A stretch of DNA of 64,000 nt from a virus (IMGVR_UViG_3300033688_000038:29341-93340); one strand, 5' to 3'. Shown: positions 1 through 64,000, numbered from the stretch's first letter. Notes: generated by a model from the letters alone, not told the origin. Numbers and translations: made by a program.

Positions 1-1
1 A

Positions 2-160
2 GCAGGAACTGAGCTTGTCTTCATAATGGAGAAAGCTAATACTAAGTTCCCCTTCGCCCGAAGACGTAAGGATGGAACGACTGCAAATCATGAAGAATGG
101 TTAACTAAAAACAATTTCCGTTACTGGATTCAAGGAGCATTTAACATTGAAGAATTATAA
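2..160 (+). CDS. C-terminal fragment of a T7 endonuclease I-like resolvase (5' end outside the window)
   Basis: My translation of the frame starting at base 2 gives AGTELVFIMEKANTKFPFARRRKDGTTANHEEWLTKNNFRYW...EEL*. The 'ARRRKDGT...H.EW..K.GF.W' pattern is recalled from phage endonuclease I homologues. Not in the ORF track. Confidence 0.6.
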   Translation, partial: AGTELVFIMEKANTKFPFARRRKDGTTANHEEWLTKNNFRYWIQGAFNIEEL

Positions 161-344
161 AGTAAAAGTTGGTACAGTATGCTGTTTTCCATCACATAAA
201 GAGATACTGTTTACAGTAATTAAGACCTATAAGTTAGGAAGTCTAAAATATGTAGATATTGTTGGTTTTGTTGAAAACTCTCATATGGTTGAAATTCCAG
301 AACTTAGACAAGGATGTTTGATCTATCTACCTGAAGTGGTGTAA
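147..344 (+). CDS. Hypothetical protein, 65 aa (TTG start)
   Basis: AAGGAG SD at 132-137; overlaps the upstream stop; followed by a terminator-like hairpin. Confidence 0.6.
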   Translation: MKNYKVKVGTVCCFPSHKEILFTVIKTYKLGSLKYVDIVGFVENSHMVEIPELRQGCLIYLPEVV

Positions 345-347
345 TAT

Positions 348-375
348 AAAGGGGCTTAGTGCTCCTTTCTTTTTA
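348..375 (+). terminator. Probable rho-independent terminator
   Basis: AAAGGGGC-ttagt-GCTCCTTT stem (one G-U pair) followed by CTTTTT. Confidence 0.5.
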
Positions 376-387
376 TGTGGAGGTTGT

Positions 388-570
388 ATGGATTTCGGAC
401 AAGTAATATTCTTATTAAAATGCGGAAAGAAGGTAAGAGTTCCAGAGTGGGCTGGTTACTGGAAGTTAGAGAGTGATAAGATTATGGTATATTGTCAGAA
501 TGAAGATGTAGTTGAAGCAACACATTTTCAAATTAATGTATTTCGTAATGACTGGGAAGAGGTTCTATAA
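388..570 (+). CDS. DUF2829 / Thoeris anti-defence 2 (Tad2)-like protein, 60 aa
   Basis: N-terminal 'MDFGQVIFLLKCGKKVRVPEW' and C-terminal 'FRNDWEEV' fit the family pattern 'M.FG.A...LK.GKKV.R..W ... D..A.DW..V'; GGAGG SD. Confidence 0.65.
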   Translation: MDFGQVIFLLKCGKKVRVPEWAGYWKLESDKIMVYCQNEDVVEATHFQINVFRNDWEEVL

Positions 571-962
571 TGGAAAAGATTACAATGAACATTGCAGCAG
601 CTAATATTAAAACTAAGACTTTTAGTTATGTTGGAACAACAACAATTTGTACTATTGAAATGATTAATGGTTGGAAGGAGGTTGGAACAAGTGATTGTGT
701 TAATCCTTCTGATTATGATATTAGTTTGGGAGAGAAATATTCACTTGAACAAGCTACAGTTAAAGTCCTAGAGAAGTTATCTTTCTTAGGTGTTGATAAG
801 CAGTATAACTTTGTAAAGAACAAGACACTGGCGAATCCAATATGGAATCTCTCTAGTGGTTTTGATTCGGTGATTACACCAGCTAACACTGTTATGTCAT
901 CTGGTAACTTTACTGGAACAATACAAACTCGGAATATTACACCAACACACATAGGTATCTAA
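570..962 (+). CDS. Gp49 (N4 gp49/Sf6 gp66)-family protein, 130 aa
   Basis: 'TTTICTIEMINGWKEVGTSDCVNPSDYDISLGEKYS' fits the family pattern 'T.C...L.NGF.V.G.SAC..P.NFD..IG...A'; coupled to the upstream gene by a TAATG overlap. Confidence 0.7.
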   Translation: MEKITMNIAAANIKTKTFSYVGTTTICTIEMINGWKEVGTSDCVNPSDYDISLGEKYSLEQATVKVLEKLSFLGVDKQYNFVKNKTLANPIWNLSSGFDSVITPANTVMSSGNFTGTIQTRNITPTHIGI

Positions 963-963
963 G

Positions 964-1002
964 AAAAAGGGAGCTTCCAGTAAAATGGTTGCTCCCTTTT
1001 TT
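964..1002. terminator. Bidirectional rho-independent terminator between the convergent + and - transcription units
   Basis: AAAAAGGGAGC ... GCTCCCTTTTTT inverted repeat with A- and T-tracts on both sides, exactly between the stops at 962 (+) and 1015 (-). Confidence 0.9.
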
Positions 1003-1014
1003 CGTCTAACTATG

Positions 1015-4000
1015 TTAATTATATGTATCTTTTACAATAGAAGAAGCATCTCTAGGAGAAAGTCCTTCATTATTGATAAGATTATTGTAATCCGCAACAG
1101 CCTCCTCACCTAATCTTTGGATTGGAAGAGGAATAGAACCCCTTCTTCTTTCCTCAGAAATATTCCTAGCAGCAGCGACCTCTTTAGCCTTTCTAGAATC
1201 AACTTCATCCTTAGAGGTAGGACCAAATAGTACACCTTCATTCATTTTAGGTTTAACAACATCATCAACGGTAGAAATATTATTATCCTTTACTTCATAA
1301 AGGACTTCCTTGGCATGTGTTAAAGATTCCTGAGCAGTAGCTACTCTACGAAGTGAGCCTAGGTGTTTAGTTAAACTTTTAGCAGCTTTAATATTCTCAC
1401 CTGATTTCTTAAAGCTCAAGAATTCCTTCATTTCACTAGCAGCATCTTTCTCTCCATTTTTGATAGCTTTCTCATAATTAGAAATATTACCATTCAAAGA
1501 TTTAAGATGTTTAGCCATAGTAACAGGGGAGCTACCTTTATTCAGTTTAATACCTAGTTCAATATTGCGCTCCCTTTCAGAGACAACAGCATCTAGGTTA
1601 GCCTCTACTTTCTTGTTAGCACTTTTAATAGAATCAACAATAGCATCAACATCAACATTAACCTGAGATATTTTATCTACTTTACCAGTTAATCTATCTT
1701 TGCTTAAATTAGATAAACGATCAAGTAAGGCAGTTCCGTTATTTGATGATAATACATTGTTAGTCATCTGACTAACTTTAGGAGATTGATTTTTAGTGGC
1801 TCCAGGAGAAGCACCCGAAGGTGCCTCCACTGGAGTTGTTGCTTCAACCTTAGCCACGGTACGCCTGTCTGTCTTCTTACGAGGAACAGGTGCTTTAGTA
1901 GGTGGTGTAGGTGGCTCATCATCAGGTGTTATCTCTTTTCTATCCATCTTTTTACGAGTGATAGTTGCTTTAGGTTTAACAGGCTCAGCTTTAATCTTAG
2001 GAGTAGTAAACTTAAGACCAGCATCACTTAAAGAGCCTCCAGCAAATTGAGTTTCCTCAGCAAGCTTCTTATTCTGTTGTGTAGCGAGTGCTGACATTCG
2101 TTCCTTGATCATATCTGCAGATAATGTAGGTTTAATATCTTCATCTCCATACACAGCAGAGCGTAGCACTTGATAAGATTTACCATAATCATCTCCATAT
2201 TTATTATTAGTGTTACTCCCTGCCTTATAAGCTAAAGATAAAGTATCCCTATCTCCTGTTGATAATAAAAGTTTTTGGTGATCTTTAGGGTCTAGTCCCA
2301 TACTAATCAACTCTTCACTTCTATCAACAGCTTTTTTAGTAGCACTAGAAATAGCCTCAAATACTTTAAGATTAGAGATATCATAACGATTAGTTAATTT
2401 CTCTGTACTCTTATTGATAGCTTTCAATCTACTATCCATCTCACGAAGAGATGATAGAGAACCACCAATACCACCAAAGTTCTCAATAATACTCTGAGTT
2501 AATTCCTCAATCTCCTGAGTAGTTAGTTTACGAACCTCCTCCTCTAAAATCTCCTCCTCTTTTGATTTAATCTCCTCTTGTTTAGAACTAATTTCATCTT
2601 CAACCTTCTTAATAGAAGCTTTTTCAGAATCAACCTTAGCATCAGCATCATTCATAAGTTTAGTCATCGCACTAGCAGAGTATGGTTCACTTCTTGGACT
2701 GAAGTGATTATCTAAGAATCGCTCCCTAGTTAATTCACTAGAATCTTTCATCTTATCCTTAATCACGTTCATTTGCTTTTCAAGAGCATCCAGGTTAGCA
2801 ATCTCATCATCACGTTTAGCAACAGCAGCTAATTTCTCAGCCTCTTTCAGAGACTTCACAGCTAACTTTTTATCAACATTAGTGATACGCTGATCTAAAG
2901 CACTAGCACTTTTCTGGAAATCTTCCAATGTTGCTTTCTTAGATTTAATAATTGCAAGCATGCCAGCTTCAGTTTTATGATGAAGCTTGATTGGTAATCC
3001 AGAGATCTCATCAACACGATTTTTCATCGACTCAAAAGCAGTAACTTGATTATTGTAATCTTTTTGAGCATTAGAAAGAGCAGCATTTTCAGCCTTAAGT
3101 TTATTATCAGCAACCTTACGAATCTGGGCTCTAATATTTGAAACTTTATCAGGACTTAATGCAAACTCATGAGGGTTAGTTTTATCAGAAATAATACCTT
3201 TAACTGATGGATCAGAATCAACACCTAAATCTTTAGCAAAAGAGGTCAACTGATTAACAGTATCACCAATAGGTTTCTTTTCATCACCTTTTAGTTTAGA
3301 GATCTCTTTCTGAGCATTAACTAATTTCTGGTTTAACTTACTGCGCTCTCGACTAATAGCAGTGGCAGCTTTCTCACCAGCACTTTTAGCTTTAGCTTGG
3401 TATGATTCAATAGTAGATTCAACTTTAGCCTCATTAATAGCTTTCTGAGCAGCAGCAGCACTATTCATTTTCTCTTTATGGAGACTAATAGCAGTAGCAG
3501 CCTTTTGGCCAGCCATCTTAGATTTAATCTTAGCAGCTTGTCTATCAATAGCATTTGTAGCTCTTTGCTCAACTAATTTAGCATTAGAAACTTCAGTTTT
3601 AGCTTTCTCTACATCCAGCTTAGCTTGATTAGCATCAGCTAGTTTTTGAGCACTATCATTATTAGCTAGTTTACGGATATCACCTAACACTTTAGTAATC
3701 TCCTTAGGAGACATACCTTCTTTAAGTGGACTAGTAGTACGGAATAATAAATCTTTAATAGCAGTATTTTCAGATTGATTCAACTGTGTAATATAATCAT
3801 TAAGAGTTGTAACGGTATCTTCTACCTTAGGTTTAGAAACTTCATTACCTTTGGCAATTAATTCTGAATCAAGAGTTTTAACTCGTTTATTAATCTCACC
3901 AAGAACTCTATTAACATCAGAACGTGACATCTCATCACCGAACGCAGTAGCAGCCCTTTGTATAATAGAAGTAAGTTCTTTATCAGAAGGTAGATCCAAA

Positions 4001-7000
4001 GTATCAACATATGAATTAATAGCACCAATACCATCAAAATCAGAAACAACATCAGGAATAACTTCACCTAAGTCAGCTTTATTCTGAGCCTTTAGTAATT
4101 CACGTCTAATTATAGTAGGATTAATCTTACTAAATTTATCTGCTTTATCAACACCAAGTGTACTCAATACATTACTTACAACCTTATCATCAAAACCTTC
4201 TTGAGATATATAAGATGTGATGGTATCCCAATCACGCTTAACAATACGCTCATTACGCTGCTCAGCAGACTCCTTAGTACCAACCTCTTTTCCAGATTTA
4301 GCATCTTGTAACTTCTCTTTAAGGGTAGCTATATCATTAGCATGCTTCTCTTTAAGATTATCAACCTTATCTTTAACACGAGTAAGAGTCTCCTTACCAA
4401 GTGCCTTAGCTTCCTCAGTTTTACGATCTTGTACGTTATGTACCTCACGGATAATCTTAGATTTGAAATCAGGATCTTGTGCTTTAACCTTAAATCCACC
4501 TAAAGATTCAATAGCTTCAGCTACCAAATCCTCATCAACATTTCTGCTTCGAGAAACTTGACCTAGCATCCTGTTATACTCTTCAATTTCTGCCTTCTTC
4601 TTAAGAAGCTCAGGCCTTGCAGCAATTCTATCAGAACTAAGAATAGGCATCTTTTCAATCTCAGCAATACGCTTAGACCTAGGGTCAGTATATTCTTTGA
4701 TGAAATCAGTTTTAGGCTTAGGTTCGATCACCTCAGGAGTAGGTGTAGGAGTGGGTTCGACCTTACTCACTAACTGGTCTAACTCTTCAGCCTCTTCATC
4801 TAAACGGGATTGTTTAGCTGCTTGCTCCTTCTCGTCAGACACTTTATCAGCTTTTTTCTTAGTATCAGAAGATAGGATTTTAAGTTTCTCTTTATCATTA
4901 ATTACTTTTAGATTAGCACGTTCCTCAGCCCTCTCAGCCATCTTAACAGCCTCTTCAGCATCATTGATAGAGTCTTCTGCCTTTTTAATAGCAGGCTTAG
5001 AAACTCCAAGAAGTGATCTACCCTTCTCAGCTATAGCTAAATCATTAGTAGCTGATACTAATGAATTAGTAGCTTCCTCTAGTGTGGATTCAGCCACCTT
5101 AGCTTCTCTTTCAGATTTAATTAAAACATCTTTAGCATCTTCAATTTCTTTAGATTTAGCATCAGCCTCACGGATTTCTTTAGCTCTTTGTTTAATAAGA
5201 TTAGACTCAACAATATCAGATGATTTTTGTCTAATATTAGAAGATAGAATCTTTAACTTCTTCTCCTTCTGCTCAGCCTTAACCTTTGTTGATTGTACAG
5301 CTTTTTTAGCAGCCTCTTCTGCTTTTTTAGCAACTTCAACATCAACCTCAGCCTTGATCATATCAGCTTCAGCTTTATCAACAGACGGCTTAGATACACC
5401 CAACATCCCACCACTTTTAGCAACTGACACTTTATCTTTAGCATCCAATACAGCCTTTTCAGCAGCAGCTAATTTATCAGATGCAACCTCAGCATCTTTT
5501 TTAGCCTTAGTGTGATTAGCAGCAGTATCACGAGCAGAATCTTGAGCAGCTCTTAACTTCACAGCAGGATTAATAGATGAAGGTAATTTTTCTGTCTTTG
5601 TATTCTTTTTAATCTTATCTTCTTCTATTTGTTTTTGTAAATCTTTAAGATCATTACGAGCTTGCTTAGCATCTTCATTTGCTATCTCAACAGCCTTGGT
5701 GGATTCACTATTATCAGACTTAGCTGATTCAAAATCCTCCTCAGCTTTTTTAATAGCAGGTTTAGATGTACCAAGTACAGGGCTACCTTTCTTAGCAACA
5801 TCAAGAGCATCACTAGCTTTATTCTCAATCTCTTGAGATAATTTAGCATCTTTCTTAGCTTGGGCTAATGCTAAATCAGCTTTATGTGCAGCATCTCTTG
5901 ATTCCTTTAGTTTAGTTGCAGGATTAGAGGTAGCTAGTAATTTAGATTGCTGTTTAATAATCTCCTTAATCTCTTTAGGTGTAATCTTTTCAGCACCTAA
6001 TGATTTCTCATAAGCAATTTCTTTAGCTATTTGAGATAACTCAGCATCTGTCAGACCAGACTCAACCTTACTCTTAGGTAGACGGTTAATAAGTGAAGTT
6101 GCATGGGTTTTTAAAGATTCAATATCTTTACTAGTAGCAATAGCTGAATCTCTTTGTACTTGAGCATCTGCCTCAGCTTGAGCCTTATTAGCAACATCAA
6201 CTTCAGCTAAAACCTTCTCAGCTTCATCACGCTTAAGATTAGCACGCCTCTGAGCAGGTGTTTCACTGAACACTGGAACTGGTTTACTTGTAGTATTTGT
6301 TGTTTGAACAGGAGATACCTCTTCTACAACAACCTCAGGTTTTGTATCAACCTTTTTAGGTTCAGGAGCTTTATCTACATAGAACTTAACACGTTCATTA
6401 ACAAGATCAACAGCAACTGAATCAGGTACATCCAATTCAATAGGTAAATCAGCTTTAATCTCTTCAACAACCTCTGCAACCATCTCCTCATCAACAATAC
6501 GATCTTTGAATTTATCAGGAAACTTAGCAATAAGTCGAGTATCAACTAATTTACGAACAATAGCAGCATCCTCAGCAGCAGAAGGATCAACACCTTCATC
6601 AATCATTGCTTGTACTTCTTTATCAGATGGCTTCTTGATATGTAAGTAACGAGTTAAAGGCTTCTCTTCACTCATAACTTGATTAAATGCTTGTTCAGGT
6701 TCAACACCACTATCTACCAATTCCTGGATCTCAGCATCTTGAGCCTCAATCTTTCTAGGAGTAGACATACTTCGGAACATGCCCTTCTTAGTTAACTCTT
6801 TCTCTTTCTCAGCAGATAATTCACTATCTAAAACTTCTTGCTCAGCTAATCTATCAACCTCTAATTCTGTAGCATCTAAAGCAGCACTATCAGCAGCAAT
6901 AGAATCTGCTTCCGCTTGAGCAATAGCTCTCATTTCTGAAGGATTCATGACTGGTTTCACAGCACTTAGCGGTTCAGTCGTAGATTGGATGACCTCTTCT

Positions 7001-9912
7001 TCTGGAATAAAATTAGCCTCAGCCTCTTCTCCCTCACGAGATAATCTAGCCTCTTCTTCAAGGACAGATTGCTCAGCTTTAGAAGCAGCAATATCACTAG
7101 GAGTTCTAGTAGGACCACTGATGATACGGAAGTCAACAGCTTCTGCAATCTCAGAGTCAGTAGCTTCTTTACCCATACTTTCAAGCTCAACTTTAGTATC
7201 AGAAATAAGCTCAGACTGAGATGCCTTAGGTTTACGAGCAAGAGCAGTAGATACGGCTCTATCAGTATTACTTGTATAACCTTCAACTTGGTTTATCATA
7301 GCCTCAATTTGAGGATTAGAGACTTGAATACCTTTAGACTCAAGAGTATCACCAATAATATCAACTTTCTCAGTGAAAGAGACACTAGTAGGTAAATCAC
7401 TAACAAGATCTGTTACAGTAGAACTAATAGTTTGTGTTTCATTAGCAATTTCTTCAGACTGAACATCTTCAAACGCTTGATCACGGATAGGCTCAACAGG
7501 TTCATTAGGTACTTGCTCAGGACGCATAGGTTGACGTAGAATTTCTTGGTCAGGTAATGCACGCTTAACTAACTCTTCCGAACTCATGATTTCAGGCTCG
7601 ACTGGAGTAGGTCTTTGTGGAATACTAGACATATCTGTAGCACTAATACCAGTAGGTACTTCAGGGGTAATCTCTTGAGGTGTAATTTGTTCAGGTTCGA
7701 TCATTGGTGAATCTTCAATAAATGGAACTTCTTGACGAGGAGTAGCAGTACCTAGTTGAGGACCAGCACCAACACCAGCATTATTACGAGCAATGATTTC
7801 ATCTTGCTTACGAACTACATCACTAACATTAATTGGAGAACCATACTCAACACCTAGTTCCTCAAATGCTTGCATTGTAATCCTTGGATCTACTTTCTCT
7901 TGTTTATTGATAGAATCTAAGTATCTGTAACGTTGAGCACTTGCTTGTTGATCAAGCTGAGGAGCATTATACTCTGGGGTACTTGCGGTAGAGCCTACGA
8001 TGGGTGTATCCATTCCCCCTAAATTGACACCATCAGCCTGTAGAGATACTGCACTAGCAGCAGTAGCACCATCACCATCTGAATTAGAGAGAGCAATCTC
8101 AGCAGCCCTTGTAGCATCTTGTACAGAAGTGTCAGGAGCAGCAGGACGTTGGATTGGACGTTGAGCCATCTCACGAGCACTGGTAAGACTATCTCTTAAA
8201 GATCTACCCTCTTCTTTAGCATTCCTAATTTTACGTTGTGAGCGTAACCCGCCAACTAAACCAGCAACACCCTCTGCTGACTTCTTAGCAGCAACAGCTG
8301 GAATACCTCCACCAATACCCCACATGATATCACCAGACGTCCATGAAGAACGCTTTTCACCACGAGTAGCATCGATTGATTGGTGAAAGCCAGGGAAAGT
8401 TTTAGTAAGAATCTGCTCCATACTACTTACAGTGTAAATATCTTTCATTGGATTGAAAGAGCCATTAACACCTTTTAATTTATCAAGAATACCTAAATCA
8501 GCAGCAGCCTCCATTGCCATTTTTGAGTAATTCTCAATAGCATCAAAGTTGTCAACCTTATGTCCACCGATATTACTATCCATAGTTCCTTTTAAGGCAC
8601 CTAGCGCTTTGGTTAGCTGAGTTGCCATCTCACCTTTACCTTCAACTTTTGCCCTAGCAGCAGCTTCCATAGCAATAGAGATGTTTGTATCATAAATACC
8701 GCGAGCCTTACCTAGTGCAGATTTACCTTTTTCTTGTACGTGTCGGTTATAAGACGCAGCAGTTTCCATACGGTCTTGTGCTTTACCATTGTTAAACAAA
8801 GTGCCACGACCTTTAGCGATCTCACGACCCATCTCATCCATTTTAGATTTATTCAAACCTAAAGCAGCTTCACCAAAATTAAAACCATTAGCGGCTCCAT
8901 CTAGGTTAAAGTTAAAAGATGATTGGTTTAAATCAACATCACTTAAAAGATCTACTGCATCAAGGGTAGCACTGTACATACCTTTGTCTTTTGTAAATCG
9001 AATATTCTCAGAGATAGCAGCATTCAACTCTTCTGGAGTTGTAGCTTGATTCATACGATTATATTGATCATAATTGACATTTTCAAACTCAGTCATATTA
9101 TCCATCATTTCATCGTTCATCTTCACACCGTATTTATTCTGAATACGACTTTGACCTTGAACAGAGTTTTCACCACCTTTATTAAAGGGGATTTGACTAG
9201 CCTTACTTAATCCAGCCAACGAACGACCAGCTACAACAGAACCAGCAACACCCATTCCAAGATCTTGATCCCAATCATTTCCCACAGCCAAATTAGAAGC
9301 AATGGTATGCCCAGCACCACTAGCACCTTCACCAGCAATATTACCAGCTTGACGAGCTAGGAAAGGTGTAGCTTTTGTAGGAAGAATACGACCAACTGTA
9401 GCATCAAAAATACCAGCACCAATGGCAGCAGGAGCAGCACTAGCTGAATTATAATCCTGACCCATTTCTTGTTGACGAACTAAAATATCACCATATTCAG
9501 ACGCAGCACCAGAACCAAATGCAGCAGCAGCACGAATAGGGGCAGAACCTGGAATAAACATTGAAGCAATTTCAGGAACAGCTTGAGTAGCCATAGATGC
9601 AACTTGACCGACCATACCTAGGTCTTTTTCTTCTTGTTGAGCACGAGTGATGTGTTCAAGAGCTCTAGATTTACGGTAACGACTATAATCCTCGTCACCA
9701 CCAGCACTACCAAGCTCACTTAATGCAGCATTTAACCTAGAACCTAGACGCTCACCACCAGCACTAATACCAGCTCCAGCATCTTCGAAAAATCCTTTCT
9801 CTTGTTTCTGAGGCTCTTGTGGAGCCCCTTGCGGGGCTACTCCTTGTGTACCATTTACACCATTCAACTCATCTAATCTTGACTGATCTGTTATCTGCGT
9901 AAAACCTTCCAT
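1015..9912 (-). CDS. Giant internal virion (DNA ejection) protein, 2965 aa
   Basis: Last gene of the late operon; Gly/Ala-rich hydrophobic N-terminal region typical of podovirus ejection proteins, then long Lys/Glu/Ala-rich helical stretches; GGAG SD. Confidence 0.7.
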   Translation of the reverse strand: MEGFTQITDQSRLDELNGVNGTQGVAPQGAPQEPQKQEKGFFEDAGAGISAGGERLGSRLNAALSELGSAGGDEDYSRYRKSRALEHITRAQQEEKDLGMVGQVASMATQAVPEIASMFIPGSAPIRAAAAFGSGAASEYGDILVRQQEMGQDYNSASAAPAAIGAGIFDATVGRILPTKATPFLARQAGNIAGEGASGAGHTIASNLAVGNDWDQDLGMGVAGSVVAGRSLAGLSKASQIPFNKGGENSVQGQSRIQNKYGVKMNDEMMDNMTEFENVNYDQYNRMNQATTPEELNAAISENIRFTKDKGMYSATLDAVDLLSDVDLNQSSFNFNLDGAANGFNFGEAALGLNKSKMDEMGREIAKGRGTLFNNGKAQDRMETAASYNRHVQEKGKSALGKARGIYDTNISIAMEAAARAKVEGKGEMATQLTKALGALKGTMDSNIGGHKVDNFDAIENYSKMAMEAAADLGILDKLKGVNGSFNPMKDIYTVSSMEQILTKTFPGFHQSIDATRGEKRSSWTSGDIMWGIGGGIPAVAAKKSAEGVAGLVGGLRSQRKIRNAKEEGRSLRDSLTSAREMAQRPIQRPAAPDTSVQDATRAAEIALSNSDGDGATAASAVSLQADGVNLGGMDTPIVGSTASTPEYNAPQLDQQASAQRYRYLDSINKQEKVDPRITMQAFEELGVEYGSPINVSDVVRKQDEIIARNNAGVGAGPQLGTATPRQEVPFIEDSPMIEPEQITPQEITPEVPTGISATDMSSIPQRPTPVEPEIMSSEELVKRALPDQEILRQPMRPEQVPNEPVEPIRDQAFEDVQSEEIANETQTISSTVTDLVSDLPTSVSFTEKVDIIGDTLESKGIQVSNPQIEAMINQVEGYTSNTDRAVSTALARKPKASQSELISDTKVELESMGKEATDSEIAEAVDFRIISGPTRTPSDIAASKAEQSVLEEEARLSREGEEAEANFIPEEEVIQSTTEPLSAVKPVMNPSEMRAIAQAEADSIAADSAALDATELEVDRLAEQEVLDSELSAEKEKELTKKGMFRSMSTPRKIEAQDAEIQELVDSGVEPEQAFNQVMSEEKPLTRYLHIKKPSDKEVQAMIDEGVDPSAAEDAAIVRKLVDTRLIAKFPDKFKDRIVDEEMVAEVVEEIKADLPIELDVPDSVAVDLVNERVKFYVDKAPEPKKVDTKPEVVVEEVSPVQTTNTTSKPVPVFSETPAQRRANLKRDEAEKVLAEVDVANKAQAEADAQVQRDSAIATSKDIESLKTHATSLINRLPKSKVESGLTDAELSQIAKEIAYEKSLGAEKITPKEIKEIIKQQSKLLATSNPATKLKESRDAAHKADLALAQAKKDAKLSQEIENKASDALDVAKKGSPVLGTSKPAIKKAEEDFESAKSDNSESTKAVEIANEDAKQARNDLKDLQKQIEEDKIKKNTKTEKLPSSINPAVKLRAAQDSARDTAANHTKAKKDAEVASDKLAAAEKAVLDAKDKVSVAKSGGMLGVSKPSVDKAEADMIKAEVDVEVAKKAEEAAKKAVQSTKVKAEQKEKKLKILSSNIRQKSSDIVESNLIKQRAKEIREADAKSKEIEDAKDVLIKSEREAKVAESTLEEATNSLVSATNDLAIAEKGRSLLGVSKPAIKKAEDSINDAEEAVKMAERAEERANLKVINDKEKLKILSSDTKKKADKVSDEKEQAAKQSRLDEEAEELDQLVSKVEPTPTPTPEVIEPKPKTDFIKEYTDPRSKRIAEIEKMPILSSDRIAARPELLKKKAEIEEYNRMLGQVSRSRNVDEDLVAEAIESLGGFKVKAQDPDFKSKIIREVHNVQDRKTEEAKALGKETLTRVKDKVDNLKEKHANDIATLKEKLQDAKSGKEVGTKESAEQRNERIVKRDWDTITSYISQEGFDDKVVSNVLSTLGVDKADKFSKINPTIIRRELLKAQNKADLGEVIPDVVSDFDGIGAINSYVDTLDLPSDKELTSIIQRAATAFGDEMSRSDVNRVLGEINKRVKTLDSELIAKGNEVSKPKVEDTVTTLNDYITQLNQSENTAIKDLLFRTTSPLKEGMSPKEITKVLGDIRKLANNDSAQKLADANQAKLDVEKAKTEVSNAKLVEQRATNAIDRQAAKIKSKMAGQKAATAISLHKEKMNSAAAAQKAINEAKVESTIESYQAKAKSAGEKAATAISRERSKLNQKLVNAQKEISKLKGDEKKPIGDTVNQLTSFAKDLGVDSDPSVKGIISDKTNPHEFALSPDKVSNIRAQIRKVADNKLKAENAALSNAQKDYNNQVTAFESMKNRVDEISGLPIKLHHKTEAGMLAIIKSKKATLEDFQKSASALDQRITNVDKKLAVKSLKEAEKLAAVAKRDDEIANLDALEKQMNVIKDKMKDSSELTRERFLDNHFSPRSEPYSASAMTKLMNDADAKVDSEKASIKKVEDEISSKQEEIKSKEEEILEEEVRKLTTQEIEELTQSIIENFGGIGGSLSSLREMDSRLKAINKSTEKLTNRYDISNLKVFEAISSATKKAVDRSEELISMGLDPKDHQKLLLSTGDRDTLSLAYKAGSNTNNKYGDDYGKSYQVLRSAVYGDEDIKPTLSADMIKERMSALATQQNKKLAEETQFAGGSLSDAGLKFTTPKIKAEPVKPKATITRKKMDRKEITPDDEPPTPPTKAPVPRKKTDRRTVAKVEATTPVEAPSGASPGATKNQSPKVSQMTNNVLSSNNGTALLDRLSNLSKDRLTGKVDKISQVNVDVDAIVDSIKSANKKVEANLDAVVSERERNIELGIKLNKGSSPVTMAKHLKSLNGNISNYEKAIKNGEKDAASEMKEFLSFKKSGENIKAAKSLTKHLGSLRRVATAQESLTHAKEVLYEVKDNNISTVDDVVKPKMNEGVLFGPTSKDEVDSRKAKEVAAARNISEERRRGSIPLPIQRLGEEAVADYNNLINNEGLSPRDASSIVKDTYN

Positions 9913-9930
9913 TTTAACTCCTAAAAATAA

Positions 9931-11646
9931 TTAAACAATCGGACCAGAATACCAGTTACCATCCTTATCTTGTAGGACGACACCCTCTGGTGTAATTTTA
10001 GCATTAACAAATTTACCACCTGGCTTTAGTTGTGCTAACATCTTCTTAGCATTCTTACCAGTCTCACCTTTATCATAAGCTGTACGAGATAGAACTGCTT
10101 GTGTTAAACCAGTCCAAGCACGAGATGCTTCCTCTGGAGTTGCATTAGGCTTCGGAGCCTTCATTAACATCTCACGAAGCATTTCTGGGTCAGTGATTGT
10201 AGCACCAGAGTCATCACGAAGTAGTGGTGTTATAGCAGAACTCATCTGAGTTACATATTCTGCAAGAGCAGGGTACTCACCCCTAAATTGCTCATCAACC
10301 CAAATCCCCATAAACCCTTTCTCATTCACACCAGCAAACTTACGCATAAGGGTATTGTACATTTCATCTGATGTATAATTAGATTTTTCAAGTTCTGACT
10401 GTGCCCCTTGATAAGCATCCTCTATACGACCAGCAGCAGTAAGAGCAGCAGTACCACGAGAAAGTGCCTTACGTTCAGCATCAGTTCCAGGTTCACCACC
10501 AGTAGAATTACCATCCATACGAGAAAGAGCATCTTTACCATAAGCTACCCATTTACCTTTAGGATCAATTTGACCAAGAACACCATTACGTGTTTGTTCT
10601 TTCCACATATTAGTTGTAGTTGCTTTCTTAAGTCCTCCAGATTCACCAGTTTGTACCCATTGTTCAATTGAATAAGGTTCATACCCACTAGCAATCATCT
10701 CATCACGGAAACTCTCACGCTTATCATGATTACGCATCCCAGTAAAAGATTCTGTAGCACCACCAAATGCAGTACCCAACCCTTCACCAGATAATAACCC
10801 TAATCCAAATCTAAGTAAACCAGCACTAAATGCTGGAGATTCATACCAATTGTCAGGTGTTTCCATTTTAGTGACAACTTTCTCTGCAGCCCTACCCATA
10901 GAAGATTCACCTTCCTCTAGTGGGGTGTGACCAGGAAGATCTACAGTCACATTACCTGTAGCATCACCCTTCCCTTCAGATTTATTCTTTACTGTATGTT
11001 CCATCTCTTTCTGCTGTTCAGATTTAACCTTAGTGTAAGGGTCAACTTCTTGATTACCCTTTTGGTACATCTTACCAATAACTTCATTCCATTGAGCTAA
11101 TTCACCAGGATCTTTAACTACTGATTTAAGGCTAGTCTCTACCTCTTTCTGACTAGCCCCACCATCTTTATAAGATTGAATTTTATTAAAGCGATCTTCA
11201 TTGTCAGCAGTTTTAACACCCTTAAGCACTTCACTATATTCTTTATTCATATCTGCAAAAGAAACGGGCTTGTTAGTATTCATAAGGACACCAGTACTCA
11301 TTGTACCCTCTTGATCTACACCTTCATATTTTTTATATTTAGTATTATAATCCCTATCACCTATAACAAGCTTCTCACCACCTTTTGCTATATCAAGAGC
11401 ACCACCAAAGAATTGATCTTTACCCTCATTATATAGTTTAGCTCCTTTTTCTAGACCTGGTTTATAACCATCACCACTTAACATAGATTTAACCACATTT
11501 CCAGCTGTATATGGATAAGAGGCTAACACCTTACCTGCACCTTTGTAAGCCTGTACAGGTCCACTATTTCTAACTGCATTTGAAGCATCTTCAATTGCAA
11601 GGTTGGCATTTAAAATACCCTCTGATGCTTTGTCAAATAAAGACAT
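9931..11646 (-). CDS. Putative internal virion/ejection protein, 571 aa
   Basis: Position in the ejection block; amphipathic segment 'FSAGLLRFGLGLLSGEGLGTAFGGA'; coupled to the upstream gene. Confidence 0.6.
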   Translation of the reverse strand: MSLFDKASEGILNANLAIEDASNAVRNSGPVQAYKGAGKVLASYPYTAGNVVKSMLSGDGYKPGLEKGAKLYNEGKDQFFGGALDIAKGGEKLVIGDRDYNTKYKKYEGVDQEGTMSTGVLMNTNKPVSFADMNKEYSEVLKGVKTADNEDRFNKIQSYKDGGASQKEVETSLKSVVKDPGELAQWNEVIGKMYQKGNQEVDPYTKVKSEQQKEMEHTVKNKSEGKGDATGNVTVDLPGHTPLEEGESSMGRAAEKVVTKMETPDNWYESPAFSAGLLRFGLGLLSGEGLGTAFGGATESFTGMRNHDKRESFRDEMIASGYEPYSIEQWVQTGESGGLKKATTTNMWKEQTRNGVLGQIDPKGKWVAYGKDALSRMDGNSTGGEPGTDAERKALSRGTAALTAAGRIEDAYQGAQSELEKSNYTSDEMYNTLMRKFAGVNEKGFMGIWVDEQFRGEYPALAEYVTQMSSAITPLLRDDSGATITDPEMLREMLMKAPKPNATPEEASRAWTGLTQAVLSRTAYDKGETGKNAKKMLAQLKPGGKFVNAKITPEGVVLQDKDGNWYSGPIV

Positions 11647-12125
11647 TACATTACTCCTTGTTGGTTATTACTTGGCTCTATCATAGAGGGATTAGGAATA
11701 GGTTGCCCCATTGGATCTTGAACAACACCAGACATAGCTCCAGCCATTTCAGGAGAAACCTGAGCCCCTTTAGAGTTCATAGCCTGCTGTTTATACTGTT
11801 CAATCATAGCGCTAATTCTTTTCTCTAACATCTCTGGAGGTAGATTTAAATCTTTAACCTCTTCCCTCATTGTCTTCACTGTGCCGATGAATTCATCCAT
11901 ACCTGTTTTAAATACAGGGTCTTGATTATAAAAATCAAAAGTATCTTTAAACATACCCTGTGGCTCAGGAGTTTCTTGAGTTGGACTCTTCATACCAGCA
12001 AGACCAGAGACTTCTTCAGCATAAGCTAAATCCTCTGGTTTATTAATTGGTAATTTTGTCTTAGCAAAACTTTCTTTCTTTTTTGTAGAGATTTCTTGTA
12101 ATCTCTGGGAGTAAAAATCTGTCAT
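11646..12125 (-). CDS. Hypothetical (probable virion) protein, 159 aa; start revised to MTDFYSQ
   Basis: AAGGA SD before the ATG at 12125; the longer 12209 start overlaps the promoter motif and has no SD. Confidence 0.7.
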   Translation of the reverse strand: MTDFYSQRLQEISTKKKESFAKTKLPINKPEDLAYAEEVSGLAGMKSPTQETPEPQGMFKDTFDFYNQDPVFKTGMDEFIGTVKTMREEVKDLNLPPEMLEKRISAMIEQYKQQAMNSKGAQVSPEMAGAMSGVVQDPMGQPIPNPSMIEPSNNQQGVM

Positions 12126-12181
12126 AATTATTTCCTTATCTGGCCAGATAATAAAAAAGGTTTGTAAACCTCTTACTATTA

Positions 12182-12210
12182 TATACAACAATAACAGTAA
12201 AAAACTCACA
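12182..12210 (-). promoter_or_regulatory. Putative late promoter TGTGAG-N16-TTGTATA
   Basis: One of six intergenic copies of the same bipartite motif. Confidence 0.75.
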
Positions 12211-12226
12211 AACCTTATTAATTTTA

Positions 12227-13177
12227 TTACATTAATGCACCATAGTTTACTTTTTTATAACCTTTCTTATCTTTAGATACTGCATCAGGTCTTTTCTTTT
12301 CAGCTTCTTGGGCAATAACACCTTCATCTTTACCAAATAAACCAAGAGCTTCACCTTTATCATTCCATTCCCACTCAGCAAGATCAATACCATCTTTAGT
12401 TTTAAGTTTATTACCATTCTTATCTTTTTTCTTTTTAATCTTCTTCTTAAGTTTCTCATCAGAATAACCCATAGCACCAGCACCAGACATTATACCACCA
12501 GCAGTAGCACCAATTCCTAGTAATTGCTCAAAAGGGCTAGCCCCTGGAGTGGTAGATGTACCACTACCAGTTGTATTCTGAGTACCACCCATATTACCAG
12601 AGATTAACTGTTGGTATGCCATTAAATCTTTAAGTGCCTGAGCTTGAGGTGTATTAGCAGATGCTTGTGTTTGTAGGTTTCCTATTTGACCAAATAGATT
12701 CCCCATACCTTGTGCAGCATTCATCTTATTAGCTTGTTCTTGTTGTTGGAATTGATTGATAGTTTGTGCTTGGTTATTAGAAATACTAGATGCTAAATCT
12801 CCACGAGCAATACCTTCAGCAATACCAGCACGAGAACCTCCAGATTGTCCTGCTGCATTAGAAGATTGTGTAATACCAGGCATTACATTCCTATCAAAAG
12901 CTTGTGTAGCTTGTTGAGCCTGTGATTGAAGAGCATTATTTAAAGCAGTCTTATCAGAATTCCCACTTAACACATCACCATACTGATTACCCATAGCAGC
13001 AAGTGCTTGTTCCATCCCAGGAATATAGTTAGGTTTATTACCACCTTGTGCTTGAGATAACCAAGAATCAGCATTACCTAATAGTTTATCAAAATAATCC
13101 TGTTGGTACATTTCATTTGTAGATGAAGATTCATTAGTACTAGTTGATGTTTTATCGCCACCCATTAAACTTCCCAT
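12227..13177 (-). CDS. Putative ejection/pilot protein with a C-terminal peptidase S74-like chaperone domain, 316 aa (start MGSLMGG)
   Basis: Gln/Ser/Gly-rich pilot-protein-like body; C-terminus 'YSDEKLKKKI...EGVIAQEAEKKRPDAV...GYKKVNYGAL' fits the S74 pattern; AAGGA SD before 13177. Confidence 0.7.
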   Translation of the reverse strand: MGSLMGGDKTSTSTNESSSTNEMYQQDYFDKLLGNADSWLSQAQGGNKPNYIPGMEQALAAMGNQYGDVLSGNSDKTALNNALQSQAQQATQAFDRNVMPGITQSSNAAGQSGGSRAGIAEGIARGDLASSISNNQAQTINQFQQQEQANKMNAAQGMGNLFGQIGNLQTQASANTPQAQALKDLMAYQQLISGNMGGTQNTTGSGTSTTPGASPFEQLLGIGATAGGIMSGAGAMGYSDEKLKKKIKKKKDKNGNKLKTKDGIDLAEWEWNDKGEALGLFGKDEGVIAQEAEKKRPDAVSKDKKGYKKVNYGALM

Positions 13178-13225
13178 TTTATAATTCCTTATTGTATTTT
13201 TCAAAAATAAAACAACTCACTGGTA

Positions 13226-14242
13226 TTAGCTTATATAGTCTTTAAAACTAAAACCACTCCCAAGCTGTCCTGCTCCAGATGGTGCTGTTGCCATACGAAC
13301 ACCAGGGGGTGGTGGTGCTTGTCTACTAGACCCTTTAATCCCACTAGTAGCATACTGTAACATCTTACCCATTTTATCCCAATCAATTTGTTTTTCTAGG
13401 AGATTACCAGGATTTGTTTGAGCATTATTACTTTTAATAGCACTAGCGGCAATCTTATCGCCAGCTTTAGCTCTACCAGATAATACTTCAGGACTAAGTC
13501 CAGTGTGGACTGGACTCATCATAGCACCAGTACCAGCCTCACTAGATCCAGCATTAGTCCCTTCAGCAATGGTTCCTTCAGATCCAAGATTACCAGCAAA
13601 AGTCCTACCAAACAAACCATCTCTCCCTAGTTTTTCTACAAAACCATCATTAGATGTATCTACAGGTGTAAAACCACCTATATCTTTAAACCCTGTAAAT
13701 AGGGCCCCTTTCTCAGGGGTGACTGGTGTAACCTCTTGGGGTACTACTGTGCTGCCCTGTGGTTGTTGAGATATCTTTTCCATATAATCCTTAGCACTCA
13801 CTTGATTTCCATCCTTGAATGAAGATAAATCACCACTCTTTAAAGCTTTCATGACATTACCATGACCAGTTAAATGAGCAGCAGCTCTAACATTATCTGG
13901 TGTAATTTCAACACCATCAATAGTTTTACCATAATATTGATCTAGTTTAAAATGCTTAGTGCGCTTATCTAGTACGTTATTCCACTCACCTTGTATCTTC
14001 TCTTGGGCCTTTGCATCTCCTAAGAAGTCATCCATTGAGTTAATTTTATTCTTATTTTTCCAGTTACTTGGATTACTCATCCAATCTTTTTGAGAAACAT
14101 CTTTAGGTTTCTTTTTAAGATAACCCAAATCAGAGAGCGCATCAGCGCCCATCTGATAAGAGCCAGCATAACCGAATTGATTAACAGCAGTAGAGTCACC
14201 AGAGGATTCCATTTGCTTTAACCTTTCGTTATAATCAGCCAT
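13226..14242 (-). CDS. Virion-associated lysozyme/transglycosylase-like peptidoglycan hydrolase, 338 aa
   Basis: 'ESSGDSTAVNQFGYAGSYQMG', 'AAAHLTGHG' and 'DGNQVSAKDY' are motifs of lysozyme-like superfamily phage proteins; low-complexity C-terminal half. Confidence 0.7.
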   Translation of the reverse strand: MADYNERLKQMESSGDSTAVNQFGYAGSYQMGADALSDLGYLKKKPKDVSQKDWMSNPSNWKNKNKINSMDDFLGDAKAQEKIQGEWNNVLDKRTKHFKLDQYYGKTIDGVEITPDNVRAAAHLTGHGNVMKALKSGDLSSFKDGNQVSAKDYMEKISQQPQGSTVVPQEVTPVTPEKGALFTGFKDIGGFTPVDTSNDGFVEKLGRDGLFGRTFAGNLGSEGTIAEGTNAGSSEAGTGAMMSPVHTGLSPEVLSGRAKAGDKIAASAIKSNNAQTNPGNLLEKQIDWDKMGKMLQYATSGIKGSSRQAPPPPGVRMATAPSGAGQLGSGFSFKDYIS

Positions 14243-14598
14243 TATTTTCTCCCTTGGTGCTCAATACTGAAATGATTAGCGTCATTAAAATCAATACCGC
14301 TAGTACCACCAATCTTTTTCCAATAATCAGTGATATCCTTATAAGCTGGATGACCGCCATCTGTAATATAAACACCATCTACGAATAGGTTAAAATCAAT
14401 AGCAAGACGGCTCTTGTGGAGGCTCTTAGAGGACCCATAACCCTTCTTGGTACCAACATCACCATGTAAGCGAGGGTCTCTGTAAGCATCCCCCAATGTC
14501 ATCTCATATCCTTTACTATAAGCATAAATGATTAGTTGAGCAATCATATATGTTAGTTTTCTCTGTTTCTGACCTAAGGTCAAATTTTTATCAGTCAT
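14242..14598 (-). CDS. Endolysin, peptidase M15 family, 118 aa
   Basis: 'GDAYR', 'SLHKSRLAIDF' (SxH...D) and 'DANHFS' Zn-binding motifs. Confidence 0.85.
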   Translation of the reverse strand: MTDKNLTLGQKQRKLTYMIAQLIIYAYSKGYEMTLGDAYRDPRLHGDVGTKKGYGSSKSLHKSRLAIDFNLFVDGVYITDGGHPAYKDITDYWKKIGGTSGIDFNDANHFSIEHQGRK

Positions 14599-14672
14599 AA
14601 ATAATCTCCTTATTTTTCTATTAATATTATAGTGAAACTATCAATATAACAATCTACAATCAAAGAGCTTTG

Positions 14673-17600
14673 TTATGCAGTAATATAACGACTGGTTGCA
14701 TATGAGCTATATTCAACCAGTCTCGACTCACCACTCCACGTTGCGTACTCACTACTATACATTAGGCAGTAATAGCGAGCAGTTGTATTTGCAGGGATTC
14801 TGAATTTACAGTCACCACTAACATGAGCGCGTGACGTTGAACCACCACTTGAGTAAGCCTTACCACTCTGAGTATAAACCACCTGTCCAGAGTGACTATC
14901 TTTGCGCCATTCAACGCGCCACTGGAACTCACGAGCAGAACTCACCATCTGCACGCCCATATTATCAACTTGCATCCACTTATCAAGAGGTTCACCCTTT
15001 ACGTGAAATGTTGCTACTTGCCTCGTTCCTCGAATTGAGCCTGTTTGATTATTTGATGCAAGTGACGCAAAGCCATAAATATCACCACTAATCTGACCTG
15101 CAACAATACTAGCAGCAGTTAATTGTCCAACAACAAGTGAGCCACTTATTGAGCCTGATGTTGCGTAAACAGCACCTCGAATAATAACGTTATTAAACTC
15201 AGCAGAGCCAGCGCGATTGATAGCCCAACCCCTTGAACCAGATAAGAAATCACTTGATTTGATTTGAGTATTTGATTGGTCTAAGTAAATCTGACCATTA
15301 ATCACAGATACACCACTATTAGCTGTGTTAGCTGCACCTTGAGCTGTGTTAGCTGTACTTTGAGCTGCATTAGCTGCGTTTTGTGCTGCACTTACTTGAC
15401 TGGATGTGGCTGCTCCAATAGAACCTGTAGTTACATTACCATTATCAATCTCTGGAGGAATACTACCAGTAAGAGTTAATGACTCAGCAACAATATGACC
15501 AGTAAGGTTAGATCCTGGTTTAGAATTAATAGTACCATTGACTGTAGCATTATTACACATCATATTACCATTAGATTCAACCCTGAAATTAGGAGATTTT
15601 TCACTAGGAACATAAATATTACCACCTATAAAACGAGAACCTTGTAGAGCACCACCAGAGATTGTACCTGTGGCAGTCATACCAATTGATGTAACACTCT
15701 GAGCAACCAACTCAGTAGCATTAATCTTACCAATAATATCAGCACTCCTAGCAGTCAGGTGACCAGAGTCAGTAACAATGAAAGTACCAGCACCATTTCG
15801 AATATTAGTACCAGTGATTGTACCACCAGTTATAGAACCAGTAGCTGTAAGGTTTATAGTTCCAACTCGTTTAACTTCAAGATTATCAGCAGTTATATTA
15901 CCAACAATTGTGGCACCTTTGGCATTCAAGATACCAGCAGAAGTGACACTAAATTTATCAGTAATAGCTATGCTACTAGCTTCAATCCTAGAACCAGTCA
16001 CTGTCCCACGGAATGTACCATTAGTAGCGTTAATAGTGCCAGTAAAAGAACCAGAAGTTGCTGTAATAGCCCCTGTTATAGTTGCACCAGTGGCGTTTAA
16101 TACACCAGCTGAATTAACAATGAATTTATTATTAATATTAATGCTACCACCACTAATAGTGGAACCAGTAACAGTTCCTGTAAAAGTACCATTTGTGGCA
16201 TTCACTGTTCCAGTAAAAGAACCAGAAGTTGCTGTAATAGCCCCTGTTATATTAGCGCTTGTAGCGGTAAGGATTCCTGTAGAAGTAACACTGAACTTAT
16301 CAGTAACACCTATACTACCACCTTCAATCCTAGAACCAGTTACTGTTCCAGTGAAAGTACTATTAGTAGCTTTAATAGTACCAGTAAAAGTACCAGAAGT
16401 AGCTGTGATTTTACCAGTAATATCAGCACTTGTGGCTTTAAGTGATCCAGTTGGACTGACACTAAAACCACTACCATTCGTAAACTGAGTACCACTAATA
16501 GTGCCACCAGTAATTGTACCTGTACCTAAGATATTAGTACCACGGAAGCTGATAGCTTCTATAAAACCCCCCTTAATGACAGGAGCCTCAATAGATGTTC
16601 CAGCAACAATCTTGTCACCACTTATAGTTTTACCAATAATCTTATCACCGCTAATAGTAGCAGCTCTGATTTTATCACCTGTAATAGTATTAGCTACAAG
16701 CTTATCACCAGTAAGAGTTCCATTAATAAGGATATTACCATTAAGAACCATGTCAAAATCTGTCCAATCACTTCCGTCATAAGTTTTAGAGTTTGTTTGA
16801 GATTTAGCACTATTAACAAATGTTAAACCATCTGATTTAACAGGAGCCCTTCCTACAAAGTTTTGAAACAAAGTGGAAGCATTACTTGGCCAGGCAGCAG
16901 CAGCACTATTATTGATTATAGTATAATGCCCTGCACCAGGGGCACCTGGATCACCTGGCTTTCCATGACTCCCAGAACTACCATCTTCACCAGTTAATCT
17001 AACAGGTGTTGTCCAATTAGTTTGCTTAGTACCATCGCTCCACTGTAATCGCTCTGTGTACCATAAGAATTTACCATCACCCACCGCAGGTGTTGTCGTT
17101 GTCCACCCACTACCTGGTAGTCCAGGTGCAGTTGGGGTAAAAGATGGATAGGTTGTTTTTGTACCTACACTAAAAGCTCTACCAGCAATAGTAGTATCTG
17201 GAGTAGAGTATTTAACAGGTGCAGACCAAGTACCGATTAAGGTATTATTACCTGTATCAATTTTAACAACAGAAGTCCATACAAAATTATTATCAGGGTG
17301 AGATACACTAGGAACACTTACTGTCCAACCAGGAGGGTTTCTGTTATCATTATCAATAACAGGAATACTCGTTGAAGTTTTATATCGAGTCTCTGCACCA
17401 ATACCATCTACAGCAGTAGATCTATAAGGTGTTGTCCAATTAGTTTGCTTAGTACCATCGCTCCATTCTAATCTACTAGTATTCCAAACATATTTTCCAT
17501 AAGGCACATTACTAGGAGTAGTCAAAATCCAATCACTACCTGGTAGGCCAACAGAATTAGGATCAAAAGATGGATATGATGTATTAGTTCCAATAGCAAA

Positions 17601-20117
17601 AGCATCCTTTGAGATTGTAGTATCAGGTGTTGCATATTTAGCTGGGTCTGACCAAGTTCCAATGATCATATTATTAGAGGTATCTATTTTACAAATAGTA
17701 ATCCAAACGTAACTATTATTAGGGTGTGAAACATTGGGAATATTCAAACCCCACCCTGCAGGCTCTCTATCTCCAGATGCTAATGAAGGTTTACTAGTGG
17801 ATGATTTATAGCGAGCTTCAGAACTAATACCATCTACAGCAGTAGATCTATAAGGTGTAGTCCAATTGGTTTGCTTATCTCCATTAGTCCATTCTAATCT
17901 TTCAGTATTCCAAACATACTGACCACGAGAAAGACCAGTAGGTTGTTTTGTACTCCAAGATGTTCCAGGAAGGTCAACAGCAGCAGGATCAAAAGGTGGG
18001 TATGTAGTTCCAGTACCTACTGCATACGCTTTAGTGGCTTGTGTTGTATCGGGTGTTGCATATTTAGCTGGGGGTTGCCAATTAGTTGCTAAGACATCAT
18101 TAACAAGATCTATACTAGCAGTTGTAGCCCAAACATAACTTTGATTAGGGTGAGCCACAGGTGGTATATTATTAGACCAACCTGCAGGATTCCTATCAGT
18201 CACAATAAGGGCAGGTGTTTTAGTAGAAGCTATGTATCTAGTTTCAAAACCCAAACCATCGATAGCAGTAGATCTATAAGGTGTAGTCCAATTGGTTTGT
18301 TTAGTACCATCAGACCACTCTAATCTTTCAGTATTCCAAACATACTGACCTTTATTGAGATTTGTAGGTTGTGTATCAGTCCATGCTGGTCCAGGAGCTT
18401 CAGGGTTAGCTGGATTAAAAGCAGGATAACCAGAAATCGTACCAACAGAGTACATCTTATGAGCTAATGTAGTATCAGGTGTTGCATATTTAGTTGGATC
18501 TTGCCAATTAGTCACAAGCTCATCATTAACTGAATCAACCGTAGCTACAGTAATCCAAACATAACTTTGATTAGGATGAGATACTGGAGGAAGATGTTTA
18601 GTCCAACCTTCAGGGTTTCTATCAGTTACAACAATAGATGGCTTATTAGTGGAAGCTTTATATCTATTTTCAAAATTAGTACTATCAACAGCAGCAGACC
18701 TATAAGGTGTAGTCCAAGGGGATTGCGCAGCACCAGATGTCCACTCTAATCTCTCAGTTGTCCATACATACTGTCCTTTTTCTAAATTAGAAGGATACTC
18801 TATATGCCAATCTGGACCAGGGAGTTTTTCACTTACAGGTGTAAATGAAGGATAACTATCTTTTGGGCCAACAGCATATGCACGAGCTGCTTGGGTAGTG
18901 TCAGGTGTAGAAAACTTAGATGGTTCAGACCAATCTTGTTGCATCTCTTCAAAGCGATTAACAATACCAGTGATAATCCAAATATAATTACCATCAGGAT
19001 GTGAAGCACTAGGTATATTTGTAACCCAAGGTCTAGTACCAAACATAGGATCTCTAACTTTTGGATTACTTACATTAGGCTCATTGGTAGAAGAAATATA
19101 TCTAGACTCAACATAAGCCCCTTGGATAGAGTTAATCTGATAAGGGGTTGTCCACACTGTTTGTGGGTATCCATCTGTCCACTCTAATCTATCTGACCTC
19201 CATAAGTACCAATTCTTATCTAAATCTGGTGGTTCAGTTGAAGACCAATCATCACCTGGCAAACCCTTAGCACTGGCATCAAAAGCAGGATATTTCTCCT
19301 CTTTTGATTTTGCATAAGCAACTGCTGCTTTTGTTGTATCAGGTGTAGAGTATCTACTTGGTTCAGACCAACCCTCATTGAAAACTTCAGTACCTTTGAC
19401 GGTAGCTACAGTAACCCATACATAACTTTCATCTGGATGAGTTACTTGAGGCATATCTTTAGAGAATACAACACCTTTATCAGTATAAGGTATACGTTCA
19501 AACTTGTCTCTAACAACAGGTTGTAATGTAGAAGGTAAGAATCTTTGCTCTGATGACCAACCATCCTCACCTGGAGGACCAGAATCACCCTGAGAGTTGA
19601 AGATTAGTGGTTCAGACCAATCAACATCAGGCTCTTCGCCTACATGTGCAAGAGCCGCAACAGAAATCCACTGTGTTGTATCTTCTAAGCTAACACTAGG
19701 AATGTATTTCCAAATACCCAAATCATCAGGTAGATATTTATCCCTAGGTGGCTTATCAGGGGTTTGAGCACCTTTCACTGTAACAGTGTAAACAGTTAAT
19801 GTTTGAGTAAGTGCAGAAGGGTCATTAATCATCTTCCACCATCTTTTATCTTTATATAACCATACACCAGAAGATGTTATTTCTGAATCTTTAACAGCTT
19901 GAGTAAAGAAGATAGTCATACCTTCTTTGAAACGGGCAGGTAATTCAGATTGAGGAGGGAATACACCTCCCTCAATTATGTTATTCAATTTACCACCTAA
20001 ATCAAGAAACTCATCATTTAAGTACACTGGAATATCTTCTTGATTTGCTGGGGTAGGTCGAGACCTATAAGCACCTGCATTAGGTCCAGACCCCACGAAA
20101 CTGCCACGGCTCGACAT
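14673..20117 (-). CDS. Large tail/host-recognition protein, 1814 aa, with six ~142-aa repeats and C-terminal G/T/S-rich beta repeats
   Basis: Follows the nozzle gene; tandem repeats; 'GWAINRAGSAEFNNVIIRG' recalls lambda J-like C-terminal regions. Confidence 0.7.
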   Translation of the reverse strand: MSSRGSFVGSGPNAGAYRSRPTPANQEDIPVYLNDEFLDLGGKLNNIIEGGVFPPQSELPARFKEGMTIFFTQAVKDSEITSSGVWLYKDKRWWKMINDPSALTQTLTVYTVTVKGAQTPDKPPRDKYLPDDLGIWKYIPSVSLEDTTQWISVAALAHVGEEPDVDWSEPLIFNSQGDSGPPGEDGWSSEQRFLPSTLQPVVRDKFERIPYTDKGVVFSKDMPQVTHPDESYVWVTVATVKGTEVFNEGWSEPSRYSTPDTTKAAVAYAKSKEEKYPAFDASAKGLPGDDWSSTEPPDLDKNWYLWRSDRLEWTDGYPQTVWTTPYQINSIQGAYVESRYISSTNEPNVSNPKVRDPMFGTRPWVTNIPSASHPDGNYIWIITGIVNRFEEMQQDWSEPSKFSTPDTTQAARAYAVGPKDSYPSFTPVSEKLPGPDWHIEYPSNLEKGQYVWTTERLEWTSGAAQSPWTTPYRSAAVDSTNFENRYKASTNKPSIVVTDRNPEGWTKHLPPVSHPNQSYVWITVATVDSVNDELVTNWQDPTKYATPDTTLAHKMYSVGTISGYPAFNPANPEAPGPAWTDTQPTNLNKGQYVWNTERLEWSDGTKQTNWTTPYRSTAIDGLGFETRYIASTKTPALIVTDRNPAGWSNNIPPVAHPNQSYVWATTASIDLVNDVLATNWQPPAKYATPDTTQATKAYAVGTGTTYPPFDPAAVDLPGTSWSTKQPTGLSRGQYVWNTERLEWTNGDKQTNWTTPYRSTAVDGISSEARYKSSTSKPSLASGDREPAGWGLNIPNVSHPNNSYVWITICKIDTSNNMIIGTWSDPAKYATPDTTISKDAFAIGTNTSYPSFDPNSVGLPGSDWILTTPSNVPYGKYVWNTSRLEWSDGTKQTNWTTPYRSTAVDGIGAETRYKTSTSIPVIDNDNRNPPGWTVSVPSVSHPDNNFVWTSVVKIDTGNNTLIGTWSAPVKYSTPDTTIAGRAFSVGTKTTYPSFTPTAPGLPGSGWTTTTPAVGDGKFLWYTERLQWSDGTKQTNWTTPVRLTGEDGSSGSHGKPGDPGAPGAGHYTIINNSAAAAWPSNASTLFQNFVGRAPVKSDGLTFVNSAKSQTNSKTYDGSDWTDFDMVLNGNILINGTLTGDKLVANTITGDKIRAATISGDKIIGKTISGDKIVAGTSIEAPVIKGGFIEAISFRGTNILGTGTITGGTISGTQFTNGSGFSVSPTGSLKATSADITGKITATSGTFTGTIKATNSTFTGTVTGSRIEGGSIGVTDKFSVTSTGILTATSANITGAITATSGSFTGTVNATNGTFTGTVTGSTISGGSININNKFIVNSAGVLNATGATITGAITATSGSFTGTINATNGTFRGTVTGSRIEASSIAITDKFSVTSAGILNAKGATIVGNITADNLEVKRVGTINLTATGSITGGTITGTNIRNGAGTFIVTDSGHLTARSADIIGKINATELVAQSVTSIGMTATGTISGGALQGSRFIGGNIYVPSEKSPNFRVESNGNMMCNNATVNGTINSKPGSNLTGHIVAESLTLTGSIPPEIDNGNVTTGSIGAATSSQVSAAQNAANAAQSTANTAQGAANTANSGVSVINGQIYLDQSNTQIKSSDFLSGSRGWAINRAGSAEFNNVIIRGAVYATSGSISGSLVVGQLTAASIVAGQISGDIYGFASLASNNQTGSIRGTRQVATFHVKGEPLDKWMQVDNMGVQMVSSAREFQWRVEWRKDSHSGQVVYTQSGKAYSSGGSTSRAHVSGDCKFRIPANTTARYYCLMYSSEYATWSGESRLVEYSSYATSRYITA
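15870..16400 (-). repeat. 171-nt (57-aa) tandem repeat, three clear copies
   Basis: ccagtaaaag at 16039, 16210 and 16381; 42 nt identical between 16039-16080 and 16210-16251. Confidence 0.85.
17000..19560 (-). repeat. Six tandem ~426-nt (~142-aa) repeats
   Basis: 'WTTPYRS' anchors at 17421, 17847, 18273 and 18699 (426-nt period), with more divergent copies near 17002 and 19141. Confidence 0.9.
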
Positions 20118-20150
20118 ATTAACTCCTTATTTTAGTAATTATAAATATAT

Positions 20151-20178
20151 TATACAATAAATTAATGAAAAACTCACA
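20151..20178 (-). promoter_or_regulatory. Putative late promoter TGTGAG-N15-TTGTATA
   Basis: Motif copy immediately after the nozzle stop and upstream of the 1814-aa gene. Confidence 0.75.
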
Positions 20179-22017
20179 TTAACTTCTTCGTCCAATTTTA
20201 CCAAACTCTAACCAATAGCCTCTAATTTCAGCCCTAGATGTAGCTGGTATAATAAATTTAATATGAACATATTCTCCAGATACTCTACAAGATAACTTTG
20301 TATCTTTAACAGGATCAAATTTACCAATAAACTTCCAACTCAAACCACCATCTATTGTTTTAGAACTTGCCATATAAACATCAACAATACCTTTTCTAAC
20401 AAGTGGGTACACTTTATTAACAAAAGTACTATCAGTCCTATCACCCATATCCATCCATTTTTTCTCAAGAAGTGCTTCATAGTTGACACCATTAATCATT
20501 GGATCTTCTATTGATGTATATATGAAGTATTTAGATTCACTAAAATCTAAACTATCCTCATCCCAGTAATTAACATCAAACCAATCTTGATTATCATACC
20601 ACCTATTCTCTTCAGCAGGTAATACCTCTCTTGCAGAACCTAATGCTAACCCCCACTGAGATGGGTTATATTTATAGTAACTATCTAACCATCTATCAGT
20701 AGCCTCTTCCCAAGAAGCACCTGGTTTGTCATAATCAACACTTCCAGATATTGGATCGATACCTCCCTCCTCAGGAGCAAACCATGTAATATTCTCAGAG
20801 GGTAATGATAGTATTGTATAAGATGAGCAAACTAAATCAGGTATATATTTCCTAGCCCAAGTTTTCTCTTCCCAGTTATAAACATAAGCTACATTACATG
20901 CACCATTCACATTTGTTGTAGATTCTGGTATACAAACCCATAACTCTTTATCTTTATAATTAGTAGCAACAAACACTTGATCTTGATGTAAAGGATCAAT
21001 AGAGTTAAACAACTCTTTTCTAATAACACCATCGGCAACTGATTTCTTATTAACCCCATCATGTATATAAACATCTGATTGTCCAACAACAAAATGCTTA
21101 CCCTCAACCTCTGCAATACAATCTAATCCCAATACACCTGCATCATCAAATAACTCCTTAAAAGCAAACACATTTATACCACCAGTATAAGACATCTGCC
21201 ATATAGATCTTTCACGGTAAATGATAAAACTATCTCTCATAGCTCTACCATCTACAATAGGTCCACCAGAGCCACCTAAGAAGTTCCAACCAGAGTTTCT
21301 AGTTGGATCAGCATCACACCACATAGATTTTGATTCTTCACCAGTAATAGGGTCAACAATAGAATCTAACTGTGAACCAACAACATCATGAGACCACCAC
21401 AGAGCATTTTGATGGAGGCCAGCATTCCATGGACCAAAACCTTTATCAAAATCACCATCATAGTCATCTGTGGCAAAATTCAAACCAACCATAAAGTTCC
21501 TATAAGTCCTCATTGTCTTAAAATGAAGATGCTCTGGAAAACCGACCATAGTCTTCATTGTTGATAAAGATGAATCCCAGACATAGGGTTTATCTTTACA
21601 TAGGTATGGAACTCCATTCAAAGAATCACCAGTCCAATATAACTTATCAATAAAAGGTGTGTCTATTTGTAACCCACCTTTTGGTGTAACATCGATATGA
21701 TTATCCTTACTAGAGATCCTATACACACGATCCTCGTACTTTATCTCGGTATCAGTTGGACCCATCTCAAGGGCTTTCCTACCTGCATATAGCCACCAAT
21801 AATAGTTTTGATCCCCCTCCCTAAGGGGGATTATGCACTCAGGTGTAGTAAAAGCAGCACCAAAACCCTGCTCATAACCAGAACTCTTTTTGGTAATACC
21901 GTGCCTAAAAGCAACATTACCAGCCTCATCCCATAGACCTGGGTTAAGTTGAGAAGGCTCCCTTGCGAAATTAACACCAGCAGGGGCCTCCACTTTGAAG
22001 AATTGAAAATCAGACAT
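20179..22017 (-). CDS. Tail nozzle (P22 gp10-like/tail tubular B-type) protein, 612 aa (start MSDFQFF)
   Basis: Size, gene position and beta-propeller-like motifs ('FIIYRERSIWQMSY', 'FVVGQSDVYIHDG', 'VAYVYNW'); AGGAG SD before 22017. Confidence 0.75.
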   Translation of the reverse strand: MSDFQFFKVEAPAGVNFAREPSQLNPGLWDEAGNVAFRHGITKKSSGYEQGFGAAFTTPECIIPLREGDQNYYWWLYAGRKALEMGPTDTEIKYEDRVYRISSKDNHIDVTPKGGLQIDTPFIDKLYWTGDSLNGVPYLCKDKPYVWDSSLSTMKTMVGFPEHLHFKTMRTYRNFMVGLNFATDDYDGDFDKGFGPWNAGLHQNALWWSHDVVGSQLDSIVDPITGEESKSMWCDADPTRNSGWNFLGGSGGPIVDGRAMRDSFIIYRERSIWQMSYTGGINVFAFKELFDDAGVLGLDCIAEVEGKHFVVGQSDVYIHDGVNKKSVADGVIRKELFNSIDPLHQDQVFVATNYKDKELWVCIPESTTNVNGACNVAYVYNWEEKTWARKYIPDLVCSSYTILSLPSENITWFAPEEGGIDPISGSVDYDKPGASWEEATDRWLDSYYKYNPSQWGLALGSAREVLPAEENRWYDNQDWFDVNYWDEDSLDFSESKYFIYTSIEDPMINGVNYEALLEKKWMDMGDRTDSTFVNKVYPLVRKGIVDVYMASSKTIDGGLSWKFIGKFDPVKDTKLSCRVSGEYVHIKFIIPATSRAEIRGYWLEFGKIGRRS

Positions 22018-22028
22018 GGTATCTCCTA

Positions 22029-22694
22029 TTACTCTAAAGGTGCGCCAACAAACATAATATAAGATAATGCATACCAAGGTGGTCGTTTATCAAAAACTCT
22101 ACCCTCTACAGCTTTAAGAGGGTGGATGTGTGGTTGATTCCCACCATCAAGTGTTGTTTTGGTAAACTTCCTACCATCACGACCTCCACTGTCAGCGCCA
22201 GTCAAGTAAGCTTCACCACCACTATTATCACCATTATCCCAAGCACCCCAGAAATCCTCTGTAACTTTAGGTAATTGAGCTTTAGTTAGAGTAGTACCAC
22301 CACTAATGATGAACTGAGCAAAATCCTTCTCTTCAGCAGAACCACCAGTAGTTCCAATTTTCTCACCATTATCTGGATTCCAACCTTTAATAAATCTATC
22401 TTTTAAATCAGGAACAACTACACCATTTACAACTCTCTCAGAATCACAAATAGCCCAATTATCAGGAGCCTTGTCACCAGAGAAGTTCATGATCATTCCA
22501 ACTTGAAATCTATGAATATTTAATGTATTAAAATCATCACTAGACAATTTAACTTCACTATTAATATTAGGGAATGTTTTAGTTAAGGCTGCTTTAACAG
22601 CACGTATTTGACCAGCACCTTCAGCGCGAGGGTCAAGATTTGTAGGTAGATTAGGATCTAATCCACCAATGAATGGGGCTGTATCTAATGCCAT
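22029..22694 (-). CDS. Short tail fibre with a tail-collar domain, 221 aa
   Basis: N-terminal 'LDPNLP...D..AEG..QIR.VK..L..TFPNI' anchor and collar motif 'GMIMNFSGDKAPDNWAICD...VPDLKDRFIKG'. Confidence 0.75.
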   Translation of the reverse strand: MALDTAPFIGGLDPNLPTNLDPRAEGAGQIRAVKAALTKTFPNINSEVKLSSDDFNTLNIHRFQVGMIMNFSGDKAPDNWAICDSERVVNGVVVPDLKDRFIKGWNPDNGEKIGTTGGSAEEKDFAQFIISGGTTLTKAQLPKVTEDFWGAWDNGDNSGGEAYLTGADSGGRDGRKFTKTTLDGGNQPHIHPLKAVEGRVFDKRPPWYALSYIMFVGAPLE

Positions 22695-22706
22695 TATTAC
22701 TTCTCC

Positions 22707-22964
22707 TTATTTTTTTATTTCAAATAAATGTTCCATTACAGTTAGTCGCTCATCTTGTTTTTCCATAAGCTCTAATATTTGAGAGTCAAACATAGTATAT
22801 TTTTGTGTTAAGAAATTAAGCTCGATATTCATAGAGTTAATCCTTTGGGAGTTATAACTCACTTGATCTCTGATAATGCTATTTCTGTATTCTGATATAG
22901 CAAAGATGACCACTAGTATTATAATAGCAATTATCTTTTGTTTACATGTTACGGAAAGGTTCAT
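22707..22964 (-). CDS. Small membrane protein (one TM + coiled coil), possible lysis protein, 85 aa
   Basis: TM 'IIAIIILVVIFAI'; 'QDERLTVMEH' paralogous to the neighbouring gene. Confidence 0.55.
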   Translation of the reverse strand: MNLSVTCKQKIIAIIILVVIFAISEYRNSIIRDQVSYNSQRINSMNIELNFLTQKYTMFDSQILELMEKQDERLTVMEHLFEIKK

Positions 22965-22968
22965 AATA

Positions 22969-23250
22969 TTACTCCCCTGTGATATCTTCTACTTCTAGGT
23001 TATGTTCCTTCATAAGAATATACTCCACTACGGTCAATCTCTTATCTTGTTTATGAATTAAAGCCATGAGGTTTGTATTGAACTCCATATATTGATCACC
23101 CAAGATATGTACATTAGCTTCAAGTGTTTCGATTTGTTCTGTCTGTCTTGAGATAGCTTCAGTTGTTCTAAAACTCCAACCAGCTACAGCAATAATGACA
23201 CTAGTCAATGCACCTATTAATCCTTTTTGTAACGTAGTTAATTTAATCAT
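22969..23250 (-). CDS. Small membrane protein (one TM + coiled coil), possible lysis protein, 93 aa
   Basis: TM 'GLIGALTSVIIAVAGW'; 'QDKRLTVVEY'. Confidence 0.55.
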   Translation of the reverse strand: MIKLTTLQKGLIGALTSVIIAVAGWSFRTTEAISRQTEQIETLEANVHILGDQYMEFNTNLMALIHKQDKRLTVVEYILMKEHNLEVEDITGE

Positions 23251-23261
23251 ATCGTGTACCT

Positions 23262-24509
23262 CTATTTTATTGGTTTAATTAAACCAATTGATTGTGTAAT
23301 TGATGCTAATGACTTCTTCATCTCCAAATTATCAGTTTCAATTCGTAGTAATCTATTATTATAACCAATTAAATATGTATTACTTTTAGTTTCTAAATTA
23401 TGTAACCTTGCATCAATAGCATCACACCTCTTATTAATATCAGCAATGGAAGTAGTAACAGAAGTGCCTGAAGTAGATAAACCAGAAATGAGAGCACTGA
23501 CTTCCCTCATTCCACAAATAAGATAACCACACAAAGCTGCTAGATCTATATATTGTTCTGGTATTTGTTTTTCATTCATAATTGATATTACAGACAAAGG
23601 TAATGTCTTAGATAATTCAATACTAGAAAAACCAAGAGATTGTTCTTTATTCTTTCCATCTTTATAACTCGATACAGTTGTTGATGAGATCTTATCTAAA
23701 ACCTTGTCACTGAATTCAATTACATCTGTATTTTTTATAGTAGCTACAGATTCTACACTAGAACTTTTTGATGATAGATTACCATTGGTAATCAATCTTA
23801 TATCTGATAACCCGTTTTGATATTTAAAAGAAGTACCAACACCAGTAGGATCACCAAAACTAAGCACATCTCCTATTGTTTTATCTTTAGTTAAATTAAT
23901 ACTAATCAATTTGTTATCTGAATTAACAATTGATATAGATTTCTTAGAATACAAATTACCAGTAGCTACTAAATCACTATTAACTACTGTGAGTGGATTC
24001 TTACCAGATGGAGTTAATTCAACAACACCACTCTGTGTTAAAGATATCAACCCACCACCTATATTGTTATAGAAGTGAGCATCATTAGTTGTATCAGGTG
24101 CTTTCCCTACAAACCAACCCTCTTGAGAACCATACAATCCCCTAATAGAGTTGTATGTTTTATCGCTAGGTGAGTGTATAATTGCACCAACTTTTCCATT
24201 AGTATGAAAAATAGCCTCACCCTCAGCACTTACTTCAGCTATTGTTTGACCTGAAGCCCCTTCAAACCTAAAACCTTGTTTTTCAACATCGGGATTAGAA
24301 TATTGAAGTATAGCGCCTTTTGAATCAATACCTATTTCAAAGCAACCTCCAAGTCTATCCTTAACGCCAACAGCGGTATCAGATAGAACTTTACCTACGA
24401 CTGCTACATCTTTCTCAAACATAGCATCTTCAGTGATACTGTTTGGTTCATCCTTTTTTAACACTTGCAACGGATTAATCATTGCTATTAGTAAATTATT
24501 TGAAGCCAT
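23262..24509 (-). CDS. Putative tail-fibre-related protein with a degenerate S74-like region and terminal coiled coil, 415 aa
   Basis: Beta-rich N-terminal half; 'LDKISSTTVSSY...LGFSSIELSKTLPLSV...IDLAALCGYLICGMREV' parallels the S74 pattern 'LDKV...Y...GVIAQE...LPEVV...V.Y..I.ALLIEAIKEL'. Confidence 0.5.
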   Translation of the reverse strand: MASNNLLIAMINPLQVLKKDEPNSITEDAMFEKDVAVVGKVLSDTAVGVKDRLGGCFEIGIDSKGAILQYSNPDVEKQGFRFEGASGQTIAEVSAEGEAIFHTNGKVGAIIHSPSDKTYNSIRGLYGSQEGWFVGKAPDTTNDAHFYNNIGGGLISLTQSGVVELTPSGKNPLTVVNSDLVATGNLYSKKSISIVNSDNKLISINLTKDKTIGDVLSFGDPTGVGTSFKYQNGLSDIRLITNGNLSSKSSSVESVATIKNTDVIEFSDKVLDKISSTTVSSYKDGKNKEQSLGFSSIELSKTLPLSVISIMNEKQIPEQYIDLAALCGYLICGMREVSALISGLSTSGTSVTTSIADINKRCDAIDARLHNLETKSNTYLIGYNNRLLRIETDNLEMKKSLASITQSIGLIKPIK

Positions 24510-24520
24510 TATTTAGCTCC

Positions 24521-25039
24521 TTAAGTTAAGGTTAATCTTATATTAATGATCTTATTGAGGTTTGCCCTCATATAATTGACAATAGGTGCATTTCTAAACT
24601 CACCATTTCTTTTATTATTCAAAACTAAAGAGGTACTACCAACTCCATCTATACTAAAAGTGACAGTACCAGTTAGATTTTGACTAACCTTGAAAGTAAT
24701 ATGATCCCTTGTACCACTCCCAGAACAGTATAAAGACTCAAGACGGGTACCATAAAACTTACTACTGATTATCTGGCCATAGTTAGTACCCATCCCTACA
24801 GTACCAGAAGACTCTCCAACATCTATCCTGAATGTATAGGTTGAAGCTCTCCCAATAACATCACCAAAACTAATACTACTTTCATCAACAGTCATTAGGC
24901 AGCTCAACCTAACCCATTGATTGTTAAGATTAAGACCAGTCTCGGGTTGATTAATATCCTTAGCTATATCACTCATACTAACAGGACCACTAGGGGGATA
25001 AACAAGAGGGGAGACCCCCTCCATTTCTTTATTTTCCAT
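24521..25039 (-). CDS. Putative fibre-tip/adhesin protein, 172 aa
   Basis: 'PPSGPVSMSDI...ISFGDVIG' recalls the N-termini of small proteins encoded directly after S74-bearing fibres. Confidence 0.5.
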   Translation of the reverse strand: MENKEMEGVSPLVYPPSGPVSMSDIAKDINQPETGLNLNNQWVRLSCLMTVDESSISFGDVIGRASTYTFRIDVGESSGTVGMGTNYGQIISSKFYGTRLESLYCSGSGTRDHITFKVSQNLTGTVTFSIDGVGSTSLVLNNKRNGEFRNAPIVNYMRANLNKIINIRLTLT

Positions 25040-28000
25040 CCTTTAACTCCTTAATTTCTGATCTAAGATTATCAACCTCAGCTTTCAGCTCTTTGATTGC
25101 TTCAATTAATAAAGCACTAATATTACCATAAGCTACTGTCTTGAAATCTTCAATATCACCATTTTTAGTTTCAATAACTACCTCAGGTAGTACCTTTTCT
25201 ATCTCTTGAGCAATAACACCACAGTGACTAATACCATCATCAAGATCTGTACGTTCATAAGTTACACCACGTATTTGATTGACCTTATCAAGTGCATTTT
25301 CAATTACCTTAATATTAGTTTTTACACGAATATCAGAATAAGCCGTAATATTACCTGATACATTAACAGAACCACCCCTATAGGAGTTAACCCATGATTC
25401 TTTAAACCACCAAGAGCTGGTACCTAGTAGTGAAGTGGCAGAATCACCAGTAGAAGCTTTACTAGGAAGGTATCCAAATCTTTCAGATGATGAGATCCAA
25501 CGACTAGTTGGCTGAACTACTTCAGTACCACTAATTACGGTATTTCTCCAATAAAGGTTTCCACCTACATCATCCCAAGTAGGTTTTGCACGAGTATTAT
25601 AAGTTGCATTATTTTCAATCCATTTAGTAATACCAGAGGGAGCAGATGCACCTACAGCAGTTGCTTTCCAAACAAATTTAGCATTATATGAATGTCTAGC
25701 TGACCATATCAAACCAGCCGTAGGGTATGGGGCTGATAAAGCATAAACCTCATACTTACTACCACTAATATATTTATATCCTATATCTTTTATAAGATGG
25801 TCCAATCCACCGTCATAGAATCCAACAATAGATAACCCAGTAGCGGGCGAGCCATTACCAGTCCTTATGTGGATTTTTTGAGTACCTAATTGATGTACTG
25901 AACCTAGGTTGAAACCAGAACCCCCACTAACTTCAATAACTATAGTAGAAGCTGAATTTGGCATATCCACTTCTGCTAATAGGTGCCATTGTCCTGAAGA
26001 ACTCATACCGTAGTCAGTCTCCCAAGCAGTAGAAATACCCCTCCATTTATTCCAAGAAGAAGTGTCTCCATTACGAGTCCTAAATGCCATGTTTTGGCTA
26101 GTGATACTGCCATATGAGTTATTCATCTGGAAACCATAACCACTAGCACCCATATGTACTATAGAACCTGTATAAGGAGCACCATTCGCATATGTAAAAT
26201 CAGCGCTCATATAAGGCTGTGTATCAGCAGCTTGACCAGGGGAGGGATTCCAACCATTATCTCTTAAATAGGATTCTGAACTCAATCCATCTAGCTTCTC
26301 AGAATCAGCAGCTTTTCCTGTTAAATCATTTAATGTGGGTTTATTACCAGAGGTATAAACAGTTCCAGTAACTTTAGGAAAACTAATTACATACTGATTA
26401 GTTCCTGCTGTATTTCGAGCGATGATGTTTAAATTACCACCACTGGCACTCTCGCCACTACCCTCTAGGATAATCTTATTAGCACCACTTGCTGTCTTAT
26501 TAAAATTAAGAGTTAAACTAGGGTAACTATGTGGATGGGTGATAAAACCACCACCAGTTATAGCTCCTGTTGATTTAATCTGACCATCACCTCCAGATAA
26601 GAAGATACGAGCATCACCTTCAGCAGCAACATACATACCCCAATGAGAACCAGCTTTGATATCATTAGGAATAAATGTAGAATTAGCACCACAATAACCA
26701 ATACCATACATATTACCCAAAGCATCATCAGTCGGTTTATAAGCAGAACCAATTGCATAGATTGGGTTTGTTTTGACGCTGTTAGGTCCAACGTTATTAT
26801 AAGAACCAATCTGATACCCATTGGAGTGAGCAGTACGGTTCTGGTATTGACCATCACCACCAACAGCTTTCCACGCACCCCAACTATTAGTACTGAACTT
26901 ACTTCTTACGTATACTAAATTGTTATCAGATGTGTAAGTCTGAATAATGATTGCACCTGTATTCTGAACTTGCAGTGCACCATAATTATAAGCATTAACA
27001 CCATTAGTATCTTTAGGTCTGTTTGCCCCAGAAGCATTATTTACTGTATATGTGCCTGCAATTGTTAATGTATTCCAATCCTGACTACTAACAGTACCCG
27101 ATGTGTTCTTAGGAGCACCAATATCCTCGGGACTTGGTTTATATGCAGTCGTATAAACTTTACCAGATTGACCAGTACCTTCTATATATACACCATCAGT
27201 TTTGATATTAATATTGCGTGAATGTGCATAACTATGTAGAGCTACATCATTACTAGACCCGCCTTTACCAACATACCAATTACTAGTACCACCAACTGAA
27301 CTGACGAAGTAACTAGCTTGACCAGCAGGAGCCCTTAAAAAAACACCTTCACTACCTTTATTAATACTAAGAGTACCAGTCATTGTATCACCAGAACGAG
27401 ATACTAGATTTAAGACATCATTAGTTGGTTTATTAACAGCAGAATACACACGAGTATTATTGTCATAAACAGCACCATGACGATTATTCCAATATTTTTG
27501 AGCATCCGTAAAAGAAGTACCAGCTTGAGCTAATGTTTTAACTGGATAAACAGTACCTCCAGCATCAGTATAAGACCCTAAAGTGATTGTAACTGGAGTA
27601 GCATTGCCATAAGAACCAGAAACACGATATTGGGCACCCCCTCCACGTAACCAAACTAACAAACCATTATTAATATAAGCCAGTCCACCTAATACAGTTG
27701 TATATTGATTAGACCACTCTTCTAATGTTAATGAATGAGTGTTACCGCCCCAACCACTATCGCCACTCCATTTAATTGTTGCAGTACAACCACCCTTATG
27801 GGTTGGGTTGTTCCATGCTGGACCTGTCCAATTATAACCACGAGAAACTGATACACGCTTGAATCCATAACCATCCTCAATCATTACACCAATAAGCACT
27901 GGATAAAAGGTATTAGCATCACCACCAACAGTAATATCTTTCCACTGGCCTTTCTCTAAACCTTTAGTTGGATACCTACCATCAGATTCAGCTTTAGTAT

Positions 28001-30623
28001 ATGAACCAATTGTCCCAGCAGAAGGTGGATAATTTTCTGAGTATACGCGTTTACCCATATCATATAGCTTACCAGTAGTATCACTAATAAGTGTAGTACC
28101 ATCAGTACCATAAAGATTAGAACCTAGACTTACTTTACCAGTTTGATAAGTATCACCAACATTATAGCCAAGAATCAAAGTACCACCACTTCCAGCAGCA
28201 GAGAGGGTGACTGCTTTATTATCATGTGACCATAGTGTATTTTTTCCATCGTAGGTTTTAATACCATTATGACCAGTTAATGTTAAAGGGCCAGTCATTG
28301 TATCACCAGATTTAGAAACTTTTAGCCTATCTTGTGTGTCAACATAATCTTTCCTAGTTAGATGAGCAGCAGCAGTACCAGCAGAGGCTGCTATTGGCAC
28401 ACTAGATGTAATTACAGTATTATTGATTACCAGTTTATTACCTTGTGAAAAAGTTCCACCTAATCCAAAAGCAAGACTAGCACCAGATGAAGGTGATCCA
28501 TTGGATATATAAACAGTACCACGATTACCAATAATGCCATAACCATCAACCTTAAGTTGATCAACAGAAGGTAGGCTATTACCAAATGTGGTTCCTTGTA
28601 TAAGTAAAGCACTGTTTAGATTTCCTCCACCATTTAGATCAAGAGAACCTCCACGGTATCTATTAACCCAAGCCTCTCTAAACCACCAACTAGATGCACC
28701 TATATATGAATTTGATGAATCAGCAGTTCCAATATTATTAGGAAGAAAGCCCGTTGTAGTAGATCCAGCACTCAACCACTTAGTTTGAGCAACTTTTAAG
28801 AAACTTACACTAGACTCTGTTACCTCTTTTATAAAACGATTACCACCAACATCATTCCAAGTAGGTTTATGTGTAGTTGAGTATAGGTAGTCCCAATTCC
28901 CCCAAGTACTCTCTCCATAACGAATACCAAGTCTTCCATTTTGCCCGAATGCCAGCTGATGTGTACCACCTCCACTTTTATCTGTAGAAGTGCTACCATA
29001 TGGCCTAAAAGTCATTACACCATGATAGAGCCCACCTTGGGAGTAACCATCAGTACTATTAGTTTTAAAATCAAACCTAACACCAGGGAAGTCTTGTACT
29101 ATTAATGGTAAAGGATTTGTACTACGTGTATCAAAAGCTATGACTGATTTAGATTTATCAATAGCAGCCCCACTACCTGATTGTATGAATTTAGCATCAG
29201 CTTCAGCTTTAGAATAGGAACCAACATCAGAAGATGTTGGCTTATTTGATGTAGAGTAAATCAAAGAAGAATTCTCTCCAGATAAATCAACATCTTTGCC
29301 ATAACCAAAATGACCATCAGCTCGTAAACCCAAATACTTGTGATTAGCTTGTGCCTCAAAGAGGATAGATACATTGCCTGCTGGCCCAGAATCTCTCTTA
29401 AGTATTAATTTAGGATTGGGACTATCTCCCATATTCACAGTCAAAGGTCCAGTCATTGTATCACCAGTTTTAGCCACAGCGCCTACAGCAGAGGGTGTAG
29501 GCTTATTCTTCTCAGTATATACTGCGTAAGGTGTTAGTGTTCCAGTTGTATCTGTAGTGGTAAAACAAAGTTGGTGTGCCCTATCTCCATTGTGCGGTAC
29601 ATACAATGAATGATAATAATTACCACCACCCCTATGACCCCATGTGATGTAATCAGTAAAAGTACTACCTTCAGGGCTGTTAGCTCCAGAAGGAGTAGAG
29701 TTGACTTTTAAATGCCCATTAGTTGGTTTCCAATTTGTATCAGTATTTACTACTAACTGCCCTGCATAAGCAGCAGTTCCTCCTAAATCACTAAGTAGTG
29801 GTTTATTACCTTCATGGTAGATCTTATTAACACCAACAGTTGGAGTAGCAGTGAATTTAACAATATTAGATCCTCGATTAGAAGACATCAATGTACTCTC
29901 TACATTGGCATTACGCATACCAATCTCTAATCTATTGTCTGAAGTATCTCCTCTATATTTGAAAAATGCTCCATGGTTAGCTGAATCTTCACTTAAGTAT
30001 AATTGAGATGTTTTATTAGCACCTGTATCAACCCTAATCTCAGCATTTTCACTATTAGTAATTTTCAAATTTCCAGTCATTGTATCGCCAGTCTTACTAA
30101 CCTTGGTATTTAATGATGTAATTGTAGCTTTGGTGTCTAATTGTGATTGTACCCAAACCTTGTCAGCTTTTAAATCAACTACATGTTTAACACTATCTGG
30201 CCCATCAGCAGGACTAAAGATAATATTAGTACCATTAACCTCACTAATATCACCAGATCGAAAAGCAGTAATTTTAATAATATCAGTGTTCTGAGCTACA
30301 GGTACTTTAAGTATAATACTTACACCATCTGTTGCTATATAATCAGTCATAGCTAAACCAATACCATTATATTCTACATCTACAAAATCAATATCATACT
30401 GTGCTGGGAATACTGTTTTTCCTTTTACGTTTGTTTCTTCATAAACCTTACGAATGAAATCTGCACCTGCACCACCAACGTTGATTATGACACCTGCATC
30501 ATTTTTAGTGTAAATCTTCTTATCAGCCATATTAATAAGGATCTCACCTACATCAACTTGACTGGGAGTAGGTAACCTACCAGCAACACTTGTTCTTTTA
30601 AATTTAATCTTATTAATAGCCAT
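25029..30623 (-). CDS. Long tail fibre, distal subunit, with C-terminal peptidase S74 chaperone, 1864 aa
   Basis: T4 gp37-like N-terminus 'KIKFKRTSVAGRLP...GEILINMADKKIYTK'; repeated 'VSKSGDTMTG' and 'VY...NKP...DVG' fibre motifs; canonical 'YSDIRVKTNI...GVIAQEIEKVLPEVV' S74 domain. Confidence 0.92.
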   Translation of the reverse strand: MAINKIKFKRTSVAGRLPTPSQVDVGEILINMADKKIYTKNDAGVIINVGGAGADFIRKVYEETNVKGKTVFPAQYDIDFVDVEYNGIGLAMTDYIATDGVSIILKVPVAQNTDIIKITAFRSGDISEVNGTNIIFSPADGPDSVKHVVDLKADKVWVQSQLDTKATITSLNTKVSKTGDTMTGNLKITNSENAEIRVDTGANKTSQLYLSEDSANHGAFFKYRGDTSDNRLEIGMRNANVESTLMSSNRGSNIVKFTATPTVGVNKIYHEGNKPLLSDLGGTAAYAGQLVVNTDTNWKPTNGHLKVNSTPSGANSPEGSTFTDYITWGHRGGGNYYHSLYVPHNGDRAHQLCFTTTDTTGTLTPYAVYTEKNKPTPSAVGAVAKTGDTMTGPLTVNMGDSPNPKLILKRDSGPAGNVSILFEAQANHKYLGLRADGHFGYGKDVDLSGENSSLIYSTSNKPTSSDVGSYSKAEADAKFIQSGSGAAIDKSKSVIAFDTRSTNPLPLIVQDFPGVRFDFKTNSTDGYSQGGLYHGVMTFRPYGSTSTDKSGGGTHQLAFGQNGRLGIRYGESTWGNWDYLYSTTHKPTWNDVGGNRFIKEVTESSVSFLKVAQTKWLSAGSTTTGFLPNNIGTADSSNSYIGASSWWFREAWVNRYRGGSLDLNGGGNLNSALLIQGTTFGNSLPSVDQLKVDGYGIIGNRGTVYISNGSPSSGASLAFGLGGTFSQGNKLVINNTVITSSVPIAASAGTAAAHLTRKDYVDTQDRLKVSKSGDTMTGPLTLTGHNGIKTYDGKNTLWSHDNKAVTLSAAGSGGTLILGYNVGDTYQTGKVSLGSNLYGTDGTTLISDTTGKLYDMGKRVYSENYPPSAGTIGSYTKAESDGRYPTKGLEKGQWKDITVGGDANTFYPVLIGVMIEDGYGFKRVSVSRGYNWTGPAWNNPTHKGGCTATIKWSGDSGWGGNTHSLTLEEWSNQYTTVLGGLAYINNGLLVWLRGGGAQYRVSGSYGNATPVTITLGSYTDAGGTVYPVKTLAQAGTSFTDAQKYWNNRHGAVYDNNTRVYSAVNKPTNDVLNLVSRSGDTMTGTLSINKGSEGVFLRAPAGQASYFVSSVGGTSNWYVGKGGSSNDVALHSYAHSRNINIKTDGVYIEGTGQSGKVYTTAYKPSPEDIGAPKNTSGTVSSQDWNTLTIAGTYTVNNASGANRPKDTNGVNAYNYGALQVQNTGAIIIQTYTSDNNLVYVRSKFSTNSWGAWKAVGGDGQYQNRTAHSNGYQIGSYNNVGPNSVKTNPIYAIGSAYKPTDDALGNMYGIGYCGANSTFIPNDIKAGSHWGMYVAAEGDARIFLSGGDGQIKSTGAITGGGFITHPHSYPSLTLNFNKTASGANKIILEGSGESASGGNLNIIARNTAGTNQYVISFPKVTGTVYTSGNKPTLNDLTGKAADSEKLDGLSSESYLRDNGWNPSPGQAADTQPYMSADFTYANGAPYTGSIVHMGASGYGFQMNNSYGSITSQNMAFRTRNGDTSSWNKWRGISTAWETDYGMSSSGQWHLLAEVDMPNSASTIVIEVSGGSGFNLGSVHQLGTQKIHIRTGNGSPATGLSIVGFYDGGLDHLIKDIGYKYISGSKYEVYALSAPYPTAGLIWSARHSYNAKFVWKATAVGASAPSGITKWIENNATYNTRAKPTWDDVGGNLYWRNTVISGTEVVQPTSRWISSSERFGYLPSKASTGDSATSLLGTSSWWFKESWVNSYRGGSVNVSGNITAYSDIRVKTNIKVIENALDKVNQIRGVTYERTDLDDGISHCGVIAQEIEKVLPEVVIETKNGDIEDFKTVAYGNISALLIEAIKELKAEVDNLRSEIKELKDGK

Positions 30624-30636
30624 TATAAGTCCTTAA

Positions 30637-31854
30637 TTAAAATGTACCAAAATCTATTGTACCACTTATCTCATTGATAGTAGGTAGCCAAGTATTAGGC
30701 CTAGCACCTACATCATCATAATCCAGAATAATATTACTAGATAGTGGATATTTATTAATAGTGGTTGTTTTATCAGTCTTTAACAACAATAAGTTGTTAG
30801 ATTCCATTTTAGAATACGCCCCAACATCAGATGGGCCTAGTGAGATATCAGAAGATAATGCCTTACCATTAACTAATCTAGTGTTTGGCACTCTAGTTCT
30901 GATTGCATTATCTACTTCTACTTTTGTATAAGCTCCAAGGTCAGATGGTAATAAAGTAATAATATTACCAGTCTTTCCATTAACAGACATAACAGAGTTA
31001 GATAATGGGCTACGCATTAGTGACCATTTAGGTACTGGGTTCACTTCCCAGAACATCACATCTTGAGATGAAGTAGTCTTACCAGCAAAAGGTCCAGTGG
31101 AGAATGTGTATGTTTCAAATTCAGTCTCAAATTGAACAAAAAACATTGTGTTAACAGTCTCATCTAAAACGGTAGGGTACTCAGCAGCAGAAGTGGGTGC
31201 CCAAGTTCCACCAGAAACAATCGCAGTGGTAGCAGCGGACATAGCCCTGTCTGCCCAATACTTAGATGAATTCTGTGGGTAACCTTCTGCCCACTGGTAT
31301 GCTAGCTCTTTACTGTCAAATGCAGAGTTCTTATATTCACTAGCTGAGATTTCTGACTCTTTAGCCTCTGCTGCATGAGCGCCAGAGGTGTCTCTATATT
31401 CTTTTGATTTATCTCTAGCTTCAATAGCTGATGCTAAAGCTGTTTCTGCATTTATTTCATGACCTAATGCTCCACTAGCAGAGGCTGCTGACTCTTCAGC
31501 AGAAACTTGTGATAATCCAGCTTGGTGTTCTGAATATTCAGCCCACTCTTTTGATTTATCAGTAAAGGCACCAGCAGCAGCAGCAGACTCTTGTGCAGAA
31601 ATTGCATGAGTCTGAGCAACATCAGCAAATGTACTAGCCCTCTCTGCATCATCATGTGCTTGATCTGCAAAACCTTCAGCAATACCAGCCCAATGTTTTG
31701 AATTCTCTAAATCTTGTAACTCAGAACCAGTAGCTGCATATTGTGACACATTCATTTGAGCAACTACTGTGCCAGGTTGCGGTATTACTTTTGAATTAAT
31801 AGTATTCTTATATCGTTGAGATACATTAGTATTTGAGTCACGTAAAACCTTCAT
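30637..31854 (-). CDS. Long tail fibre, proximal subunit, 405 aa
   Basis: Follows the adaptor; Ala/Glu/Ser coiled coil; 'VNGKALSSDISLGPSDVGAY' fibre repeats; ends 'IDFGTF'. Confidence 0.75.
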   Translation of the reverse strand: MKVLRDSNTNVSQRYKNTINSKVIPQPGTVVAQMNVSQYAATGSELQDLENSKHWAGIAEGFADQAHDDAERASTFADVAQTHAISAQESAAAAGAFTDKSKEWAEYSEHQAGLSQVSAEESAASASGALGHEINAETALASAIEARDKSKEYRDTSGAHAAEAKESEISASEYKNSAFDSKELAYQWAEGYPQNSSKYWADRAMSAATTAIVSGGTWAPTSAAEYPTVLDETVNTMFFVQFETEFETYTFSTGPFAGKTTSSQDVMFWEVNPVPKWSLMRSPLSNSVMSVNGKTGNIITLLPSDLGAYTKVEVDNAIRTRVPNTRLVNGKALSSDISLGPSDVGAYSKMESNNLLLLKTDKTTTINKYPLSSNIILDYDDVGARPNTWLPTINEISGTIDFGTF

Positions 31855-31863
31855 AGCAACTCC

Positions 31864-32538
31864 TTAGTATGTGTATTGTATTGTAAGTGGGCTACCAGAG
31901 AACTCTGCTTCTTCTACTTGCTCCATAACCTGCAATAGTCGTTGCTTACCCTTAGATTCCCAATAGTCAGCTTTTTGTTCTTCCATTAAGAATCTGAAAC
32001 CCTCAGCGACAGCAAGGAATACAAAAGCATCTGGAACTAAATCTAACAATACGTTGGATTGAGTAATCTCAGATACCTCTGGAACATCAGCATAATAAGT
32101 CATTAGGACTTCTTCATTAACATCAACACCTCTGATGTATAATCTATCTGCTGTAATTGACCACACAGGTCTTGTAATCTCCATGTAGTGTTGGAAACCA
32201 CCCCTAGGGTTCATAACAGAATCCCTATCTATTACCTGATCGAAAGGGACACGCTGTAAAGTGCAACCTTTAATCCATACATGCTTCATCTCTAAGTAAT
32301 CATAAGGCATTGATACCCAACCTTCTTCAGGTGATTCACTACTACCCTTTAATGTAAAAGAAACAATCTTCTCCATTGAGGGCATTCTGAGATTACGAAG
32401 AATGGTCTTCTCAGCGGCATTAATAAAGAAAGGAACAGCATCCACTGTGTCTTCATCAAACCTGTTTATATAAATCTTTACAACTTCAACTAGCTTATTA
32501 AAACTAGGCACAGAAGTGAATTCTGTTAACTTACTCAT
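31864..32538 (-). CDS. Head-tail adaptor protein, 224 aa
   Basis: 'FINAAEKTILRNLR...MPYDYLEM...YYADVP...LV.LAVAEGFRFL' pattern of SU10/phiEco32-type adaptors; position. Confidence 0.8.
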   Translation of the reverse strand: MSKLTEFTSVPSFNKLVEVVKIYINRFDEDTVDAVPFFINAAEKTILRNLRMPSMEKIVSFTLKGSSESPEEGWVSMPYDYLEMKHVWIKGCTLQRVPFDQVIDRDSVMNPRGGFQHYMEITRPVWSITADRLYIRGVDVNEEVLMTYYADVPEVSEITQSNVLLDLVPDAFVFLAVAEGFRFLMEEQKADYWESKGKQRLLQVMEQVEEAEFSGSPLTIQYTY

Positions 32539-32567
32539 AGGACGTCTCCTAATTATTTATAATTATA

Positions 32568-32595
32568 TGTGATTAAAATGGGAAAAGTTTGTATA
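32568..32595 (+). promoter_or_regulatory. Antisense-oriented near-consensus copy of the late promoter motif (TGTGAT-N15-TTGTATA)
   Basis: 5/6 match to the upstream box, exact downstream box and consensus spacing, on the + strand. Confidence 0.45.
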
Positions 32596-32619
32596 GCAAC
32601 TGTATAACCCATGGTTTAA

Positions 32620-32647
32620 TATACAAAGCTTAACTAATAAACTCACA
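32620..32647 (-). promoter_or_regulatory. Putative late promoter TGTGAG-N15-TTGTATA for the adaptor/tail operon
   Basis: Motif copy directly downstream of a terminator. Confidence 0.75.
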
Positions 32648-32656
32648 TATTTTAAA

Positions 32657-32692
32657 CAAAAAGAAAGGGAAGCATAAGCCTCCCTTGTTTTT
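32657..32692. terminator. Rho-independent terminator, probably bidirectional
   Basis: AAGGGAAGC-ataa-GCCTCCCTT stem (32665-32686) with T-rich tails on both strands. Confidence 0.75.
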
Positions 32693-32927
32693 AATCACAA
32701 TTTACTGTATCACATAATTTATCTAATGAATCAAGAGCAATAGTTGTATTAACTTCTCCTAAGATTGATACTGAACCTAATAAGATTAGAAACATAATAA
32801 TAACAAAGATAACTCTATTTTTATTATACTGATCTTTAGGTCTAATATATTTCATTATTGGTTTACTCACTGATTGTATTACAGGTAGGAATTTTGATAG
32901 TAGAGATAAACCACTTAACAGTGACAT
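32691..32927 (-). CDS. Small membrane protein, possible holin, 78 aa (start MSLLSGL)
   Basis: TM 'VIFVIIMFLILLGSVSILG' plus an amphipathic N-terminus; strong AAGGAGG SD before 32927; own promoter and terminator. Confidence 0.55.
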   Translation of the reverse strand: MSLLSGLSLLSKFLPVIQSVSKPIMKYIRPKDQYNKNRVIFVIIMFLILLGSVSILGEVNTTIALDSLDKLCDTVNCD

Positions 32928-33062
32928 ATAACCCTCCTTATTATATAAATATAGGAGTATCATTATAATTAGTAAATCATAATTAATAATCAATTAATAA
33001 TTAATAATCTTAATCTCTATCGTATCAGTGATACTCCCCGTCATTTTTCATTCCTATGATTA

Positions 33063-33091
33063 TATACAATAATTTTCCGAAAAAGCTCACA
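33063..33091 (-). promoter_or_regulatory. Putative late promoter TGTGAG-N16-TTGTATA
   Basis: Motif copy upstream of the 78-aa membrane gene. Confidence 0.75.
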
Positions 33092-33108
33092 CTTTTTACG
33101 TAAATAGT

Positions 33109-35277
33109 TTATAAAATAGGTAATGAGTCAATATGGTATATAGCTTTAATCTCATCAGAACCTAAAGATCTATTATAGATTCTACATGAAGATACTCGAC
33201 CTTTAAAACAACCAGTTCCAAACTTAGCACCAGCATTTCCTAATAATTGACTATTAAGCAATGGTGCTCCAGTTGTCTTTCGTGATTGGACAAGATCGCC
33301 ATTTAGGTATAACAAGCAAATACCAGCTTCTTTTGAATAGGTAATTGTTAGATGTTGCCACCCATCAATATCACCATTCCAATTCCCCTCTAAAGCTGCA
33401 GCAGCAATCAAACTACACTTACGACCATTAGGCGCTGTATAATCAGGGTATACCACTATAGAGTTTTGAGAGAAAGTACAAATACCACCAGCTGCACTAG
33501 AGCCTTCATAGTTAAATACCCATGTAACTGCATTATCTCTAGTAGATACATCTGGTTTAAACATTATAGATTTAGTGTAAGATGAATCAGAAGATGTGAT
33601 ACCATATTTAATATAAGATTCTACAGAACCACCAGCAAAAAGTGCAACCTTTGTAAAGTCAGGATCAGTAACATGCGTGACAGAACTACCAGGGGTAATA
33701 GTAACACCTCCTGAAGTCATAATATTAGTGTTTAATGCACCAGAAGAGAAATTTTGATAGAGAATCAAACCATCTTTAGTTGATGTAAAATTAACACCTG
33801 TATTCTGAGTACTAGTAACATTATCTGTTTCAACTAAACCAGCACCACCAAGAACAGGCCTTGTATGTGTAGTACCAAAGTTAGGGAAAAGAGTGGTATG
33901 TCTGAAGATTGCATTAGATATACTCTCTGCCATTGTAGATGAGAAACCTTTAGTAGAGAAGTGAATTTCACGACCACTAGTAGTCTCACCTGTACCCCAC
34001 TCCCTATTGGTCTCAGCAAACTTACCATGTTTATCAACATCAACTCGTAAGAATAATAATTTAGAAGATCCATTCTCAGTTTTATAGTGACTACTCAAAA
34101 AAGAATAGTTGTTATAAATAGAAACTCTATTCTGTAACTCTCTCTCATCCCAATTTTTCTGTAGATTAATATAATCTGTTTCTAAGTTAGCAGTAAGCAT
34201 CCACTTTGTAGGACCAACACAAAACCATCTAAAATTATCCATTCTACCTTGAGGTAGGTAAGAGTCAAGTCCATCTGCCTCAAATTTAGTTAAGAACCAA
34301 TCAAAGAAAGATTTAAACCCTGTATAGTGGGCTTTATGACTACCTTTATCATTCTCACCTTGAATCCAAACAAAAGGTAATAGTTTATTTTCTGGATTTA
34401 ATTCTAAAGCAAACTTAGTTCTGTAATAGAAATCCTTAGATAAAGGTTTATCAACTCCATGTCTTCTAGCATTCTCAGCACGAAGTTTAGCCTGATTCCA
34501 AGTACCATCACTACCACTAATAAAACCAGTACCTCCATAGGCACAAGGAACAATTAGGATACCATAATCATCTGGAATGTAAGGTAATAGCATTTTAGCA
34601 ATATACATACCAGAGCTAACAGTACCACCCCCATTTAGTTTACTATGCTTAAACATGTTTTGACCAAAATCAAGACAAGGTGTAGCTGGAATAACTTTCA
34701 GATTACAATCAGCATGAGGGCGAAGTTTATCCCACAACTCATCATAATTACTCCCAGTTTTTGCTATTGTTAGATCATCATTAACCGAACCAGTAGCATA
34801 TCTACCAAGCTGTTTAATCCTTGGATTTGGTCCATCAACACCCTTAATATTATAAGGAGATTCACCATAACCAACACAGTTTGATTGACCACCCATAGGT
34901 AGTACATAATATTTAGTAATAGGTTTAGCTACTTCACCACCCCCACCCCCACCAGGGGCTTCTTCTAGTGCTGTAACTTTACCTGCAAGTGTAACTAAAG
35001 ACTCTTCATGTAAAACAATAGCATCTGAGTTTAATACAATTGAGCCATCTTGTACAACTTGACCTTCTTCTAATGTTGTAAGTCTAGCAAGGAGGGGGTC
35101 TAGATCACCCCCACCCCCACTTCCACCACCTAATTCCAACCTTTCAATCCGATGATCATGCTCTGTTGTTCGCATTGCCACATCATTATGCTGTGTGATA
35201 AGAGGGTTTAAGATTAATTCTCTTACATCCCTCTTATACTCACCACCATGAAAAGTACTTATATTTGTATATGACAT
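33109..35277 (-). CDS. Appendage protein: shared anchor + coiled coil + NanS-like SGNH sialate O-acetylesterase (SASA/DUF303) + LamG/ConA-like lectin domain, 722 aa
   Basis: 'YYVLPMGGQSN', 'WIQGEND' and 'REIHFS' SGNH blocks; C-terminal 'WQHLTITY...LYLNG...FKGRVSSCRIYNRSL..DEI..IY' LamG pattern. Confidence 0.85.
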   Translation of the reverse strand: MSYTNISTFHGGEYKRDVRELILNPLITQHNDVAMRTTEHDHRIERLELGGGSGGGGDLDPLLARLTTLEEGQVVQDGSIVLNSDAIVLHEESLVTLAGKVTALEEAPGGGGGGEVAKPITKYYVLPMGGQSNCVGYGESPYNIKGVDGPNPRIKQLGRYATGSVNDDLTIAKTGSNYDELWDKLRPHADCNLKVIPATPCLDFGQNMFKHSKLNGGGTVSSGMYIAKMLLPYIPDDYGILIVPCAYGGTGFISGSDGTWNQAKLRAENARRHGVDKPLSKDFYYRTKFALELNPENKLLPFVWIQGENDKGSHKAHYTGFKSFFDWFLTKFEADGLDSYLPQGRMDNFRWFCVGPTKWMLTANLETDYINLQKNWDERELQNRVSIYNNYSFLSSHYKTENGSSKLLFLRVDVDKHGKFAETNREWGTGETTSGREIHFSTKGFSSTMAESISNAIFRHTTLFPNFGTTHTRPVLGGAGLVETDNVTSTQNTGVNFTSTKDGLILYQNFSSGALNTNIMTSGGVTITPGSSVTHVTDPDFTKVALFAGGSVESYIKYGITSSDSSYTKSIMFKPDVSTRDNAVTWVFNYEGSSAAGGICTFSQNSIVVYPDYTAPNGRKCSLIAAAALEGNWNGDIDGWQHLTITYSKEAGICLLYLNGDLVQSRKTTGAPLLNSQLLGNAGAKFGTGCFKGRVSSCRIYNRSLGSDEIKAIYHIDSLPIL

Positions 35278-35292
35278 TATAAATACTCCTTA

Positions 35293-36408
35293 TTATGCAG
35301 CTGGGTGATTAAGGAATGAAGTAGCACCACCACTAACAGCAACCCAGTGAATAAAGGCAGTGCCATTCTGTAGTGATAATAATTGTACAGATTCACCAGC
35401 TGCTAGAGTTAAATTGTCATTAGCAACACCATTATACCAAATCTTCTGACGCTCAACAGGTGTTATAGTCATAGCTGGTTTTAATGAGGCAATGAATAAT
35501 AATCTACCACCAGGAACTTGCTCAGCATCAATAGGTGTTTCAATAATAGTTGGAAGAGCAACAGTATTAGTATTGCCAGTTGCACCAACAATAGTACAAT
35601 ATTCAGCACAATCTGCAGCTGTATATACTGACTGAACAGGACACATGCAGAATTTGACATCTTTACCATGGATTAGTGAATCACCACCAATACTAGGCAT
35701 ACTGTAAAACTCAACACCATTACCAGCAGTATTTACACGTAAACCCTTACCAGCACTTCCTGTGTAATCCGAAGGAGTATCCGTCAGAGCAGTAAAAGTA
35801 GTACTACCACCTTCACCACCACCGCTACCAGATGGCTCAGATGTAAACTCAAGGGCGCTTCCAGATGAGTTAACCTTTAGCCACTTATTAGCAACAAGTG
35901 TACTTGGAGTATCAGTCAAGCCAGTGAAAGTACTACTACCGCCACCTGAACCACCACCACTAGATTCTAGAGCTGAGATTCTTCCACTATGGTTAGTGAC
36001 ATTCAAGTCTAAAGTAGACACTTTAGGTTCTAAGGTAGAAACTTTAGACTCTAGTGTAGACACTTTTGGTTCAATTACATTCAATCTAGAGGTAATAGGT
36101 GTAAGGTCAACATCACCACCACCACCTCCAGAGATTACAGCTTCCCATGCAAGATTACCTGAAGCACTTACTTTTAAGAACTTACCAGGATCTTTCACAG
36201 GAATGTCATTAAGGTCAAATAAGCTTGAAACTTTTGTACTTGTAAGATGATCAACCCTATCATCAACACGGTCTAATAAATCACTAGTAGACATTAAATC
36301 TACTCCCATTTTATTATGTTGTACAATAAGAGGGTTGAGGATGTTCTCACGGATATGACTCTTGTATGCGTCATCTACGAAAGTATTGATTGTTGTATAT
36401 CTATCCAT
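35293..36408 (-). CDS. Fibre-like appendage protein with the shared anchor, 371 aa
   Basis: Shared N-terminal motif; KVSTLE heptad x3; two 'FT.LTDTP...LKVN..G..EF' fibre modules plus a related third one. Confidence 0.75.
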   Translation of the reverse strand: MDRYTTINTFVDDAYKSHIRENILNPLIVQHNKMGVDLMSTSDLLDRVDDRVDHLTSTKVSSLFDLNDIPVKDPGKFLKVSASGNLAWEAVISGGGGGDVDLTPITSRLNVIEPKVSTLESKVSTLEPKVSTLDLNVTNHSGRISALESSGGGSGGGSSTFTGLTDTPSTLVANKWLKVNSSGSALEFTSEPSGSGGGEGGSTTFTALTDTPSDYTGSAGKGLRVNTAGNGVEFYSMPSIGGDSLIHGKDVKFCMCPVQSVYTAADCAEYCTIVGATGNTNTVALPTIIETPIDAEQVPGGRLLFIASLKPAMTITPVERQKIWYNGVANDNLTLAAGESVQLLSLQNGTAFIHWVAVSGGATSFLNHPAA

Positions 36409-36498
36409 TTATAATTCTCCAATATAGAAAATAACTGGCAGTTTTAGAAATCAATCAATAAGTGCTATTAACACGGATACGTTATTTTTCTGTTTTAA

Positions 36499-36957
36499 TT
36501 ATTTATTATTAATCCACTCTTCCCACTCTAGTGCGTCGCCCCAAGGGTCTTCATCTAGCCATTCTTTTAGTAATGGTTCAGGTAGAGTTTCTAAAAATTC
36601 CATCCAAGGTAAATCATCACCCCATAATTCTTCATCTTCCCATATTTTAAGAAGCCTATCAATTACACTATCATCAGGTGTATATGGCATGCAAATCCAC
36701 CAAGGATCAGATACCTCAGAAAAAGTAATACCCACCATAGATGGTGTATTTATATATTTGGCAAAGGCTTTTAGTGCCTTTTTTCTCCAAGACAAAGTGT
36801 AACCATATCTTCTAAGATTATCGTTTGCATTTGATAAGTTCAAACTAAAAGCGATAATACTTTTCATCTTGTTACACTTATGCCTAGAGCCCCAAAACTT
36901 AAACTGTAGATCAGTAGTTATAGGGAAATTGAGTGTGTTTAAATTAGCAGGTACCAT
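36499..36957 (-). CDS. Hypothetical protein with a Trp/acidic C-terminus, 152 aa
   Basis: GAGGGGG SD; own promoter motif; 'WEDEELWGDDLPW...WLDEDPWGDALEW'. Confidence 0.7.
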   Translation of the reverse strand: MVPANLNTLNFPITTDLQFKFWGSRHKCNKMKSIIAFSLNLSNANDNLRRYGYTLSWRKKALKAFAKYINTPSMVGITFSEVSDPWWICMPYTPDDSVIDRLLKIWEDEELWGDDLPWMEFLETLPEPLLKEWLDEDPWGDALEWEEWINNK

Positions 36958-36987
36958 TTTACCCCCTCATAAGTTTATATACAAATG

Positions 36988-37015
36988 TATACAAAATATT
37001 ACAAGAAAGCTCACA
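36988..37015 (-). promoter_or_regulatory. Putative late promoter TGTGAG-N15-TTGTATA
   Basis: Motif copy upstream of the 152-aa gene. Confidence 0.75.
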
Positions 37016-37027
37016 ATATGTACTAAA

Positions 37028-39466
37028 CTATTTACTATCCAATATGTTAAGAGAAGCAATCTCAGTTTTTGATAAAGACTTATTATAAATCCTCAAACTA
37101 GACACTCTACCATATAAAGGTAAAGAGTTCATTGCTGCCCCTATCTTAAGAGTTACCATTGAATCACCCTCGGTGGGGATGGTTTCAACTAGGCACCCAT
37201 TTAGGTAAACACTCACGTATTTATTACCAGTGTGCCTTGTCATACAAACATGCTGCCAATCATCATACATACCATTCCATGCACCAAGATAACTTTTATT
37301 CAGCATTACACCCATTGCTAGGTTTTTAATACTAGTACATGCAACAAAAGATCCTTTATATAAACCCAACCAAGGTGTATTATAGTCACGTTCATCCATG
37401 GGACCGAGAACTGATTGCTCTATATTACGTCTCTCTTTTTTAGGTTTAAAAACTACACTATATGTATAATCTTTTATAGGGACAACAAAATTGACAGACC
37501 CTGCATGACTTGTATTGCCATCAAAATCATAAACATTTCCATATAAAGGGTCATTAACTATAGCACATGTAGGAGGAGTTACAGTGATACCACCCAAGGT
37601 GTACTCTATCTCTTTACTTTTATCAATATGTACAAGTAATCCAACAGACGGGTCAAAGTCATCACTTGCGGATTTATTATACTGAAAGGTAACATTATCT
37701 GTAGAAACAAACCCTCGTCTACCTCTGATATTCCTATTCCATCTAGACGGAACATAACCATTAATACACTTACCATAAGCACTAAGTATGTTAACTAGGT
37801 AAGATGGCTGTCTGTACATTAATGTAGATGAAGAGAAGTGCCAATCTGTTTGACTAGAAGCCACAGAGTCTTTACCACTATCAGCTAACTCCTCGATAAC
37901 AGTTTCAAAGAAATCTCCATTACTATCAATGTCAATACGCGAACTGATAATTTGACTCTCTTTATTAGAACCTTTAATAAACTCAGGGTCAGACATTAGA
38001 TAAGCATAATTATCATAATTTGCACGTATACTTGCCCAAGGACTATCATAACTAATTAATCTATCTAGATGATCTTTACCATATAAATTTTCACCATATG
38101 CAATTTTTGTTGTTCCAAGACATATCCATCTAAAATCTTGAGGGTTTTTAGTTGGAACACGATCTCCTAATCCATCTGTTGCTAGTGAATCTCTAAAGTG
38201 TTTAACATAAGCTCTGAATCTATCGAAATGAATAGAAGGGTCTTTATCAGACTCACCTTGGAACCAAATAACAGGTAATAGTTTATTCTCTGGATTTAAT
38301 TCTAGGGCAAACTTAACTCTATCATAAAACTGATTACCAAATGGAGTATCTACACCCCATCTACGAGCATTAGCACTAGCATGCATTTTAACAGGATCAT
38401 AGGTTCCTAGTGAATTCTCATCACCAAAACCTGTACTCCCACGAGAACCATCAACTATCAAGATACCGTAACCCTTAGGGATATAATCCAATAACTTACC
38501 TGCTAGGTAATGGCCAACACCTACTAAACCACCAGGACGTTTAAAAGAACCCCTCCCTGAGAAGTGAATAAGTGACATTAAGTTATGCTGATTATCAAGA
38601 CAATATGTTGAAGGTATTAGTTTTAAATTACAATCCTCATAAGGTCGATATAAATCAAACTTATCACCAAAGATTGTAGCCACTGGTGGTACATTGTAAA
38701 CATTACTTGTCCAGTTTTCTGCTGTGGTCTTAATAGAACTTAAAAAACCTAACTGCATTAATCTAGGATCAATCTCAGGGAGATCTGGTAATAGTTCACC
38801 AAAACCTGACATGTTAGATTGTCCAGCTAGGGGTAATACATACCACTTAGTAGGGGTGGTAACACCACCACCACCATCAGGTTTATTCTGAAGGGCAGTT
38901 ACATCTTCAGATAATTTAGTAATAATTACACCTTGTGATGTATCACTCTCTTTTAATAGGGAAAGCTTACTCTCTGAGATGACTTCCTTCTCCTCTAGAG
39001 CTATAACCTTAACATCTGTTTCATCTAACCTCTTAAGGATAGGAGCTAAATCAACATCCCCTGAACCACCACCTCCTAGTTCCAATGAACCCACTCTAGC
39101 TGTAACATCCAACACATCAGCAGCTATTTTATCTACACGAATATTAGATTCATCAAACGCAACATCCAATGAAGTGTCTTTTTCAACAAGTGCTGCAAGT
39201 TGCTCCATGATAGGTGTAAGATCAACATCACCACCCCCTGATCCACCACCTAATTCAACATCTTCTAAACGCTCAGTTATATTTTGTAAATCGTAAGACA
39301 TTACAGATAACTTATTAACTTGATCAAGTAGCCCTGTAGATGTTTTTGAGATATCAATACTCATTTGATTATGTTGATCAATTAGTGGATTGAATATATT
39401 CTTACGGATATGACCTTTTGGGTCATCATCAGCAAAGGTATCAATTATATTATATCTTGCGTGCAT
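37028..39466 (-). CDS. Second appendage protein: shared anchor + coiled coil + NanS-like SGNH esterase + LamG-like domain, 812 aa (start MHARYN)
   Basis: 'WYVLPLAGQSN', 'WFQGESD', 'DWHFS'; C-terminal 'WQHVCMT...VYLNG...LYGRVSSLRIYNKSLS..EI'; AAGGA SD before 39466. Confidence 0.85.
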   Translation of the reverse strand: MHARYNIIDTFADDDPKGHIRKNIFNPLIDQHNQMSIDISKTSTGLLDQVNKLSVMSYDLQNITERLEDVELGGGSGGGDVDLTPIMEQLAALVEKDTSLDVAFDESNIRVDKIAADVLDVTARVGSLELGGGGSGDVDLAPILKRLDETDVKVIALEEKEVISESKLSLLKESDTSQGVIITKLSEDVTALQNKPDGGGGVTTPTKWYVLPLAGQSNMSGFGELLPDLPEIDPRLMQLGFLSSIKTTAENWTSNVYNVPPVATIFGDKFDLYRPYEDCNLKLIPSTYCLDNQHNLMSLIHFSGRGSFKRPGGLVGVGHYLAGKLLDYIPKGYGILIVDGSRGSTGFGDENSLGTYDPVKMHASANARRWGVDTPFGNQFYDRVKFALELNPENKLLPVIWFQGESDKDPSIHFDRFRAYVKHFRDSLATDGLGDRVPTKNPQDFRWICLGTTKIAYGENLYGKDHLDRLISYDSPWASIRANYDNYAYLMSDPEFIKGSNKESQIISSRIDIDSNGDFFETVIEELADSGKDSVASSQTDWHFSSSTLMYRQPSYLVNILSAYGKCINGYVPSRWNRNIRGRRGFVSTDNVTFQYNKSASDDFDPSVGLLVHIDKSKEIEYTLGGITVTPPTCAIVNDPLYGNVYDFDGNTSHAGSVNFVVPIKDYTYSVVFKPKKERRNIEQSVLGPMDERDYNTPWLGLYKGSFVACTSIKNLAMGVMLNKSYLGAWNGMYDDWQHVCMTRHTGNKYVSVYLNGCLVETIPTEGDSMVTLKIGAAMNSLPLYGRVSSLRIYNKSLSKTEIASLNILDSK

Positions 39467-39467
39467 A

Positions 39468-41435
39468 TTAAGCTTCCTTATTTTTACTAAGAATGTTAAG
39501 TTTTTCTTCAAGAAATAAAACTCTCTCTTTTAATAACTTAAACTCTTCATTATAATCTAATGTGATCTCTGTTTTAGGTGCAGCTTTATTTATATTAACC
39601 CAGAATTTACTATTAGGTTTAACCCCAACCCAAGCCTCTTGATGACTACCAAAATCTTGAACATACATCTCTCCAACATGACCAACAGTTAGACTAGTTG
39701 TAGGAGCTGCAGCACCACTACGGTAATTCTTAAAATAAGAATCCATTGTTCCACATGTTTTAGTTAACTCAACAACTCTTGATGTTAATGAATTAGCATC
39801 TTTACCACTAACATATGTATCTAATAAATTAACCTTATTCTCAGTAGCCTCTAGGGTAGTTCCAAAATGGTCTACTGTGACACCGATGTGATCTATATCA
39901 CTATCAAGCGTTCCTAAATCTGTTTTAATAAGTGATAATGTATTATGGTTATCTTGTATATCACCTTCCATGATTTTAATCATCTCAGTAACACCAGTAA
40001 CTGTATTTGTGGTATCAAAAACTTTCTTCCATGTAGAAGATTTACCAGCCTCAGTAGCGACATATACAGAGTAATCAACACTATCTCTTATCTTCTGTAT
40101 ATAGATCTCTCCTGCTGAAATTGGAATTACTACACCTAGTGGGTTTCCTCCACCTTGGCTAGCACCAGACAAAGAGACGTTATGATCCTTTGTTCCGATT
40201 CTTTGGTCACTTGAAAAGTAGTTAACTGTATTAAGGAAAGCAACATCATGGAAGTTGTTCATATTCTTTAAGTCAACCCATTTATTATTAGTACCTCCTT
40301 GTAGTGAGAAGTAAAGGTCAAATGTGATTTTTGAATCTACCGTATGTTTGTATAAGTATAATTCACCAGTGGACACTGACGTGATGTTACCAGTTGGAGT
40401 TTTTTCTCCAATCTGAATAGTCGATAGGTTAGAGAAATGTGATGCATTACCAACTCTTTGATCTGGGATGAATGTATTAATCTTATTTGTCTTTGGTACA
40501 AATTGAGAATCCTCCCCACTTTCATTAAGTGGTAGCCATCTTGAACCTCTAGCAATCCATACATTAGAAGATCCTTTACCAGAATTATACTTAGCACTAA
40601 TAAAGAATTGACCCTCATGGTCTGGTAATACACCCCTACCCTCTGGAGTTTCTTCTCCACCATCTATGTAAGATAATATCTGTTTACCTGATAAAGTTTG
40701 ACCTGTAACAGTGAAGTTATTAGCTTTATCATTTAAAACGATTGAAGGAGGAACATCAATTCTAGATGTATTAATCTTCTCCCACTCAAGTCCTTCGTGA
40801 TTATTTCTATATGCAATATATACCGATGGTGAATACGCATCATCACAGATACCTAATTGTCCTCTATAATCAGGAGGGCTTGATGGCTCTTTTGTTTTAA
40901 AAGTTTTAGCTGTAACTAATGGCATATCTTTTACAGTTTGATAAATGTTTGTAAAGTTATTAGGTTGATTATTCATAACAAGATGATCTACAGGAGGGGA
41001 GATTATATGCCACTGTTTATTGATAGCCACATAGGCTGTATGATTATTAGCAGTATGAGTATCTATATAAATATGACCATTACCTTTAATACTCACTGGA
41101 GTTGGAATTGTTGTTCCATATGTAATACATGGAATCTGAGCACCCATAATAGTCTGACTATATTTGGTAAAATTATTATCTGTATCTTCTCTTACTACAT
41201 AATCTGGCAACCCTGTATCATTTTCCCCAAGTGGAGACCAAGTCTTACCATCAGCAATGAATGCTTTACTCTTACCTGCACTAACTGTACAAAGCGCAAT
41301 TTGACCTGGAAAATCACCAGATGCATCTGGAGCAGGAGTTAAAAAACGTTTTACTGAAACAATCTGAGATCCCTTAATCTTCTGATCTACACTTGTATAA
41401 TTATTACTACTTTCTTGATATACTACACTAGTCAT
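39468..41435 (-). CDS. Repeat-rich fibre-like protein, 655 aa
   Basis: About five ~70-80-aa modules ('NNFT...QT...I...P...GQ....YIA...W..I') followed by a coiled coil. Confidence 0.65.
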   Translation of the reverse strand: MTSVVYQESSNNYTSVDQKIKGSQIVSVKRFLTPAPDASGDFPGQIALCTVSAGKSKAFIADGKTWSPLGENDTGLPDYVVREDTDNNFTKYSQTIMGAQIPCITYGTTIPTPVSIKGNGHIYIDTHTANNHTAYVAINKQWHIISPPVDHLVMNNQPNNFTNIYQTVKDMPLVTAKTFKTKEPSSPPDYRGQLGICDDAYSPSVYIAYRNNHEGLEWEKINTSRIDVPPSIVLNDKANNFTVTGQTLSGKQILSYIDGGEETPEGRGVLPDHEGQFFISAKYNSGKGSSNVWIARGSRWLPLNESGEDSQFVPKTNKINTFIPDQRVGNASHFSNLSTIQIGEKTPTGNITSVSTGELYLYKHTVDSKITFDLYFSLQGGTNNKWVDLKNMNNFHDVAFLNTVNYFSSDQRIGTKDHNVSLSGASQGGGNPLGVVIPISAGEIYIQKIRDSVDYSVYVATEAGKSSTWKKVFDTTNTVTGVTEMIKIMEGDIQDNHNTLSLIKTDLGTLDSDIDHIGVTVDHFGTTLEATENKVNLLDTYVSGKDANSLTSRVVELTKTCGTMDSYFKNYRSGAAAPTTSLTVGHVGEMYVQDFGSHQEAWVGVKPNSKFWVNINKAAPKTEITLDYNEEFKLLKERVLFLEEKLNILSKNKEA

Positions 41436-43102
41436 TATAAAACCTCTACAATATTAATACGACCTGAATTATTAACAGATATACCGAAGAACTTACCATT
41501 AGGTGATTTAAGTTTAATCGTATTTATATCTGTGGACTCTATTGATTGGAGAACATCAATCCTACCTGTATTATCTATAGTTATACCCCATACTGTTCTG
41601 TTTGGAGACCTTAGTAGGATATAATCTTTAGATGCTCCACCTCCAGTTTGTTCTACCCAAGATAGTGTTTTACCATTATTTGATAATACTTTATCTTTTG
41701 TGGAAGGTGAACCTGAGATATCATCTTTTTCAAATAATGTAGGTATCGGGTATTTCATCTCCATGCGATAACCAACACCCTTAGCACTAGCACCAGTTAA
41801 TCCTTTAATCAGGATACTGTCTGTCTCTTGTAAATACATACTACTTACAGAGGGGTCAACATCAGTAGGTAATTTAATAGTAAAAGATTCAACAAAAGCT
41901 TTATCTCTTACTGAAATCTTCCACTTAGCATTTTCACCCTTAGGTCCACGAATATCTCCCATATCTTCTGGTTTGACAACACCAAGCATTGACTCAGTAA
42001 TACACCATAACTCTCTAGGTTTAGTTGGATCAGAGGCATCGCCTACAAGGGCTGCCTTTCCCACATTATCAGATACCGCTGGGTATTGAACCAAAAATTC
42101 AGCTAATGTGCCATAAGAGCCAACCATTTGCATAGATTTACCATCTTTGCCATCCTTACCATCTTCACCCTTATCACCTTTTAACTCTTCCATAGCCTCG
42201 TCAATGGTTTTCTCTATCATAGATTTTGCTGTGTCTTCAATTTCATCTTCTATCTTCATACCAATATCATTTGCAATATTAGTAGCCTCAGAAACAGCAG
42301 CAGCAGTAGCAGCCGATACAGCACTAGATACAGCAGTAGCAATAATTGTATCCACAACTGCTGTTGCTACCCCACCTTCTTCACCCTGAGGGCCTTTTGG
42401 TCCCATAGAGCCCTTAGGACCCACTGGACCTTGTATTAACCCACAATCTGTCCAGTTAGCAATATATGTACTAGGTAGTGTATGTGGAGTCCACATATGT
42501 CCAGTTTTAGTTACAAGAAAATAATCACCAATAGTGGCTTTGATTTTAGTTAAATCATTGTTCCAAGTAACATGACCCTTCAGGGCAATACTTTTACCAT
42601 CATGACCATTATCACCTTTGTCACCCATGTCACCTTTTTCTCCAGGCTCTCCTTTCTCTCCAGGAGGACTTATCTCTCCTTGTGGACCTATCTCACCTTG
42701 TAGCCCTCTAGGGCCTGTATCACCCTTCTCACCAGGCTCACCCTTCTCCCCTTGGCTACCTAAGCTGCCAGGCTCACCCTGCTTACCATCGACCCCAGGG
42801 GGCCCTGAAGGCCCCTGTATCTCTTCCTCAAGTACTAATAGCTTCCAAGTATCCTCAGGTTCTTCTTTTGGTGTTTTATATCTCCAAAGTACTGCACCTT
42901 TCTTAGATAGTGGATCAAAACCTGTCTTAAGCTCTAACTCTCTACCATCCTTACCTGTAACACCAGGACTCCCACCTTTCTCTAGAGCTTCAACTCTTAC
43001 AAGAATTGGTGAGATTCTATTGATGTTATATTCTTTTAAATCAACATCCATTACACATGCTGATCTGTCACTGTTAATATTATCTATAATATCTCTAATC
43101 AT
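41435..43102 (-). CDS. Collagen-like (Gly-X-Y) fibre protein, 555 aa
   Basis: Long GXY run '[17 protein letters not shown]...GDNGHDGKS' plus shorter GXY tracts; duplicated C-terminal 'L.SPN...GI...N.GRI'. Confidence 0.85.
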
Positions 43103-43113
43103 GTCAACTCCAA

Positions 43114-46100
43114 TTAACTAGCATCACCAGGGTTATAAACTCCACCATACGTTCTAGTGGTTTTAGGCTCTGTTGTACCAGTAGCCTCCGCACGAACTTC
43201 ATGTCCATTATTAAATGATAACCCACCAAAAGTGTTTCTATAAGTACTGGCAATACTAGAAGCGGTTTTAGCTACACTACTAGTAGGGTCAATAGCTAGA
43301 TAACATTTATAAGGGTCAAGTGCGCACTTCTTAATTTTAGTAGCGTCACCTCCAACCTGAGTCACCTCAATTGAGAGTTTAATATCTCTAGTCAAGTGTG
43401 TTGTAGGGAATGATACAACTGCAGATGGATACAACCCTTTAAAGTTACCAGAAACAGCTGGAACCATTTTAACAGTAATATCATTACCAATCTTCTCTTT
43501 AGTATCAGCATTCTTCAATGTGAACACTAGAGAACTAAGGCCAGTAAGATCTTCCTTATCAGCAGTTAAGTGTATACATGTCTTCAAAGAGTAATTACCT
43601 TCATTAATTAAACTGAAAGCAGCACCATTTTTACTAAAGATAATATTAGATTTAGCATCTTGTACAAGCTGCCATTTAATACCACCACCAGATATAAACT
43701 TTTGATCATTTATAGTAGTAAACACAGAGTGATGTTCATCCGTTATGCCATAATCTTTGTAAGACCACACACTCCAAATAGTACCACTTTTCCTATATCT
43801 AGTAAGAACTTTACCAGTTTCAAACTCACAATAAGATTGGAACCAATTAGCATCATTATAATAGATATTACTTAATGAACCAGCCTTACCACCTACAATA
43901 CCAAGACCTCCAGTAGCAATTGTAGCTGATGCACTAGATTGTGAAATATTAGTAACACATAGATTTTTATTATCATCCTCTATGTATCTAGTGGGGTTAG
44001 GTAATGTTACTGGAAACCTTTTAGATATAGATTTAACATGTAAATCCATCTCTGGATAAGCAAAACTCTTCCAATTATTACCATCAGAAAGATAAAGTGT
44101 TGATGTGTTTTTAGTAAAACCAAGACATTCAGTATTACTACCAACTGGACATGCAGTAGCAAGTGATGCTATATTATCAGCAACATTAATAGCACTCTTA
44201 ATATCAACTGTTAATTCTTTAGTACGACCATCATACCTTGAATTAGACAAACCACCTGTGATATTAATCTTATCAATAGGCATATCTTTAGGGGTAATCA
44301 TTGTTTGACCGTCAGCACTAGTCATAGCACCTACACACTTACCAGTAATAATACTAGCAATTGTAGGTGTGTATTCAATATACTGATTATCACCCTCACC
44401 CTCTGTAGTTAACAGTCCACCATTAAGTTTAATCTTATGTACAGATGGATAAGTGACATCAACTTCACCTATACCTTGTGTCTTTTTACCTTTAAGACTT
44501 AATGTACCAATATTAACTGTAGTTTCATCTCCGCTTCCGCTTACAATTGCATTACCTTTAATATTTATCATGTGTACATTTTTACTTATATTCTCTGCAC
44601 CCTTATCATCCATACCCTTGATAGAGATACCTTTAGAGTCCACTTTTATACTCGTATTTTTAGATTCTGTAATAACCTCAGTTACTAAGTTGTCTCCGAA
44701 AGTGATCTTACTAGTGTTAAGTTTAACAGGTTTAGCTTCACCATTATTACCAACAACTTCAATACCACTAGGAGTTCCACCACCTCCACTGCTCTCAACT
44801 GTAACAATAGCAGTATTAGTGCCATCAGTCTCAGTCACATGAGATAATATAGCAGAACCAGCGAATGTTAGTTTACCAACTTTATCTACAATAATAGGAG
44901 CACCATCGGTATCTTTACCAGTAATAGTGTGACCTTTGTAACCTATGACTGACTTAGAGTATTTACCAAGAACAGTATCCGTTACTTCAACTTTTTCTAA
45001 TGTAAGATGGTTCCCCTTTAGTTCAATCTCTTTAGAATCAAAAGCTTTTACGGGAGCACCTGTTGGATCTGTTCCACCAATCAATACAGTCTTTGATTCT
45101 AAGAAAGTAATCTTGGTTGTACCTTTAGTATCAGAAGTATCACCCTCTATCCTAACATTACCAGCAAAGGATAAACCTGACTGCTCTTTACGAATAAGAC
45201 CAGTGTTTGCTTTCCTGACAGTCATCATTTTAGCTGTAACAGAGACACCATCATTGTGTTGACCTGTTTGGTATACATTAAATGAGTTCCTATTAAACCC
45301 TATTGTTTTAGCTTTAGTTGTGTGATATGAACCAGAGGAATCTTCACCTGTCACTGTCACTGTATTATCAGGTGTACCAGGTGTACCACCGCCAGCTGGA
45401 GGAATAGCAATTAACATTGCACCATCATCTGAGAGGCTAGAACCTGTTGTACTATTATTAACTACTGTGATTGATTTGATTGGCTTGCTAGCAGCACCAA
45501 TAGTGCCATCAATACCCTTAATGTACAATGTATTTGAATCATCTATAAAAGATCCTACATTCTCATGAACTTTCAATTTACCAATAGGCTTAGCTGTACC
45601 TTCACCAACTTGAGCCACAAAAGTACTAGTATCTGAGTTTATAGACACAACACCATTAAGTGTCGTAAGTGTAATCCCTTTACCTTGTTTAATATCTTTT
45701 ACTATACCACCATCTGTACCAATCGGAGAGTCAGTGGAATCAAGGGCTCTTATTGCACTAATAGTTAGTTTCTTACCAGGGACATCAACTGTATGGTACG
45801 GACTATTAAAGTGTAATGTATCAACTTGAGCAGGAGATCCTTCTGCAACTTCTACTGTAAGGACTGTACCCACAGACGCTGATTTAGGTGGAACATTGAT
45901 AGTTAAAACACCAGCATCTGTAACAGATGTACTTCCAGCTTCTAATTCTGTTACTACAATCTTACTTAAACCTTTAGTAGCTGAACCAACAACACCTTGT
46001 ACACCTTTCAAATGTAGAGTATTATCAGAGTCTTCATAAACACCAGAATTGACACCAAACTTAAGTCTAGTAATAGGTTTGATAACATCACCACCAGCAT

Positions 46101-48213
46101 TTTGTGATTCCATCTTAGGAGTCTCTAAGATATTAATGTCAAGTGTTCCATCAACAAGTGTTGACTTTTTATTACTACCACTTATTTTAATCTTTTTAAC
46201 TTGACCTTCAGTACCATCACCAATTACACCTACAATACTATTAGTAGTTTGATCTGGTACATTAATGGTTAAGATGCCCTTGTTGATACTTGTAGTTTCA
46301 TTCTTAGTAATTTTGATTTGAGAAATAGGGGTAACTGCTCCATCACCAATCCTAGCTTCTTGTCCTTTAATATATAAAGTTTTCTTATCAGTACCTTCAT
46401 ACACACTGTTAATAGCGTCTGCTTTTATAGTATTAATAGGTTTAACACTGCCATTACCAATCTTAGAGTCTAAAATCTTAGTATCTAATAAATTGATACT
46501 TAATCTACCACCTGAGATAGTAGAACCTGTTGTCTTACCTGTAAGCCTAATTTTGGTAACAGGAGTAGTTGTCCCAGTTCCAATCTGAGCAGAGATTTGA
46601 TCTTGTGAGATAACCTCAACTGTAGCTGCATTAGGTACAACATTTCCTTGTGTATCATAAGAGTCAGATACAGTAACACCTTTACCTTTAAATCTAATCT
46701 CACTAAGTCCAGTCTTAACATCAGTAGGAGTACTAATAGTTGTGGTTTTTGATATTTTCATTGTAGGTAGAGCTTTTACAGAAATAACTTTTGTATTATC
46801 AGCACCTACTTTAGATATTAAACCAAAACCAATAGAGTCAAATTCTAATTGATCTACCTCTGGGAATACAGAGCCAACAGTTTTATCATCAGATACAATT
46901 AACTTCTTAGTTATAGTACTAGTTTCTTTAAAATCAAGAGTTAATATTCCACCCTCAATTGAAGTTCCAGCACCATAAGCACCTTTGATAGCAATCTCAG
47001 TAATAGGTTGAGCAGAGTCTACACTATTGAAACCCCAACGATCACCTGAGCTTGTCCACTTCTCATCACCCGACCACTTCTTACGGAAAGTCTTAGTGTG
47101 TAATGGATTACCAGTAAGTGAATCACTGAAAGTTTGAATACTCTCTTGTACATCTTCTATAGCAGGATTCCATTTATTATTTCCAATCCAGTTAGCTGGT
47201 TCATCCCATGTGTTACGAGGAGAAGTACCATTACCAGTATCTGGGTCCCACTTATTATCACCAATCCATGTCTCAGGTTCATTCCACAGAGTTCTATCTT
47301 GAAGCCTGATATCGCTCCACTTATTACTACCAACCCATGTGTCAGGTTCACCCCACACTGATTTACCTAAATCTTCACCTTTGTAAATCCAGTTCTCTAG
47401 GTCAAACCAGTCTTCTCTGTCACTCCATAAAGCTATTTGTTCTTCTGGTACATCTTCTAGATTCTTACCAACAAGAGTAGCATTAAAATGAGGTATTTTA
47501 AGATTAAGTGTATTATCCGTGACACTAGTACTAGCTGTATTACCAGAGATAATCATATTATCATAATGTTCTGGCTTTAAAGCAGCACCAACTGTTACCA
47601 TTTTATTTGGGATATCAAGTGTTAATGTACCATCACCTATCCTACATAAATCAGAATCACCTGTAATCTCTAGTTTGTTTATATGACCAGAAGCACCTGT
47701 ACCATCTGGTTTCTTAATTTCTGTTGATAGTGATGTTTTAGCACTAACTTCAATAGTAAGATGAGTTGGTTCATCTTTATCTGGTTGTGTAATTGAAGCA
47801 CCTGGGAAGTTAAGAAAATCAGCTACATAATTCTTAGTTCCATTTCCAACGTGAATAGAACCGCCTCCACCTCCACCTCCTGTAAACATAGGTGAGAAGT
47901 CACACTCTGATTGAACACCAGAGTTATTATATAAAGTAAAAGTTTTAGTTGGACCATCTACATGGCACTGTACAAAAGACTTCTTTGTAATAATAGTATT
48001 CTTAGAGACTGTTGGTTCTAGATAATCTAACCTAGATTGAAACTTATTAATAATAGTTTTATTACTTTGTATTTCACTTGCCATTGACTTCATTTGTAAA
48101 TCTGAAGCAGCAGCTTTTATTTCAAGATCATTCACCTTTAAAATAGCAGGGTTTAACGAACCTGTACGTATGGTCTTTTTTAAATCACCATTATTAAAAA
48201 CAGGGATTGCCAT
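43114..48213 (-). CDS. Giant repeat-rich appendage (putative head-fibre) protein, 1699 aa
   Basis: Many ~40-45-aa beta modules ('A.IG.G...PI.KI.I....S.I..G.L.INI'); Trp-rich insert; N-terminal '[16 protein letters not shown]' resembles the shared anchor. Confidence 0.7.
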
Positions 48214-48231
48214 TGTTATACTCCTTAAACG

Positions 48232-48270
48232 AAAAAAGGGGGTAAGACTGAATTAACAATCTTACCCCCT
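48232..48270 (-). terminator. Strong rho-independent terminator ending the MCP array
   Basis: 11-bp stem AGGGGGTAAGA/TCTTACCCCCT followed by a T-tract on the - strand. Confidence 0.9.
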
Positions 48271-48291
48271 AATTGGAGTATAACCTAATGG

Positions 48292-48426
48292 TTATTTTTT
48301 AAGTTTTCCCTTCACCACAGGTGTTTTATCAACTGAAGGTCCAACTTCTACAACTGAAGGCTTAACCCTAACAGTCTTTGTAGCTAAAGTTGGATCTACT
48401 GTTGGTGGAGGGTTTACGCCTTTTTT
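48292..48426 (-). other. Putative programmed -1 frameshift (A AAA AAG) giving MCP-8 a 42-aa extension
   Basis: Heptamer at 48426-48420 just before the stop; the -1 frame reads GVNPPPTVDPTLATKTVRVKPSVVEVGPSVDKTPVVKGKLKK* to 48292 and ends 22 nt before the terminator stem. Confidence 0.7.
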
Positions 48427-49337
48427 ACTTCAAGTACACCTGAAGCGAAAGGGTTGCGGTGACGAAGACCTACTTCCATCTCGATCATCCACTTCTCATA
48501 GCTGCCATCTTTAGCTAGCTTAGTACGCTCTGGAGAACGTAGAACCATTTGAGTCCAATCAGATGGAGTGAAGAAGTAAATTGCATCTTCTGGCATCCAA
48601 CGGTTAGGCATTAATTTGTACTCTTGACCTAGTGGGTCTACTAGAGTAGAAACAAATACACTGAACTTAGGAGTGTTCTCAAAGATACGCTGACGAGAAC
48701 CATCACCTTTCTCTTGCAATGCAGAGAATAAAGATGCATGCTTAGGGTGGAACATGATAATGTTCGCATTAGAGCCTGCAAGGTAAAGGTTATAAGTCAA
48801 ACCAAAGATGTCAACTTCTGTAAGAGTTGCACCAGCAGTTTCTGTATGCACAACAGCACCAGTGTCTGTATCAGCAACAGCTTTAGCAGCAACTAATCCA
48901 CGGAAACCTGAAGTCTCACGAGCAACGCCGTTAGAGCCATCAACTTTAGCGATTTGAGTTAGGAATGCATGCTCTAGGTCACGCTTGATTTCTGTACCAG
49001 CTTTTTCCATTTGATATTGAAGCTCTTTACCACGACCGTAGTTTGCTAATGCGTTAGCTGTGTCAGATACTTTAACTACTTTACGTAGAATCTGTGTCAC
49101 GTTGTTATGTACAGTGGTCATCTTTGGTAAGCCGCCTTCAACAGCAGTTTCACCTTCAGCGATAGCATTCTTAGAAACTGGGTTCAGTGCATCTGACTGC
49201 CACTGGAACAAAGTATTCTGGATAGACTCTTTACCAGTCATTGAAGTGAAAGGAGTTTCAGCTGGAGATAGATTAGAAATCCAGTTAGCAAAACTTAATT
49301 TTTTACCGTTTAGGTCATAAGATTGTAGAGTAGCCAT
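48414..49337 (-). CDS. Major capsid protein paralogue 8: bare core, probably the main MCP, 307 aa
   Basis: SU10/phiEco32-type (DUF5309) MCP motifs 'SYDLNGKKLSFANWIS', 'TQILRKVVKVSDTA', 'LAKDGSYEKWMIEMEVGLRHRNP'; own promoter; AGAGGA SD. Confidence 0.92.
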   Translation of the reverse strand: MATLQSYDLNGKKLSFANWISNLSPAETPFTSMTGKESIQNTLFQWQSDALNPVSKNAIAEGETAVEGGLPKMTTVHNNVTQILRKVVKVSDTANALANYGRGKELQYQMEKAGTEIKRDLEHAFLTQIAKVDGSNGVARETSGFRGLVAAKAVADTDTGAVVHTETAGATLTEVDIFGLTYNLYLAGSNANIIMFHPKHASLFSALQEKGDGSRQRIFENTPKFSVFVSTLVDPLGQEYKLMPNRWMPEDAIYFFTPSDWTQMVLRSPERTKLAKDGSYEKWMIEMEVGLRHRNPFASGVLEVKKA

Positions 49338-49355
49338 ATTTAGTAATTCCTCTTT

Positions 49356-49399
49356 TTAAGAAGCTGAACAGCTTCGGATAAGTGAGATATGATTCTCAC
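49356..49399 (-). promoter_or_regulatory. Two hairpins in the 5' leader of MCP-8
   Basis: GTGAGA-atcata-TCTCAC and GAAGCTG-tt-CAGCTTC lie between the promoter and the SD. Confidence 0.45.
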
Positions 49400-49416
49400 A
49401 TTGGATACAAGATAAG

Positions 49417-49444
49417 TATACAACAATTTATGGAAAAACTCACA
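49417..49444 (-). promoter_or_regulatory. Putative late promoter TGTGAG-N15-TTGTATA dedicated to MCP-8
   Basis: Motif copy in the 139-nt gap between MCP-7 and MCP-8. Confidence 0.8.
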
Positions 49445-49476
49445 TAATATATAAAAATAAATTAATATATTATTTT

Positions 49477-50562
49477 TCACCCATAGGGTTTGGTTAAAAG
49501 TGGGATAGTGTTGTCATCAGCAGTTGATTTGATAACTAATACACCTGAAGAGAATGGATTTCTATGTCTAAGACCTACTTCCATTTCTACCATCCACTTT
49601 TCATATGAACCATCTTTAGCAAGCTTGGTGCGCTCTGGTGGTCTTAAAACCATCTGAGTCCAGTCATGAGGAGCAAAGAAGTAGATAACAGATTCAGGCA
49701 TCCATCGATTAGGGATCAACCGATACTCTTGTCCTAATGGATCTACTAGAGTAGAAACATAAGCAGATACCATTGGTGTGTTCTCAAACATACGGACACG
49801 TGTAGAAGCCTTCTCTTGTAATGCACTGAAAGTAGATGCCCATCTTGGATGGAACATAATAATATTAGCACTAGAACCAGCTAAATAAAGATTATAAGTC
49901 ATAGAGAAAATATCTGACTCTTTGACTTCATTACCAATAATATTAGCATCAGGTGATACAAGATTAGTAATACCAAAAACAGTACGAGCACCTGTATCAG
50001 GGTCTGACCAACCATCAATACCTCTACCTGTTTTAGGATCAGGATTTGTGACAGGGTCTGTTAACTTCTTAATACCCTTAAGAGTCATCTTCTTATCTAT
50101 TTCACTTAATGGACTAGCACATAGAGCTATAAAACCAGCAGTCTCTCTAGGATCTGCTCTAGTCTCAGCTTTAGAATCAGCATTGTTCATGAACGTCCAT
50201 TCTAAATCACGTTTAATCTCTTTACCTGCCTTTTCCATTTGATACTGTAATTCTTTACCTCTTCCATAGTTAGAAAGGGCATTGGCAGTATCTGAAATCT
50301 TAACAGTTTTACGTAAGATTTGTGTAATATTAGATCTGACTGTTGTAGTTTTTAAAGCAGAGTCCTTAGCAATATCACCTTCTATCATAGCATTCTTTAC
50401 AGCTTTGTTTAATGAATCATTCTGCCATTGGAATAGTGTTTGAGAGATAGCCTCTTTACCCGTCATAGAACTAAAAGGTGTCTCCTCAGGAGATAGATTA
50501 GAAATCCAATTAGCGAATGATAACTTCTTACCATTCAGATCATAAGATTGTAATGTTGACAT
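49477..50562 (-). CDS. MCP paralogue 7: ~25-aa internal insertion, no Ig domain, 361 aa
   Basis: All core motifs present; insertion 'SEIDKKMTLKGIKKLTDPVTNPDPKTGRGIDG'. Confidence 0.88.
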   Translation of the reverse strand: MSTLQSYDLNGKKLSFANWISNLSPEETPFSSMTGKEAISQTLFQWQNDSLNKAVKNAMIEGDIAKDSALKTTTVRSNITQILRKTVKISDTANALSNYGRGKELQYQMEKAGKEIKRDLEWTFMNNADSKAETRADPRETAGFIALCASPLSEIDKKMTLKGIKKLTDPVTNPDPKTGRGIDGWSDPDTGARTVFGITNLVSPDANIIGNEVKESDIFSMTYNLYLAGSSANIIMFHPRWASTFSALQEKASTRVRMFENTPMVSAYVSTLVDPLGQEYRLIPNRWMPESVIYFFAPHDWTQMVLRPPERTKLAKDGSYEKWMVEMEVGLRHRNPFSSGVLVIKSTADDNTIPLLTKPYG

Positions 50563-50581
50563 ATAATATTATCCTCAGGAG

Positions 50582-50597
50582 AGGGGGCGAACCCCCT
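50582..50597 (-). other. Intercistronic UUCG-loop hairpin between MCP-6 and MCP-7
   Basis: AGGGGG-TTCG-CCCCCT with no U-tract. Confidence 0.7.
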
Positions 50598-50605
50598 TTC
50601 AGTTA

Positions 50606-51949
50606 TTAAACCACAGAAACAGTTACAGTACCAGTTCTTGCTAACTCAACACCACTTTTATCTTGGTATGAGATGTAGTAATCACCACTATGTTGTGATG
50701 TAGCACCATGAGTAATCACAAAACCAGTAGCTCTTACAGTATCACCCTTCTCAGTCCAACGACCAGCTTCATGTCCATTCATAACTAACACTGTCATATC
50801 AGTAGCAATTATAGTGTGGGTTGCTTTGACAGCAGCAGCTGGATCTGGAATAGTTGCTTTTGTTTTTCTATCAAAGCTAATCTGACTTCCACGCTTAACA
50901 TCTACATGGAAATGTTCTTTCTTTTTAATATCCATATTAACAACAGCAGAAGTGCCAGGTTTAATATAATCAAAAGTAGCCTTCTCCCAAGCATTATCAT
51001 AAACTGGATCATCAGAACTGTCAATGTCTAGAACACCTGCTGCAAATGGATGGCGTAGACGTAGACCTACTTCCATTTCAATCATCCATTTTTCATATGA
51101 ACCATCTTTAGCAAGCTTGGTTCTTTCAGGTGGACGTAAAACCATTTGAGTCCAGTCAGAAGGATTGAAGAAGAATACATGACCTTCTGGCATCCATCGA
51201 TTAGGAATCAATTTATATTCTTGACCTAAAGGATCTACTAATGTAGAAACATAAACAGAAATCTTAGGAGTGTTGTGGAACATACGCTCTCTTGTACCAT
51301 CTGATTTCTCTTGTAGTGATGAGAATAAAGATGCATGCTTAGGATGGAACATGATGATACTAGCTTTAGAGCCAGATAAGTATAGATTATATGTTAAATC
51401 AAAAATATCATCTTCTGTAAGAGTACCAGTTGTTTTCACACTCTTGTGAACCATAGCACCAGTATCAATATCAGCAGTACCAATTGGTGAAACAAGACCT
51501 AAGAAACCAGCAGTTTCACGTGGGATTCGAGTACCCACTGTGTCTGTGTGTTCTTGTTGTGAGTTACCATTATGTAGGAATGCCCACTCAATATCACGTT
51601 TAATCTCTTTACCAGCTTTTTCCATCTGGTATTGTAATTCCTTACCCCTGCCATAGTTAGCAAGCGCGTTAGCAGTATCAGAGACCTTAACAGTTTTACG
51701 AAGAATCTGAGTTACGTTAGAACGTACTGTAGTTGAACGTAATGAAGCATCAATTGCCTCATCACCCTCTTTGACAGCATTTCTACCCGCTTTAATTAGT
51801 GAGTCATTCTGCCATTGAAACAAAGTCTGTGATACAGTTTCTTTACCAGTCATTGATGTGAAAGGTGTTTCTTCTGGTGATAAATTAGAAATCCAGTTAG
51901 CAAAACTTAGTTTTTTACCATTTAGATCATAAGATTGTAATGTTGCCAT
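50606..51949 (-). CDS. MCP paralogue 6 with C-terminal Ig-like domain, 447 aa
   Basis: Core motifs plus 'VMNG...QHSGDYYI...TVTVSV'. Confidence 0.88.
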   Translation of the reverse strand: MATLQSYDLNGKKLSFANWISNLSPEETPFTSMTGKETVSQTLFQWQNDSLIKAGRNAVKEGDEAIDASLRSTTVRSNVTQILRKTVKVSDTANALANYGRGKELQYQMEKAGKEIKRDIEWAFLHNGNSQQEHTDTVGTRIPRETAGFLGLVSPIGTADIDTGAMVHKSVKTTGTLTEDDIFDLTYNLYLSGSKASIIMFHPKHASLFSSLQEKSDGTRERMFHNTPKISVYVSTLVDPLGQEYKLIPNRWMPEGHVFFFNPSDWTQMVLRPPERTKLAKDGSYEKWMIEMEVGLRLRHPFAAGVLDIDSSDDPVYDNAWEKATFDYIKPGTSAVVNMDIKKKEHFHVDVKRGSQISFDRKTKATIPDPAAAVKATHTIIATDMTVLVMNGHEAGRWTEKGDTVRATGFVITHGATSQHSGDYYISYQDKSGVELARTGTVTVSVV

Positions 51950-51973
51950 AAATTATTTTCCTCTTGTAAAGTA

Positions 51974-51991
51974 GTGGGGATTTCTCCCCAC
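51974..51991 (-). other. Intercistronic GAAA-loop hairpin (possible leaky terminator) between MCP-5 and MCP-6
   Basis: GTGGGGA-GAAA-TCCCCAC followed by TACTTT. Confidence 0.7.
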
Positions 51992-51998
51992 ATTTGTC

Positions 51999-53330
51999 TT
52001 ACTTAACTGTGATGTTAATAACAGCTGATTTAGCTAAAGCCTTACCATCTTTATCCATATACATTAGGTAGTAATCACCATTGTGTTTTGATGCTGTGTC
52101 GTATGAATACTTGAACTCTAAATCAGAAGTACCAATACCAGTCCAACGTCCACTCTCTTTTCCATTGAAGTAGATACAAGTGATGTCAGTAGCTGCAGGT
52201 GTAGCGGTCTTAGCTGAATTTGATGGGATAGTTGATTTTGTTTTTCTCTTAAAGATAAGTTGAGTACCAGGTTTAACATCAATGTGTTGTGGGTTTACCT
52301 CTGCTTTTAAATCTAAAGTAGATACATTTGTATCTCCAGATTTAACATATTTAAGCTCCATTGTCTCCCAAGCTTTTGCACCCATATCAGGGTTATCACC
52401 ATGAGCTACGTCAAGAACACCAGCTGCGAATGGATGACGTAAACGCAATCCAACTTCTGTCTCGATCATCCACTTCTCGTAAGAACCATCTTTAGCAAGT
52501 TTAGTACGCATTGGAGCACGAAGAACCATCTGAGTCCAGTCGCTAGGGTTCAAGAAGAAGATAGAACCTTCAGGCATCCAACGGTTTGGAATCAACTTAA
52601 ACTCTTGCCCTAATGGGTCAACTAGTGTAGAAACATAAACAGAAAGCTTAGGTGTGTTCTCAAACATACGAACACGAGTAGGAGATTTCTCTTGTAGAGC
52701 ACTGAAAGCAGCAGCCCACTTAGGGTGGAACATGATAATGTTTGCACTTGAACCTGCTAGGTATAAATTGTATGTTAGGTCAAAAATATCTGACTCAGTT
52801 AATTTATTATCAGTTACTACTTTTTTATGTACAACAGCACCTGTATCTGGATCAGTGTTATCAATGTGAGCCACAAGACCTAAGAAGCCAGCAGTTTCAC
52901 GAGGTTGACGAACACCACTTTGATCTGTGTATTCAGCACGAGAGGCTTCATTATTCAAGAACGCCCATTCTAGGTCACGCTTTAGTTCAGAACCTGCCTT
53001 CTCCATTTGGTACTGAAGCTCTTTGCCTCGACCATAGTTAGCAAGAGCGTTAGCGGTATCAGATACCTTAACAGTTTTACGTAGGATTTGTGTAAGGTTA
53101 GAACGTACAGTAGTTGCTCGTAGTGAACCATCTGTAGCTTCGATACCCTCAACGATTGCGTTCTTACCAGCTTTAGATAGCGCATCATTCTGCCATTGGA
53201 ATAGTGTTTGGGTGATTGACTCTTTGCCAGTCATTGAAGTGAAAGGTGTCTCCTCAGGAGATAGATTAGAAATCCAGTTAGCAAAACTTAGTTTTTTACC
53301 ATTTAGATCATAAGATTGTAGAGTAGCCAT
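51999..53330 (-). CDS. MCP paralogue 5 with C-terminal Ig-like domain, 443 aa
   Basis: Core motifs plus 'YFNG...KHNGDYYL...INITVK'. Confidence 0.88.
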   Translation of the reverse strand: MATLQSYDLNGKKLSFANWISNLSPEETPFTSMTGKESITQTLFQWQNDALSKAGKNAIVEGIEATDGSLRATTVRSNLTQILRKTVKVSDTANALANYGRGKELQYQMEKAGSELKRDLEWAFLNNEASRAEYTDQSGVRQPRETAGFLGLVAHIDNTDPDTGAVVHKKVVTDNKLTESDIFDLTYNLYLAGSSANIIMFHPKWAAAFSALQEKSPTRVRMFENTPKLSVYVSTLVDPLGQEFKLIPNRWMPEGSIFFLNPSDWTQMVLRAPMRTKLAKDGSYEKWMIETEVGLRLRHPFAAGVLDVAHGDNPDMGAKAWETMELKYVKSGDTNVSTLDLKAEVNPQHIDVKPGTQLIFKRKTKSTIPSNSAKTATPAATDITCIYFNGKESGRWTGIGTSDLEFKYSYDTASKHNGDYYLMYMDKDGKALAKSAVINITVK

Positions 53331-53345
53331 GTTTTATATCTCCTA

Positions 53346-54728
53346 TTAACCTTTCATATGAAAGTATACAGATTTTGATTGTTTTTTATATGTTGGATTC
53401 GCTGAATCAGTTAAGATTAACAAATAGTTTCCAACATTCTTTGATGAAGCCACACTTGTGATGACAAACTCAGTATCCTTGTCACTAGTGATTGTTTCTC
53501 TTGCTAAGTAGACTCCATCCTTATAAAGGGAGACCACATTCCAAGTTGCAGACTCAGCAGTGTCAGCTTTACCTGATGGAGCTGGTGGATCTGGTTTTGG
53601 TGGTGGTGGTGGATCTTCCTTTTTATACTTCTTAATTTTGAAAGATAACTTATCTCCAGTAACATAAGGAACATCAATACCATATTCTCCAAGACCACCA
53701 AGCATATCAATCTCAGTGGAATCTGTTAAAGATCTACCCTCGATGATTAAAGATGTTACATCAACATCCTTTTTGATATGAACATTATCAGTGGTATCTA
53801 GGATACCTGCAGCAAAAGGGTTTGATAATCTTAAACCAAGCTCAGCTTCGATCATCCATTTTTCATATGAACCATCTTTAGCAAGCTTAACGCGAGATGG
53901 TGGTCTTAATAACATTTGTGTGAAATCACTAGCCTTGAAGAAGAAAATCTTCTCTTCTGGCATCCAACGATTAACAACCAATTTATGTGTTGCACCAAAC
54001 ATATCAACTAATGTAGAAACATATACTGATAATTTAGGTGTATTCTCAAAGATTCTTCTTCGTGAAGCTTCTTCAGGTTTCCCACCATCAGCTGGTCTTT
54101 CTTGTAGTGCTGAGAAATATGATGCCCATTTAGGGTGGAACATAATAATATCTGTCTCAGAACCAGCAATGTAAAGATTATGAATAATATTGAAAATATC
54201 CATATCCTCAAAAACGCCATCAGCTTTACCAGTACTTTGATGTACAATGGCTCCAGTTTCAAAATCAACAGCACCAAGAGGTGCCACCAACCCAGCAAAA
54301 CCAGCAGACATCCTTCCATGCTCATCTGTTTCATCAGATGCTAGTTCATTGTTCAAAAGAGCCCATTCGATATCCCGTTTAAGTTCTTCTGCTGCATTCT
54401 CTAGCTGGTATTTAACTTCCTCTGTTCTACCATAGTTTTCAGTAGCATTAGCAGTATCAGAGATACTAATAACCTTACGGAGGATTTGAGTCATGTTAGA
54501 TTTAGTATCAGTGTGACCAACATTACCAGACACAGCATCATCACCTTCAGAGTTAACATTACGACCTGCTACTGCAAGGTTATCAGTCTGCCACTGAAAG
54601 ATAGTTTGATTTGTAGCCTCTTTTCCAGTCATAGATGAAAAAGGTGTATCTATTGGAGCTATTGTTGAGATCCAATTGGCAAAACTTAACTTCTTGCCAT
54701 TCAGATCATAAGATTGTAAAGTAGACAT
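53346..54728 (-). CDS. MCP paralogue 4 with C-terminal Ig-like domain and Pro-rich loop, 460 aa
   Basis: Core motifs plus 'DPPPPPKPDPPAP', 'LYKDG' and 'NVGNYLL'. Confidence 0.88.
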   Translation of the reverse strand: MSTLQSYDLNGKKLSFANWISTIAPIDTPFSSMTGKEATNQTIFQWQTDNLAVAGRNVNSEGDDAVSGNVGHTDTKSNMTQILRKVISISDTANATENYGRTEEVKYQLENAAEELKRDIEWALLNNELASDETDEHGRMSAGFAGLVAPLGAVDFETGAIVHQSTGKADGVFEDMDIFNIIHNLYIAGSETDIIMFHPKWASYFSALQERPADGGKPEEASRRRIFENTPKLSVYVSTLVDMFGATHKLVVNRWMPEEKIFFFKASDFTQMLLRPPSRVKLAKDGSYEKWMIEAELGLRLSNPFAAGILDTTDNVHIKKDVDVTSLIIEGRSLTDSTEIDMLGGLGEYGIDVPYVTGDKLSFKIKKYKKEDPPPPPKPDPPAPSGKADTAESATWNVVSLYKDGVYLARETITSDKDTEFVITSVASSKNVGNYLLILTDSANPTYKKQSKSVYFHMKG

Positions 54729-54736
54729 ACTTTCTC

Positions 54737-56164
54737 CTATGATTTATATCTTAAGTGCATACCATCTGTTAGTTCAACTAACGCACCATCTGCACTAGAA
54801 CCTACAAGAACATAAGTACCTGCATCAGAAGGAGAAGCCTTCTCAGAAATAATAAATTCCTCAGAGGCAGCACCATCAACAGATGTTAATTTATGGTTCA
54901 TAATAATCTGACCATCTTTGATAAGTTTAAAAGAAGCCACTACTATGTTAGCAGGAAGTTCAGAATTCTTCTTAGATTGAACTTTTAGTTTAAGAGGTTT
55001 ACCAGGGATTAAATTAAACTCAGAATCCTTATTAAAATCACCACTATGTAGCACACTCTGAGAAATCTTTTTAACTTTAAAGATTGGCTTCTGTGCAGGG
55101 GTAAGGGGTTTAGATTTAATAGCATCATCAGAGCCAATCCAAAGCACACCAGAGCCATAAGGGTTTGCGTGTTGTAATCCAACCTCTGCTTCAATCATCC
55201 ACTTCTCTGAAGAACCTTTCTTAGATAGTTGAGTTCGTTTAGGTTGACGAAGAACCCTTTGTGTCCAATCTTTAGGATCAAAGAAGTAAATAAGATGAGT
55301 GGGCATCCAACGATTAGGGATCAACATGTAAGTTTGACCTAATGGGTCTGTTACTTCATTCACAAAAAGAGAAACCTTATCTGTGTTCTCAAAAAGTCTT
55401 GTTCTTTTACTAAGTGTAGGAGTCTCTGGAGCACCACCAGAATATATAACATTTGGTGATTCTTGTAGAGAACTAAAAAACTTAGCTTGACTTGGATGAT
55501 ACATAATAGTGTTAGCATCAGAACCTGACAAATATAAATTATAAGTCATTGTCCAGAGTTTACTTTCTGTAAGTTCCTCACTTACCCAAATATCTGGGCT
55601 AAAATTAGGTGAGTGATCTGCCATAGTAGTATCTCTTGTAAAGAAGTTCACAACAGCACCAGTTTCAGGGCAAGGTGTATTAGCAGGGGCTACCAAAGGA
55701 TAGAACCCAGCTGTTAATCTAACACCCTCTTCCACAGGAGCACCAGCAGAATCAAGAGATGATTCATCATGAGAGCCTGCTTTATTATTCAGGAATGCCC
55801 ATTCAATATCACGCATTAACTCTGTACCAGCTTTAGTCATTTGATACTCAAGTTCTTTACCTCTACCATAATTAGATAGGGAGTTAGATGTATCAGAAAC
55901 CTTAATCACTTTACGAAGGATTTGAGTTACATTACTCTGATCAAGTGTAACGTAAGCATCATCCTCAACAGCAGATGAACCCTCTAGTACAGCATTATCT
56001 TCTACTCTATCTAGATTATCAGTTTGCCACTGAAAGGTGATTTGATCTGTTGGTACTTTTTTAGTCATTGAAGTAAAAGGAGTCTCCTCTGGGGAGATAT
56101 TACTAATCCAATTAGCAAATGATAACTCTTTGCCGTTCAGATCATAAGAATGAATTGTAGCCAT
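54737..56164 (-). CDS. MCP paralogue 3 (most divergent core) with Ig-like domain, 475 aa
   Basis: Variant motifs 'IHSYDLNGKELSF' and 'LSKKGSSEKWMIEAEVGLQHANPYG'; three loop insertions; 'IKDG...SDAGTYVL'. Confidence 0.85.
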   Translation of the reverse strand: MATIHSYDLNGKELSFANWISNISPEETPFTSMTKKVPTDQITFQWQTDNLDRVEDNAVLEGSSAVEDDAYVTLDQSNVTQILRKVIKVSDTSNSLSNYGRGKELEYQMTKAGTELMRDIEWAFLNNKAGSHDESSLDSAGAPVEEGVRLTAGFYPLVAPANTPCPETGAVVNFFTRDTTMADHSPNFSPDIWVSEELTESKLWTMTYNLYLSGSDANTIMYHPSQAKFFSSLQESPNVIYSGGAPETPTLSKRTRLFENTDKVSLFVNEVTDPLGQTYMLIPNRWMPTHLIYFFDPKDWTQRVLRQPKRTQLSKKGSSEKWMIEAEVGLQHANPYGSGVLWIGSDDAIKSKPLTPAQKPIFKVKKISQSVLHSGDFNKDSEFNLIPGKPLKLKVQSKKNSELPANIVVASFKLIKDGQIIMNHKLTSVDGAASEEFIISEKASPSDAGTYVLVGSSADGALVELTDGMHLRYKS

Positions 56165-56166
56165 TA

Positions 56167-57576
56167 TTACTCCTTAGCTTTCTTTGCTCGTGGTTTACGT
56201 TGAGGTTTTACTTCAACAACTTCAGTTTGGATTTCATCAGCCTTTGTATAAGGTTGAGCATCAACTTTAAGTCCATAAGATTCTGTCTGTTCTACATACT
56301 TGTAGTTAGTTCCAACGGCAGTCTTCTTCAAACCAATAGCATAATAAATACCAGCATCTTTTGTATCAACAGATTCTGAGATTACATGAGTGAATGTATC
56401 ACCTGCTGTTGTAGATACAGGTAATTTAGATGCGTACAAAATATCATCTTTATATAAGTCAATATAATCCACTTTTGCAACTGGTGCTTTTAATGTAATG
56501 ACAAACTTAGAACCAGCTGTTAGTTTACCAGTGTTCTCTGTATAAGAAGCTGGTTCAATCTCATCAGTCCCAGCACTACCTGTTTTATATACTACATCGG
56601 TAATATTTGCAACAATAGGTGCAGCAGGTTTTATCATTAATAGACCTGAAGAGTAAGGATTAACATGTCGTAAACCAACCTCCATTTCTACCATCCACTT
56701 CTCGTAAGAACCATCTTTAGCAAGTTGTGTTCTCTGTGGTTCTCTTAATAAAACTTGAGACCAGTTATCAGGATTAAAGATATAAACAGCATCATCTGGC
56801 ATCCAACGATTGGGGATTAGCTTAAACTCTTGTCCCAGTTGATCTACTAATGTAGAAACATATACTGATAGTTTAGGTGTGTTATTAAACATACGTTGTC
56901 TATTTGTAACTGGGTTTCCATCTAAACCTTTATACGTACCTTGACTCTCTTGTAAAGAACTAAAGAATGATGCCCATTTAGGATGGTACATAATAGTATC
57001 AGCCTCAGAGCCTGCTGTATATAAAGAGAATAGTAAATGGAAGATATCTAACTCACTAATTGAATTAGGATTAGCAGTCTCCATAGTCGTAATAGCACCT
57101 GTCTCAGGACAAGGCATATTCAGTGGAGCAACTAATCCGCGATAACCAGCAGTCTTTCGAGGGGTTGTTCCATCAACATCTTGCTCAGCACTCTTATTAG
57201 TTAATAGCGCATACTCAAGGTCACGTTTAATCTCTTTACCAGCTTTCTCAAGTTGATATTTAACCTCTTTATCTCTACCGTAGGTATCTAGAGCATTTGC
57301 AGTATCAGAGATCTTAACTACTTTACGTAAGATTTGAACTGTGTTACTTTTTGTACTAGTTGATCGTAGTGGGACAGATTGAGCTCTATCACCTTCACCA
57401 TGAACATTACGACCAGCCTGTTGCAATGAATCGGTTTGCCATTGGAAAACTACCTGGTTTGTTTTATCCTTTCTTGTCATTGAAGAGAAAGGACAATCCA
57501 TTGGAGATAGGTTACTAATCCAATTAGCAAATGATAATTTCTTACCATTTAAATCATAAGATCTTAAAACAGACAT
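56167..57576 (-). CDS. MCP paralogue 2 with Ig-like domain and basic tail, 469 aa
   Basis: Core motifs plus 'LYKDD...KDAGIYYA' and tail 'VVEVKPQRKPRAKKAKE'. Confidence 0.88.
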   Translation of the reverse strand: MSVLRSYDLNGKKLSFANWISNLSPMDCPFSSMTRKDKTNQVVFQWQTDSLQQAGRNVHGEGDRAQSVPLRSTSTKSNTVQILRKVVKISDTANALDTYGRDKEVKYQLEKAGKEIKRDLEYALLTNKSAEQDVDGTTPRKTAGYRGLVAPLNMPCPETGAITTMETANPNSISELDIFHLLFSLYTAGSEADTIMYHPKWASFFSSLQESQGTYKGLDGNPVTNRQRMFNNTPKLSVYVSTLVDQLGQEFKLIPNRWMPDDAVYIFNPDNWSQVLLREPQRTQLAKDGSYEKWMVEMEVGLRHVNPYSSGLLMIKPAAPIVANITDVVYKTGSAGTDEIEPASYTENTGKLTAGSKFVITLKAPVAKVDYIDLYKDDILYASKLPVSTTAGDTFTHVISESVDTKDAGIYYAIGLKKTAVGTNYKYVEQTESYGLKVDAQPYTKADEIQTEVVEVKPQRKPRAKKAKE

Positions 57577-57585
57577 AACTTCCCC

Positions 57586-58902
57586 TTACAAATCGATAGC
57601 GACAGTTCCACCAATATTTAGTGTGATACCTGGAGTGACATCTTTATTAACAGAAGTAATAGCAGATACGGAGTATAATCCAGCATGTTCAGCAGTAGCT
57701 ACATCTGTAATCTTAATCTCAAGAGCTGCATCTTTACCACCTGCAATATACTCTTGTGTAATTAAAGGTACACCATTTTTATTAATAACAATTGTCACAG
57801 GCTTACCAGCAGTAGCATCTGCTTTAAGTTTCAACTTAACGATTAGTGGTTTACCAGGTTTATGAGTAGCAATACCATCTCCAGCTTTACCAAAAATAAG
57901 TGACTTAGCAGTATCACCTGTAACATCTTCAACAGTATGTAAAGTTGGGCTATCATCCACTGCAGTACCTACACCATTAAAGATTTTGTAGAAATCAGCA
58001 CCTTTCTTAGTTGTAAGAACACCTGCTGCGAATGGATGGCGTAGACGTAAACCTACTTCCATTTCAATCATCCACTTCTCATATGAACCATCTTTAGCAA
58101 GTTGTACACGAGTTGGTTCACGAAGTACCATTTGTGTAAAATCTTCTGGACGGTAGAAGAATACCTTATCAGTTGGCATCCAACGATTTGGTAGTAATTT
58201 ATATTCTTGACCTAAAGGATCAACCAACGTCGATACATGTAGGTTAACTTTATCTGTATCTTCAAACATACGAATACGAGTTGCTGATTCTTGTAACATA
58301 CTAAAACGATAAGCCCAGTTAGGGTGATACATGATAATATTAGCTTTAGAACCACTTAAGTATAACTGGTAAGTCATATCAAAAAGTTCAGCTTCTGTGA
58401 ATTCTCCACCTGCTAGTTCTTTATAAACAACAGCACCTGTCTCAGGGCAACTAGAGTTTAGTGGAGCAACAAGTCCTGAAAAGCCAGCAGTCTCACGTGG
58501 GTCTGTAACTTTAGCAGTGCTTTGATTCAAGAATGTCCACTCTAAATCACGCTTAATCTCTTTACCTGCTTTTTCCATCTGATAAGCTAATTCCTTACCA
58601 CGACCATAGTTGTCGGTAGCATTTGCAGTGTCTGATACTTTAACTACTTTACGTAAGATTTGAGTTACGTTAGTACGAACAGTTGTAGTATTCATTACAC
58701 CTTCAGTAGCCTTTGTACCTTCTAATGCTGCATTCTTTTTAGCCTTAGTCAGTGAGTCGTTTTGCCATTGGAATAAGCACTGCTCAACAGATTCTTTTGC
58801 TGTCATTGAGACAAACGGACAATCTTGAGGAGAGATAGTACTAATCCAATTAGCAAATGATAACTTCTTACCATTAAGTTCATAAGATTTTAATGTAGCC
58901 AT
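57586..58902 (-). CDS. MCP paralogue 1 with Ig-like domain, 438 aa (start MATLKSY)
   Basis: AAGGAAG SD before 58902; the start aligns with the other seven copies; 'NKNG...EHAGLYSV'. Confidence 0.88.
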   Translation of the reverse strand: MATLKSYELNGKKLSFANWISTISPQDCPFVSMTAKESVEQCLFQWQNDSLTKAKKNAALEGTKATEGVMNTTTVRTNVTQILRKVVKVSDTANATDNYGRGKELAYQMEKAGKEIKRDLEWTFLNQSTAKVTDPRETAGFSGLVAPLNSSCPETGAVVYKELAGGEFTEAELFDMTYQLYLSGSKANIIMYHPNWAYRFSMLQESATRIRMFEDTDKVNLHVSTLVDPLGQEYKLLPNRWMPTDKVFFYRPEDFTQMVLREPTRVQLAKDGSYEKWMIEMEVGLRLRHPFAAGVLTTKKGADFYKIFNGVGTAVDDSPTLHTVEDVTGDTAKSLIFGKAGDGIATHKPGKPLIVKLKLKADATAGKPVTIVINKNGVPLITQEYIAGGKDAALEIKITDVATAEHAGLYSVSAITSVNKDVTPGITLNIGGTVAIDL

Positions 58903-59241
58903 ATAATATGTCTTCCTTGTATTATGCCAATCACGAAGATTGGTAATCGACAATAATCTTAATAAATTGGACTACAATGGAAGGCCAAACTTAATAATTA
59001 TTGACTTGATCTGTATAGATAAAAATAAATCTAGTATACAGGTAATGTTGTTATAAGTTTTATATAGTAGGGGTTTGTAACTAATGAGGTTTTATTCGAT
59101 GATATTTGAATTCTAATCTATACGTGAGTGTATAGTATTAGATAATATAATAGAACAGACTGATACAAATACAACTGTATAGAATGAACATTATCTTTTT
59201 AAAGTTTAGAGATTGCTTACAGGGAGTAAGGTTCTCGAATA

Positions 59242-59317
59242 AAGGACTACTGGCGTAGCCCTTGTTCAGGTTTGTTGCGTGGGGCATCTTCGGGAGTTTA
59301 TAATGCCCTGCCCCACG
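59242..59317 (-). ncRNA. Candidate structured RNA element between the scaffold gene and the MCP array
   Basis: GC-rich island with a perfect 9-bp CGTGGGGCA/TGCCCCACG stem and an AAGGGCTAC-gcca-GTAGTCCTT hairpin. Confidence 0.35.
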
Positions 59318-59365
59318 TCTTATATTTCTTTTAAGTTGCACTCAAGGTAGCAATCACCTTATTTA

Positions 59366-60400
59366 TTAATCTTCTAGCATATCAAACATGTTACCAAGAT
59401 CTTGCTGATCAAAGCTACCAGTTTCCATACGCTTCTTCAGTACAGCCTTCTTGGTGTTACCTGCAGGTTTACTTGACTTAGCTACTGCTTTGACTACTTT
59501 CTTAGGTGAGCCAATCTTCTTAATCTTAGCTTTAACAACTTGTTTACCTTGGTCTAATTGTTTAGCTTTATACAAAGCTTTAAAAATACCAGGATCTACA
59601 CAAGTAGTAATGAAATCTTCTGTCATACCAATCGAGTGACCATACTTCATAAGTTCTGTATACAACTCTTTATTCCAACCAGGGATATCTTTAGAAAGAA
59701 TAGTATTTGATTCAGCGGCTTGACGTTGTTGAGTAGCTGCTTTTTCAGCACCCTCAGCTTCTTTAATCTTAACCATCTCAGAGTTAATCTCTTTTAAGCG
59801 AGACTTATAACGATCAAGGAATTCACGGTTCTCAACATAAGCACTAGGATCTTCTTTAGCCAGGCTAACAAAATCAAAATCTGAATAATCTTCTACTACT
59901 TTCTGAGCTTCCAATTGAGCTAACTCTAATAGTGATTTGATATCTTTAGATGTACCTTCAAATGTAGCACGCTCTTCTTCGAATGCAGCACGCTCTTCAG
60001 CAAGAGCAGCAGCAGAACGATAACCTTTGATTGCTTCATTAAGCTTAACCATAGAGCCATCAGGAAGTGTTACATCATACTCTTCAAAGTCAACTTCATC
60101 ACCATCTTCATCAGTAATTTCTGCATCACCATCTTCGTACTCTGCATCATCTTCATCTTCTTCAAACTCTTCTGTCTCTTCATCAGTCTCTTCTTCAGAT
60201 TCTACATCATCTTCATCTTCATCAATTGTATCAAAGTCAAAATCACTTTCATCAATACCTAAATCAGATAAATCATTATCATCAATATCTTCAATTGCTG
60301 CTGCTTCTGGAGTCACGATAGTATCTTCACTATCTAACTGACCAAAAATATCACCCATATCTTCAATGTACATGTCATTCATTTCAATATTCATACTCAT
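59366..60400 (-). CDS. Capsid scaffolding protein, 344 aa
   Basis: Very acidic N-terminus, 'YDVTLPDG..VKLNEAIKGY' motif, coiled coil, basic C-terminal stretch; lies between portal and MCP. Confidence 0.85.
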   Translation of the reverse strand: MSMNIEMNDMYIEDMGDIFGQLDSEDTIVTPEAAAIEDIDDNDLSDLGIDESDFDFDTIDEDEDDVESEEETDEETEEFEEDEDDAEYEDGDAEITDEDGDEVDFEEYDVTLPDGSMVKLNEAIKGYRSAAALAEERAAFEEERATFEGTSKDIKSLLELAQLEAQKVVEDYSDFDFVSLAKEDPSAYVENREFLDRYKSRLKEINSEMVKIKEAEGAEKAATQQRQAAESNTILSKDIPGWNKELYTELMKYGHSIGMTEDFITTCVDPGIFKALYKAKQLDQGKQVVKAKIKKIGSPKKVVKAVAKSSKPAGNTKKAVLKKRMETGSFDQQDLGNMFDMLED

Positions 60401-60406
60401 AAGTTG

Positions 60407-60628
60407 TTACTCCTCAAAATCGTAGTTATTTAAATTCTCCTGAAGCTTTTCATTTAGTCGTTTTAATGCTTTAGTTAGCATATAGAGTTCCTCACGTTTG
60501 GTCATTTCATCAGGGAGAGTCTCTACGATTTCAAGAGCTATATCTTGGTGTATCTCTCGGAGGAGGTCTTCTAAAAGACCACCCTCCATTAATTGTTTTA
60601 CTTTGCTAAACCGTTGGATATCATTCAT
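60407..60628 (-). CDS. Small helical protein between portal and scaffold, 73 aa
   Basis: Coding-like helical sequence ('KREELYMLTKAL') at a position where related podoviruses carry a small gene. Confidence 0.7.
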   Translation of the reverse strand: MNDIQRFSKVKQLMEGGLLEDLLREIHQDIALEIVETLPDEMTKREELYMLTKALKRLNEKLQENLNNYDFEE

Positions 60629-60644
60629 TTAATCAACCCCACTA

Positions 60645-62786
60645 TTAGCTTCGACCTAAACCCACAGGCCTGTTGTGTTTATTTTCTAGTTGAGCCTCAA
60701 TCATAATCTCTTGACGTTTAAGTTCAAGTTTATCTCTTTCTAATTGAAGCTTCATTTGTTCAATCTGTAACTTACGCTCTTCAACACCCATCTTATCAGC
60801 AGCCTCATCTTGTTTAGATAAAGACTCCTCTTTCCTCATAGCGAAATCATCAGCAGCTTTAACTTGTTCAAACTGTAGCTTTTGCTGAGCTTCTGTAATA
60901 TCAGAAAGGATTTTTTGTGTTGCTGCTTGTGTCTGCTTAATTGTCTCAGCAGCTGTTTGTAATGTAAGCTCTTGTAATGGATCAGGTTGTGGAGGAGGTA
61001 AATCCTCTAGAGGTGTTAGATAATTCTGTACATCAAAAATACCCATAGCTTCAAAGATTTGAGTAGCCATGTAGTATGAATTCTGAGGTTGGATAAACAT
61101 ACCTACCTGCGGAGACGATGCTGCAAGTTGCAATGCACCAGTTAGCATCTGAGCCCTTTCACGACGTTCATTATTTCCAACTGCAACTGCTACGATCATC
61201 TTATCACGTCTAGGTAGCATGTTAGGGAAAATAGTCATCGGACCTTTTACTGTTTCAACTAAAATAGGGTCTTTAGCATTCTCGCGAATAATACGATAAA
61301 TACCTAACATCAGACGTTTCATACCTTCCTCTGCGATGTTACGTGCTATCATTCTCATTCTGTTTTGTGCTGCTGACATCATTGTGTTTACTGTAGCAAA
61401 AGAGTTATCATTCTTTAATACATCGTTATTTAAACCCTGCCCTAATCTCGTGACACCAGTACGTTGTTCCTTTTTCTGTTCCACGTATTCTAGTAGGGTA
61501 ATATTACCTTGTGGTAAAGCATGATAAGGGAGCAGAGTAACTGCGCCTGGAGTTGTGATTTCTACTACACCACCTGGACGGCCTTCCAAGAGTGAGCGTT
61601 TATCATAACCACCTTTTAATCCTGTGTAACGACCAAAGTTTGCATTCATTGTATTATCAATAATACCACGAACTAGCATGGTGTTAAGGTTTTGAATATC
61701 TTTAGTAATATCTGTTACTGATTCTCCGAAAATGTTACCAGGTACAGGGAAGGGTGTAATCGTTTCAAATGGCATTTCATTAACACGGCTCACTTCCAAA
61801 ATCTGGTCATAGACAGTAAATACTTGTAGCATCTCTGTAGTTCCGCTTAATGCGGACGTCTTGATATAGTTCTCATACAGCCATACTCGATCTACCATAT
61901 CATCACCAACAGAAAAATTGTCACTAGGATTATACATTTGTGCTTCAACTGCACGGGCACTAGATGCTTGTCCACCATATAAATCAAGATTATCAGACCT
62001 TAAACCTTTAACAGTTTCTTCATCGAAACCCATTTCAATAAGTTCTTGTTTACTCTTTCTTACACGATGAGCAATGTAGTTAGCTTCCTGGATGCAAGTT
62101 GCAAGTGGATCAATGATAATCTGCTCGAAAGGTACATATTCAACCTTTACACCTTCAGTAGAGCGTTTGTATGTAACAGAACCTTCAAGAAGTTCTTGTT
62201 CTTCATACTTATCTAAATCCTTGCACACCTCATCATCAATAGTAACAGAGATTAATTCTCCATCAATTTGTGATAAGTACAACTCTAAATCATCTCTAGA
62301 GATTTCATCAAAAGTCTCAGTAAAGACTTCATCACCAACTCTCCAGTATCTTTTGAACCATGAATTACCAACAATGCAACTCTCTTTGAAAGCATCATGT
62401 AATGCACGGTATCCTCTATTATCTGTCAACAAAGCTTTATTAACAAGCTTAGTTGCTGCCTCTGCCGCAATAGCATCTTCTGTAGTGCGCGGCATAAACC
62501 TTACTGCATTCTCACCTGAAGTGAAAACACCAATCAATTCTTGTAGAGTACCATTAACAGCTTCCCATACAGAACGGTCAATCCATTTAGAAGAACCTTT
62601 TGTAATTGGCTCAGGGAGTCTACCGTAGTAGTAATCCCAAGACTCAACTGTACGAGTGGCTAACTCACCTTCGTGGTGATAAAAAGCTAACTCTTTGTGA
62701 CCATTCAACTGAACAGTCAAGTCGCTTAGTTGGTCTTCGGTCATAACAACATCACCATAAATAATTAATTCTTGTTCCATGACCAA
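60645..62786 (-). CDS. Portal protein, 713 aa
   Basis: Follows TerL; P22/SU10-like portal features ('WDYYYG', 'VEYVPFEQIIIDP', 'MPF..ITP.P.P....GES..D...DIQ', C-terminal coiled-coil barrel). Confidence 0.92.
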   Translation of the reverse strand: MVMEQELIIYGDVVMTEDQLSDLTVQLNGHKELAFYHHEGELATRTVESWDYYYGRLPEPITKGSSKWIDRSVWEAVNGTLQELIGVFTSGENAVRFMPRTTEDAIAAEAATKLVNKALLTDNRGYRALHDAFKESCIVGNSWFKRYWRVGDEVFTETFDEISRDDLELYLSQIDGELISVTIDDEVCKDLDKYEEQELLEGSVTYKRSTEGVKVEYVPFEQIIIDPLATCIQEANYIAHRVRKSKQELIEMGFDEETVKGLRSDNLDLYGGQASSARAVEAQMYNPSDNFSVGDDMVDRVWLYENYIKTSALSGTTEMLQVFTVYDQILEVSRVNEMPFETITPFPVPGNIFGESVTDITKDIQNLNTMLVRGIIDNTMNANFGRYTGLKGGYDKRSLLEGRPGGVVEITTPGAVTLLPYHALPQGNITLLEYVEQKKEQRTGVTRLGQGLNNDVLKNDNSFATVNTMMSAAQNRMRMIARNIAEEGMKRLMLGIYRIIRENAKDPILVETVKGPMTIFPNMLPRRDKMIVAVAVGNNERRERAQMLTGALQLAASSPQVGMFIQPQNSYYMATQIFEAMGIFDVQNYLTPLEDLPPPQPDPLQELTLQTAAETIKQTQAATQKILSDITEAQQKLQFEQVKAADDFAMRKEESLSKQDEAADKMGVEERKLQIEQMKLQLERDKLELKRQEIMIEAQLENKHNRPVGLGRS

Positions 62787-62795
62787 ATCTCTCCA

Positions 62796-64000
62796 TTAGT
62801 AGTTAGCATTAAATCCTTGCCAATTATCATTATAAGCAGCCATATGGCCTCGTTCTGCCTCCATAGCAGAGATACCACGATGAGCAACAGATAGCGCTGA
62901 GTATCTCATAGCATCCACAAGGTCATCATCTCTTTTGACAATCTTACCTTCCTTGCGGTGATACTGACGAATCTCAGCAAACAAATCAGCACAACTAGAA
63001 AATATCTTCAATCGTCCTGTATTCATTCTTTGTAGTAAATCCATAAGTCCAGGTTCTACGAAGTTGTTTCGTTTACCTGATCTATCTAATGGATTATAAA
63101 ATGTTTCATGTAAAACGTTTACGTTCGCTTCTTCATAAAAAGACATAACTGAGCGACCCGAACCACGTTCTGTATTGTCTGCATCATGCGGTAGTACGAC
63201 AGGAATCCATGTACCTCTTGCATTAATAGCAGTTGCATGAACCGAAGGGGTATTTCCCGATTGGCGATATGCATCATAAATATAAATAGTATCAGTTCCA
63301 GCATCATAAGTACTCCACACAACAGCAGTTGGGTGATCAATACCAATATCAACAGCAGCAAGTTTACGCCAATGATCTGGTATATCGAAAGGTGTACAAG
63401 TAATCATAGTTTCATCCACATCGAAAATTAATCCACTACCCATTTGAGGGATACCCTTAGTACGCATGTCCCATTGGTATTTTGGAATAGAAGCTAATAG
63501 TTCTTCCATTAGTTCTGGTGTTATATGAGGTGCATCATCCCAACCTGCATTCTGAAAATAAAGAAGTCCAGTCTCATCATTCATAAACTGTTTGACAAGC
63601 TCTGTCTTACCATTCTCTGGAGTAGCCGTAATAGTTACTAAACCATTTGTAGTAGCTGTACGTGTTACACACTGTGAATAAATCTTAATAGAGTTATGTG
63701 GGTCTTCTTCATCAATCCAAATAAAGTCAACTGTCGAACCCATTAAAGTGTGCTCTCCTTGTTGTGTGCTTCGGAATTCAAGTGTTGTTAAACCATCGAA
63801 ACGACCCAAAGGATCATGATGTTTAATCTTAGCAATCTTAATCATATTACCATCACGTTCAAGCATTTCAAAATCTATACAATCACGTGGAATAGAACCA
63901 GTACCAAGTGCAGCTGTATCTTTAGCCATCTCTGTTCCGAACAATTCTTTCTGAAGAACTTTACGAGTTGAGTCACCTGTAATACCAACACACCAAATAA
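62796..64000 (-). CDS. terL: Terminase large subunit (5' end outside the window)
   Basis: Walker B 'FIWIDEE', 'ITATPENG', nuclease 'AVDIGIDHPTA' and 'DDLVDAMRY'. The frame stays open to the window edge (IWCVGITGDSTRKVLQKELFG), so the track's TTG start at 63944 is internal. Confidence 0.95.
   Translation of the reverse strand, partial: IWCVGITGDSTRKVLQKELFGTEMAKDTAALGTGSIPRDCIDFEMLERDGNMIKIAKIKHHDPLGRFDGLTTLEFRSTQQGEHTLMGSTVDFIWIDEEDPHNSIKIYSQCVTRTATTNGLVTITATPENGKTELVKQFMNDETGLLYFQNAGWDDAPHITPELMEELLASIPKYQWDMRTKGIPQMGSGLIFDVDETMITCTPFDIPDHWRKLAAVDIGIDHPTAVVWSTYDAGTDTIYIYDAYRQSGNTPSVHATAINARGTWIPVVLPHDADNTERGSGRSVMSFYEEANVNVLHETFYNPLDRSGKRNNFVEPGLMDLLQRMNTGRLKIFSSCADLFAEIRQYHRKEGKIVKRDDDLVDAMRYSALSVAHRGISAMEAERGHMAAYNDNWQGFNANY

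Follow-up and report, generated by a model that had tools for sequence, protein, structure and literature searches.

Why would a single virus encode six versions of its major capsid protein (MCP), each ending in an Ig-like domain? The question arises from a 64,000-nucleotide stretch of viral DNA (the window), in which six MCP paralogues with different in-frame C-terminal Ig-like domains had been predicted and were thought to give the virion six adhesion specificities. We find that the six extended genes are real but belong to an array that totals eight, with MCP-7 and MCP-8 included. On balance we lean towards reading the locus as an SU10-type capsid array, in which MCP-8 would be the major subunit and Ig-tailed minor subunits would display changeable outer binders.

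The MCP array and its expression signals

ORF calling combined with Pfam searches identified eight tandem SU10_MCP (PF17236) ORFs on the minus strand, with E-values of 1e-65 to 1e-81. All eight score 221-273 bits, above the curated cut-off of 24.1 bits, and they are the only PF17236 matches genome-wide. The nearest solved structure is that of SU10 gp9 (PDB ID: 7z45), which is matched by residues 5-345 of MCP-3 with an E-value of 1e-81. The head module runs in the order terminase, SU10-type portal (PF23899 SU10_portal, 2e-159), scaffold and MCP array, and the gene for the head scaffolding protein (59366-60400, minus strand; phrog_9013 at 6e-93) lies directly upstream of the array. Since the array is found at 100% or 99.99% identity on three other assemblies, and a diverged sister strain keeps the same eight MCP genes, it is not an assembly artefact.

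MCP-1 to MCP-6 possess in-frame extensions of 142, 156, 134, 150, 137 and 140 aa, respectively, when everything past the conserved terminus of the core (...G[VIL]L) is counted; the predicted length of ~110-150 aa thereby becomes a measured 134-156 aa. MCP-1 (57586-58902; 438 aa from the ATG at 58902) consists of a core (58015-58902) followed by a linker and Ig-like extension (57586-58014), which the original prediction had cut short by ending at 57900. From this ATG the N-terminus of MCP-1 agrees with those of the other paralogues, and an SD-like AAGGAAG is found upstream. In MCP-2 (56167-57576; 469 aa; extension 56167-56637) the Ig-like part is followed by a basic C-terminal tail, the core of MCP-3 (54737-56164; 475 aa; extension 54737-55141) has loop insertions of its own, and the extension of MCP-4 (53346-54728; 460 aa; extension 53346-53798) has a proline-rich insertion in its B-C loop. 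The extension of MCP-5 (51999-53330; 443 aa; extension 51999-52412) opens with a linker of ~14 aa that is predicted to be disordered and continues, in an AF2 model, as a 10-strand Ig-like β-sandwich; MCP-6 (50606-51949; 447 aa; extension 50606-51028) is the last of the extended paralogues. MCP-7 (49477-50562; 361 aa) is without an Ig domain, has ~50 aa inserted within its core and ends in a tail of 19 aa, and MCP-8 (48414-49337; 307 aa) is core only. All of these genes, encoded on the minus strand, are intact, each with an SD sequence and an ATG, and MCP-1 to MCP-5 are tightly packed in the same orientation with intergenic gaps of 2-15 nt.

MCP-8 is probably the major shell subunit, given its lack of an extension, its codon usage and the signals that flank it. 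Codon bias differs strongly among the array copies and is strongest in MCP-8, where the NNC fraction is 0.61 and the Arg codons are all CGY. Directly upstream of the gene lies TGTGAG-N15-TTGTATA (49417-49444, minus strand), a putative phage late promoter; the window contains seven matches to the pattern TGTGA-N15-17-TTGTATA, where 0.05 would be expected, none of them upstream of MCP-1, and judging from sequence the motif may act as a promoter. An intrinsic-terminator-like hairpin of 14 pairs with a T-run (48237-48270, minus strand) closes the array, and other hairpins are found between MCP-5 and MCP-6 and between MCP-6 and MCP-7. The phage itself was found in no RNA run. The end of MCP-8 also contains a slippery A_AAA_AAG, from which the -1 frame encodes 42 residues without an Ig domain. 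Proteolytic removal of the extensions, raised with the original prediction as a possible objection, is unlikely, since no prohead protease of the S78 or ClpP type was found and mass spectrometry has detected the long MCP forms of relatives in their virions (PMC7881722, PMC4281155).

Ig-like character and ancestry of the extensions

The assignment of the extensions as Ig-like, nearest to I-set/Ig_3, holds at the family level, with support that is uneven per paralogue. Every I-set-like motif quoted in the original prediction was recovered, and the six copies fall into register: in MCP-1 to MCP-6 the strand ends read INKNG, LYKDD, LIKDG, LYKDG, IYFNG and LVMNG, and the F-strands EHAGLY, KDAGIY, SDAGTY, KNVGNY, KHNGDY and QHSGDY. 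The only invariant columns across the six extensions are the G and Y of the F-strand motif, as in the tyrosine corner D-x-G-x-Y, and in a 50-sequence alignment with I-set domains the tyrosine-corner Y is invariant and the G at least 90% conserved. Alignment in register extends to I-set strands B, C, E, F and G. Both the core disulfide between strands B and F and the strand-C Trp are absent from the extensions, which hold 0-1 Cys and 0-2 Trp and have I, L, Y or F in the Trp column of the I-set alignment; a missing disulfide and Trp are common among phage and bacterial Ig-like domains.

A profile built from the six extensions and searched against 1.84 billion proteins gave 28 matches at E<=1e-3. 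Six of the 7 matches examined are I-set/Ig_3/Ig_2 repeat proteins and one is of the Big_3 type, with I-set/Ig_3 repeat proteins matched at E-values from 3e-14 to 1e-3. With an outside Ig profile, seeded on the frameshift I-set domains of relatives, all six extensions score 10.5-19.9 bits, compared with 9.2 for the highest of 1200 shuffles, a comparison that is not fully independent because the Ig sequences of the profile were drawn from a search using the same six extensions. The scores are 19.9 bits for MCP-1, 19.1 for MCP-3, 16.7 for MCP-4, 12.7 for MCP-6 and, just over the best shuffle, 10.5 for MCP-2. When single sequences are aligned to this profile with hhalign, MCP-3 reaches 91% (E 9e-7), MCP-1 66% and MCP-2 43%, and the values for MCP-6 (26%), MCP-4 (10%) and MCP-5 (1.8%) are weak. 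The predicted Ig-like nature is thus upheld by the profile search, by the I-set register and by the MCP-5 model, but not by the Pfam Ig models (PF07679, PF13927 and PF13895), which yield no match to any of the extensions even at a threshold of E<=10.

Structure prediction, proposed together with a fold search as a check on the original prediction, covered MCP-1 and MCP-5 and gave one confident model, that of the MCP-5 extension (pLDDT 78.8, pTM 0.72). This AF2 model suggests an Ig-like β-sandwich, with the qualification that its input alignment included Ig domains, which may bias the fold. Its top structural matches by VIA-align are the Ig domains of PECAM-1, LAIR-1 and PirB (Z 9.1, 9.0 and 9.0, respectively), its Atlas TM-scores to Ig families are 0.53-0.64, and it also matches phage Hoc models (BFVD) and a Moo19 capsid chain (Z 7.2). 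In Foldseek the top whole-domain matches are RhoGDI/PDE6δ-type sandwiches (TM ~0.45), and the Ig-like assignment is therefore not fixed to an exact subtype. The MCP-1 model is of low confidence (pLDDT 50) and has seven strands between residues 343 and 432, with a pLDDT of about 60.

Rather than six different domains, as had been proposed, the extensions seem to be copies that have diverged from a single ancestral domain. Those of MCP-5 and MCP-6 are indeed sisters, with 39% identity over 141 aa (E 2e-30); the remaining pairs are 20-31% identical and joined by weak links (E 5e-4 to 1e-2). The ancestral domain appears to be the one that SU10, phiEco32 and Privateer add by frameshift and that phage 7-11 encodes in a second gene. 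In these relatives, reading past the MCP gene in the shifted frame gives I-set and/or Big_2 domains (I-set at 1.5e-10 and Big_2 at 1.4e-18 in Privateer), and the second MCP gene of 7-11 carries Big_2.

Divergence of cores and extensions and its possible meaning

The core, described in the original prediction as conserved, is so only in part: among paralogues it is 53-81% identical, with three hypervariable regions (MCP-8 residues 61-80, 121-180 and 201-220) and paralogue-specific insertions in MCP-2, -3, -4 and -7. The most conserved parts are the N-arm and the spine-helix, the regions that carry most subunit contacts in the HK97 fold. Synonymous divergence (dS) between paralogues is saturated, and the duplicates are therefore old.

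Core and extension divergence, which the original prediction had suggested comparing, differ clearly against the sister strain, with pN 0.0058 and pS 0.114 for the cores (ratio 0.05) and pN 0.042 and pS 0.135 for the extensions (ratio 0.31, a value equally expected from plain relaxed constraint). Amino-acid change is ~7 times faster in the extensions than in the cores. The per-gene core dN/dS is 0.00-0.10 across the eight MCPs (0.04 for MCP-7), and purifying selection acts on all eight cores. Changes in the extensions concentrate in loops and above all in the B-C loop: all four amino-acid differences in MCP-4, together with one indel, fall within the proline-rich loop, half of the 20 differences in MCP-5 are in the B-C loop, and MCP-6 differs at 22 residues and shows 4 gap columns.

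MCP arrays are also found in related uncultured phages, with 6-7 genes of which 4-5 are extended, and in the two complete ones, L054 (7 genes) and L056 (6 genes), a pair of short copies comes after several extended ones. The sixth gene of L054 has a long core and a short tail, as does MCP-7, and the first MCP of L012 has a basic tail similar to that of MCP-2. No one-to-one orthology was found between the array genes of related phages, among which several within-genome sister pairs are seen, and the Ig-like domains are barely alignable from one phage to another.

In the reading that we favour, each of MCP-1 to MCP-6 would combine a shell-forming core, a short flexible linker and one I-set-like β-sandwich of ~110-125 aa, and these six dedicated paralogues would replace the frameshift product of relatives, or the second gene of 7-11. 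MCP-8 would build the bulk of a prolate shell, and MCP-1 to MCP-7, translated from their own ribosome-binding sites, would co-assemble on the scaffold as minor subunits, with the C-terminal Ig-like domains held on the outer capsid surface as in T7 10B. Domains that stay folded yet change fast, mainly in loops, would fit a weak, changeable binding of surface glycans, that is, a Hoc-like adhesion. We infer that the different subunits assemble together in one virion, that the domains face outwards and that they bind a ligand, and by analogy with Hoc a panel of six adhesins is plausible. Core divergence and paralogue-specific insertions count against a pure display role, as display alone needs neither.

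Cores that differ by 19-47%, with hypervariable regions and insertions in MCP-2, -3, -4 and -7, would suit a reading of the paralogues as position-specific structural proteins, each MCP forming its own capsomer class (vertex pentamers, cap hexamers or tube rings) in a long prolate head with room for 125 kb, and the Ig-like domains being architectural rather than adhesive. The strong purifying selection on all eight cores agrees with such roles, as do the capsomers of the SU10 head, which fall into eight classes, two of pentamers and six of hexamers (PMC9509320), and the penton/hexon precedents of T4 gp24/gp23 (PMC3012670) and phage Jabs. However, SU10 makes all eight capsomer classes with one MCP, fixed roles should be conserved in relatives whose arrays have 6 or 7 copies and lack one-to-one orthology, and the superior conservation of the N-arm and spine-helix fits interchangeable subunits; we regard this explanation as rather unlikely. 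Decidedly improbable, in our view, is a patterned lattice in which each paralogue occupies its own capsomer class or ring of a very long prolate head and the array sets both head geometry and a fixed six-binder pattern; if true, it would mean a fixed spatial arrangement of Ig-like binders and not a random mosaic.

Quite unlikely, too, is a built-in cement, with Ig-like domains that lie on the shell and stabilise it and whose divergence tracks the underlying core surfaces. For this, phi29 gp8, likewise from a prolate phage, is said to offer a precedent, the MCP-5 model matches a Moo19 capsid chain, as noted above, and the genome, at 125 kb, exceeds the 77 kb of SU10 and the 90 kb of 7-11, which might call for reinforcement. 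Yet the extension opens with a linker predicted to be disordered, the Ig part of SU10 is without density in the cryo-EM map (PMC9509320) and is probably flexible or sparse, and MCP-7 and MCP-8 do without the domain altogether. Amino-acid change is also ~7 times faster than in the core and concentrated in loops, and the poor alignability between relatives is not expected of a contact surface fitting a conserved shell. The old duplications implied by saturated dS, the strongly unequal codon bias, and the hairpins and separate MCP-8 promoter-like motif that allow unequal expression would suit alternative or redundant capsid genes, one or a few being used per host or condition and the others drifting as spares. 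That the copies are such spares is very improbable: all eight are intact with SD sequences, their cores are constrained between strains (dN/dS 0.00-0.10), MCP-1 to MCP-5 are packed in one orientation with the short gaps given above, similar arrays are kept in several related phages, and neither a reverse transcriptase nor inverted or invertible repeats that could serve as switch machinery were found.

Comparison with known systems

The closest parallels to the array come from phiEco32, SU10 and Privateer, which share with it an SU10-type MCP core (50-72% identity) and C-terminal Ig-like domain(s); in Privateer the extension begins with a Pfam I-set domain, with which the array extensions align in register. 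In phages of this type the short form is the major one, and virions contain the long form as a minor component (PMC4281155, PMC7881722). There, one gene yields the long form by a -1 frameshift in a minority of translations, the named products, comparable to T7 10A/10B, being SU10 gp9+gp10 and the Privateer 'minor capsid protein', whereas the array has six genes with in-frame fusions, each to a strongly diverged domain of its own. Slippage by -1 at a heptamer such as GGGAAAG is not how its extensions arise, all six being in frame and in separate genes. Salmonella phage 7-11 (Moazamivirus) encodes its 'major head proteins' in tandem (312 aa and 585 aa); one copy is plain, the other bears a Big_2 extension in frame, and a terminator lies between the two genes. 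It differs in having two genes as opposed to eight, in placing the plain copy first and in the Big_2 type of its extension, and a core tree shows that its MCP duplication is independent of that in the array. One- and two-gene MCP-Ig forms have already been published; we found no description of the expanded array in the literature.

More than one HK97-fold MCP gene per genome is also found in T4 (gp23/gp24) and mycobacteriophage Jabs (MCPh/MCPp), but these have two genes with fixed lattice positions, whereas the array has eight (6-7 in relatives) without conserved orthology. The gp8 of phi29, reportedly described by Morais et al. in 2005, combines an HK97 core with a C-terminal BIG2 domain that packs on the capsid, and so provides another prolate phage whose shell protein has an in-frame C-terminal Ig-like domain. 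In phi29 a single gene supplies all subunits and the BIG2 domain is a structural element packed onto the shell; in the array the domain is confined to some of the paralogues, where it follows a flexible linker. For glycan and mucus adhesion, Hoc-type Ig-like domains are a precedent, said to go back to Barr et al. in 2013. T4 Hoc, T5 pb10 and the decoration proteins of N4 and Moo19 expose fast-evolving Ig-like domains on the capsid (PMC10385173). Hoc-type proteins, however, are made separately and attach to the completed shell via a capsid-binding domain, whereas the domains of the array are covalently joined to the capsid protein and come in six versions.

The capsid gene array and its surroundings

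The window covers bases 29341-93340 of an IMG/VR virus record of 124,877 bp. On its minus strand, genes for a terminase, an SU10-type portal and a scaffolding protein are followed by eight tandem major capsid protein (MCP) genes, MCP-1 to MCP-8 (window ~48414-58902). All eight match PF17236, the SU10 major capsid protein family (E 1e-65 to 1e-81), with SU10 gp9 as the nearest solved structure (PDB 7z45, E 1e-81), and one shared motif marks the end of the conserved core in all of them. Past this motif, MCP-1 to MCP-6 have in-frame extensions of 142, 156, 134, 150, 137 and 140 residues, respectively; MCP-7 continues for 19 residues and carries an insertion of about 50 residues within its core, and MCP-8 ends after 5. 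The array is genuine and no assembly artefact: three other assemblies contain the stretch, 100% or 99.99% identical; all eight genes recur in a diverged strain, itself present on two more assemblies; and no two copies are more than 81% identical in nucleotide sequence, which makes collapse or duplication by the assembler impossible. Gene conversion as the source of the core similarity was rejected, since no between-copy stretch exceeds 81% nucleotide identity.

The intergenic gap between the scaffold gene and MCP-1 (58903-59365) is AT-rich and, at 463 nt, unusually long, the relatives listed having ~50-140 nt; a GC-rich hairpin lies near 59270-59315, immediately past the scaffold stop. The gap has no Rfam match, and an Rfam search of the whole window returned no RNA family. 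Directly after the array, a 1699-aa protein (43114-48213, minus strand) has no Pfam or PHROG match, and a related uncultured phage locus, L054, has a 1417-aa gene at the matching position, an indication of a large position-conserved protein. Two large appendage-like proteins (33109-39511, minus strand) bear terminal Laminin_G_3 (ConA-like lectin) domains, one of them with a sub-threshold SASA (sialate O-acetylesterase) match, and similar genes adjoin the MCP array of another related locus, L056. IMG/VR labels the record a provirus, a label that we consider doubtful and unsupported: the head module is of the lytic phiEco32-like phage type, and no relative of the capsid genes turned up when the genomes of 185,579 species of bacteria and archaea were scanned.

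Ig-like character and origin of the extensions

The original prediction read the six extensions as Ig-like from short strand motifs, all of which are present in MCP-1 to MCP-6 and aligned in register. Pfam and PHROGs recognised no single isolated extension and gave nothing usable, an ESM Atlas feature search with the MCP-4 extension gave no usable match, and a word-indexed search limited to the MCP-5 extension returned only itself. A profile of all six, searched against 1.84 billion cluster representatives, gave 28 matches at E<=1e-3, the non-self matches being large repeat proteins; six of the seven matches checked were I-set/Ig_3/Ig_2 repeat proteins and the other a Bact_surface_Ig-like/Big_3 protein. 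Against a local Ig profile, seeded with the I-set-like domains encoded after the MCP in three related phages and supplemented with 110 Ig segments, the extensions scored 19.9 (MCP-1), 19.1 (MCP-3), 16.7 (MCP-4), 13.1 (MCP-5), 12.7 (MCP-6) and 10.5 bits (MCP-2), all above the best of 1200 shuffled controls (9.2 bits). When 50 sequences are aligned, the extensions match I-set strands B, C (x-K-x-G), E, F (D-A-G-x-Y) and G with an invariant tyrosine-corner Y. The canonical disulfide pair and the strand-C tryptophan are absent, and single-sequence hhalign support ranges from 91% (MCP-3) down to 1.8% (MCP-5).

The one confident structural model is that of the MCP-5 extension, obtained with AlphaFold2 from the 50-sequence alignment, Ig domains included (pLDDT 78.8, pTM 0.72). 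It consists of a disordered linker of ~14 residues followed by a ten-strand β-sandwich; the domain is larger than a textbook I-set domain, with three additional N-terminal strands. An exhaustive structural comparison placed PECAM-1 (Z 9.1), LAIR-1 (9.0) and PirB (9.0) first, and the top 50 matches are Ig-like nearly throughout; RhoGDI-type sandwiches reached Z 8.6, covering more residues than the Ig domains, and a Moo19 capsid chain reached Z 7.2. Matches in BFVD were to a phage Ig-like protein and to Hoc proteins, and those in the ESM Atlas to I-set/Ig_2 families (TM 0.53-0.64). The AlphaFold2 model of full-length MCP-1 from an 8-sequence alignment is poor (pLDDT 50), yet has seven strands where expected.

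The MCP-5 and MCP-6 extensions are sister sequences, as first proposed (E 2e-30), and weaker similarities link MCP-1 with MCP-3 (E 5e-4), MCP-3 with MCP-4 (6e-4) and MCP-4 with MCP-6 (4e-3), the links together making a connected set; a search of the rest of the genome found no further domain of this type. In the related phage Privateer, the MCP frameshift product contains I-set (1.5e-10) and Big_2 (1.4e-18) domains and is a minor capsid protein annotated as verified by mass spectrometry (PMC7881722). In SU10 a fusion of gp9 with Ig-like gp10 forms at GGGAAAG; mass spectrometry detected both forms (PMC4281155), and the Ig part has no density in the cryo-EM map (PMC9509320). Shifted-frame I-set-like or Big_2 domains also occur in LAh_8, phiEco32 and several metagenomic relatives, and phage 7-11 has a second MCP gene with a Big_2 extension in frame. 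Given the connected similarities and the relatives' modules, the most likely reading from sequence comparison is that all six domains diverged from the one C-terminal Ig-like module of the clade; it disfavours six independent acquisitions and replaces the earlier view of six separate kinds of domain. We regard it as very probable that the extensions are both Ig-like and derived from this module.

At the end of MCP-8 (48292-48440, minus strand) there is a slippery heptamer, A_AAA_AAG, with a −1 frame open for 42 codons that is Pro/Val/Lys-rich and has a basic end. The frame is retained in L057, a sister strain with the same eight genes, with four base changes, three of them amino-acid-altering, and may be a vestige of the frameshift used by capsid genes of this clade, its Ig domain now lost.

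Divergence and turnover of the capsid genes

Between paralogues, core dN/dS is about 0.08-0.2, values that are unreliable because dS is saturated (>1.2). Comparison with L057 is unsaturated and gives pN 0.0058 and pS 0.114 (ratio 0.05) for the eight cores pooled, and pN 0.042 and pS 0.135 (ratio 0.31) for the seven C-terminal tails pooled, namely the six Ig extensions and the 19-aa tail of MCP-7, a pattern indicating that all eight genes are functional. The Ig-like domains are kept folded, yet their rate of change is about seven times that of the cores. The cores differ from those of L057 by 0-11 amino acids and the extensions of MCP-1 to MCP-6 by 5, 18, 4, 4, 20 and 22, respectively, with the extension differences concentrated in loops: 10 of the 20 in MCP-5 lie in the B-C loop, all four in MCP-4, and one indel, lie inside a proline-rich B-C insertion, and an N-terminal loop of MCP-6 contains an indel. 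Such fast loop change fits both a binding surface under shifting demands and plain relaxed constraint on loops. A diversity-generating retroelement and an invertible switch are ruled out, as neither a reverse transcriptase nor inverted repeats were found.

A full-length search returned many extended MCP homologues, and the contigs of several show arrays of like layout. L054, a 56 kb Logan contig, has seven MCP genes with extensions of 456, 165, 159, 163, 131, 25 and 30 aa, and L056, an ENA contig, has six, with 145, 469, 146, 114 and 36 aa and 28 aa in a separate copy. Two contigs that end within the array hold at least three genes (L055; 474 and 192 aa among the extensions present) and at least two (L012; 181 aa among those present). 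In the core tree the array members fall in one group (support 89/92, outside the tree's strongly supported branches) that leaves out 7-11, Privateer, LAh_8 and the kuraviruses, one long-branch copy being the exception; the MCP duplication of 7-11 is independent of those in the arrays. Members of the group cannot be paired one-to-one as orthologues between genomes, and several sister pairs lie inside single genomes. Extensions of different phages are barely alignable, and pairwise BLAST of the six against relatives' extensions gave marginal matches only, so that no orthologue of any of them was found in another phage species. Judged from these sequences, the arrays look like a birth-and-death gene family.

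Several related loci have further peculiarities. The multi-domain extensions of 456-474 aa (L054:3434-5695, L055:7629-9956, L056:7630-9963) are mutually homologous (E 1e-9 to 2e-30) and have no counterpart in the window's array. A related MCP gene occurs in three collinear pieces (residues 1-45, 47-121 and 121-305; L049:4064-6603, JACCDV010663762.1, and L029:4501-4635) with about 770 and 850 nt between them, a pattern suggestive of a capsid gene interrupted by introns or mobile elements. Two metagenomic relatives (L048:10001-13219 and L043:10001-12309) each have another, highly diverged MCP paralogue (28-36% identity); a shifted-frame Ig-like ORF follows the first MCP in L048 and the divergent second in L043, and in L048 an HNH-endonuclease-like ORF (11760-12152) lies between the two copies.

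Composition of the shell and known capsid systems

Each of the eight genes has a Shine-Dalgarno sequence and an ATG. MCP-1 to MCP-5 are spaced by 2-15 nt, hairpins lie between MCP-5 and MCP-6 and between MCP-6 and MCP-7, and a strong terminator follows MCP-8. Searched as TGTGA-N15-17-TTGTATA, the motif TGTGAG-N15/16-TTGTATA has seven matches in the window (spanning 12182-49444; 0.05 expected by chance), six on the minus strand before genes, all starting TGTGAG, and one on the plus strand (32568-32595); this candidate phage-specific late promoter is found immediately upstream of MCP-8 and neither before MCP-1 nor elsewhere in the gap preceding it. Codon bias is strongest in MCP-8 (NNC fraction 0.61, arginine CGY only), followed by MCP-5 (0.54); MCP-2, -3, -4 and -7 have NNC fractions of 0.24-0.30 and many AGA codons. 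From its own motif, terminator and codon bias, and from the plain MCP being the major form in relatives, we infer that the shell is built mainly of MCP-8, with the other MCPs as minor components. The stretch occurs in eight sequencing runs from four studies, and no RNA sequencing run containing it was found. Searches for a prohead protease found no S78 and no ClpP, and Peptidase_S77 matched neither here nor in the control genomes.

We lean towards a model in which the shell would be a mosaic, mostly of MCP-8, whose minor subunits would each show one fast-evolving Ig-like domain on the exterior, with the displayed domains adhesive by analogy with Hoc. Incorporation of the extended MCPs as minor subunits is probable; that the six domains would serve as a panel of different adhesins, as originally proposed from the same analogy, is a more doubtful suggestion. 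The paralogues could instead be structural, each specific to a position in the shell, an arrangement favoured by the variability of their core loops and by the division of the SU10 head into eight classes of capsomer, but MCP copy number varies among arrays and orthology between arrays is lacking, and we consider it unlikely. It is quite unlikely that the Ig-like domains serve as built-in cement, in the manner of phi29 gp8, and highly improbable that the copies are mere alternatives or spares.

Should one shell contain a mixture of the copies, as the mosaic model has it, the virion would have a repertoire of binding modules built into it, which would make it a natural system for multivalent display and a direct test bed for capsid Ig-like domains as adhesins for mucus or cell-surface glycans; if they hold fixed positions, the array would be a new way of encoding a large prolate capsid. 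A scaffolding protein in the head module is common to this phage, T7, P22 and SU10. To our knowledge, the shell of tailed phages is generally held to come from one capsid protein, or two at most, and in the literature we found no account of MCP arrays of six to eight genes in which Ig-like domains are borne individually, nor of a phage lineage in which purifying selection maintains that many capsid genes, the majority bearing a quickly changing Ig-like surface domain. Publications already cover the one-gene form with a frameshift and the two-gene MCP-Ig form. Whichever way the copies are used, one phage group spans the series from frameshift to second gene to gene array, a clear case of dedicated paralogues replacing a recoding product.
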